Below, piece by piece: positions 1 through 32,000 of a DNA stretch of 32,000 nt; position 1 is the stretch's first letter, and the number at the start of each line of letters is the position of its first letter. The translations under genes and the position numbers were made by a program. The notes under the pieces are model-generated. The model was not told where the DNA came from. It was given only the letters and a program-made list of their open reading frames with translations, and did not search any database. The stretch comes from Cupriavidus necator (GTDB lineage Bacteria; Pseudomonadota; Gammaproteobacteria; Burkholderiales; Burkholderiaceae): NCBI RefSeq assembly GCF_016127575.1, contig NZ_CP066018.1, positions 660,001-692,000 of the forward strand, given 5' to 3'.

Positions 1-45
1 GGGTCATGCTGCGCCTGGCACGCAAACCCGGCAGGACGCGTCGGC

Positions 46-582
46 TCAGGTCCCGGTCTTCCAGCCTTGCCATGGGCGTTCGGCAACGGATTCCGGTGCC
101 GCGTAGTGATGCTTGATCCAGGCATAGGCCGGTCCGAGCGCATTCATGGCGATCACCGCGCCAAGCGCGACAACGGGATCGCCCGGCACCGGGCCGAAGC
201 CGCCGAACAGCGTGGCGAAATACGAGGCAAAGCCAAAGAACATGCCGGGGATGAAGCGCAGCGTGACGAACACGCGAGCGAGATACATCATCGAAGCGTT
301 GAGCGCGAACAGGATCACCATCTCCGCCACGATCAGCGCTGGCCCGGAGAACTGCTCGGCCGCCTGGCGGAAGCAAAGCACGATGACAAAGGCAAAGAGC
401 GAGCCCACCGGCAGTGTCGGCCAGATCTTCTTCAGGTTCTCCGGCGTGGGGCCGCCCATGGCAAAGGTCGCGGCCCAGCTAATGAAGATGGCCCATGGCG
501 GCAGGTGCGAGGCATGCGCGGCGATGGGAACGGTGGTGATGGCAAGCAGTGAAGCCACGACTTCGGCGGGCAGCTTTCTCAT
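46..582 (-). CDS. DUF1097 (YcdZ-like) inner-membrane protein
   Basis: 178-aa ORF with 4-5 hydrophobic helices and Gly/Ala/Phe-rich composition resembling E. coli YcdZ. AAGGAG lies 5 nt upstream of the ATG at 582. It sits 37 nt downstream of the amidohydrolase, so it is probably co-transcribed. Confidence 0.6.
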   Translation of the reverse strand: MRKLPAEVVASLLAITTVPIAAHASHLPPWAIFISWAATFAMGGPTPENLKKIWPTLPVGSLFAFVIVLCFRQAAEQFSGPALIVAEMVILFALNASMMYLARVFVTLRFIPGMFFGFASYFATLFGGFGPVPGDPVVALGAVIAMNALGPAYAWIKHHYAAPESVAERPWQGWKTGT

Positions 583-619
583 GATCGACTCCTTGATGGA
601 CGGGGAACGGGCATTGCGG

Positions 620-1888
620 TCAGTGTGGGCAGCACCGGTGCCGATGGATCTCGCAGCGATGCTGCGTGACTACGGTGATCTTGCCGCGCTTGACCACCCA
701 CAGCCGCGGCGGGATGTCGATCAGCGCATCGGCCACCTGGAAGGTATCGAGCACGACCAGGTCAGCCTGGCGCCCGACCTTGAGGCCATAGGTGTCGTGC
801 AGGCCGATCGCGCGCGCGGCGTTGTGCGTGCCCATGTCGAGCACCGCGAGCTGGTGCTCGGGCACGCCGAACTGGGCCACGTGCGCCAGCATGTTGCCGA
901 TCTGCAGCATGTCGGCCTTGCCGAACGGCGTGAAGGCGTTGCGGATATTGTTCGAGGAATACGCCACGTTGACGCCGCCGCTGTGCAGGGCCTTCACCGG
1001 CGCCAGCCCGCGGCGCTGGTTCTGGACGTCCTTGCGGCCGCCGAGATAGAGATCGGTGGCGGGCAGCGTGACGATGCTGATGCCGGCCTCGCGGATCTGC
1101 TCGATCAGCGGCTGCAGCTGCGCCGCGTCAAGCGCGCCCAGGCTCGTGACATGGCCCAGCGACACGCGCCCCTGGTAGCCGGCTTCGATGGTCTTCTGCG
1201 CGATATATGACACTGCGGCAAAGCGCTGGTCGCCGGTGTCGTCGGCAAAATCGGCATGCATGTCGACCGGCGCGTCATAGCGTTGCGCCAGTTCGAAGAC
1301 CATGTCGATATGGCGCATGGTGTCGGCCCAGCTCAGCTCGTTGTACGGGCAGCCGCCGACCACATCGGCGCCCATGTCCATGGCTTCTGTCAGCAGCTCG
1401 CGGGTGCCCTGCGATTTCAGGATGCCCTCTTGCGGGAAGGCCACGATCTGCAGGTCGAGCAGATCGTGGTACTCCGATTTCAGTTCAAGCAGCGTCTCCA
1501 CCCCGATCAGCCCCTGGATCAGGTCGACATCGGGATGCGCGCGGATCGCCACCGTGCCGTTCCTGACCGCCATGTCCAGCACCTGGCGCGAGCGGTCCAG
1601 CACATCCTGGCGCTGCTGCTTGCTTTTCAGGATGCCGGTGACGCGGATGGCTTCGTCCAGCGTGCCGAAGCGTGCCGGCAGGCGGCGGTGCAGCAGAGCC
1701 TTGTCCAGGTGCAGGTGCGCTTCGACCAGCCCCGGGATGACCGCGCGGCCGCCGGTCTCGATCACTTCATGCGCCGGCACGTCGATGCCGGGCTCGATGG
1801 CGGCGATGCGGCCGTCGCGGATGGCGATATCGGTCAGGGGCGCGTCGTCGCGTACACAGGCGTCCCGGATCAGCAGGTCCAGCTGCAT
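620..1888 (-). CDS. Metal-dependent amidohydrolase, cytosine deaminase-like
   Basis: 422 aa. The N-terminus (DIAIRDGRIAAIEP...GGRAVIPGLVEAHLHLDKALL) matches the CodA-type beta-barrel plus HxH metal motif. GAGGAGA RBS lies 6 nt upstream of the ATG. Confidence 0.75.
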   Translation of the reverse strand: MQLDLLIRDACVRDDAPLTDIAIRDGRIAAIEPGIDVPAHEVIETGGRAVIPGLVEAHLHLDKALLHRRLPARFGTLDEAIRVTGILKSKQQRQDVLDRSRQVLDMAVRNGTVAIRAHPDVDLIQGLIGVETLLELKSEYHDLLDLQIVAFPQEGILKSQGTRELLTEAMDMGADVVGGCPYNELSWADTMRHIDMVFELAQRYDAPVDMHADFADDTGDQRFAAVSYIAQKTIEAGYQGRVSLGHVTSLGALDAAQLQPLIEQIREAGISIVTLPATDLYLGGRKDVQNQRRGLAPVKALHSGGVNVAYSSNNIRNAFTPFGKADMLQIGNMLAHVAQFGVPEHQLAVLDMGTHNAARAIGLHDTYGLKVGRQADLVVLDTFQVADALIDIPPRLWVVKRGKITVVTQHRCEIHRHRCCPH

Positions 1889-2023
1889 GGCTTGTCTCCT
1901 CAGGTCTTGTTATGCAGGCGAAGTCAGGGCTTCGCTACCTGAAGCGTAGGTGCCGGGGCGGCATCACTACATCAGGATTGGCTGAATTCGACCTAAGGAT
2001 TTTCCTAGACGCACCGCAGCAGA

Positions 2024-2674
2024 CTAGGCCGCGTCCCCGGCTTCGGCGAGCAGGCCGTGGCGGATGGCGTAGTGCACCAGCCCGGCCGTCGAAGCGATAT
2101 CCATCTTGCCGAGAATGTTGGCCTTGTGGGTGCTTACCGTCTTGGCGCTGAGCGACAGCGCCGCGGCGACCTCGTTGATGCCCAGCCCCTCGGCCAGCAT
2201 CTGGAACACCTGCAGTTCACGCGCCGTCAGGCGTGCATGCGGCAACATGGCATCGGGCTGCCGGGCCTGGCTGAGGAGCTTGTCGGCAATCGCCGGCGAG
2301 ACCGCGGTACCGCCGCGCGCCACCTTGCGGATGGCACCGAGCAGCTGGTCGGACTCCACATTCTTGGTCAGGTAGCCAGCCGCGCCCGCGCGGATAGCCT
2401 GCACCGCATATTGCGACTCGCGGTACATGCTCAGCACCAGGATCGGTAGCGCCGGATAGCCGGCCCGTATCTGCTGGATCAGCAGGATGCCGCTGCGCCC
2501 CGGCATCGACATGTCCAGCAACAGCACGTCCGGCGTCTGCGCGCGCAGCAGCGCCAACACTTCGCAGCCGTCGGCGGCTTCGGCCACCACCTGCATGTCG
2601 GGCACGGTGGAGAAGATCTTCTTGAGCCCGTCGCGGATGATGGTGTGGTCGTCGGCAAGCATCAGGCGGATCAT
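2024..2674 (-). CDS. NarL/FixJ (LuxR-type) response regulator
   Basis: MIRLMLADDHTIIRDGL receiver start, DMSMPGRSG phospho-acceptor region and a C-terminal LTARELQVFQMLAEGLGINEVAAALSLSAKTVSTHKANILGKM LuxR HTH. The start overlaps the kinase stop (ATGA at 2671-2674). The longer track ORF to 3061 is an artefactual extension. Confidence 0.9.
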   Translation of the reverse strand: MIRLMLADDHTIIRDGLKKIFSTVPDMQVVAEAADGCEVLALLRAQTPDVLLLDMSMPGRSGILLIQQIRAGYPALPILVLSMYRESQYAVQAIRAGAAGYLTKNVESDQLLGAIRKVARGGTAVSPAIADKLLSQARQPDAMLPHARLTARELQVFQMLAEGLGINEVAAALSLSAKTVSTHKANILGKMDIASTAGLVHYAIRHGLLAEAGDAA

Positions 2675-3738
2675 CTTGCGCCTCCGTTGCCGGCAGTGCC
2701 GGCATTGGGGATCTGCGCCTCGACCCGGGTGCCGCCGCCCTTCTCGCTGGTTACCGCCAGCTTGCCGCCCAGCATCAGCGCACGCTCGCGCATCCCCAGC
2801 AAACCCAGGCTGCGGCGATGCCCGGCCCTGGACGCATCGATGCCGCGGCCGTTGTCGGCAACCACCAGCCGCAAGGTCCCGCCGGCCGCGCTCAGCTCCA
2901 CCCGCACGCGATCGGCGCGGCCATGGCGGCAGGCATTGGTCAGCGCTTCCTGCGCGATGCGAAAGACCGCGGTGCTGAGTTCGGCGCTGAGCTCGCCGAC
3001 GGGCTGCAGCGCCAGCTCGCAGGCGATGCCGCCGCGCTCGGAAAAAGACTCGGCCAGCCACTCGATCGCCGCGGTCAGCCCCAGCTCATCCAGCAGCGGC
3101 GGGCGCAGGTCTGCCGCGATGCGCTGCACCGCGTCCACCGTCGAATCCGCGATCTGCTTGAGCATCTGCAAATGCTTGCGGCACGCGTCGCCGGCATCGG
3201 GGCCCTGCTGCGCTTCGATAAAGCTGAGTCCCAGGCGCAATGCCGTCAGGGACTGCCCAAGCTCATCGTGCAGCTCGCGTGAGATCCGGGTGCGCTCCGC
3301 CTCGCGCACGGACTGCAGGTAGGCGGACAGCTCACGCAGCTGCGCGCGCGATTCCAGCAGCTCCTGCTCGGAGCGCTTGCGGTCGGTAATGTCGCGCGAG
3401 ATGCCAACCGTGCCGACGACCGCGCCGTCCTGGCCCCGAATCGGCATCTTGATGGTATCGAACCAGCGCAGGCTGCCGTCCTGGCCGTGACGGCATTCCT
3501 CATAACGCCGGCGGATGCCGCTGGCCACCACCGCCTTGTCGGTGTCCAGGTAGACCTGTCCCCATTCCTCCGACCACACCTTGTCCGGCGTGCTGCCCAG
3601 AATCTCGGCCTCGGACCGCCCGCATGCGGCCATGAAGGCGTCATTGACCAGGACGTAGCGGGAGCCGACGTCCTTCAGCCAGGCCTGGTCGGGTATGTTG
3701 TTCAGTATGGCCCGCTGCAGGTCGACATACGTATCCAT
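2671..3738 (-). CDS. Cytoplasmic PAS-domain sensor histidine kinase (HisKA_3/HATPase_c)
   Basis: PAS block (NNIPDQAWLKD...VGISRDITDRKRSEQEL), H-box RISRELHDELGQSLTAL and G-box ADNGRGI...GLLGMRERA. No TM helices. I chose the ATG at 3738 (MDTYVDL) because AAGGAG lies 5 nt upstream; the track ORF begins at 3795. Confidence 0.85.
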   Translation of the reverse strand: MDTYVDLQRAILNNIPDQAWLKDVGSRYVLVNDAFMAACGRSEAEILGSTPDKVWSEEWGQVYLDTDKAVVASGIRRRYEECRHGQDGSLRWFDTIKMPIRGQDGAVVGTVGISRDITDRKRSEQELLESRAQLRELSAYLQSVREAERTRISRELHDELGQSLTALRLGLSFIEAQQGPDAGDACRKHLQMLKQIADSTVDAVQRIAADLRPPLLDELGLTAAIEWLAESFSERGGIACELALQPVGELSAELSTAVFRIAQEALTNACRHGRADRVRVELSAAGGTLRLVVADNGRGIDASRAGHRRSLGLLGMRERALMLGGKLAVTSEKGGGTRVEAQIPNAGTAGNGGAR

Positions 3739-4150
3739 GACTTCTCCTTGCCGGGCCCTTGCCTTGTCGGCGGGCGCCCGATTCATGACAGACAAGTATC
3801 AGTTCATGCCTTGCACTCTTCAGACGGCATGGCCTGCCTGCAGCCCCTCGGACTATAGCCAGTAACCGGCGGCAATGCGCCTGTCGTTTTCCTCAATGGC
3901 GGGACGAAAGCGAACGGAAGTCCGGATGACAGAGCCTTGCGGCATGATGCCGATCACGGGGCTGTTGGGCGGTTCTTGCGTTCCAGTGGCGTGAGACTTC
4001 TGACCCAGATTTAAGGCAAGCCTTATTTCTGCCGGAATGCGCCACACCTATCGTAGTAGCGTAACTTCAACCGGCATGCCGGAAAGCCGGACGGCCGGCC
4101 CACAACCTGGCCGTTTGTGCATGCGCGCATGCCATCACGGCGAACCTGCC

Positions 4151-5164
4151 ATGAACCGAAAGCAATTAATCAGCGCCCTGCGCCACTGGCTGGTGGTACT
4201 TGCATCCCTTGCGGTCCCGCATTTCGCTCAAGCGGCCTGCAGCGCCACGCCGGCGATGCCATATCTGCAAACACTGAGCGACATGGCTGTCGCCGCCAAC
4301 CTTGCCGTCGGCAGCACCATTCCCGGCACGGTGCACTACTACACATTCAGCGGCACTTGCACCTACGTGCCACCAGCGGTTGTGGCCGGCGCTCCTATCA
4401 TCTCCTGCTACTATGGCAACGGCACCGAGGTCATGCCGGGCGTGTACTCCACCGGCGTCCCCGGCATCGGCATCCGGCTGCGCAATGCAGCGGGCCAGCC
4501 CATGACCAATGCAGCCGGTGTGAAATGCGATACTCGCAGCGCGAACCTTGGTTACCTGGACGCCAGCCTGAACTATTCCGTGTCGGTATCAGTGGAATTT
4601 GTGAAGACCGGGCCGATCATCTCAGGCAGTCTCGATCCTGCCCAGACCCGATTCGGCTTCGGCGTCTATGACGGCAGCACGGCGGGGGGACTGGGTGGCA
4701 CCAGCAACTACATCGGCCTCAGCGGCAACGTGACACCGCGGGAAATTTCCTGCAACAGTACCTACCCCCCGGTGGTGAACCTGCCAGCAATCAGCGCACT
4801 CACGCTCGCAAACCAGGGGGTGGGTGGCAACACGCCTTTCGCCATCCAGCTGACCTGCAGTGGCGGAGCCATTGTCGGCATGACGCTGGACGCGGCCGCG
4901 GGTACGCCGGTGGCCTCGGCCGGAGCCGGCATCCTCGGCATCACCAATGCCGGGACGGGCGGCATGGCCAGCGGCGCAGGCGTGCAGATCGTCAATGCGA
5001 GCGGCACCGAGCCTGTACCCCTGCAGGTGCGCAATGCGATGGGCAACATCACGGCCAACGTCCCCGCCACATACCGCTTCGGCGCGCGCTACATCGGCCT
5101 TGGCGGCACGCCCTCCCCGGGGACGGTATCAAGCGCGATGATCTTTACCATGGATTATCAGTAG
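4151..5164 (+). CDS. Orphan type-1-fimbria-like two-domain adhesin/pilin protein
   Basis: Sec signal peptide MNRKQLISALRHWLVVLASLAVPHFAQA. The C-terminal pilin-like domain has a Cys pair (ISCNS...QLTCSG) and the typical terminal strand ...MIFTMDYQ. The N-terminal ~180 aa form an extra domain. GC3 is visibly lower than in neighbouring genes. Confidence 0.6.
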   Translation: MNRKQLISALRHWLVVLASLAVPHFAQAACSATPAMPYLQTLSDMAVAANLAVGSTIPGTVHYYTFSGTCTYVPPAVVAGAPIISCYYGNGTEVMPGVYSTGVPGIGIRLRNAAGQPMTNAAGVKCDTRSANLGYLDASLNYSVSVSVEFVKTGPIISGSLDPAQTRFGFGVYDGSTAGGLGGTSNYIGLSGNVTPREISCNSTYPPVVNLPAISALTLANQGVGGNTPFAIQLTCSGGAIVGMTLDAAAGTPVASAGAGILGITNAGTGGMASGAGVQIVNASGTEPVPLQVRNAMGNITANVPATYRFGARYIGLGGTPSPGTVSSAMIFTMDYQ

Positions 5165-5228
5165 CGCGCACGGAAGCCGCACGGCGAAGGACTACAATAG
5201 GCGGTTGCAGTCCTTGAAGGCTTTCGCC

Positions 5229-5630
5229 ATGTCTGACCATCCCCGCTTCACCATCAACCGTTCCATGGTCGCGCTGGTCCCGGAACAGCCGTTCCTGGAC
5301 TGGATCCAGGCGGTCGATCCCCAGCCGGTGGCCGGCCTCACGCTAGAGCAGGTGCGCGAGGACCAGAGCGTGTTTCTGCTGCCGGAAGAGCTGGCCGATA
5401 CGCACGACAACGCCTTGCGCTGGGTCGAGAAGCGCTGGCAGGAATTCTTTGAATTCATGCTGGGCGAGTGGTTCGATGACTCGATGTGGCCCGAGGAACT
5501 GTCGCTGCAGATGTTCCGCGAGTGGTTCAGCGTGCGCTACCACTCGATGGTGTTCGACATGGCGCCTGACGTGCCGGTCATGCACGATGACTGGGACGAC
5601 GAAGACGACGCATCCGAGATGCTGCACTAG
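5229..5630 (+). CDS. Hypothetical small cytoplasmic protein with an acidic C-terminal tail
   Basis: 133-aa ORF with genome-typical high GC3. GAAGG lies about 9 nt upstream of the ATG at 5229. Trp/Phe/Glu-rich, ending DDWDDEDDASEMLH. I recognise no family. Confidence 0.55.
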   Translation: MSDHPRFTINRSMVALVPEQPFLDWIQAVDPQPVAGLTLEQVREDQSVFLLPEELADTHDNALRWVEKRWQEFFEFMLGEWFDDSMWPEELSLQMFREWFSVRYHSMVFDMAPDVPVMHDDWDDEDDASEMLH

Positions 5631-5645
5631 GAACAAGGATCAGGA

Positions 5646-5676
5646 ACCCGGCCGGCAGCGCGCCGGCCCGGGTTTC
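5646..5676. terminator. GC-rich hairpin between convergent genes, a candidate bidirectional terminator
   Basis: ACCCGGCCGGC (5646-5656), loop AGCGC, then GCCGGCCCGGGT (5662-5673). This is an 11-12 bp stem with one bulge, followed by TTT on the + strand and TTCC on the - strand. The U-tracts are weak. Confidence 0.45.
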
Positions 5677-5694
5677 GGCGTCGCCAGCGACACC

Positions 5695-6189
5695 TCAGAG
5701 GAAGCGGTCGAGGATCTTGCGGCTGTGCTTGTCCAGCGCCGTCAGGTCGCGGATCAGGTAGTGGATGCCGTGCGTGTCCGATATCAGCAGCGTGCTGCCG
5801 GCCAGGCGCCGGATTGCCTCTTCGCCGCGCAGCACCAGCTCGGTCTTGCCGCGATCGGTCTGCACCGTCCACACGCTGGGCGTGGCGTAGGTCGACACGC
5901 TGACGATACGCTGGATCTCCGGCATGAACTCGCGCGAGGCGAGTTCCGCTTCGATCATGTCGCGCTCTGCCTGCGGCACATCCTCCAGCCGCGGAATCCA
6001 CACCACCTCATGCCCGTCGGTGCTCATCAGGCCGATGCCGCCCTGCGGCGCGGAAATCGGGAAGGCGCGCACCGGCACCACGCCTTCGTGGACGGTGCCG
6101 TCTTCGGCGATCAGGACCAGGCGGCCAAAACGATTGCGATCTAGCGTAAACATGGGTGTCGGCGTGGTGGCGGGAACGTCATTGGGCAT
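5695..6189 (-). CDS. DUF1854 family protein (cyanophycin-locus associated)
   Basis: The core FTLDRNRFGRLVLIAEDGTVHEGVVPVRAFPIS...LLISDTHGIHYLIRDLTALDKHSRKILDRFL matches my memory of DUF1854. GGAGG lies 6 nt upstream of the ATG at 6189, which overlaps the ABC gene stop by 11 nt. An alternative ATG lies at 6153. Confidence 0.75.
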   Translation of the reverse strand: MPNDVPATTPTPMFTLDRNRFGRLVLIAEDGTVHEGVVPVRAFPISAPQGGIGLMSTDGHEVVWIPRLEDVPQAERDMIEAELASREFMPEIQRIVSVSTYATPSVWTVQTDRGKTELVLRGEEAIRRLAGSTLLISDTHGIHYLIRDLTALDKHSRKILDRFL

Positions 6190-8470
6190 TGGCGGCCTCC
6201 GGCGTTTCGATCGCTTCGTCTTCGCCGTCCTCAGTGTCGACATTGCGCGCCTGCGCCTGGTACAGCTTGTAGTATGCGCCTTCGCGCAACAGCAGCTCAT
6301 CATGGCTGCCGACTTCGACGATCTGGCCGCGGTCCATCACCACCAGCCGGTCGGCCTTGCGCAGTGTCGACAGGCGGTGCGCGATGGCGATGGTGGTGCG
6401 GCCCTGCACCAGGTTGTCGAGCGCCTTCTGGATTTCCTTCTCGGTGGCGGTGTCGACCGACGAGGTGGCCTCGTCCATGATCAGGATGCGCGGGTTGATC
6501 AGCAGCGCGCGCGCGATCGAGATGCGCTGGCGCTCGCCGCCTGACAGCGCCTGGCCACGCTCACCGACCAGCGAGTCATAGCCGTGCGGCAGGCGCAGGA
6601 TGAACTCGTGCGCATGCGCGGCGCGCGCGGCGGCGATGATCTCCTCGCGCGTGGCGTCGGGCTTGCCATAGGCAATATTGTCGGCAATCGTGCCGAAGAA
6701 CAGGAACGGCTCCTGCAGCACCAGGCCGATATGGCGGCGGTACTCCGACACCGGCAGCGAGCGGATATCGACGCCGTCGACGCGGATCGCGCCCTCGGAA
6801 ACATCGTAGAAACGGCAGATCAGGTTGACCAGCGTGCTCTTGCCCGAGCCGCTGTGCCCCACCAGGCCAATCATCTCGCCCGGCTCGATCGACAGGTTCA
6901 GCCCGCGGATCACCGCGCGGTTGCCGTAGCGGAAGCCCAGGTCGCTCATGTCGATGGCGCCTTCGACCTTGTCCAGCTTCGCCGGGCGCACCGGCTCCGG
7001 CACGCTCGAGACATGGTCGAGGATGTCGAAGATGCGCTTGGCGCCGGCAGCGGCCTTCTGCGTCACCGAGACGATCCGGCTCATCGAATCCAGGCGGGTA
7101 TAGAAGCGGCTGATATAGGTCAGGAACGCCACCAGCACACCCACCGTGATGGCGCTGTGCGACACCTGCCAGATGCCGAACACCCACACGATCAGCAGGC
7201 CGATCTCGGTCAGCAGGGTGACCGTCGGCGTGAACAGCGACCATACCGCGTTGACGCGGTCGTTGATCGCCAGGTTGTGCTTGTTGGCCTCGCGGAAGCG
7301 CGACACCTCACGCTTTTCCTGGGCAAAGGCCTTGACCACGCGGATGCCGGGGATGGTATCGGCCAGCACATTGGTGATCTCGGACCAGATCCGGTCGATC
7401 TTCTCGAAGCCGTGGCGCAGGCGGTCGCGCACCAGGTGGATCATCCAGGCGATGAACGGCAGCGGCACCAGCGTGACCAATGCCAGCCACGGGTTGATCG
7501 ACACCAGGATCACCGCCGTCATGAGGATCATCAGCACGTCGGTGGCAAAGTCCAGCAGGTGCAGCGACAGGAAGACGCAGATGCGGTCGCTTTCCGAGCC
7601 GATGCGCGCCATCAGATCGCCGGTGCGCTTGCCGCCGAAGTATTCCAGCGACAGCTTTAGCAGATGTTCGTACGTAGTAGTGCGCAGATCGGCGCCGATA
7701 CGCTCCGATACGCGCGCGAGCAGGTAAGTGCGCGCCCACCCCAGCGACCAGGCCACCAGCGCCGCCCCCAGCAATCCCGCGAGGTACAGACGCACCAGCC
7801 CGTAGTCGATCGGCACCCCGTTCTGGAACGGGATCAGCACCTTGTCCATCAGCGGCATGGTCAGGTACGGCGGCACCAGCGTGGCCGCGGTGGACAGCAG
7901 CGTCAGCAGGAAGCCCGCCAGCAGCTGCCACTGGTACGGCCGGGCAAAGCGCCACAGGCGCAGCAGCGCCCAGGTCGACGGCGGGGTTTCCAGCTCCCGG
8001 CTGCATTGGGGGCACTGTTCCTCGTCCGGCGGCAGCGGCGCCTTGCAGGTCGGGCACAGCACTTCGCCCGCCCCGCCCGCCGGGCGCGCGCCGGCGGCAT
8101 CGCGCTGGAATTCGAACTGGTCGGCCAGCCGCAGCGCGGCCGGATTGTAACCAAGCGTGTATCGCCAGCTCGCCAGCCGGCCTTCTGGACCGCTCAGTTC
8201 CAGCGCGCCCACGCCCGCGTGGTCGGTGTGCGACAGGCGCAGGGAGGTCCCGATGTTCCATTCCCGCACATTTTTTTCACCGGGAGCCCGGGCAACGATG
8301 CGCTGGTCGGTCACAACCAGCCACCCTTGGGTAAAATGCAGCTTCGCGTCGAGGTCCAGAGCCAGTCCGGCCAGGACGGTCTCGCCGGGTCGGAGCCACG
8401 ATCCGGATTCGGTACGCCAGGGCTCGTCGGCAGCAGGGGCGGTAGGGACAGGCAGGGAGGACTGGGTCAT
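6179..8470 (-). CDS. Fused ABC exporter (TMD-NBD half-transporter) with an N-terminal PH-like plus zinc-ribbon extension
   Basis: 763 aa from the ATG at 8470. Residues 1-130 are soluble and carry a WLVVTDQRIVARAP PH/GRAM-like strand. CPTC-x13-CPQC spans aa 139-156. A six-helix ABC_membrane domain follows, then Walker A GHSGSGKST, signature LSGGERQR and Walker B ILIMDEATS. The upstream part of the track ORF (to 8599) has non-coding codon usage. Confidence 0.85.
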   Translation of the reverse strand: MTQSSLPVPTAPAADEPWRTESGSWLRPGETVLAGLALDLDAKLHFTQGWLVVTDQRIVARAPGEKNVREWNIGTSLRLSHTDHAGVGALELSGPEGRLASWRYTLGYNPAALRLADQFEFQRDAAGARPAGGAGEVLCPTCKAPLPPDEEQCPQCSRELETPPSTWALLRLWRFARPYQWQLLAGFLLTLLSTAATLVPPYLTMPLMDKVLIPFQNGVPIDYGLVRLYLAGLLGAALVAWSLGWARTYLLARVSERIGADLRTTTYEHLLKLSLEYFGGKRTGDLMARIGSESDRICVFLSLHLLDFATDVLMILMTAVILVSINPWLALVTLVPLPFIAWMIHLVRDRLRHGFEKIDRIWSEITNVLADTIPGIRVVKAFAQEKREVSRFREANKHNLAINDRVNAVWSLFTPTVTLLTEIGLLIVWVFGIWQVSHSAITVGVLVAFLTYISRFYTRLDSMSRIVSVTQKAAAGAKRIFDILDHVSSVPEPVRPAKLDKVEGAIDMSDLGFRYGNRAVIRGLNLSIEPGEMIGLVGHSGSGKSTLVNLICRFYDVSEGAIRVDGVDIRSLPVSEYRRHIGLVLQEPFLFFGTIADNIAYGKPDATREEIIAAARAAHAHEFILRLPHGYDSLVGERGQALSGGERQRISIARALLINPRILIMDEATSSVDTATEKEIQKALDNLVQGRTTIAIAHRLSTLRKADRLVVMDRGQIVEVGSHDELLLREGAYYKLYQAQARNVDTEDGEDEAIETPEAANAQ

Positions 8471-8710
8471 GGATGGCGCGGCGTGCGTCCAGGGGGTACG
8501 GACATAACTTGAAACAAATTTAGGCCGGGCACGCTCTGGCGGCCCGCGAATTCGCCCGCAGTATACATAACGACGAACGCGCGAGTACTCCTGATGCACT
8601 GCACAATCACTTTTACACGAAGAAAGTCAACCCGCTCTGTGCTGTAACGTTACTGAAAGGTTAGGCTTCCATTTCTCGGGCGGTTCCGCCCACTGCCTCA
8701 AGCTAATTCA
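8471..8710. promoter_or_regulatory. Divergent control region between the ABC/DUF1854 operon and the cphA genes
   Basis: A 240-bp AT-richer spacer containing four perfect palindromes: GCGAATTCGC (8546-8555), GTATAC (8561-8566), GAGTACTC (8583-8590) and GTAACGTTAC (8644-8653). A GGGCGG-tt-CCGCCC hairpin lies at 8678-8691. I could not assign promoter hexamers confidently. Confidence 0.4.
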
Positions 8711-11344
8711 ATGAAAAAGAAGGACATTGAGATTTTCGATGTCATGTCGCTGCGCGGCCCGAATATGTGGACATATCGGCCCGTACTGGAGGCATGGGTC
8801 GATATCGGGGAACTGGAGGACTTTCCCTCCAACACGATTCCGGGGTTCCACGAGCGCCTGTCGGCCTGGCTGCCGTCGCTGATCGAGCATCGCTGCAGTA
8901 TCGGCGAGCGCGGCGGCTTCCTGCAGCGCGTGAAGGACGGCACCTGGCCCGGCCATATCCTGGAACACGTGACGCTTGAGCTGCAGAACCTGGCGGGCAT
9001 GCCCGGCGGCTTCGGCAAGGCGCGCGAGACCCCGGTGCGCGGCGTCTACAAGGTGATCGTGCGCGCCTGGCACGAGCAAGTCACCCGCGTCGCCCTGTTC
9101 ACCGCCCGCGACCTGGTCATGGCCGCGATCGAGGACCGTCCCTTCGACGTCCCCGCCGCCGTGGACAACCTGCGCCGCCTGGTGGACGAGCATTGCCTGG
9201 GCCCCAGCACCGCCTGCATCGTCGATGCCGCGGACGACCGCGACATCCCGGCGATCCGCCTGTCGGACGGCAACCTGGTGCAGCTGGGATACGGCGCGCG
9301 CCAGCGCCGCATCTGGACCGCCGAGACCGACCGCACCAGCGCCATCGGCGAAAGCATTTCGCGCGACAAGGACCTGACCAAGAGCCTGCTGGAGTCCTGC
9401 GGCGTGCCAGTCCCCGAGGGCCGCATGGTCGATTCCCCGGCAGACGCCTGGGACGCCGCCGAGGACATCGGCGTGCCGGTGGTGGTCAAGCCCTATGACG
9501 GCAACCACGGCCGCGGCGTGTTCACCAACCTGATGACCCGCGAGGAAGTCGAGACCGCCTACGGCGTGGCCATCGACGAAGGCAACGGCGTCATCGTCGA
9601 ACGCTTCATCCCCGGCAACGAGCACCGCCTGCTGGTGGTGGGCGGCCGCCTGGTGGCCGCCGCCATGGGCGAGACCGCGAGCGTGGTCGGCGACGGCAAG
9701 TCCACCATCGACGAGCTGATCGAGCTGCAGATCAATTCCGATCCGCGCCGCGGCACCACCGAGGATCATCCGCTGAACCGTGTGCGGCTGGACTCGGCCG
9801 CGCGCCTGGAACTGAAGCGCCAGGGCATGAACGCCAGCTCGGTACCGCCCGAAGGCCGCACCGTGCTGATCCAGCGCAACGGCAATGTCGCCTTCGACGT
9901 CACCGACCGTGTGCACCCGAGCGTCGCTGCGCATGCGGCGCTCGCCGCGCGCGTGGTCGGGCTGGACATCGCCGGCGTGGACCTGGTGGCCGAGGACATC
10001 TCGCGCCCGCTGGCCGAGCAGCGCGGCGCCATCGTCGAGGTCAACGCCGGCCCCGGCCTGCTGATGCATATCAAGCCGGCCGAAGGCACGCCGCGCCCGG
10101 TCGGCCGCGCCATCGTCAACCACCTGTTCCCTGAGTCCGATGACGACCAGGGCCGCATCCCGGTGGTGGGCGTGACCGGCACCAACGGCAAGACCGTGGT
10201 CGCGCGCCTGGTGGCGCGCCTGCTGCAGCTGTCGGGCAAGCATACCGGCCTGGCCTGCAGCGACGGGCTGTTCCTGGACCGCCGCCAGGTGGAAAGCGGC
10301 GACCGCGCCAACTGGGAATCGGGCCATCGCATCCTGATGAACCGCGCGGTCGAGGCCGCCGTGTTCGAGAACGACAGCGGCAGCATCCTCTCCGAAGGCC
10401 TGGCCTACGACCGCTGCCAGGTCGGCGTGGTCACCAATTTCGACCAGCCCGACCACCTCGGCGACTACTACGTCGAGGACGAGGACCGCATGTACAACGT
10501 GCTGCGCACGCAGGTCGACGTGGTGCTGGAGACCGGCGCGGCCGTGCTCAACGCGCGCGACGAACGCCTGGTGGAGATGGCCGGGCTGTGCGACGGCGAC
10601 GTGATCTTCTTCGGCCTGACGCCGGAACTGCCTGCTATCGTGTCGCACCGCGCCGCCGGCAAGCGCGCGGTGTACCTGCGCGAAGGCAAGATCGTGCTGG
10701 CCACCGGCAGCAGCGAAACCGCGCTGGTGGACGTGGCCGCGGTGCCGCTGACCTATGCCGGACGCGTCGCGTTCCAGGTCGAGAACGTGCTGGCGGCCGT
10801 GGCCGCGGGCTGGGCGCTGGGCATTTCCAACGACCTGATCCGCGCCGGCGTGGTGACCTTCGATGTCGGCCAGGTCGACGTGCCGGGCCGCTTCACGCTG
10901 TTCGAGCGCAACGGCGCCACCGTGGTGGTCGACGACGCCCACAACGCGCCCGCGCTGGAAGCCCTGGCGACCGCGCTGGAGCGCTTCCCGGCCGAGCGCC
11001 GCATGGTGGTCTACGGCGCCGGCATGCAGCGCCGCGACGAAGACCTGGTGCGCCAGGGCATGGCGCTGGGGCAGCATTTCGACCGCGTCTTCCTGTGCGA
11101 GGACCGCAGCGTCAAGCGCGCCCTGCCCGATGCCGAGGCGCGCGCGCTGCTCAAGCAGGGCCTGTACGAAGGCCGGCGCGTGACCAAGATCATCGACGAA
11201 GGCACGCGCGCCAGCGCCATTGAAACCGCGCTCAGCCAGCTGGTGCCGGGCGACCTGCTGGTACTGCAGTGCGACGAGGCCGCCACCGGCGCCACCGTCG
11301 ACCTGGTGCACCACTGGATGGGCCAGCCTGCGCGCCGCGCCTGA
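8711..11344 (+). CDS. cphA: Cyanophycin synthetase paralog with a divergent catalytic core (canonical N-domain block, degenerate G/M motifs)
   Basis: 877 aa. N-domain LRGPNMW...PGFHERLSAWLPSLIEHRCSIGERGGFLQRVKDGTWPGHILEHVTLELQNLAGMPGGFGKARET. ATP-grasp VVVKPYDGNHGRGV and IVEVNAGPGL. Mur-like P-loop GVTGTNGKT. It reads RNGNVAFDVTD where canonical enzymes have ANLSTGGxAxDxTD, and also ENDSGSILS, DDAHNAP and GAGMQRRD. Confidence 0.9.
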   Translation: MKKKDIEIFDVMSLRGPNMWTYRPVLEAWVDIGELEDFPSNTIPGFHERLSAWLPSLIEHRCSIGERGGFLQRVKDGTWPGHILEHVTLELQNLAGMPGGFGKARETPVRGVYKVIVRAWHEQVTRVALFTARDLVMAAIEDRPFDVPAAVDNLRRLVDEHCLGPSTACIVDAADDRDIPAIRLSDGNLVQLGYGARQRRIWTAETDRTSAIGESISRDKDLTKSLLESCGVPVPEGRMVDSPADAWDAAEDIGVPVVVKPYDGNHGRGVFTNLMTREEVETAYGVAIDEGNGVIVERFIPGNEHRLLVVGGRLVAAAMGETASVVGDGKSTIDELIELQINSDPRRGTTEDHPLNRVRLDSAARLELKRQGMNASSVPPEGRTVLIQRNGNVAFDVTDRVHPSVAAHAALAARVVGLDIAGVDLVAEDISRPLAEQRGAIVEVNAGPGLLMHIKPAEGTPRPVGRAIVNHLFPESDDDQGRIPVVGVTGTNGKTVVARLVARLLQLSGKHTGLACSDGLFLDRRQVESGDRANWESGHRILMNRAVEAAVFENDSGSILSEGLAYDRCQVGVVTNFDQPDHLGDYYVEDEDRMYNVLRTQVDVVLETGAAVLNARDERLVEMAGLCDGDVIFFGLTPELPAIVSHRAAGKRAVYLREGKIVLATGSSETALVDVAAVPLTYAGRVAFQVENVLAAVAAGWALGISNDLIRAGVVTFDVGQVDVPGRFTLFERNGATVVVDDAHNAPALEALATALERFPAERRMVVYGAGMQRRDEDLVRQGMALGQHFDRVFLCEDRSVKRALPDAEARALLKQGLYEGRRVTKIIDEGTRASAIETALSQLVPGDLLVLQCDEAATGATVDLVHHWMGQPARRA

Positions 11345-11390
11345 CGCGGCCCCAAGCTCAACCGCGCATAGAAGACACGGAAACCGTTCT

Positions 11391-13961
11391 ATGGAAGTCT
11401 CACGTATCCGGGCCCTGCGGGGCCCGAACCTGTGGTGCCGCCACACCGCCATCGAGGCGATCGTGGCCTGCCAGGATGCCACCAACATGCTGTCGGCGCT
11501 GCCCGGTTTTGAAGACCGGCTGCGCGCCCGTTTCCCCGAAATCGGGCCGCTGCGCCCGGACGAGGAGTCGGGTGAGCTGTCGCTGGCCCACGTGCTGGAA
11601 GTGACCGCGCTGCGCCTGCAGGCCGCCGCCGGCTGCCCGGTCACCTTCAGCCGCACCGCGCAGACGGTCGAGCCCGGCACCTACCAGGTGATCGTGCAAT
11701 ACAGCGAGGAAGAAGTCGGCCGGCTTGCGTTCGAGCTGGCCGAGGCCCTGTGCCGCGCCGCGCGCAACGACACCCCGTTCGACCTGGCAGACGCGCTGCA
11801 CCGCCTGCGCGAGCTGGACGAGGACGTGCGCCTGGGGCCCAGCACCGGCTCCATCGTCTACGCCGCCGTGGCGCGCGGCATCCCCTACCGGCGCCTGACG
11901 CAGGGCTCGATGGTGCAGTTCGGCTGGGGCAGCAAGCAGCGCCGTATCCAGGCCGCAGAGACCGACCGCACCAGCGCCGTGGCCGAATCGATCGCGCAGG
12001 ACAAGGACCTGACCAAGACCCTGCTGCACGCCGCCGGCGTGCCGGTGCCGCTGGGCCGCTCGGTGCGCAGCGCCGAAGAGGCCTGGGCCGCAGCGCAGGA
12101 AATCGACGCCCCGGTGGTGGTCAAGCCGCGCGACGGCAACCAGGGCAAGGGTGTGGCGGTGCGCATCCGCACCCGCGAGGAAGTGATGACGGCCTACGAG
12201 GTCGCCTCGGACATCAGTTCGGACGTAATCGTCGAGCGCTATATCCCGGGCCATGACTTCCGCCTGCTGGTGGTCGGCAAGCAGCTGGTGGCGGCCGCGC
12301 GCCGCGACCCGCCGCAGGTCATCGGCGACGGCGTGCATACCGTGCGCCAGCTGGTCGAGGAAGTGAACCGCGACCCGCGCCGCGGTGAAGGCCATGCGAC
12401 CTCGTTGACCAAGATCCGCTTTGACGACATCGCGCTGGCCACGCTGGCCAAGCAGAACCTGACCGCCGATTCCGTGCCGGCCAACGGCACGCGCGTGGTG
12501 TTGCGCAACAACGCCAACCTGTCCACCGGCGGCAGCGCCACCGACGTCACCGACGACGTCCACCCGGACATCGCCGCGCGTGCCGTGGCGGCGGCGCAGA
12601 TGGTGGGCCTGGACATCGCCGGCGTCGACGCCGTGTGCGAGACCATGCTCAAGCCGTTCGAGGAACAGGCCGGCGGCATCGTCGAGGTCAACGCCGCGCC
12701 GGGCCTGCGCATGCACCTGCAGCCGTCGTACGGCAAGGGCCGCGCGGTCGGTGAAGCCATTGTCTCGACCATGTTCTCCGATGGCGACGATGGCCGCATC
12801 CCGGTGGTGGCCGTGTCCGGCACCAACGGCAAGACCACCACGGTCCGGCTGATCACCCACATCATGGCCACCAGCGGCCTGCGCATGGGCATGACCGGCA
12901 CCGACGGCGTGTATATCCAAGGCGAGCGCATCGACACCGGCGACTGCAGCGGCCCGCGCAGCGCGCGCAACGTGCTGCTGCACCCGGACGTGGACGCCGC
13001 CGTGTTTGAAACCGCGCGCGGCGGCCTGCTGCGCGAAGGCCTGGCCTTCGACCGCTGCGACGTGGCGGTGGTGACCAACGTGGGCGAAGGCGACCACCTG
13101 GGCCTGTCCTACATCAACTCGGTGGAAGACCTGGCGGTGCTCAAGAGCGTGATCGTGCAGAACGTCGCGCCGCACGGCATGGCGGTCCTGAACGCAGCCG
13201 ACCCGATGGTGGTGCGCATGGCCGACGCCTGCCCCGGCAGCGTCACCTTCTTCGCCCACGATCCCAACCAGCCGGCCATGGCCACGCACCGCGCGCAGGG
13301 CAAGCGCGTGGTGTTCGTGGACGGCGCCGACATCGTGGCGTCCGAAGGCGATACTGAAGTGCGCATCGCGGTAGCCGAGGTCCCGCTGACGCGCAACGGC
13401 ACCATCGGCTTCCAGGTCGATAACGCGATGTCGTCGATCGCCGCCGCGTGGGCGCTGGGCATCGACTGGCCGACCATCCGCCGCGGCCTGGCCACCTTCG
13501 TCAACGACGCGCAGACCGCCCCGGGACGCTTCAACGTGTTCGACTACCGCGGCGCCACGCTGATCGCCGACTACGGCCACAACCCGGATGCCATCCTGGC
13601 GCTGTGCAACGCTGTCGAGACCATCCCGGCCAAGCGGCGCATGGTGGTGATCAGCGGCGCGGGCGACCGCCGCGACGACGACATCCGCCGCCAGACCCAG
13701 ATCCTGGGCGGCGTGTTCGATGAAGTCATCCTGTACCAGGACCAGTGCCAGCGCGGCCGCGCCGACGGCGAGGTGCTGGCGCTGCTGCGCGAAGGCCTGC
13801 AGGGCGCGCAACGCGCCGGCCAGGTCGAGGAGATCCGTGGCGAGTTCCTCGCCATCGATACCGCGCTGTCGCACCTGCAGCCGGGCGACCTGTGCCTGGT
13901 CCTGGTGGACCAGGTGGAAGAGGCGCTGGGGCATATCGCCAGCCGCATCGCGCAGGGCTGA
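11391..13961 (+). CDS. cphA: Cyanophycin synthetase (canonical G and M catalytic motifs, divergent N-domain block)
   Basis: 856 aa from the ATG at 11391. It has VVVKPRDGNQGKGV, NNANLSTGGSATDVTDDVHP, IVEVNAAPGLRMH, VSGTNGKTTT, AVFETARGGLLREGL, TNVGEGDHLGL, DYGHNPDA, GAGDRRDDD and QRGRADGE, all as in cyanobacterial CphA1 as I remember it. Confidence 0.9.
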   Translation: MEVSRIRALRGPNLWCRHTAIEAIVACQDATNMLSALPGFEDRLRARFPEIGPLRPDEESGELSLAHVLEVTALRLQAAAGCPVTFSRTAQTVEPGTYQVIVQYSEEEVGRLAFELAEALCRAARNDTPFDLADALHRLRELDEDVRLGPSTGSIVYAAVARGIPYRRLTQGSMVQFGWGSKQRRIQAAETDRTSAVAESIAQDKDLTKTLLHAAGVPVPLGRSVRSAEEAWAAAQEIDAPVVVKPRDGNQGKGVAVRIRTREEVMTAYEVASDISSDVIVERYIPGHDFRLLVVGKQLVAAARRDPPQVIGDGVHTVRQLVEEVNRDPRRGEGHATSLTKIRFDDIALATLAKQNLTADSVPANGTRVVLRNNANLSTGGSATDVTDDVHPDIAARAVAAAQMVGLDIAGVDAVCETMLKPFEEQAGGIVEVNAAPGLRMHLQPSYGKGRAVGEAIVSTMFSDGDDGRIPVVAVSGTNGKTTTVRLITHIMATSGLRMGMTGTDGVYIQGERIDTGDCSGPRSARNVLLHPDVDAAVFETARGGLLREGLAFDRCDVAVVTNVGEGDHLGLSYINSVEDLAVLKSVIVQNVAPHGMAVLNAADPMVVRMADACPGSVTFFAHDPNQPAMATHRAQGKRVVFVDGADIVASEGDTEVRIAVAEVPLTRNGTIGFQVDNAMSSIAAAWALGIDWPTIRRGLATFVNDAQTAPGRFNVFDYRGATLIADYGHNPDAILALCNAVETIPAKRRMVVISGAGDRRDDDIRRQTQILGGVFDEVILYQDQCQRGRADGEVLALLREGLQGAQRAGQVEEIRGEFLAIDTALSHLQPGDLCLVLVDQVEEALGHIASRIAQG

Positions 13962-13974
13962 CCGGCCCGGCGAT

Positions 13975-14012
13975 AAAAAAAGGCCAGCTCCGCAGAGCTG
14001 GCCTTTTTCTTT
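13975..14012. terminator. Bidirectional rho-independent terminator
   Basis: An A7 tract, then a perfect 9-bp stem GGCCAGCTC (13982-13990) / GAGCTGGCC (13995-14003) with a 4-nt loop CGCA, then TTTTTCTTT. It lies between the convergent cphA and permease genes. Confidence 0.8.
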
Positions 14013-14021
14013 GCGCGCCGA

Positions 14022-14681
14022 TCAGTGGCGTCCGGGCAGCGACAAGCGCCGCTCCAGCATATGCTGCACCCCCGACAGCCCCGTGCTCAGCACCCAGTAG
14101 ATCGCCGCCACCGCCAGGTACAGAGGCAGCGGCTGGTAGGTGGCCGCGATCACCTCCTGCGCCGTGCGCAGCAGCTCGGTCACGGTGATGACCGATACCA
14201 GCGAGGTGTCCTTGATCAGGCTGATCAGGCTGTTGGACAGGCTTGGCACCGCCAGCCGCAGCGCCTGCGGGCCGATCACGTAGCGCAGTGCCTGCGCCGG
14301 CGTCAGGCCCAGGCTGTAGGCTGCCAGCCATTGGCCGCGCGACACGCCCAGGATGGCCCCGCGCATGCTCTCGGACAGGTAGGCGCCGACGTTCAGGCTC
14401 AGCGTCAGCACGCCCGCGGGCGTGGGCTCCAGCGCGATGCCGATGCCCGGCAGCCCGTAGTAGACGACAAAGATCTGCACCAGCAGCGGCGTGCCGCGCA
14501 TGATGCTGACGTAGGTGCGCGCCGCCGCCTTGAGCACACGGCTATGGCTGATGCCCATCAGCGCCACCACCGTGCCCAGCATCAGCCCGAACACCATCGA
14601 CCACAACGCGAACTTGATGGTCAGCAGCGTGCCCTGCAGCAGCACTGGCAGGGAATCGGTGACAAGCTGGAGAGCGGACAT
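14022..14681 (-). CDS. Polar amino-acid ABC transporter permease (YecS/TcyL-like)
   Basis: 219 aa. It aligns along its length with E. coli YecS as I recall it (LQLVxDSLPxLLxG..., IxRGTPLxxQxFxxYYGLP, GxTPxQxxRxxxxPQAxRxAxPxLSNSxISLxKDTSL EAA loop). Confidence 0.85.
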   Translation of the reverse strand: MSALQLVTDSLPVLLQGTLLTIKFALWSMVFGLMLGTVVALMGISHSRVLKAAARTYVSIMRGTPLLVQIFVVYYGLPGIGIALEPTPAGVLTLSLNVGAYLSESMRGAILGVSRGQWLAAYSLGLTPAQALRYVIGPQALRLAVPSLSNSLISLIKDTSLVSVITVTELLRTAQEVIAATYQPLPLYLAVAAIYWVLSTGLSGVQHMLERRLSLPGRH

Positions 14682-14790
14682 GGGCGTGGCGGCGGCAGAA
14701 GAATGAAAAAGAAAACGGCGCGGCAGCCATGCAGACCGCGGCGCCGCGACATGATACCGCCCGGCTTGCTGGCCGGCTTACCTGACTGGC

Positions 14791-15612
14791 TTACTTGATT
14801 GGCTTACCGGCGGGCCTGGTCACGTCGGTGCCGAACCACTTCACCGAGAGCTTGCCAAGCGTGCCGTCCTTGCCCAGGTCATCCAGCGCGTGGTTGATGG
14901 CCTGCGCGAACTTGGGGTTGTCCTTGCGGAACGGGATGGCCACCTGCGTGGTGGCACCCGCCACGATCGCGCCCGGCCGCAGCGGCAGGTTGGCGGTCTT
15001 GACCAGGTAGGCGACCATCAGCCGGTCGTTCAGCGCGGCGTCGACGCGCTGTGCCGCGAGGTCGCGCAGGTACTCAGGCGCGCCGGGATAGGTCTTGACG
15101 TCGATGCCCGGCACCGACTTGGCCAGGTCGTTGAAATTGCTGCCCAGGCTGACGCCGAGCTTGTGGCCCTTCAGGTCTTCCAGCGACTTGAACTGGCGCT
15201 TGTCGTCCTTGCGCTGGATCAGCTGCGCATCCGAGTAGACGTAGGGCGTGGAGAAGTCCAGCACTTGCTGGCGCTGAGGCGTGACGTTGACCTGGTTGAC
15301 GATCACGTCGAACTTGCCCGCCTGCAGGCCGGCAATGATGCCGCTCCACTCGGTGGTGACGAACTCCGGCTTCACCCCCAGCTTGCCCGCCACCGCACGC
15401 GCCACGTCCACGTCAAACCCTTCCAGCTCGTTCTTCGCGCCGCGGAAGCCGAACGGCGGATACGTGCCCTCCAGGCCGATCTTTAGCACGCCGGCCTGCT
15501 TGACGGTATCGAGCAGGTCGGCGGCCTGCGCCGCGGTGGACGCCAGCCCGGCGCCGGCAAGCAGCGAGGCAGCCAGCAGGGATTTGAGCCAGCCAGTACG
15601 AATCGATCGCAT
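14791..15612 (-). CDS. Amino-acid ABC transporter periplasmic binding protein (FliY/TcyJ cystine-binding-like)
   Basis: 273 aa with a signal peptide ending AAQA. LKIGLEGTYPPFGF, GFDVDVA, VIVNQVNVTPQRQQVLDFSTPY and GTLGKLSVKWFG resemble E. coli FliY. GGAGA lies 4 nt upstream of the ATG. Confidence 0.85.
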   Translation of the reverse strand: MRSIRTGWLKSLLAASLLAGAGLASTAAQAADLLDTVKQAGVLKIGLEGTYPPFGFRGAKNELEGFDVDVARAVAGKLGVKPEFVTTEWSGIIAGLQAGKFDVIVNQVNVTPQRQQVLDFSTPYVYSDAQLIQRKDDKRQFKSLEDLKGHKLGVSLGSNFNDLAKSVPGIDVKTYPGAPEYLRDLAAQRVDAALNDRLMVAYLVKTANLPLRPGAIVAGATTQVAIPFRKDNPKFAQAINHALDDLGKDGTLGKLSVKWFGTDVTRPAGKPIK

Positions 15613-15812
15613 ATGTTCTCCAGTGGATGCGGATAAGCAGTGTGGGGGACAGACAGCGCCGGAGGCCGCTTGTGAGGGCCGCCGGCCAGTTGTGCTGCTA
15701 TGAGCCTATATCGGGCTCAACACTACCGCAAACACTATCGAGCGCTAAATACTGATTCATTATGGCTAAATAACCGCCGGACCTGATACGGCCAGGCCGT
15801 GGCGCCCTGCCC

Positions 15813-16724
15813 TTACTGGTAGGCCTTGTCGTTGGGCGCCGCGAACAGCGCCTTCATGTCGGCCGAGAGCGGGTAGTTCATGTTGATGCCGCGCGGCGGG
15901 ATCGGCGACATGAACCACTTGTTGTACAGCTTCTCGGCACGGCCGCTGGTCTGCAGGTCTGCGATCACGCCGTCGGCCAGCTTCTTGAACGAGGGATCGT
16001 CCTTGCGGAACATGCAGGCGTAGTTCTCGGTCTGCAGCGGCGCGCCGACCACCACCCAGTCGGCCGCGCTCTTGGCCTTGGTGCGCTCGCCGTACAGCAG
16101 CGGCTCGTCCATGACGAAGGCAGCGGCGCGGCCGGTCTCCAGGATCAGGAAGGACTGGCCGTGGTCCTTGGTGCTGATCAGGTTCATGTTCATGGCCTTC
16201 TCGCCGTTCATCTTGACCAGCAGGCGCTCGCCGGTGGTGCCGGCGGTGGTGACCACATTGCGGTCCTTCAGGTCGGTGAACTCCTTCACGCCCGAATCCT
16301 TCCTGGTCAGCATCTTGATGCCGTAGACGAACATGCTGTTGGAGAACGCCACCTGCTTCTGGCGCTCCAGGTTGTTGGTGGTGCTGCCGCATTCGATGTC
16401 GATGGTGCCGTTCTGCACCAGCGGGATGCGGTTCTGCGAGGTGATCGGGGTCAGGCGCATCTGCAGGCCGGGCATCTTCAGTTCGCTCTTCACCTTGTCG
16501 ACAATCTGCAGCAGGATCTCGTGCGAATAGCCCATGACCTCCTTGCCGTCGGTGTATGAGAACGGGATCGACGATTCGCGATAGCCAAGCGAGATCACGC
16601 CGCTGTCCTTGATCTTCTTCAGCGTGTCGCCATCGGCGGCATGGGCGGCGCCGGCGGCCAGCAGCAGCGTGGCGGCCGCAAGCGCGCGGCGGGTGGCGGA
16701 TCGGTGGGGGTGCAGTGATTGCAT
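15813..16724 (-). CDS. Glutamate/aspartate-type ABC transporter periplasmic binding protein (GltI-like)
   Basis: 303 aa from the ATG at 16724, with AAGGAG 6 nt upstream. Signal peptide ...AAGAAHA. It has GVISLGYRESSIPFSY, QNGTIDIECGSTTNNLERQKQVAFS and KWFMSPIPPRGINMN, typical of GltI-family binding proteins. Confidence 0.8.
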   Translation of the reverse strand: MQSLHPHRSATRRALAAATLLLAAGAAHAADGDTLKKIKDSGVISLGYRESSIPFSYTDGKEVMGYSHEILLQIVDKVKSELKMPGLQMRLTPITSQNRIPLVQNGTIDIECGSTTNNLERQKQVAFSNSMFVYGIKMLTRKDSGVKEFTDLKDRNVVTTAGTTGERLLVKMNGEKAMNMNLISTKDHGQSFLILETGRAAAFVMDEPLLYGERTKAKSAADWVVVGAPLQTENYACMFRKDDPSFKKLADGVIADLQTSGRAEKLYNKWFMSPIPPRGINMNYPLSADMKALFAAPNDKAYQ

Positions 16725-16845
16725 GTGGCGCTCCTTGTAGTGGGGCTTGGTCATTGAGGCATGTTTCGTGGACGGCGTCGTGGCTTGCGGACGCACGGGT
16801 ACGGCATGAACCAACACTTGCCTGCGGCGCTAGCGGGACAGGACG

Positions 16846-18135
16846 TTAGGCGCACGCAGCATCAAAATCCTCTGCTTCGACGGCCGGACGGCGCCCTGCC
16901 AGCCGGTCGGCCAGCAGGCCGGCGCTGCCCATCGCCAGCGTAAAACCGAGCGCGCCATGGCCCAGGTTCAGCCATAGCCCGGACACCCGCGACGGCCCCA
17001 CCAGCGGCAGGCCGTCCGGCGTGGCCGGGCGCAGCCCGGCCCACGGCTGCAGCTGCGCCAGCGGCAGCTCGGGCACGATGCCCTCGAACAGCGCGCGTGT
17101 CTGTGCCACCAGCGTGCCGACCCGCTCCGGGTCGATGCGGGTGCCGCCGCGCACCAGGTCGGCCATGCCCGCCACCCGCAGTGTATTGCCGATGCGCGCG
17201 TAGACGATCTTGTTGGCAAAGTCCGTCACGCTGATATGCGGCGCGCGCGTGCCGCTGGCCAGCGGCACCGTGATGCTGTAGCCCTTGAGCGGCCACAGCA
17301 TCGGCCGCACGCCCAGCGGGCGCAGCAGCGGCACGCTGCCGATGCCGCCGGCCACGATCACTACGTCGGCCGGCACCACGCCGCTGGCGGTCCGCACGCC
17401 GGTCACGCGCCCACCCTGCTGCACCAGCTCTTGCACGACGGTGCCGAAGCGCATCGACACCCCGGCGTGCGCCCCGTCTTGCAGCAACCGTGCCAGCGAC
17501 AGGCAGAAGCGGTGGCAGTCGCCCACTTCCTCGCTCGGCGTGTAGATGGCGCCGGCAATCTCGTTGCGGATGCCGGCCAGCGCGGGCTCCAGCGCCACGC
17601 AGGCATCGCGGTCCAGCGCCTGCTGCTCGCAACCCAGGCTGGCCTGGTAGTCCAGCAGCCGGCAGGCCGCGTCGAACGCCGCCGCATCGCGGTGCACAAC
17701 CAGTTTGCCGCGCCGCGCAAAATCGAAACCGGCGCCAACATCGTCATGCTGGTGCCGGGCCACGAAAGCCTGCATCAGGTCGCGTGAATAGAACCCCAGC
17801 CGCAGCAGCTTGCGCGTGGTGGCTTCACTGGTGGCGGCATTGCAGGCGCCCATGAAGGCTGCCAGCCAGCGCCACTGCGCCGGGTCGGCCGCGGGCCGGA
17901 AGCGCATCGGCGAATCGCGCCGCAGCAGCCAGCCCGGCACCTTGGCCATCACGCCCGGCCCGGCCAGTGGCGCCACATAGCTGTAGCTGAGCTGCCCGCC
18001 ATTGGCAAAGCTGGTCTCCTCGGCCGGCCCGTCGTGGCGCTCCAGCACCGTCACCTGGTGGCCGTCCTCGGCCAGGCGCCACGCCGTCGTCATGCCGACC
18101 ACGCCGGCGCCCACGATCACTACCTGCATTGCCAT
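16846..18135 (-). CDS. dadA: D-amino acid dehydrogenase (FAD-dependent, DadA family)
   Basis: VVIVGAGVVGMTTAWRLAEDGHQVTVLER dinucleotide fold, PLKGYSITVPL and WAGLRPATPDGLPLVG...LWLNLGHGALGFTLAMGSAGLLADRLAG parallel E. coli DadA. The start could instead be the second ATG at 18129. Confidence 0.8.
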   Translation of the reverse strand: MAMQVVIVGAGVVGMTTAWRLAEDGHQVTVLERHDGPAEETSFANGGQLSYSYVAPLAGPGVMAKVPGWLLRRDSPMRFRPAADPAQWRWLAAFMGACNAATSEATTRKLLRLGFYSRDLMQAFVARHQHDDVGAGFDFARRGKLVVHRDAAAFDAACRLLDYQASLGCEQQALDRDACVALEPALAGIRNEIAGAIYTPSEEVGDCHRFCLSLARLLQDGAHAGVSMRFGTVVQELVQQGGRVTGVRTASGVVPADVVIVAGGIGSVPLLRPLGVRPMLWPLKGYSITVPLASGTRAPHISVTDFANKIVYARIGNTLRVAGMADLVRGGTRIDPERVGTLVAQTRALFEGIVPELPLAQLQPWAGLRPATPDGLPLVGPSRVSGLWLNLGHGALGFTLAMGSAGLLADRLAGRRPAVEAEDFDAACA

Positions 18136-18255
18136 CCCTTGATTGCTTTTTCCCGATCCGGCAAAGCGTAGTGCAGGCGGCGCGGATTGCCCAATGCGAA
18201 TACGTGCCAGAATATGTCATCAGGCTATGGATGCCTGCCCGCTTCCCGGATTGCC

Positions 18256-19236
18256 ATGCGCTTGCGCCAGATCGAAGTCTTCCGCGCCGTGATGCTGACC
18301 GGCACCGTCAGCGAGGCCGCGCGCCTGCTGCACGTGTCCCAGCCGGTGGTCACGCGCGTGCTGCAGCACGCCGAGGCCTCGCTCGGCTTTCGCCTGTTCG
18401 AGCGGGTGCGCGGCCGGCTGCAGGCCACGCCCGAGGCCAATGCGCTCTATGGCGATGTCGAAAGGCTATATGGCGAGATCGAGCGCGTGCGCCGGGTCTC
18501 GGAAAGCCTGCGCCACAAGGGCGCCGGGCGGCTGCGCGTGGCCGCCACCCCCAGCCTGGCCAACCCGCTGCTGGTGCCGGCGGTGCGGCGCTTCTGCGCG
18601 CGCCACCCGGACACGCAGGTGCAGGTGCTGACCCACCATACCGACGAGATCGTCGGGGCGCTGCTGGCCAACCAGATCGACCTGGGCTTTGCCTTTGCGC
18701 CGCCGGGCCACGAGGCCATCGCCAGCGAGCCGGTGGCCAGCGGCCGCATGCTGCTGGCGGTGCCGCGCGGCCAGCCGCTGCCCGCCGGCGGGCGCCGCCA
18801 GGTGGTGCCGATGCAGCGGCTGATGGAGCGCGCCTTCATCGGCTATGACGACAACAGCTCGCTCGGGCTGCTGGTGCGCCAGACCCTGGCCCGGCACGCG
18901 CTGGAGCCGCGCTCGACGCTGGAGGTGCAGACCTATTCGCTGGCGCTGGCCCTGGTCGATGCGGGGCTGGGCGTGACCCTGCTGGACCAGTACACCGCGC
19001 TCAGCGCCAGCCCCGAGCGGGTCGCGCTGCACGACGTGGCGCCAGTGCTGCCGTTCGAGGTCCAGATGCTGCGCGCCAGCCATCGCGCCGGCTCCAGCCT
19101 GGCCGACGACCTGCGCGCGCAGTTTGCGCTGGCCGCCGCGGAACTGGCCGCAACGCTGCCGCAGCGGCTGGAAGCGCCAGCCGCCAGCTTTGACGCCACG
19201 CCCCGGAGCCGCGATCGAGGTCCGCCTGATGTCTGA
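18256..19236 (+). CDS. LysR-family transcriptional regulator
   Basis: MRLRQIEVFRAVMLTGTVSEAARLLHVSQPVVTRVLQHAEASLGFRLFER winged HTH plus a LysR substrate domain. It is divergent from dadA. I chose the ATG at 18256; the track ORF starts at 18187. Confidence 0.85.
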   Translation: MRLRQIEVFRAVMLTGTVSEAARLLHVSQPVVTRVLQHAEASLGFRLFERVRGRLQATPEANALYGDVERLYGEIERVRRVSESLRHKGAGRLRVAATPSLANPLLVPAVRRFCARHPDTQVQVLTHHTDEIVGALLANQIDLGFAFAPPGHEAIASEPVASGRMLLAVPRGQPLPAGGRRQVVPMQRLMERAFIGYDDNSSLGLLVRQTLARHALEPRSTLEVQTYSLALALVDAGLGVTLLDQYTALSASPERVALHDVAPVLPFEVQMLRASHRAGSSLADDLRAQFALAAAELAATLPQRLEAPAASFDATPRSRDRGPPDV

Positions 19237-19318
19237 CTGATGTCCGATTGACAGCCGCGCGCGGCGTGCACCATCATCAAGCCGCCTGCAGGCACAACCT
19301 GCGTGCGCCAAACCGCCT

Positions 19319-20638
19319 ATGTTCGTCCTGACCCTGATCGCCCTTGTCCTTGTCAGCGCCTTTTTCTCGGTCTCCGAGATCGCGCTGACCGCCGCGCGCC
19401 GCACCAAGCTGCAAGTCCTGTCGGAGCGCGGCGATGGCCGCGCCACGCGCGTACTGCGGCTCAAGGAAGAGCCCGGGAATTTCTTCACGATCGTGCAGAT
19501 CGGCGTCAACAGCGTGGCCATCCTGGCCGGTATCCTCGGCGAGAAACATGTATCGGACCTGCTGCTGGAAACGCTGTCGCCCTATATGCAGGTGGTCCAC
19601 GCCCAGCGCGTGGCCAATATCGGCTCGTTCCTGATCGTGACGCTGCTGTTCATCCAGTTTGCCGACCTGATCCCCAAGCGCATCGCCATGACCTTCCCCG
19701 AGCGGTGCGCGGTGGCGGTGATCGACCCGATGCTGACGCTGCTGCGCGTGCTCAAGCCGCTGGTCTGGATCTTCAACGCCGCCGCCGATGCCACGCTGCG
19801 GCTGCTGCGCCTGCCGACCAAGCCGGTCGACCAGATCACCACCGAGGACATCGCCGCGATGGTCGATGCCGGCGCCGAAGCCGGCGTGCTGCACAAGCAT
19901 GAACTCCACCTGATCGAAAACGTGTTCGAGCTCGAGTTCAAGAGCATTACCGCGATCATGACGCCGCGCGACGACGTGGTCTACCTGAGTCTCGACGAAC
20001 CCGCCGACAGCGTGCGCCGCAAGCTGGTCAACCAGCCGCACGCGCAATACCCGGTGTGCGGGCACGACCTCGACGACGTGCAGGGCTATATCGATTCCAA
20101 GGACATCCTGCAGCTGCTGCTGGCCGACGAGAGCGCCACCGTGATCAACAATATCGGCCGCCACCACGACAAGAACGTGCTGGTGATCCCCGACACGCTG
20201 ACCCTGTCCGAGGCGCTCACGCGCTTCCGCGAGATGCACCAGAACTTTGCCGTGGTGATGAACGAATACGGGCTGGTGGTGGGCATCGTCACGCTGGACG
20301 ATATCGTCGGCGCGCTGATGGGAGACATCCTGTATTCCAGCGAGGACGAGCAGATCGTGCGGCGCGACGACAGCTCCTGGCTGGTCGACGGCCTCACCCC
20401 GCTGGTGGACCTGAAGAAGGCGCTGGATCTCGACACCCTGCCCGGCGAGGACTATGTCGACACCGCGGCCGGGCTGGTGATCTATTCGCTCAAGCGCATC
20501 CCGAAGAAATCCGAGTCGATCACCGTGGCGGGCTATCGCTTCGAAGTGCTGGACATCGACCATCACAAGATCGACCAGCTGCTGGTGTCGCGCCTGCCGC
20601 AGGCGCCGGAAGCCGAAGCGCCGCCACGGCTGGCGTAG
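19319..20638 (+). CDS. CNNM/DUF21-CBS-CorC_HlyC (TlyC/CorB-type) membrane protein
   Basis: 439 aa. N-terminal DUF21 helices (FFSVSEIALTAARRTKL), a CBS pair (MTPRDDVVYL...; VVMNEYGLVVGIVTLDDIV) and a C-terminal CorC_HlyC (GYRFEVLDIDHHKIDQLLV). Confidence 0.85.
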   Translation: MFVLTLIALVLVSAFFSVSEIALTAARRTKLQVLSERGDGRATRVLRLKEEPGNFFTIVQIGVNSVAILAGILGEKHVSDLLLETLSPYMQVVHAQRVANIGSFLIVTLLFIQFADLIPKRIAMTFPERCAVAVIDPMLTLLRVLKPLVWIFNAAADATLRLLRLPTKPVDQITTEDIAAMVDAGAEAGVLHKHELHLIENVFELEFKSITAIMTPRDDVVYLSLDEPADSVRRKLVNQPHAQYPVCGHDLDDVQGYIDSKDILQLLLADESATVINNIGRHHDKNVLVIPDTLTLSEALTRFREMHQNFAVVMNEYGLVVGIVTLDDIVGALMGDILYSSEDEQIVRRDDSSWLVDGLTPLVDLKKALDLDTLPGEDYVDTAAGLVIYSLKRIPKKSESITVAGYRFEVLDIDHHKIDQLLVSRLPQAPEAEAPPRLA

Positions 20639-21650
20639 GCGCGACGGCCTGCCGGTAGCGCTCCAGCGTATCCGGCAGCCGGAACCACGCCACATAGCTG
20701 AACGCCACCACCACCGCTGCCGCCGCCACCGCGCCCAGCCGCCATGGCGCCACCGATTCCTTCGGCGCCGGCACGTGCAGCGTGCGGTAAGCCGTGCCGA
20801 GCAGCGCGATCCATGCCAGCCCCAGCGCATAGCCTGCAGCGACATCCGACAGCCAGTGCATGCCCAGGTACAGCCGCGATACCCCGATCGCCGCCACCGC
20901 CACCACGGTCAGTGCCAGCACCGGGATGCGCACGCGCCACGGCTGGCGCAGGCACATCAGGAAGGCCAGGAAGCCATAGGTGACCATGCTGCTGGTGGCG
21001 TGTCCGCTGGGGAAGGAATACGATTCCAGGCCGCTGTAGATGCTGGCCGGGCGCATGCGCGCCATGCCCAGCTTGAGCGCCATCACGCAGGCACGCGCCC
21101 CCAGCAGCGCGGCGGCCCAGTACAGGGCCACGGTCCAGGCGCGCCGCCAGCACAGCCACGCGAACACCGCCACGCCCACCGCCAGGGAAATGCGCGCGCC
21201 GCCCAGTTCGGTCACTGCCACCATTGCGATATCGAGCCAGTCGGTACGCAAGGCACGCAGCCATGCAAACACGATCTGGTCGATGCGCACCACGCCCCCG
21301 CTTTCTGCGACCTCGCCGGCCAGCCAGAACAGGGCGCTGCCGCAGGCCAGCAGCACGGCGCCGGCCAGCAGGACCACCAGCAGCTCGGCCATGTCGCGCT
21401 CGAGCATGCGCAGCGTGAGCGTGCTCAGCCGGCGCGGCTGTGCGGCCACGCGCGCGGACAGTGCGCCGGCCCCCCACACGCGCCACCGGTCCAGCCAGCG
21501 CACCACCGGCCGCAACAGCGCCACCAGCAGCGGCACCAGGCTCAGCAGCAGCACCGTCACCAGCGTGAACAGCGCCAGCAGCCCGAGCGCCGTGCCCGGC
21601 GTGAGCCAGGCCTCGGCGAAGGCGCTCGCGCCTGCCGGCACGTCAATCAC
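20520..21650 (-). CDS. PAP2-family membrane phosphatase with a long N-terminal membrane extension
   Basis: PAP2 motifs KLGMARMRP, FPSGHATS and SRLYLGMHWLSDV. The start is uncertain. The track start at 21716 is a TTG. I prefer the GTG at 21650, which overlaps the upstream stop as GTGATTGA; GTG codons at 21659 and 21641 are also possible. Confidence 0.7.
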   Translation of the reverse strand: MIDVPAGASAFAEAWLTPGTALGLLALFTLVTVLLLSLVPLLVALLRPVVRWLDRWRVWGAGALSARVAAQPRRLSTLTLRMLERDMAELLVVLLAGAVLLACGSALFWLAGEVAESGGVVRIDQIVFAWLRALRTDWLDIAMVAVTELGGARISLAVGVAVFAWLCWRRAWTVALYWAAALLGARACVMALKLGMARMRPASIYSGLESYSFPSGHATSSMVTYGFLAFLMCLRQPWRVRIPVLALTVVAVAAIGVSRLYLGMHWLSDVAAGYALGLAWIALLGTAYRTLHVPAPKESVAPWRLGAVAAAAVVVAFSYVAWFRLPDTLERYRQAVAPTPAVAALRLPAPAAGATPAAGRSCDGRCPALRSDSPPR

Positions 21651-22542
21651 GGGACGCACCCGCGGCGCCGACGATGCGGGCGATATTGGCGCGCGCCGGC
21701 GCCTCGCAGTCGGCAAAGGCGTCGGTCAGGAATAGTCGCGGGCGCTGCGCCAGCTTGCCCAGGAACGCCGCGCGGCGGCGCATGAATTCAGTCTCCAGCG
21801 CCTCCCCCTGGAGACCGGTGCGGGCGGCCAGCATGGCGCGGTTCTCGGCGAACACATCCAGGCTGTGGGCATCGAACATTTCCGAAGCCGCGGCCAGCCT
21901 GAGCAGGTCGAGATCGAGCACGGTGTCGGCGCCGGCAATGCTCGGGCCATGGCCGCGCGTATCGAGCACGATCTGCGCGGCACGCTCCAGCACCGCGCGG
22001 TCCTCGCCGGGCGCCACCGTTTCGATCAGCGCGGCTGAGGCGGCTTCGTTGTGCCCGCACCCCGCCACATAGACCGCGTCGTGGCACAGCACCGCCAGCG
22101 CCTGCGCGCGGTCCAGCGCAATGCCGCGCGCGTGGGCGGTCTCGAACATCTCCAGGATATGGCGGCGGTCGTGGTAGTGCCGGTACGGCGTATCGTGCAG
22201 CGCCAGCACATCGAGCACCGCCTGGCGGGGCAGGAAGTCCAGGCACGCCAGCGCCGCGGGCCAGGCGGGCGCAAAGCGCGGCACCTCGCCCTGCGGCGTG
22301 GCCACCGGTGCGCTGAACACATCGGCGCGGCGCACCCACAGCAATGAGGGATCGCGCATCGCGCGGTAGACCACCACGGGCGCGAGATCGGCCTCGAAGC
22401 GGCCGATGCCGACTGCCGTGTAGGCGCCGCCCTTGTAGTGCCGGTACGGCATGCCGGCGACCAGGTTGGGGTCGGCCGGCAGTTCGGCCGGATCGCCGTG
22501 GAAGGCCGGTGCTGGGGGTTGGCTGGCGGGTGGCTGTGTCAT
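21643..22542 (-). CDS. DUF1653 - HD-superfamily (COG4339-like) fusion protein
   Basis: 299 aa from the ATG at 22542. The N-terminus YRHYKGGAYTAVGIGRFEADLAPVVVYRAMRDPSLLWVRRADVF...VPRF is the DUF1653 signature. The C-terminus PYRHYHDRRHILEMFE...ALAVLCHDAVYVAG looks like the H..HD core of the predicted metal-dependent phosphohydrolase family. Confidence 0.6.
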   Translation of the reverse strand: MTQPPASQPPAPAFHGDPAELPADPNLVAGMPYRHYKGGAYTAVGIGRFEADLAPVVVYRAMRDPSLLWVRRADVFSAPVATPQGEVPRFAPAWPAALACLDFLPRQAVLDVLALHDTPYRHYHDRRHILEMFETAHARGIALDRAQALAVLCHDAVYVAGCGHNEAASAALIETVAPGEDRAVLERAAQIVLDTRGHGPSIAGADTVLDLDLLRLAAASEMFDAHSLDVFAENRAMLAARTGLQGEALETEFMRRRAAFLGKLAQRPRLFLTDAFADCEAPARANIARIVGAAGASRD

Positions 22543-22650
22543 GGTGCGGCATCCTGCGTTGCGGATCGCCATGATAGTGCACCCGGCAGCGCGTCCGGTA
22601 CGCGGGCCAGTGCCGCGGCCCATGCCCGCCGCATGAAAAACCGGCCGCGG

Positions 22651-22687
22651 AAAAAACAAAACCGACGCGCACTGTCGTGGGCGTCGG
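22651..22687 (-). terminator. Rho-independent terminator downstream of tRNA-Ser
   Basis: On the - strand: CCGACGC (22687-22681), a 12-nt loop, then GCGTCGG (22668-22662), followed by TTTTGTTTTTT (22661-22651). Confidence 0.6.
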
Positions 22688-22746
22688 CCTGAGTTTTACT
22701 ACACTGTTGTTGCCTGCCGGTGGTCGATTCCGACAGCTTCTTGTTT

Positions 22747-22836
<90 letters not shown>

Positions 22837-22866
22837 GGTAACTTGTTGCCGTGTGGCGAAACCGAA

Positions 22867-22896
22867 ATTATAGCCATGTCCGGCCAGCCGATGCAA
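22867..22896 (-). promoter_or_regulatory. Sigma70-type promoter for tRNA-Ser
   Basis: On the - strand: TTGCAT (22896-22891), an 18-nt spacer, then TATAAT (22872-22867), about 30 nt upstream of the mature tRNA 5' end. Confidence 0.5.
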
Positions 22897-22926
22897 TAGG
22901 CTGGCAGCGGATTTTTTCGGTTCGCT

Positions 22927-25732
<2,806 letters not shown>

Positions 25733-25792
25733 GCCTTGTGAATGCAGAACGCCACAGTGTAGACCATCGGCGCCCTGCCCCTGCGTGGCACG

Positions 25793-26926
25793 CTAGGCGG
25801 CAAATGCCACCACATCCTCGATCTCGACACGGATGCCGATGCGCTCGCCCACGGCATGGTTGTGGTGGGACGGCACCAGCGCCAGTACGCGGCCGCCGCT
25901 GGCCAGGCGCAGCGTGTACAGGATCTCGGCGCCGCGGAAGGCCTTGTGGACCACCTCGGCGCGCATCGGGCTGGCGTCGTCGTGGATGATGTCATCGGGG
26001 CGCACCAGCACGTCTACGGCGGCGCCAGCGGGCAGCGCCAGCGGCGCCGCGGGGCGCAGCAGGCCTAGTTCCAGTTCAATCTCCGCGGTCTCGCGCAACC
26101 GCCCCGCCATCAGCACGCCCTGCCCGATAAAGCCCGCGACAAAGCGCGATGTCGGCCGGTGGTAGAGGTCGTGCGCGCTGCCCCACTGCTCGATCACCCC
26201 GTCGTGCATGACGCCGATCTCGTCGGCCATGGCAAAGGCCTCGTGCTGGTCGTGGGTGACCAGGATCGCGGTGGTGCCCTGCGCCTTCAGGATCGCGCGC
26301 ACCTCCAGGCTCAGGCGTTCGCGCAGGTCGACGTCGAGGTTGGAGAACGGCTCGTCGAGCAGCAGCAGCTCCGGGCGCGGTGCCAGCGCGCGCGCCAACG
26401 CCACGCGCTGCTGCTGGCCGCCGGAAAGCTCATGCGGATATTTGCGGCCCGCGCCGGCCAGTCCGACCAGCTGCAGCACCTCGTCCACGCGCGCCGCGCG
26501 CCCGGCGCGGCTGGCGCGCACCAGGCCGAAACCCACGTTGGCCGCCACGTCCAGGTGCGGGAACAGTGCATAGTCCTGGAACACCATGCCGATGCGGCGC
26601 TGCTCCGGCGCCAGCATCGCCCCGGACGACGACACGACCTGCCCGTCCAGCACGATGCGGCCGTCCTGCAGCGGCTCGAAACCGGCGATGGCACGCAGCA
26701 CCGTGGTCTTGCCGCAGCCGCTGGGCCCCAGCAGGCAGGCGATATTGCCGCGCGCCACCGAGAACGACAGCCCCTTGACCACCACATGGCGGCCAAAAGC
26801 GTGACGGATATGGTCGACCTCGATGACAGCGGCGCCAGCGCCAGTGACGTCAGCAACGCCTGCGCGGGTCGCCGGCCGGCTGCGGGCCTGGGCGCCGGGC
26901 AAGCGTGAATAGGAATCGGTTCGCAT
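25793..26926 (-). CDS. Fe(3+)/polyamine-type ABC transporter ATP-binding protein (FbpC-like)
   Basis: 377 aa from the ATG at 26926. Walker A GPSGCGKTT, Q-loop, signature LSGGQQQRVALARAL, Walker B LLLLDEPFSNLD and a C-terminal TOBE-like domain. It has an unusual ~35-aa Arg/Ala-rich N-terminal leader. Confidence 0.85.
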   Translation of the reverse strand: MRTDSYSRLPGAQARSRPATRAGVADVTGAGAAVIEVDHIRHAFGRHVVVKGLSFSVARGNIACLLGPSGCGKTTVLRAIAGFEPLQDGRIVLDGQVVSSSGAMLAPEQRRIGMVFQDYALFPHLDVAANVGFGLVRASRAGRAARVDEVLQLVGLAGAGRKYPHELSGGQQQRVALARALAPRPELLLLDEPFSNLDVDLRERLSLEVRAILKAQGTTAILVTHDQHEAFAMADEIGVMHDGVIEQWGSAHDLYHRPTSRFVAGFIGQGVLMAGRLRETAEIELELGLLRPAAPLALPAGAAVDVLVRPDDIIHDDASPMRAEVVHKAFRGAEILYTLRLASGGRVLALVPSHHNHAVGERIGIRVEIEDVVAFAA

Positions 26927-26932
26927 GTGCGC

Positions 26933-26938
26933 ATTATA
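26933..26938 (-). promoter_or_regulatory. Consensus -10 hexamer TATAAT placed 6 nt upstream of the fbpC-like ATG
   Basis: The - strand reads CC-TATAAT-GCGCAC-ATG. The -35 at 17-nt spacing (CTCACG) matches only 3 of 6 positions. There is no Shine-Dalgarno sequence. Confidence 0.35.
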
Positions 26939-26991
26939 GGGACGCGGCCGGGGGCCGTGAGCGCCTTTCGGGGCAAATGCGTGCCCCACAT

Positions 26992-27000
26992 TGCTAGAAT
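26992..27000 (+). promoter_or_regulatory. Extended -10 promoter element TGcTAGAAT for the Fe(3+) permease gene
   Basis: TG-c-TAGAAT at 26992-27000, about 48 nt upstream of the ATG at 27048. It is preceded by the hairpin GGGGCA-aatgcg-TGCCCC (26970-26987). Confidence 0.35.
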
Positions 27001-27047
27001 GCGGCAGCCGCACGCTGTGCGCGGCACTTCCGCCCACTTTCCGACGC

Positions 27048-28691
27048 ATGCTCCTGTCCAGCCGCCGCCGCTTCCATCCCCTGACCCTGGCCACCCTGGT
27101 GATGGCGCTGCTGATCGCCGTGCCGGTGCTGGTGATCGCCTCGGCCGTGCTGCTGCCCGCCGGCGACACCTGGCGCCACCTGATCGACACGGTGCTGGCG
27201 GAATACGTGCTCAACACCGTCTGGCTGCTGTGCGGCGTCGCCGTGGGGGTATTGCTGCTGGGGGTGACCACCGCCTGGCTGGTATCGACCTACCGTTTCC
27301 CGGGCCACGCCGTGATGGAATGGGCGCTGGTCTTGCCGATGGCGATGCCCGCCTACGTGATCGCCTATGCCTACACCGACGCGCTGCAGTTTGCCGGGCC
27401 GGTGCAGGGCTGGTTGCGCGAGCTGACCGGCTGGAAGGCGCGCGAGTACTGGTTTCCAGATATCCGCTCGCTGGGCGGCGCCATCGCCCTGTTCTCGCTG
27501 GTGCTGTATCCCTACGTCTACCTGACCGCGCGCGCCGCCTTCCTGCAGCAGACCCAGAACACGCTGGAGGCCGCGCGCCTGCTCGGCCACGGCACCTGGA
27601 GCAGGCTCTGGCGCGTGGTGCTGCCGCTGGCTCGCCCCGGCATCGTTGCCGGCACCGCGCTGGCAATGATGGAAACGCTGGCCGACTTCGGCACCGTCGC
27701 CTACTTTGCCATCCCGACTTTCTCCACTGGCATCTACCGCGCCTGGTTCTCGCTTGGCGACAAGAACGCCGCGGCGCAGCTGTCGGCATGCATGCTGCTG
27801 TTCGTCGCCGCCATCCTGCTGATGGAGCGCGCCAGCCGCGGCCGCGCGCAGGTCTACGGCAACCAGCGCCGCGCCGTGGCCTGGACGCTGGACGGCGCGC
27901 GCGGCTGGCTGGCGCTGGCCGTATGCATGGTGCCGGTGCTGCTGGGCTTCCTGATTCCCGCGCTGATGCTGTGCCGCATGGCCTTCACCGACGGCGATGC
28001 GCAGTTCGGCGCGCGCTTTGTCGGGCTGGTGCGCAACAGCTTCCTGCTGGCCAGCGCCACCGCGCTGGCCGCGGTGACGGTCGCGCTGGCGGTGGGCTAC
28101 GCCGCGCGCGCGGCCAACGGCAAGCGCAGTTGGCTGATGCGCGGCCTGACGCGGCTGTGCGGCATGGGTTATGCGCTGCCGGGCTCGGTCATTGCCGTGG
28201 GCGTGCTGGTGCCGGTGGCGCGGCTCGACAACGCGCTGTCGGCCTGGCTGCAGCAGCAGTTCGGGCTCTCGGTGGGGCTGCTGCTGACCGGCGGCATCGC
28301 CGCGCTGGTCTATGCGCTGCTGGTGCGCTTCCTGGGCGTGGCGCTGCAGACCGTCAATGCCGGGCTGGGCAAGATCACCCCCAGCATGGATGCGGCCGCG
28401 CGCAGCCTGGGCCACGGCCCCGGCGCCACGCTGCGGCGCGTGCATTTCCCGATGCTGCGAGGCAGCCTGCTGACCGCGGCACTGATCGTCTTTGTCGACG
28501 TGATGAAGGAGTTGCCGGCCACCTTCGTGATGCGCCCGTTCAACTTCGACACGCTGGCCGTGCAGGCCTACAACCTCGCTGCCGACGAGCGCCTGACCGA
28601 GGCCGCCACCGCCTCGCTGGTGATCGTGGCCGTGGGCCTGCTGCCGGTGATCGTGCTGTCGCGCACGATCCGGCGCGAAGCGCAGCGCTGA
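27048..28691 (+). CDS. Fe(3+) ABC transporter permease, duplicated MalFG-type domains (FbpB/HitB-like)
   Basis: 547 aa from the ATG at 27048. It has about 12 TM helices and two EAA-type loops (LEAARLLGHGTWSRLWRVVLPLARPGIVAG; DAAARSLGHGPGATLRRVHFPMLRGSLLTA). Confidence 0.85.
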   Translation: MLLSSRRRFHPLTLATLVMALLIAVPVLVIASAVLLPAGDTWRHLIDTVLAEYVLNTVWLLCGVAVGVLLLGVTTAWLVSTYRFPGHAVMEWALVLPMAMPAYVIAYAYTDALQFAGPVQGWLRELTGWKAREYWFPDIRSLGGAIALFSLVLYPYVYLTARAAFLQQTQNTLEAARLLGHGTWSRLWRVVLPLARPGIVAGTALAMMETLADFGTVAYFAIPTFSTGIYRAWFSLGDKNAAAQLSACMLLFVAAILLMERASRGRAQVYGNQRRAVAWTLDGARGWLALAVCMVPVLLGFLIPALMLCRMAFTDGDAQFGARFVGLVRNSFLLASATALAAVTVALAVGYAARAANGKRSWLMRGLTRLCGMGYALPGSVIAVGVLVPVARLDNALSAWLQQQFGLSVGLLLTGGIAALVYALLVRFLGVALQTVNAGLGKITPSMDAAARSLGHGPGATLRRVHFPMLRGSLLTAALIVFVDVMKELPATFVMRPFNFDTLAVQAYNLAADERLTEAATASLVIVAVGLLPVIVLSRTIRREAQR

Positions 28692-28799
28692 GCCTCCCAC
28701 GCTTCTTGCCCTAAAGTCGCGCCACAACGCGCCGATAGCCTCTTATGGCCCGGCGTTCGCCCGGGAGCGAACAGCGGCAGGCCTGCCGCGCAAGAACCT

Positions 28800-29471
28800 A
28801 TGCTGCGATATCACATCCTGCTGTTCAAGTTGAACCGGCTGAGCCGCAACAAGCTGAGCGGCGTGGAAGAAGTCTCGCTGGCCGGACAGCTGGCCGAGAT
28901 GGTCGATTCGGCCGACACCGCCGCGCGCGTCATCGCCGACCTGTTCGATCACGCCAACCCGCAGGTGCGACGCATCGCGCTCAACGCGATCCGCCGCGCG
29001 CGGCAGTTCTCGTCGCCCGAGCTGCAGCCCGCGCTGGTGCGCCGCATGGCCGATGCCGAAGCGGTGCTGCGCCATGACGCCGTCTGGATCGTGCAGGAAA
29101 CCCGGATGGATGGCGCCGAACTGCGCGCCGCGCTGCGCCGCGTTGCCGGCAAGGTGCAACTGCCGTGGGACGCCGAGCGCGCCCGCGCCAATCCCGGCGA
29201 CATCGCGCTGGCCGCGCAGGTGCGCGCCCGCATGGCGCTGGACAAGCTGCTGGAAAAGAGTGCGGCCGAACGCAACCAGGCACTGGCCGCGATGGCGTTG
29301 GGCGGGACCTCGGACCAGCCTTATGCCGAAGGCACGGTCGGCCACAAGGGCCTGCTGCACCGCGCACTGGTGCGGCGACAGGCGGGGCGGCGGCTCAACA
29401 GCAGCGTGAAGCTGACGTTCCGCAAGCTGGAGCCCACGCAGGTGACTGGGAACAAGCGGTTCCTGCTGTAG
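28800..29471 (+). CDS. Hypothetical HEAT/ARM-like repeat protein
   Basis: 223-aa ORF with genome-typical high GC3 in this frame. Helical repeats such as NPQVRRIALNAIRRAR and LRHDAVWIVQE resemble HEAT_2 repeats. There is no clear RBS, so the start is uncertain. Confidence 0.5.
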   Translation: MLRYHILLFKLNRLSRNKLSGVEEVSLAGQLAEMVDSADTAARVIADLFDHANPQVRRIALNAIRRARQFSSPELQPALVRRMADAEAVLRHDAVWIVQETRMDGAELRAALRRVAGKVQLPWDAERARANPGDIALAAQVRARMALDKLLEKSAAERNQALAAMALGGTSDQPYAEGTVGHKGLLHRALVRRQAGRRLNSSVKLTFRKLEPTQVTGNKRFLL

Positions 29472-29505
29472 CAGGAACCGCCCCTACTGCAAAGGCCGTG
29501 GCGGC

Positions 29506-30543
29506 TTACTTGAAACCGGCGCGGTCCACCAGCTTCTGCGCTTGCGGCTGGTACTTGCCCAGCTCGGCCACGTTGATGGTGTCGGCCTTGAACGTGCCCA
29601 GCGCTTCCAGCGCCGGGTTGCTGACCTTCACGCCCTGCACCACCGGCCATTCGTTGTTGCCGTCGGCAAAGTAGCGCTGCGCCTCGTCGCTGGCCAGGTA
29701 CTCCAGGAACTTGACCGCCGCTTCCTTGTTGGGCGCATGCTTGAGCATGCCGCCGCCCGAGACGTTCATGTGCACGCCCTGGCTCGACTGGTTCGGCCAA
29801 AGCACGCCCAGCTTGTCGGCCACGGCCTTGTCTTCCGGCTTGGTCGACTTCAGCAGACGCGCGATGTAATAGGTGTTGGCGATGGCCACGTCGCACTCGC
29901 CGGCGGCAACCGCCTTGAGCTGGTCGGTGTCTCCGCCCTTGGGCACGCGCGCCAGGTTGGCGGCCACGCCGCGCGCCCACTGCTCGGTGCGTGCCTCGCC
30001 ATCGTGGGCGATCAGGCTGGAGACCAGCGACAGGTTGTAGACATGGCCGCTGGAACGCGTGCAGACCTTGCCCTTCCACTTGGGATCGGCCAGGTCTTCA
30101 TAGCTGGCGATATCGCCGGCCTTGACCGCGGTCTTGTTGTAGGCAATCACGCGGCCGCGCGCCGAGAAGCCGAACCATTCGCCATTGGGGTCGCGATAGT
30201 TGGCCGGGATGCGCGATTCCAGCGCCTTCGACTTTACCGGCGCAAACACGCCAGCCTGCTGGGCGCGCCACAGGCGGCCGATATCCACCGTGATGAACAC
30301 GTCCGCCGGGCTGTTGGCGCCTTCATTGCGGATACGCTCCAGCAGCGGGTCTTCCTGGCCTTCGATGCGGTTGATCTTGATGCCGGTCTGCTTGGTGAAG
30401 TTGGCGTACAGCGCTTCGTCCGTCTGGTAGTGACGCGCGGTGTAGAGGTTGAGCACCTTTTCCTGCGCCGCAGCGGCGAGCGGCAGGGTCAGCAGGGCCA
30501 GCGCCGCAGCGCGCGGCAGCAAGGTTCGGATAGTGGTCTTCAC
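29506..30543 (-). CDS. Fe(3+) ABC transporter periplasmic binding protein (FbpA/HitA-like)
   Basis: 345 aa from the GTG at 30543, with GGGGAG 8 nt upstream. Signal peptide KTTIRTLLPRAAALALLTLPLAAAAQE. KVLNLYTARHYQTDEALYANFTKQTGIKI and SPADVFITVD are typical of ferric binding proteins. Confidence 0.85.
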   Translation of the reverse strand: MKTTIRTLLPRAAALALLTLPLAAAAQEKVLNLYTARHYQTDEALYANFTKQTGIKINRIEGQEDPLLERIRNEGANSPADVFITVDIGRLWRAQQAGVFAPVKSKALESRIPANYRDPNGEWFGFSARGRVIAYNKTAVKAGDIASYEDLADPKWKGKVCTRSSGHVYNLSLVSSLIAHDGEARTEQWARGVAANLARVPKGGDTDQLKAVAAGECDVAIANTYYIARLLKSTKPEDKAVADKLGVLWPNQSSQGVHMNVSGGGMLKHAPNKEAAVKFLEYLASDEAQRYFADGNNEWPVVQGVKVSNPALEALGTFKADTINVAELGKYQPQAQKLVDRAGFK

Positions 30544-30622
30544 GCGGATGGCTCCCCAGCATGGTTTGGGCAGCCGCCGGGGACCCCGAGGCCGCCCGGT
30601 TATTGGATTCCGGTCAGCGGGA

Positions 30623-30641
30623 AACAATATTGATTCTTGTT
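30623..30641. promoter_or_regulatory. AT-rich inverted repeat AACAA-N9-TTGTT upstream of the ferric binding-protein gene
   Basis: AACAATATTGATTCTTGTT lies 80-100 nt upstream of the GTG start. It matches the classical Fur box only partially (about 9 of 16 positions by eye). Confidence 0.25.
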
Positions 30642-30764
30642 CAGGCGGTCAAATTACATTTCTGTCATGTTGACGCCCGTTGACCGATCAATTCCAGGGA
30701 GATGCCCGCACTAACGTAATCGCCCCCTGTGCGAAGACGAACCGGCAAGGCGGGCGCCGAAATC

Positions 30765-31091
30765 TCAGCCGCGGCGTACCCAGACCACCTTGCCAGCCTT
30801 GACGCCCAGCGTGCGGCGTTGCGGGTTGTAGTCCATGGTGCCGGGGAACTGCTGGCCGTCGCGCTCGCCCAGTCGCCACGCGCAGCCCTGCAGCAGGCCG
30901 ATGGCTTCGGCCTCGGGCTTGCCGACCAAGGCATCGTCGGCCAGCTTGTCGGCGGCACAGCCCTCCGGCGTGCCACGCGCGCCTTGCGGGCCGGTCGGCG
31001 CGGGCGCCGCGCAAGCCGCCAGCAGGGCCCCGCCCGCCGCCAGCATGGCGGACTGGCGCAGCCAACGCCGGATGGTTCGCTTCGCAATCAT
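30765..31091 (-). CDS. Small lipoprotein, peptidase-inhibitor I78-like
   Basis: 108 aa from the ATG at 31091, with AGGAGA 5 nt upstream. Lipobox LLAAC. The C-terminus C..DKLADDALVGKPE...FPGTMDYNPQRRTLGVKAGKVVWVRRG resembles the I78 family pattern. Confidence 0.6.
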   Translation of the reverse strand: MIAKRTIRRWLRQSAMLAAGGALLAACAAPAPTGPQGARGTPEGCAADKLADDALVGKPEAEAIGLLQGCAWRLGERDGQQFPGTMDYNPQRRTLGVKAGKVVWVRRG

Positions 31092-31229
31092 GTCGTTCTC
31101 CTGATGGATTTGGCGAGTATGAGGATGCTGGGACACGCGGCACACCGCGGCGTTCAGCTTCTTTGCACACCGATATGAAACTTTTGCCAGATTACGCTGT
31201 ATTGCGCACATTTTCAGTGTGGCTTCGGC

Positions 31230-31243
31230 TTGATCTGGATAAA
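31230..31243 (+). promoter_or_regulatory. FNR/Anr-like box TTGAT-ctgg-ATAAA upstream of adh
   Basis: It has one mismatch to TTGAT-N4-ATCAA and lies about 110 nt upstream of the adh ATG. Confidence 0.3.
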
Positions 31244-31347
31244 CCGAGCTATAAGCCATGCGTGCTATCAGTGAGTAAGCGGGCCGGCAACGTCCCGCAC
31301 CACTCCACCCACCGCGCATCCCTCTGCGCCTTCCCTGGGAGCAACGC

Positions 31348-32000
31348 ATGACCGCAATGATGAAAGCCGCCGTTTTTGTCGAGCCTGGCCGGATCGAACT
31401 GGCAGACAAGCCGATCCCGGATATCGGCCCCAACGATGCCCTGGTGCGTATCACCACCACCACCATCTGCGGCACCGACGTGCACATCCTCAAGGGTGAG
31501 TACCCGGTGGCGAAGGGCCTGACCGTGGGCCATGAGCCCGTCGGCATCATTGAAAAGCTCGGCAGCGCGGTGACGGGATACCGCGAAGGCCAGCGCGTGA
31601 TCGCCGGCGCAATCTGCCCCAACTTCAACTCCTACGCGGCGCAGGACGGCGTGGCCTCGCAGGATGGCAGCTACCTGATGGCCAGCGGCCAGTGCGGCTG
31701 CCACGGCTACAAGGCGACCGCGGGCTGGCGCTTCGGCAACATGATCGACGGTACCCAGGCGGAATACGTGCTGGTGCCCGACGCCCAGGCCAACCTGACG
31801 CCAATCCCCGATGGCCTCACCGACGAGCAGGTGCTGATGTGCCCCGACATCATGTCCACCGGCTTCAAGGGCGCGGAAAACGCCAATATCCGCATCGGCG
31901 ACACCGTGGCCGTGTTCGCGCAGGGCCCGATCGGGCTATGCGCGACCGCCGGCGCGCGGCTGTGCGGCGCCACCACCATCATCGCCATCGACGGCAACGA
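31348..32000 (+). CDS. adh: Zn-dependent NAD(P) alcohol dehydrogenase (5' part, runs off the window)
   Basis: My translation from the ATG at 31348 is MTAMMKAAVFVEPGRIELADKPIPDIGPNDALVRITTTTICGTDVHILKGEYP...GHEPVGIIEKLG...VFAQGPIGLCAT. It carries the catalytic Zn ligands (C-GTD-H, GHE) and the GxGxxG fold. It matches my memory of the R. eutropha H16 fermentative ADH. This ORF is not in the supplied track because it is open-ended. Confidence 0.9.
   Translation, partial: MTAMMKAAVFVEPGRIELADKPIPDIGPNDALVRITTTTICGTDVHILKGEYPVAKGLTVGHEPVGIIEKLGSAVTGYREGQRVIAGAICPNFNSYAAQDGVASQDGSYLMASGQCGCHGYKATAGWRFGNMIDGTQAEYVLVPDAQANLTPIPDGLTDEQVLMCPDIMSTGFKGAENANIRIGDTVAVFAQGPIGLCATAGARLCGATTIIAIDGN

Follow-up and report, generated by a model that had tools for sequence, protein, structure and literature searches.

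Four adjacent genes of Cupriavidus necator H16 chromosome 1 (CAJ91921–CAJ91924) are interpreted here as one unit, comprising a split cyanophycin-type synthetase and a dedicated inner-membrane exporter, the product of which would be exported; this reading, taken as a whole, is given about an even chance of being right. The genes lie within a 32 kb stretch of DNA, referred to as the window, where public gene calls agree with the anatomy and coordinates given in a preliminary description of the sequence and assign the same products:

5695-6189, - strand: DUF1854 protein, 164 aa, CAJ91924 (PF08909, NF052234)
6179-8470, - strand: half-size ABC exporter, 763 aa, CAJ91923 (NF052233; PF00664 and PF00005)
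8471-8710, no strand: divergent control region of 240 bp, between the ABC and synthetase genes
8711-11344, + strand: synthetase-like partner, 877 aa, CAJ91922 (cphA' by inferred locus order)
11391-13961, + strand: polymerase-type synthetase, 856 aa, CAJ91921 (cphA by inferred locus order)

The four-gene unit of H16 is already known. Export, which the preliminary description had presented as new biology, is prior art, albeit biochemically unproven, as Price et al. had already proposed it: in a single paragraph on an identical four-gene module, export was likewise inferred and the missing cyanophycinase remarked on. The same authors found all four genes to be cofit in two β-proteobacteria, so the association does not come purely from gene context, as had been supposed; the mutant phenotypes were of motility and pleiotropic stress, not nitrogen-related. 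Curated NCBIfam models exist for both partner proteins (NF052233, NF052234). Nobody has so far observed an exported product, and experts on cyanophycin continue to state that they know of no process for its export. Absent from the account of Price et al. are the complementary active-site losses of the synthetase paralogs, the Q267/[Y/F]308 signature, the Cys4 ribbon of the ABC protein and its PH-like domain, and the occurrence of the module in Planctomycetota and Acidobacteriota.

Conservation and surroundings of the module

The four-gene arrangement recurs far beyond chance. In loci found from DUF1854, the ABC gene directly precedes the DUF1854 gene in 80/80 species, and cphA synthetases are present in 75/75 of those whose flanks are long enough to tell; conversely, when the search starts from cphA in metagenomes, 47 of the 48 evaluable loci carry the 877-type synthetase, the ABC gene and DUF1854. 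The locus set includes C. basilensis orthologues 72-75% identical at DUF1854 (L015, L021), and the divergent cphA / ABC-DUF1854 layout is also found in Thermoguttaceae, Pirellulales and Bryobacterales (Planctomycetota, Acidobacteriota). The comparative genomic check of co-occurrence proposed in the preliminary description is hence strongly positive, including outside close relatives, across three phyla. Two different gene orders of the module occur among the loci, and one natural ABC-DUF1854 fusion adjoins a single cphA. The gene orders, fusions and recurrence in Planctomycetota and Acidobacteriota support a functional link between the ABC/DUF1854 pair and the synthetases, as had been suspected from the window.

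An alternative is that this adjacency represents inherited gene order without functional coupling. Exceptions to the linkage are few: a synthetase pair without ABC/DUF1854 nearby (L122), an ABC-DUF1854 fusion without cphA nearby (L090), and a Pirellula DUF1854 protein paired with a PAPS-reductase-family gene, the Pfam family being broader than the cyanophycin-linked set. The linkage, however, survives two gene orders, fusion, fission and transfer across three phyla, and mutant screens show cofitness of the genes (Price et al.), such that this explanation is effectively refuted.

There is no fifth conserved gene, with no flanking family in more than 9 of the 80 loci. No conserved outer-membrane, periplasmic, membrane-fusion or substrate-binding partner was found among them either, so any export would end at the periplasm or envelope.

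A search of all plausible ORFs of the window for Peptidase_S51, IaaA, IadA and M14-type enzymes found no match, in agreement with the earlier statement that no S51 cyanophycinase or isoaspartyl dipeptidase is visible in the 32 kb; an amidohydrolase at 620-1888 was considered as IadA and rejected as cytosine-deaminase-like. A full storage cluster for cyanophycin, in which cphA is accompanied by cphB/E and iaaA, iadA or cphZ, is absent from the window, and no degradative gene is a conserved neighbour in related loci. Cyanophycinase is found in only 2.8% of 903 cphA1-bearing β-proteobacterial genomes (PMC10206079). Outside the β-proteobacteria, genomes with CphA1 usually encode cyanophycinase too, whereas the window synthetases have an exporter as their genomic partner.

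Within the 240 bp control region, an alignment of 23 intergenic regions identified blocks conserved across Cupriavidus and Ralstonia. These include a TTGAC box and a perfect palindrome, GTAACGTTAC, at 8644-8653, which occurs nowhere else in the window (chance expectation, 0.01 matches).

Active sites of the two synthetases

Both synthetases exceed the cutoffs of TIGR02068 (cutoff 850; 895 bits for the 877-aa protein, 987 for the 856-aa protein) and NF010623 (cutoff 877; 1286 and 1277 bits, respectively). In profile searches, both have the Cyanophycin_syn, ATP-grasp and Mur_ligase_M/C domains of the N-G-M architecture that they share with canonical CphA1 (Synechocystis 7LG5, T. elongatus 7WAC, 7LGN and 7LGM). 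The preliminary description of two full-length synthetase paralogs therefore holds for their length, but not for their equivalence: judged from their sequences they are not equivalent copies, because catalytic residues differ systematically between them, one being a likely polymerase and the other a partner without an aspartate site. With residue roles drawn from mutagenesis and cryo-EM (PMC9262961, PMC9427784), the complementary pattern is conserved in 73-75 species. The relevant features in the window are:

8888-8968, + strand: zinc peptidase site of the 877-aa N domain (aa 60-86), intact
9878-9898, + strand: shortened large loop of the 877-aa protein, by alignment to 7lg5
10364-10399, + strand: M-domain change of the 877-aa protein, ETARGGILR to ENDSGSILS, by alignment to 7lg5
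12132-12152, + strand: P-loop DGNQGKG of the 856-aa protein, with Q at aa 251 equivalent to position 267 in Synechocystis numbering
12510-12539, + strand: large loop ANLSTGG of the 856-aa protein, intact
12819-12839, + strand: M-domain P-loop of the 856-aa protein, canonical
13005-13040, + strand: ETARGGLLR of the 856-aa protein, the M domain of which is fully canonical

The canonical G-domain set for aspartate addition (K220, K261, H267, R309, R323, the N394/S396 loop and R458) is complete in neither copy. On alignment to 7wac and 7lg5, the 856-aa protein keeps all G-domain aspartate and ATP residues, including the aspartate contacts R323, N394, S396 and R458, except that H267 is replaced by Q in 73/73 species; none of the G-domain residues with a known role in binding the growing chain has been lost. 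The M-domain arginine-addition site (K499, T500, E558, D585/H586, R731, H748) is likewise present in 73/73 species, and the N-domain Cx19HxxEH zinc peptidase site is absent from the same number. The 856-aa copy is thus the predicted polymerase of the pair.

The 877-aa copy keeps the Cx19HxxEH primer-generating site in 74/74 species, a motif that is common but not strictly defining, as it occurs in 83% of CphA1 enzymes (PMC9262961). Its G domain, denoted G', retains the ATP and acyl-phosphate residues and has lost all three aspartate contacts on alignment to 7lg5. In the window R323 is changed to G (aa 320) and R458 to L (aa 451), and R323 to G/S, R458 to L and the deleted loop are found in 75/75 species. 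In the M domain, the window copy keeps K499, T500, E558, D585/H586, R731 and H748, with R561 and R566 lost; among orthologues K499 is lost in 43/75 and D585 in 35/75, and the lid is missing in 40/75. Conservation of the 877-type is 0.75 in the N domain, 0.78 in G and 0.51 in M, and in distant loci the partner is shorter, with 698 aa comprising N and G or 481 aa that are mostly N, but always with the zinc site. It therefore appears to be a synthetase-like partner in which the aspartate site is gone and the Mur-ligase-like domain is decaying.

Characterised CphA1 is a single trifunctional protein, whereas the window divides the three sites between two polypeptides. When supplied in trans, either a G/M-dead CphA1 or an N domain on its own frees a primer-dependent CphA1 from its need for primer (PMC9262961); the Tatumella enzyme, a polymerase without Cx19HxxEH, works once this site is supplied (Sharon et al. 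2022, PMC9262961). As a natural arrangement, the 856/877 pair resembles this trans-rescue experiment, although the latter was an in vitro mix from two species, and the former is a fixed co-transcribed pair in at least 73 species, known from sequence. The preliminary description had allowed that the ABC protein might prime the synthetase, but priming fits the 877-aa partner better, because that copy alone of the pair keeps the primer-generating zinc site.

The ABC/DUF1854 pair might instead import cyanophycin fragments or primers for a primer-dependent 856-aa polymerase, the latter being without a primer-generating site like the Tatumella enzyme. Exporter-fold ABC proteins are known to import occasionally, as do IrtAB, YbtPQ and Rv1819c. 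Nevertheless, the partner in the same operon already supplies such a site, single-cphA Planctomycetota systems have their own N site and still keep the ABC/DUF1854 pair, and no conserved substrate-binding protein or outer-membrane receptor is nearby; import is accordingly considered very improbable.

The residues H267, R269 and H308, present in each of the four solved CphA1 enzymes, are replaced in the transporter-linked synthetases by Q267, K/R269 and [F/Y]308; the Q267/[Y/F]308 signature is common to this group and absent from the four solved enzymes. The window polymerase has Q267 and F308 (aa 290). The H267A change inactivates cyanobacterial enzymes (PMC9262961, PMC9427784), but Q267 is probably functional in the transporter-linked clade, since single-cphA relatives carry it too. 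Given Q267, and passages in secondary sources stating that the H16 enzymes reportedly do not make canonical cyanophycin and possibly make a different light-scattering polymer, the product of the 856-aa polymerase may not be cyanophycin.

A rather unlikely but appreciable alternative, therefore, is that the exported product is a polyamide of different chemistry or else a short oligopeptide, for example one in which the side chains are formed by another amino acid or an end is capped, and that the altered G' of the 877-aa subunit adds or activates something other than aspartate. Beyond the three replacements in the polymerase, G' is as conserved as the N domain and carries invariant replacements and a fixed loop deletion, which looks like changed function, not decay; Bryobacterales have a separate protein of 485 aa that shows the same signature. 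By contrast, the polymerase retains all its aspartate contacts and the entire M-domain catalytic set, and arginine-biosynthesis-type genes adjoin the Thermoguttaceae module. Furthermore, G' is absent from the 481-aa partner (L091) and from single-cphA Planctomycetota loci, which rules out a universal requirement for it.

The ABC protein and its DUF1854 partner

The ABC protein scores 1452.7 bits against NF052233, 'cyanophycin metabolism-associated ABC transporter' (cutoff 880). It consists of a PH-like domain, a Cys4 ribbon, a six-TM membrane domain and a nucleotide-binding domain (NBD), in that order, and is followed by the two-lobed DUF1854 protein:

8090-8383, - strand: PH-like N-terminal domain (aa 30-127), cytoplasmic, with an invariant DHAG at aa 83-86
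8003-8056, - strand: zinc-ribbon-like Cys4 motif CPTC-x10-CPQC (aa 139-156), after the PH-like domain and before TM1
6971-7930, - strand: exporter-type transmembrane domain (aa 181-500), from PF00664 and the hydropathy profile
6236-6958, - strand: nucleotide-binding domain (aa 505-745), catalytic motifs all intact
5932-6147, - strand: DUF1854 lobe 1 (aa 15-86), predicted model
5701-5919, - strand: DUF1854 lobe 2 (aa 91-163), predicted model

The MsbA-like type I exporter topology described earlier was borne out. PF00664 precedes PF00005, the exporter-type order; the transmembrane domain, N-terminal to the NBD, has six TM helices and the ATPase motifs are intact, as in type I (ABCB/MsbA-like) exporters, and the core from residue ~163 onward matches Sav1866, TM287/288, MsbA and ABCB1-type exporters. 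Walker A (GHSGSGKST), the Q-loop, LSGGERQR, Walker B (D-E) and the H-loop are 100% conserved in 75 species, over which identity to the residue in the window averages 0.84 in the membrane domain and 0.87 in the NBD. The protein is consequently predicted to be an intact exporter-fold half-transporter. The invariant ATPase motifs and the similar conservation of the two domains count for a working transporter, and pure membrane tethering, another option raised in the preliminary description, fits poorly with them.

Assignment to characterised families was rejected in three cases: the MsbA lipid A flippase (TIGR02203, 462 against a cutoff of 602; NF008381, 370 against 867), which is without the extra 170-aa N-terminal module; HlyB-type type I secretion ABC proteins (TIGR01846, 423 against 726), the N-domain being PH-like and not C39; and the ChvA/NdvA glucan-exporter family (403 and 310 bits against 733 and 585).

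The N-terminal region is covered by no solved ABC transporter. The AF2 model of the PH-like domain (pLDDT >95 over aa 30-125) has seven strands and a C-terminal helix; nearly all Foldseek matches are to the PH superfamily (probability ~1.0, TM <=0.66, best E 5e-4), and Pfam bPH_3 is matched weakly (E 0.04). Without exception, 75 sequences have the cysteines C139, C142, C153 and C156, and relatives of the protein have precomputed PF13248 Zn_ribbon_3 matches.

The DUF1854 protein scores 182 bits against PF08909 (cutoff 26.8) and 237.9 bits against NF052234 (cutoff 150), and the 11 bp overlap of its gene with the ABC stop suggests translational coupling. Its AF2 model (pLDDT 91.6) is of a cytoplasmic, two-lobed beta-plus-helix protein with no significant PDB relative by fold or by sequence. 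Fusion of DUF1854 to the ABC C-terminus in other taxa (P0221, P0230, P0458, P0459, P0463, P0490, P0542) suggests that it sits beside the ATPase domain.

Cargo is selected by the C-terminal carbohydrate-binding domain of Wzt in O-antigen export, and by the N-terminal C39-like domain of HlyB/PCAT. DUF1854, where fused C-terminal to the NBD, and the PH-like N-domain match these domains in position, by analogy only: the folds differ, with the N-domain PH-like and DUF1854 having no detectable structural relative. The Wzm/Wzt transporter fold also differs from that of the window ABC protein, and the module is without conserved membrane-fusion or outer-membrane partners.

Fate of the product

The linkage suggests that the polymer is exported, not stored. 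Export is the best supported of the options offered in the preliminary description, though still reached by inference. In the proposed mechanism, the cytoplasmic step would be polymerisation by the 856-aa subunit, from aspartate and arginine or a close variant of these; the 877-aa subunit would provide an endo-peptidase in trans, for primer-making and/or chain-sizing, and would probably hold the chain end. The PH-like domain and DUF1854 would then recognise the product or the synthetase, and the ABC dimer would carry the product over the inner membrane into the periplasm or envelope. In this scheme the two synthetase subunits would associate physically with each other, as would DUF1854 and the ABC protein. 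Export, if true, would explain the lack of cyanophycinase in these bacteria, as well as the absence of intracellular cyanophycin from wild-type H16, in which none was observed according to the part of PMC11362209 that cites Adames 2013.

Somewhat less probable than an exported polymer of different chemistry is that nothing is exported: the product would be an intracellular store with an unknown degrading enzyme, possibly the 877-aa zinc peptidase, and the role of the ABC/DUF1854 pair, by way of the PH-like and DUF1854 domains, would be regulation of the synthetase or its anchoring at the membrane. Cyanophycin is known solely as a storage material (PMC10206079), and the N-domain peptidase, strictly retained here, is a true endo-cyanophycinase in canonical CphA1, albeit one with a low catalytic rate that yields ~4-mers, not dipeptides (PMC9262961). 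The failure to see intracellular cyanophycin in H16 and the mutant phenotypes of Price et al. are contrary to storage. The PH-like and DUF1854 domains are indeed cytoplasmic, interaction-type modules, but an anchor or sensor would not need invariant transport-cycle motifs or a membrane domain conserved like the ATPase domain.

For a type I exporter that serves one polymer made in the cytoplasm, the closest functional precedent is ChvA/NdvA, an MsbA-like half-transporter that exports cyclic β-1,2-glucan. Like the window protein, it is half-size and has the exporter fold; however, ChvA carries a neutral glucan and is without the PH-like domain, Cys4 ribbon and DUF1854 partner, all of which the window ABC protein has. 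The PgsBCA/CapBCA system uses an ATP-dependent amide ligase related to Mur ligases to make poly-γ-glutamate, which finally lies outside the cytoplasm. Although this system has no ABC transporter, different polymer chemistry and membrane components not homologous to those of the window, it likewise combines a non-ribosomal amino-acid polymer with a Mur-ligase-related ligase.

Composition and distribution of the module

The module consists of two divergently transcribed gene pairs separated by a short spacer:

5695-6189, minus strand: gene for the DUF1854 protein (164 aa; CAJ91924; NF052234, 237.9 bits)
6179-8470, minus strand: gene for the exporter-type ABC half-transporter (763 aa; CAJ91923; NF052233, 1452.7 bits), overlapping the DUF1854 gene by 11 bp
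8471-8710: divergent spacer, 240 bp
8711-11344, plus strand: gene for the 877-aa synthetase-like protein (CAJ91922)
11391-13961, plus strand: gene for the 856-aa polymerase-type synthetase (CAJ91921)

The open reading frame map, the family scans and the gene calls in public records agree on these positions, which coincide with those assigned in the preliminary description, and exact-sequence lookup identifies the four products as C. necator H16 proteins. All four exceed curated family cutoffs, with the transporter and the DUF1854 protein matching NCBIfam models termed 'cyanophycin metabolism-associated'. The observation that the window holds no degradative gene was likewise confirmed, as no Peptidase_S51 cyanophycinase, IaaA- or IadA-type dipeptidase or M14-type hydrolase was found when every plausible open reading frame of the window was scanned. 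An amidohydrolase gene at 620-1888, considered as a hidden isoaspartyl dipeptidase, was rejected, its best matches being to cytosine-deaminase models and all falling under cutoff. One cyanophycinase-like candidate reportedly lies on chromosome 2 of C. necator H16, a finding attributed to Adames et al.

The four genes have been encountered before. Price et al. (bioRxiv 10.1101/072470) found DUF1854, ABC, cphA and cphA' to be cofit in two bacteria, Acidovorax sp. 3H11 and C. basilensis 4G11, and to be important for motility and several stresses; no other mention of DUF1854 was found among about 8 million papers. Clusters of two cphA and an ABC gene lacking cphB have also been noted in activated-sludge genomes and in Sideroxydans. 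Cyanophycin itself is viewed in the field as a purely intracellular nitrogen store, with an export process stated as not known, and the presence of cyanophycinase in only 2.8% of 903 cphA1-bearing β-proteobacterial genomes has been termed 'unanticipated' (PMC10206079); cyanophycin specialists have recorded this puzzle, and a solution involving the exporter module is absent from their accounts. Because both the cluster association and the idea of export are already present in earlier literature and in NCBI annotation models, they are prior art. The preliminary interpretation, in which export, regulation or tethering by the transporter would each be new biology, is upheld in part. To this the present analysis adds the logic of a split enzyme, a signature for the clade, accessory domains and a distribution over several phyla.

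With an alignment of closer relatives (A3) as the DUF1854 query, scanning a single genome for each species identified relatives in at least 571 genomes. Locus analysis was based on the best 80 of these, representing 80 species of the Burkholderiaceae, Oxalobacteraceae, Alcaligenaceae, Comamonadaceae, Rhodocyclaceae, Gallionellaceae and Nitrosomonadaceae. The co-occurrence for which the preliminary description proposed a test was evident throughout: the ABC gene was directly upstream of DUF1854 in 80/80 loci, and synthetases were present in all 75 with enough flanking sequence. Two architectures were seen, the divergent type of the window and a co-linear ABC-DUF1854-877-856 arrangement, and the orthologue of the 877-aa protein (877-type) preceded that of the 856-aa protein (856-type) in every case. 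No fifth conserved gene, whether peptidase, adaptor or outer-membrane protein, was found; any other family was shared by 9 loci of the 80 at most, and the unit therefore comprises exactly four genes. Starting instead from 856-type cphA in metagenomes, all three partners were found in 47/47 loci for which 6.3 kb or more of upstream sequence was available. The one clear break in this linkage is a further locus, L122, where the synthetase pair (892-6131) is preceded by rhodanese-domain and HAMP/PAS sensor genes rather than ABC-DUF1854; the transporter gene could lie at another site of the genome or have been lost. Two other apparent exceptions (L159 and L144) were ruled out, since the first part of an ABC gene can be seen at the contig edge, and contig L093 is not interpretable owing to frameshifted gene calls. 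As judged from gene content and order, the four genes form an evolutionarily locked unit.

Beyond these families, relatives of the ABC protein that share its zinc-ribbon architecture occur in Planctomycetota and Acidobacteriota, and cphA is again divergent from ABC-DUF1854 in Thermoguttaceae, Pirellulales and Bryobacterales genomes. Natural ABC-DUF1854 fusions also occur, one (L089) beside a single cphA and another with no cphA within 8 kb; in the former, a spermine/spermidine-synthase-family gene (6335-7183) lies immediately 3' of cphA. In Pirellula sp. (L087/L088, 9253-10534), a DUF1854 protein approximately 34% identical to that of the window is encoded by a gene with an 8-bp overlap with the 3' end of a PAPS-reductase-family gene, and neither an ABC transporter nor cphA was found within 10 kb. 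This pairing indicates that the Pfam DUF1854 family extends past the subfamily linked to cyanophycin and has at least one other partnership.

Division of sites between the two synthetases

The 877-aa and 856-aa proteins share 46% identity. Both were aligned with the solved enzymes of Synechocystis and T. elongatus, and the functionally defined residues of CphA1 (PMC9262961 and PMC9427784) were tabulated across 73-75 species.

Conservation of CphA1 functional residues in the two synthetase types (Synechocystis numbering; N, zinc-peptidase domain; G, ATP-grasp domain; M, Mur-ligase-like domain)
N zinc peptidase (H57, C59, F67, R70, H79, E82, H83, E87): 877-type, kept 74/74; 856-type, lost 73/73
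G ATP/acyl-phosphate (K220, K261, H267, R269, R309): 877-type, kept 75/75; 856-type, kept except H267->Q (73/73) and R269->K (68/73)
Position 308: 877-type, H 75/75; 856-type, F, Y or W 70/73
G aspartate contacts: 877-type, R323->G/S, R458->L and large-loop STGG deleted, each 75/75; 856-type, all kept 73/73
M domain: 877-type, decaying (K499 43/75, D585 35/75, lid residues missing 40/75, R561 0/75); 856-type, all residues kept 73/73
Mean identity to window copy, N/G/M: 877-type, 0.75/0.78/0.51; 856-type, 0.71/0.81/0.76

These residue patterns show the synthetases to be complementary rather than redundant, the predicted polymerising sites being on one protein and the predicted peptidase site on the other; no description of a CphA/CphA' heteromer, or of a division of labour between them, was found in the literature. 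In distant modules the partner consists of the N and G domains (698 aa) or of little more than N (481 aa), the zinc site being present in every case. By contrast with canonical CphA1, all four solved examples of which have H267, R269 and H308, the transporter-linked enzymes have Q267 with Y308 or F308. Full-length cphA products encoded beside ABC and DUF1854 genes (L089, Thermoguttaceae, Pirellulales and Bryobacterales) combine Q267 and Y308 with three intact sites. It is concluded that Q267/[Y/F]308 marks the transporter-linked clade and does not reflect plain inactivation. In β-proteobacteria, the two genes have the appearance of a duplication followed by subfunctionalisation.

A module in Bryobacterales (L175, GCA_016721425.1, 4555-14447) includes three synthetase-like genes. 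The first encodes a complete enzyme of 925 aa in which all three sites are present along with Q267/Y308; the second, a stand-alone 485-aa ATP-grasp protein with a G domain altered as in the 877-aa protein (H267 and H308 kept, R323->G, the loop deletion and R458->M); and the third, an 872-aa protein with intact N site and M domain and a G domain that is dead (K220E, K261R, H267E). This appears to be a different way of sharing out the three activities.

The transporter and the proposed fate of the product

From around residue 163, the core of the ABC protein is that of a standard ABCB/MsbA-type exporter, and it scores below the cutoffs of the MsbA, HlyB and ChvA models. The ATPase motifs are all invariant across 75 species, and the membrane domain (0.84) is about as conserved as the nucleotide-binding domain (0.87), which points to genuine transport and not to an anchoring role. 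Judged by its conserved residues, the protein is equipped with everything that ATP-driven transport needs. These same features count against the proposal that the polymer is a store and the ABC protein regulates or tethers its synthesis, a reading that is thought quite doubtful; transport inward is considered highly improbable.

Preceding the first transmembrane helix are two conserved cytoplasmic elements that occur in no solved ABC transporter. One is a PH-like domain, modelled by AF2 with pLDDT above 95 over residues 30-125, for which Foldseek matches are almost exclusively to the PH superfamily and the Pfam bPH_3 match is weak; the other is a Cys4 ribbon, the four cysteines of which are all invariant. 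The DUF1854 model (pLDDT 91.6) has two lobes, each of six strands and a helix. Foldseek detected no significant structural relative in the PDB (best E 3e-3, TM no higher than 0.27, with weak tandem-PH and polo-box-like matches), and no sequence relative emerged when PDB sequences were searched with a profile. Kinship with the PH-like domain of the transporter was rejected, with no BLASTP match and an hhalign probability of 0.3%. In several taxa DUF1854 is fused to the C-terminus of the nucleotide-binding domain, which suggests a location on the cytoplasmic face of the transporter.

Export of the synthesis product is accorded roughly even chances. Under such a mechanism the 856-aa protein would elongate chains, and the 877-aa protein would act in trans as an endopeptidase, creating primers and/or trimming chains; the N-domain zinc site has an in vitro precedent, yielding roughly 4-mers (PMC9262961). 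The PH-like and DUF1854 modules might then select cargo or dock the synthetases, with the ABC dimer moving product to the periplasm or envelope. Export would explain why cyanophycinase is missing and why H16 lacks granules, as well as the phenotypes in motility and under stress. That the exported product is something other than canonical cyanophycin is unlikely; in a Thermoguttaceae locus (L174, 11815-14976), the ornithine-carbamoyltransferase-family, aminotransferase class-III and amino-acid-kinase-family genes directly 3' of DUF1854 are of arginine-biosynthesis type and fit an arginine-containing product.

A more specific form of the export proposal, put forward tentatively, is that the Q267/[Y/F]308 clade makes a periplasmic or envelope-bound polymer or oligomer, not a store, with the split 877-aa subunit processing chains for the exporter. 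The clade occurs in β-proteobacteria, Planctomycetota and Acidobacteriota, and in the first of these the enzyme is divided between two polypeptides. The 877-aa protein would process chains without polymerising them: its zinc endopeptidase and an ATP-grasp domain predicted to bind ATP and the chain end, and no aspartate, would cut or end-mark chains, which the dedicated exporter might recognise through its PH-like domain and DUF1854.

If true, this would constitute the first cyanophycin export pathway and a new, non-storage role; were export to prove real, the view of cyanophycin biology would change and production of a secreted polymer might become possible. The module, which occurs in at least 571 species genomes and is synthetase-linked in three phyla, is the obvious candidate to resolve the absent export process and the near-absence of cyanophycinase. 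C. necator H16 is a genetically tractable industrial organism in which the residue-level predictions are directly testable, including which subunit polymerises, which supplies the peptidase, and the role of the Q267 signature.

Control region and flanking genes

The divergent region (8471-8710) includes a perfect 10-bp palindrome, GTAACGTTAC, at 8644-8653, which occurs once in the window against 0.01 chance matches expected. The block around it, a TTGAC box and further blocks are conserved between Cupriavidus and Ralstonia. The palindrome is a candidate operator for some regulator. A generic promoter and terminator scan gave no signal above chance.

Adjoining the module at 2024-5164 are genes for a PAS/HisKA_3 sensor kinase and a LuxR-type response regulator, as well as a fimbrial-subunit gene that seems to be an orphan; its product has a weak match of the MrkD-like receptor-binding kind, and no usher or chaperone gene was found in the window. 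On the other side, convergent with the 856-aa gene, lies a partial amino-acid uptake and catabolism set (14022-19236), comprising a cystine-type permease, two solute-binding proteins, a D-amino-acid dehydrogenase and a divergent LysR regulator, with no adjoining ABC ATPase gene. One of the solute-binding proteins scores above the glutamate/aspartate-binding cutoff (402 vs 375 bits), and the set is not kept beside the module in other genera. Over 9001-14000, the synthetase gene pair has a G+C content of around 70-71%, as against around 63-67% in the ABC and DUF1854 genes and both flanks.

Follow-up and report, generated by a model that had tools for sequence, protein, structure and literature searches.

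The window, which is the whole 32,000-nucleotide stretch of Cupriavidus necator DNA that was analysed, carries two consecutive cphA-like genes on the forward strand, gene 1 and gene 2, and an ABC exporter gene and a DUF1854 gene that are encoded divergently from them (Table 1). Gene 2 was initially listed as an open reading frame from a TTG at 11220; its real start is the ATG at 11391, because orthologues align from that residue onward. The exporter reading frame extends to a GTG at 8599, and start codon analysis places its likely start at the ATG at 8470. A consensus scan found no consensus sigma-70 site within the divergent intergenic region, and a scan of the spacer between the paired genes revealed no hairpin with a trailing T run of the kind seen in terminators. 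The hairpin downstream of gene 2 was not listed by the consensus scan and was read directly from the sequence; the 59-nt stretch around it has a folding energy of -33.3 kcal/mol. This hairpin ends the two-gene operon, and it could also serve as the terminator for the convergent gene at 14022-14681.

Table 1. Features of the cphA pair and its neighbours; positions are counted within the window.
Feature	Position	Strand	Details
DUF1854 gene	5698..6156	-	153 aa (start MFTLDRN); the module's fourth gene, 22 nt downstream of the ABC gene
ABC exporter gene	6179..8470	-	Transmembrane and ATPase domains; Pfam ABC_membrane, ABC_tran
Divergent intergenic region, exporter operon / cphA pair	8471..8710		Presumed promoter region
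Gene 1, P1-type / cphA'-like paralogue	8711..11344	+	ATG ORF, 877 aa
Gene 1 Cx19HxxEH metallopeptidase motif	8894..8968	+	Complete (C62...H82-I-L-E85-H86); putative primer-generating N-domain site
Gene 1 G-domain span with retained ATP-grasp catalytic residues	9368..10045	+	K220 (9368); K260 (9488); P-loop DGNHGRG (9497-9517); R306 (9626); D424 (9980); E443-x-N445 (10037-10045); all in 80/80 orthologues
Gene 1 G320, replacing R323	9668..9670	+	R323 binds the beta-carboxylate of the substrate Asp
Gene 1 RNGNVAF, shortened G-omega large loop	9875..9895	+	6 residues shorter, lacks S396-G399
Gene 1 L451, replacing R458	10061..10063	+	R458 binds the alpha-carboxylate of the substrate Asp
Gene 1 M-core	10178..10456	+	GTNGKT (10178-10195); ENDSGS for ETARGG (10367-10384); D581-H582 (10451-10456)
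Gene 1 M-lid variants	10931..11137	+	DDAHNAP (10931-10951); GAGMQRRD (11015-11038); KRALPDAE (11114-11137)
Intergene spacer	11345..11390		46 nt
Gene 2, P2-type paralogue	11391..13961	+	856 aa, starts MEVSRIRALRGPNLW
Gene 2 HVLEV, HxxEH remnant	11589..11603	+	Second His replaced; upstream H57/C59 segment deleted
Gene 2 G-site	within 12132..12710	+	P-loop DGNQGKG (12132-12152); R291; R305 (=R323; 12303-12305); NANLSTGG (12510-12533); E-x-N (12684-12692); R440 (=R458; 12708-12710)
Gene 2 M-site	12819..13586	+	GTNGKT (12819-12836); ETARGG (13008-13025); DH (13092-13097); DYGHNP (13569-13586)
Terminator hairpin	13974..14012		GGCCAGCTC-CGCA-GAGCTGGCC; hairpin 13982-14003, between an A run and a T run

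Both products have the N-G-M architecture of CphA1, which synthesises cyanophycin, a polymer rich in nitrogen (Cyanophycin_syn N, ATP-grasp, Mur_ligase_M and Mur_ligase_C domains), and score above the curated cut-off of 850 bits for the CphA1 family, TIGR02068 / NF010623 (895.2 bits for gene 1 and 987.4 bits for gene 2). Both are homologous to CphA1 over its full length (gene 1 matches 7lg5 at E 4e-175, and gene 2 matches 7wac at E 2e-193). Residue numbers follow the SuCphA1 and TeCphA1 sequences, which we reconstructed; all 32 of the published positions checked agreed. The N-site generates primers, and the E82Q substitution abolishes primer-independent synthesis (Sharon 2022); its Cx19HxxEH motif, defined in the same study, occurs in 83% of CphA1 sequences and is optional for family membership. 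The motif was invariant in P1-type orthologues (80/80), as was each of the N-site residues H57, C59, F67, R70, H79, E82, H83 and E87. The segment that carries H57 and C59 was missing from all 78 P2-type orthologues. The first-pass annotation of this locus had compared the two paralogues by eye, and each of the eleven motifs and five nucleotide ranges that it quoted was reproduced exactly. The HxxEH that it saw in paralogue 1 belongs to the complete Cx19HxxEH; its observation that the N block of paralogue 2 is shorter also holds, although the difference is 11 residues (43 vs 54) and not 10. As it had stated, the M-domain P-loop GTNGKT and the G-domain E-x-N are kept in both proteins.

We next consider the G domain, where the roles of the catalytic residues have been described (Miyakawa 2022). 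The ATP-grasp catalytic set (K220, K261, R309, D431, E450, and H or Q at 267) occurs in both proteins of the window and in their orthologues (80/80 P1-type, 77-78/78 P2-type); Q is normal at position 267, where 35 G+ representatives have it vs 32 with H. R323, N394 and R458 bind Asp, and published R323A, N394A and R458A mutants are impaired, while S396W is inactive. Gene 1 has lost all three substrate-Asp-binding elements (R323, R458 and the large loop). The R323 position is G in 78/80 P1-type proteins and R in 78/78 P2-type proteins; the R458 position is L in 77/80 and R in 78/78, respectively. These replacements of the two arginines that hold the substrate Asp were missed by the first-pass annotation. 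The loop deletion that it did report was confirmed as six residues between fixed anchors, and removes S396-G399, which are missing in 80/80 P1-type proteins. Without a substrate-Asp site, gene 1 does not qualify as a canonical CphA1 that adds Asp. K220, K261, H267, R309, D431, E450 and N452 were each found in 80/80 P1-type proteins, and 140 G-domain columns were conserved at >=95%, vs 142 for the P2-type. With all ATP and acyl-phosphate residues kept, the G domain of gene 1 is remodelled, and predicted not to be dead.

The M domain of gene 1 has ENDSGS at the position of the canonical ETARGG, with an R566S change. The first-pass annotation had read the variant motifs of this domain as decay; alignment to characterised CphA1 proteins, which bore out the absence of S396-G399 from gene 1, showed that K499, T500, E558, D585, H586, R731 and H748 are present, and the nucleotide and Mg residues are all kept in the lineage of the window. 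Among 27 lid-bearing P1-type orthologues, K499, T500, E558, D585, H586 and H748 were present in 27/27 and the replacement motif ENDSG in 26/27, and the R731 position was R in 14 and Q in 13. By contrast, the M-lid was wholly missing from about 52 of the 80 P1-type orthologues (51-53/80), and the M site of these 52 short proteins was degenerate; over all P1-type proteins, K499 was found in 60/80 and D585 in 28/80. Deletion of the M-lid cripples the enzyme (published), and the P1-type orthologues without a lid are clearly predicted to be inactive at the M site. In CphA2 (7ta5, 8fxh), which derives from CphA1, the M domain is likewise truncated and inactive, leaving a single active site of the ATP-grasp type; however, CphA2 keeps the G-omega large loop, which binds beta-Asp-Arg (R389, N393 and S395 are needed for activity), and its N domain is non-catalytic, the opposite of gene 1 on both counts. 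Assignment of gene 1 to CphA2 was ruled out, since the required loop residues are missing and the N-site is complete.

Gene 2 has the substrate-Asp site (R305, R440 and NANLSTGG) and the full M-domain Mur-ligase set (K499, T500, E558-TARGG, D585-H586, R731 and H748). The M-site elements were kept in 78/78 orthologues and the lid residues in 77/78; overall, each G and M residue was found in 76-78 of the 78 P2-type proteins. TmCphA1 (Tatumella morbirosei, 7lgm) resembles gene 2 in that it has no Cx19HxxEH and complete G and M sites, and differs in that it works as a single gene product and has H267, whereas gene 2 has Q and is always preceded by an N-site paralogue. Because loss of the N-site leaves the stand-alone TmCphA1 active and merely primer-dependent, the earlier view that each of the two proteins is defective fails for gene 2.

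The complementary site pattern, with a P1-type gene followed by a P2-type gene on one strand, was found at 79/79 betaproteobacterial genome loci, counting those with downstream sequence, and at 62/62 informative loci in an independent metagenome scan. The reciprocal pattern therefore recurs elsewhere and is not due to chance. The spacer between the paired genes had a median length of 54 nt over 78 pairs, and three pairs overlap. We observed purifying selection on every domain of both genes, with dN/dS values for the N, G, Mcore and Mlid segments of 0.11, 0.16, 0.23 and 0.30 for the P1-type and 0.20, 0.10, 0.14 and 0.19 for the P2-type. Columns conserved at >=95% numbered 61, 140, 40 and 0 in the same segments of the P1-type and 45, 142, 87 and 44 in those of the P2-type. 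Each copy has kept only part of the ancestral three active sites, and gene 1 and gene 2 therefore very likely divide the work, to judge from their residues. The first-pass annotation had suggested such a division of labour, and this is supported by the restriction of the N-site to gene 1 (80/80) and of an Asp-binding G site and an intact M site to gene 2 (78/78), by the dN/dS values of 0.10-0.30 in every domain, and by RB-TnSeq cofitness in two betaproteobacteria. Its description of the pattern as reciprocal motif decay is correct as to the complementary losses, but does not fit the G domain of gene 1, given its number of conserved columns and its catalytic residues in 80/80 orthologues.

It might be argued that gene 1 is a redundant duplicate on the way to becoming a pseudogene and that the complementarity arose incidentally; 52/80 orthologues have no M-lid and have degenerate M residues, and the M-lid is the fastest-evolving part of gene 1. 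We find this scarcely credible. The reading frame is unbroken in all 80 genomes at 64-96% identity over several betaproteobacterial orders (73-96% between gene 1 and its orthologues from Cupriavidus through Achromobacter), dN/dS is 0.11-0.30 in every gene 1 domain, 61 N and 140 G columns are conserved at >=95%, and the genes cofit (Price 2016). These conservation data effectively refute a decaying redundant copy.

We also compared 11 single N+G+M+ genes, 8 of which adjoin the same ABC gene, with the pair domain by domain. In the N domain they are 51-61% identical to P1 vs 31-42% to P2; in the Mcore they are 50-58% identical to P2 vs 42-49% to P1. At three intermediate pairs, the first gene still has an intact M site. 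The occurrence of trifunctional single genes and intermediate pairs at the same type of locus suggests duplication followed by complementary loss.

The cphA/cphA' tandem was reportedly described in betaproteobacteria by Fuser and Steinbuchel in 2007 and by Adames in 2013. The window pair is the tandem known from C. necator (Ralstonia eutropha) H16, a member of the same genus, and from other betaproteobacteria; such tandems are also covered by Krehenbrink 2002, and the 'Group 1' cluster of Farmer 2023 is another of the nearest described counterparts. A cluster with two cphA copies and an ABC transporter but no cphB has already been described, and betaproteobacteria without cyanophycinase have been noted (including Price 2016). 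The tandem papers examined, other than the 2007 and 2013 originals, treat the copies simply as two cyanophycin synthetases, and none places them on the three active sites known since 2021-2022; GenBank labels both 'cphA'. The tandem and its module are already known, and the residue-level partition of the active sites appears to be new.

The same distribution of sites over two chains has been engineered in a SuCphA1 heterodimer, N-G+M+/N+G-M- (Sharon et al. 2022, Nat Commun 13:3923). This dimer makes cyanophycin, with the N-site working in trans, and trans primer generation is somewhat less efficient than cis (Sharon et al. 2022). The engineered chains differ by point mutations in one gene, whereas the natural partners are paralogues with 46% identity; moreover, in the natural 'G-' partner only the Asp pocket has gone, and the residues for ATP and acyl-phosphate are still there.

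The cphA pair, the ABC exporter and the DUF1854 gene form a four-gene module. The exporter scores 1452.7 bits against NCBIfam NF052233 ('cyanophycin metabolism-associated ABC transporter', cut-off 880) and has a cytoplasmic N-terminal extension of ~200 aa with CPTC...CPQC. The DUF1854 protein scores 183 bits against Pfam PF08909 and 239.3 bits against NF052234 ('cyanophycin metabolism-associated DUF1854 family protein', cut-off 150), and shares 92-94% identity with its counterparts in Cupriavidus sp. TMH.W2 and C. necator. The ABC gene lies beside the pair at 73/80 genome loci, at 63 of them upstream on the opposite strand, the rest being partial or co-directional matches; the DUF1854 gene follows the ABC gene at 70/70 genome loci and 49/49 metagenome loci with room for it. 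Price et al. (2016) described the same four-gene module, found by RB-TnSeq cofitness among its four genes (DUF1854, ABC transporter and the two cphA copies) in Acidovorax 3H11 and in Cupriavidus basilensis 4G11, reported phenotypes in motility and stress, and proposed an exported amino-acid polymer; they did not analyse why there are two synthetase genes or which sites each keeps. Polar effects on gene 2 could account for part of the cofitness of gene 1.

Our preferred explanation, which we consider fairly probable, is that tandem duplication of a trifunctional CphA1 and complementary loss produced non-redundant partners in one pathway. Gene 2 would be the polymerase, with a G domain that has every known residue for ATP, the polymer C-terminus and the substrate Asp, and an M domain with every residue known for the Arg-ligation step. 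Gene 2 lacks Cx19HxxEH and is therefore expected, like TmCphA1, to be primer-dependent on its own. Gene 1 would provide the missing N-site, cutting nascent chains into primers and possibly also setting chain length; canonical Asp addition by gene 1 should be impossible, and its M domain appears altered in the lineage of the window and dead in most others. The G domain of gene 1 is under strong constraint, with its ATP, Mg and acyl-phosphate machinery kept, and therefore must have some role; with a rebuilt nucleophile pocket, it may bind or hold chain ends or perform a different ligation. The two genes would be co-transcribed, since only 46 nt separate them and the one terminator follows gene 2, and the pair would work with the ABC exporter and the DUF1854 protein encoded in the divergent direction. 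The analysis establishes the residue map with its conservation, the synteny and the selection, to which the literature adds the cofitness of the four genes. Primer generation by gene 1 and polymerisation by gene 2 are inferred, as are a physical link between the proteins and what the module makes and where that product goes. The obligate heteromer suggested by the first-pass annotation would have indirect support in the operon arrangement, the complementary sites and the cofitness. Some observations speak against the proposal. First, a primer generator alone leaves the constraint on the gene 1 G domain unexplained, with H267 and R309 invariant. Second, overexpression of the C. necator H16 orthologues, in the host or in E. 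coli, reportedly gave no detectable cyanophycin, the multi-L-arginyl-poly-L-aspartate product of CphA1 (Adames 2013), and Price 2016 describes these genes as possibly making 'a different light-scattering polymer'.

The invariant N-site, a proven endo-cyanophycinase, also speaks for a quite improbable alternative, in which the proteins act independently and form no complex: gene 2 would be a self-sufficient, primer-dependent synthetase and gene 1 a stand-alone endo-cyanophycinase that mobilises the polymer in place of the cyanophycinase missing from betaproteobacteria, and the pair would be a synthase and depolymerase cluster like cphA-cphB. In favour of this, cyanophycinase is encoded in only 2.8% of 903 betaproteobacterial cphA1 genomes, whereas other clades reach 95-100% and the cyanophycinase gene clusters with cphA1 in 81% of genomes elsewhere; stand-alone CphA1 proteins without an N-site, such as TmCphA1, are active. 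However, cleavage by the known N-site is slow and yields oligomers of at least 4 dipeptides, not single dipeptides, and a pure hydrolase needs no ATP-grasp with invariant ATP and acyl-phosphate residues. A synthase and a depolymerase would be expected to have opposite fitness effects, yet the genes cofit; likely co-transcription across a short spacer and the even expression of both cphA copies, published for Accumulibacter, also argue against independent action.

P1-type proteins belong to a single clade of proteins, 'Gx', that is spread across phyla and is marked by a G-omega loop of reduced length, the R323G change, a missing R458, H267 and R309 without exception, and an M domain that can be dispensed with. 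Planctomycetota Gx proteins have no N-site and keep only the Gx site; their genes lie beside an ABC exporter of the same family (1041.9 bits vs a cut-off of 880), and no G+M+ partner is encoded within 7 kb. The wider Gx family must therefore have some core role other than the N-site, and this also speaks against the preferred explanation. These observations favour a further alternative, which we regard as unlikely, in which no classical granule cyanophycin is made, the ATP-grasp of gene 1 (and, in the lineage of the window, perhaps its altered M domain) performs a different ligation, such as joining, capping or cyclising oligomers or adding a non-Asp/non-Arg unit, and the product passes to the ABC exporter and the DUF1854 protein and leaves the cytoplasm. 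Consistent with this, the Gx residues are conserved like those of an active G domain, the M nucleotide and Mg residues and ENDSG persist in lid-bearing orthologues, the exporter and DUF1854 genes are linked at nearly all loci, and cyanophycinase is rare in betaproteobacteria; the failure of the C. necator genes to yield cyanophycin and the exported-polymer proposal with its motility and stress phenotypes (Price 2016) point the same way. By contrast, the Asp- and Arg-adding apparatus of gene 2 is entirely canonical, and an Asp/Arg backbone is therefore the default expectation. The same ABC exporter also adjoins single, fully canonical CphA1 genes, and exporter linkage therefore needs no Gx enzyme. 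In addition, the sequence names no candidate alternative substrate, and the varied residues that replace R458 across the Gx family look more like loss than a new specificity.

Complementary partners in one pathway remain our preferred reading of the pair. A possible, though doubtful, extension is that P1-type proteins are founding members of a distinct cross-phylum ATP-grasp class, Gx, with a non-Asp-adding reaction and an exported non-classical product. On the Gx reading, the enzyme works with a dedicated ABC exporter and DUF1854 protein, and the product would therefore be an exported non-classical amino-acid polymer or oligomer and not a storage granule. If this is true, Gx would ligate, cap or cyclise oligomers at cyanophycin-type chain ends, and in betaproteobacteria these oligomers would be cut by the Gx protein's own N-site.

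The two cphA genes of the window, gene 1 (P1-type, cphA'-like) and gene 2 (P2-type), encode full-length CphA1 homologues that both score above the curated TIGR02068 and NF010623 cut-offs. They are co-directional, with a 46 nt spacer that has no terminator. We placed the start of gene 2 at an internal ATG of its ORF, since that Met is where the alignment with orthologues begins. Gene 2 is followed by a strong hairpin and T run, read directly from the sequence, that a consensus terminator scan overlooked; a consensus promoter scan found no candidate within the divergent intergenic region. In our genome scan, the loci closest to the pair were those of C. alkaliphilus and C. lacunae (96%). Two long antisense ORFs were dismissed as stop-codon-poor reverse frames in ~70% G+C DNA, not genes.

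Coordinates of features in the window and, where a locus is named, in other scanned loci
Feature	Position	Strand	Remarks
DUF1854 gene	5698-6156	-	NCBIfam "cyanophycin metabolism-associated DUF1854 family protein", 239 bits vs cut-off 150
ABC exporter	6179-8470	-	NCBIfam "cyanophycin metabolism-associated ABC transporter", 1452.7 bits vs cut-off 880
Gene 1	8711-11344	+	ATG ORF, 877 aa
Cx19HxxEH motif of gene 1	8894-8968	+	
Gene 2	11391-13961	+	ATG 11391 within ORF 11220-13961, 856 aa
Hairpin and T run	13982-14012		3' of gene 2
Downstream genes	14022-20638		
Antisense ORF (rejected)	8708-11680	-	990 aa
Antisense ORF (rejected)	11400-13934	-	844 aa
Third CphA-like ORF, locus L071	10822-13026	+	735 aa
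Lone Gx gene, locus L161	7001-9169		Planctomycetota
Lone Gx gene, locus L162	7001-9124		Planctomycetota

We mapped both proteins onto the published active-site residues using SuCphA1 (7lg5) and TeCphA1 (7wac) sequences rebuilt from HMMER alignments, in which 32 published residue numbers matched the right letters. The first-pass annotation had described divergent motifs in the two paralogues, and every string and coordinate was reproduced. The loop deletion that it reported in gene 1 corresponds, on the published numbering, to the absence of S396-G399 from the G-omega large loop. Substrate aspartate is held by this loop and by R323 and R458; the N394A, R323A and R458A substitutions impair the enzyme and S396W is dead. 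Gene 1 also lacks both aspartate-binding arginines, a loss overlooked earlier (G320 and L451 in its own numbering). The HILEH of gene 1 belongs to a complete Cx19HxxEH motif, the cryptic metallopeptidase site that generates primers by cutting cyanophycin; primer-independent synthesis is abolished by E82Q (Sharon et al., 2022). Gene 2 has lost this N-site, with the C59 segment deleted and H83 replaced by V. Q267 of gene 2 was considered as a second reciprocal G defect and dropped: the position is Q in 78/78 P2-type proteins and H in all four solved CphA1 structures, and among 73 G-competent cluster representatives it is Q in 35 and H in 32.

We next followed these residues through other tandem pairs. 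With a P1-type profile run against one genome per species, we recovered 80 betaproteobacterial loci, including those of Cupriavidus, Ralstonia, Pandoraea, Achromobacter, Bordetella, Pigmentiphaga, Noviherbaspirillum, Collimonas, Rhodocyclaceae/Accumulibacter/Zoogloea/Dechloromonas, Gallionella, Sideroxydans and Methylotenera. At all 80 loci examined, betaproteobacterial cphA1 comes as a pair. Other tandem pairs share the arrangement: a P1-type gene is followed by a same-strand P2-type gene at 79/79 loci with downstream sequence (median spacer 54 nt). A second, independent scan of metagenomes with a more divergent profile gave the same arrangement at 62/62 loci with anything after the first gene, 49 of them complete N+GxM-/N-G+M+ pairs (+, intact site; -, lost site; Gx, remodelled ATP-grasp G site). 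Only two betaproteobacterial records came from a plasmid collection; both have the pair, a minor addition. Across orthologues the residue states are essentially fixed, and the reciprocal pattern goes beyond chance.

Active-site residues in orthologues from the genome scan
Site	P1-type	P2-type
N-site H57, C59, F67, R70, H79, E82, H83, E87	80/80	H57/C59 segment deleted 78/78
Position 323	G 78/80	R 78/78
Position 458	L 77/80	R 78/78
Large loop S396-G399	deleted 80/80	S, G, G 78/78; T397 77/78
M-site residues	degenerate (K499 60/80, D585 28/80)	76-78 of 78

The state of the P1-type M domain varies with lineage. The lid is missing from 52 short orthologues (~720-750 aa), which also have a degenerate P-loop Lys and D585/H586 pair. 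The window protein is one of 27 orthologues with a lid; all of these retain N497, K499, T500, E558, D585, H586, F692 and H748 (27/27), and in them ETARG has become a conserved ENDSG. At one metagenome locus (L071, from a MAG labelled Syntrophaceae) the pair is followed by a third CphA-like ORF, ~36% identical to both window proteins, which lacks the N-site, carries a dead M site and has a large loop that is full-length but different.

Among ten Cupriavidus species, dN/dS lay between 0.10 and 0.30 for each domain, and the gradients of the two genes were reciprocal: for N, G, Mcore and Mlid, respectively, 0.11, 0.16, 0.23 and 0.30 in gene 1, and 0.20, 0.10, 0.14 and 0.19 in gene 2. Columns conserved in at least 95% of orthologues numbered 61, 140, 40 and 0 in P1-type proteins and 45, 142, 87 and 44 in P2-type proteins, in the same domain order. 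Based on the dN/dS values and the conserved columns, we conclude that the N domain of gene 2 and the M domain of gene 1 are relaxed, and that the G domain of gene 1 is constrained like a working domain. The ATP-grasp set of the P1-type G domain (K220, K261, H267, R309, D431, E450 and N452) is present in 80/80 orthologues. The G domain of gene 1 is thus remodelled, not dead, and simple pseudogenisation is excluded. The "reciprocal decay" proposed in the first-pass annotation therefore holds for gene 2 N and gene 1 M but not for gene 1 G, and the division of labour that it also proposed is supported by the complementary, conserved active sites. We rejected a CphA2-like dipeptide polymerase role for gene 1 because gene 1 is missing the large loop required by CphA2.

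Metagenome loci with other arrangements suggest how the pair may have arisen. Eleven of those with a single trifunctional N+G+M+ gene were compared per domain, eight of which adjoin the same ABC exporter (L102, L103, L104, L115, L123, L143, L148 and L152). The single genes are nearer gene 1 in N (51-61% vs 31-42%), nearer gene 2 in Mcore (50-58% vs 42-49%) and about equidistant in G. Three intermediate loci (L086, L091 and L100) have an N+GxM+ gene, which keeps ExARGGILR, DH and K499, followed by an N-G+M+ gene. A neighbour-joining tree of G domains places the Gx proteins in a single clade. Judged by their sequences, the single-gene and intermediate loci resemble earlier steps in the split, which would have begun with one trifunctional gene, passed through a pair divided on N versus the Asp site, continued with decay of the M site of copy 1, where the window would be placed, and ended with loss of the lid. 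Other site partitions occur among CphA1 relatives (representative proteins P0130, P0131, P0140, P0145, P0152, P0258; P0129, P0135, P0175, P0192 and others); one combines an N-site and an intact M with no recognisable G site, and another consists of ~650-aa proteins with only the N-site intact. Some of these relatives may be fragments.

The DUF1854 gene lies 22 nt after the ABC exporter gene in a shared operon that diverges from the cphA pair. The exporter is found with the pair at 73/80 genome loci, and DUF1854 follows the exporter at 70/70 genome and 49/49 metagenome loci with room. The DUF1854 protein of the window is 92-94% identical to its Cupriavidus sp. TMH.W2 and C. necator counterparts. 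The exporter has an N-terminal extension of ~200 aa carrying CPTC...CPQC; PDB sequence searches with this extension and with DUF1854 gave no match, and a Foldseek search of PDB with the DUF1854 AlphaFold2 model (pLDDT 83) gave none below E 0.001 (best TM-score 0.25). No cyanophycinase, iadA, iaaA or cphZ gene was found near the pair. The downstream genes encode a cystine-like amino-acid ABC permease and binding protein, a Glu/Asp-binding protein, a D-amino-acid dehydrogenase, a LysR regulator and a PaeA-type polyamine exporter; the three amino-acid ABC transporter genes that were checked recur at no more than 6-8 of the 80 loci and were rejected as module members.

The cphA/cphA' tandem has long been known. 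In one survey, 903 of 1,614 cphA1-bearing sequenced genomes were betaproteobacterial, and only 2.8% of the 903 encoded a cyanophycinase. A cluster of two cphA genes and an ABC transporter, without cphB, has been described, with the copies evenly expressed in Accumulibacter (Farmer, 2023); actinobacterial Tetrasphaera MAGs reportedly carry cphB and two serial cphA copies, one long and one short, that are unequally expressed (Farmer, 2023). In the only biochemical study, as recounted second-hand, no cyanophycin was obtained on overexpressing the C. necator H16 genes (Adames, 2013). All four module genes (for DUF1854, the ABC transporter and the two CphA proteins) are cofit in both Acidovorax 3H11 and C. 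basilensis 4G11, motility and stress phenotypes were reported, and an exported amino-acid polymer has been proposed (Price et al., 2016). We found no paper that assigns the three active sites to the members of the natural pair, the 2007, 2013 and 2021 primary papers lying outside the search, and no published natural CphA1 heteromer, including in CphA1 literature since 2022, with Adames 2013 and Sharon 2021 seen second-hand only.

The best supported reading, which we favour with moderate confidence, is that gene 1 and gene 2 are a subfunctionalised two-protein synthetase. Gene 2 would elongate the chain, with Asp joined at G and Arg at M, and would not make its own primers. Gene 1 would supply the endo-peptidase site for primer generation, which perhaps also sets chain length, and its constrained ATP-grasp site may still bind ATP and the C-terminal carboxylate of the chain, not free Asp. 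A physical complex is plausible because CphA1s oligomerise via their G and M cores and the genes share an operon. The natural pair is mirrored by an N-G+M+/N+G-M- heterodimer that was engineered, and works (Sharon et al., 2022).

A different possibility, that the Gx site carries out chemistry of its own and that the product is exported, is less likely but a serious rival, and draws support from two Planctomycetota loci, L161 and L162. Their short CphA-like proteins have neither N-site nor M site and keep the Gx ATP-grasp set (KKHRG, a shortened loop and D-E-N). Each gene diverges from an adjacent member of the same ABC transporter family; no canonical cphA (G+M+) lies within 7 kb, and DUF1854 is undetectable. 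The L161 ABC gene was called as its C-terminal half only, which may reflect a frameshift or assembly error. Still less probable is a synthase plus depolymerase pair, which would fit the absence of cyanophycinase but fits neither the cofitness of the module nor the conserved ATP site of gene 1.

The two-protein synthetase would be a natural case of a three-active-site enzyme that was duplicated and then lost complementary sites, and for which the ancestral, intermediate and derived forms are all extant. The residue map bears on the negative biochemistry for the pair and on betaproteobacteria that lack cyanophycinase. It turns a twenty-year-old annotation puzzle into specific experiments, making testable which subunit polymerises, which makes primers, what a conserved, Asp-blind ATP-grasp site does and whether the exporter handles the product. 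"Cyanophycin synthetase" annotations include proteins predicted to be unable to add aspartate, and such annotations are used to predict the nitrogen-recovery potential of wastewater organisms, such as Accumulibacter and Achromobacter.
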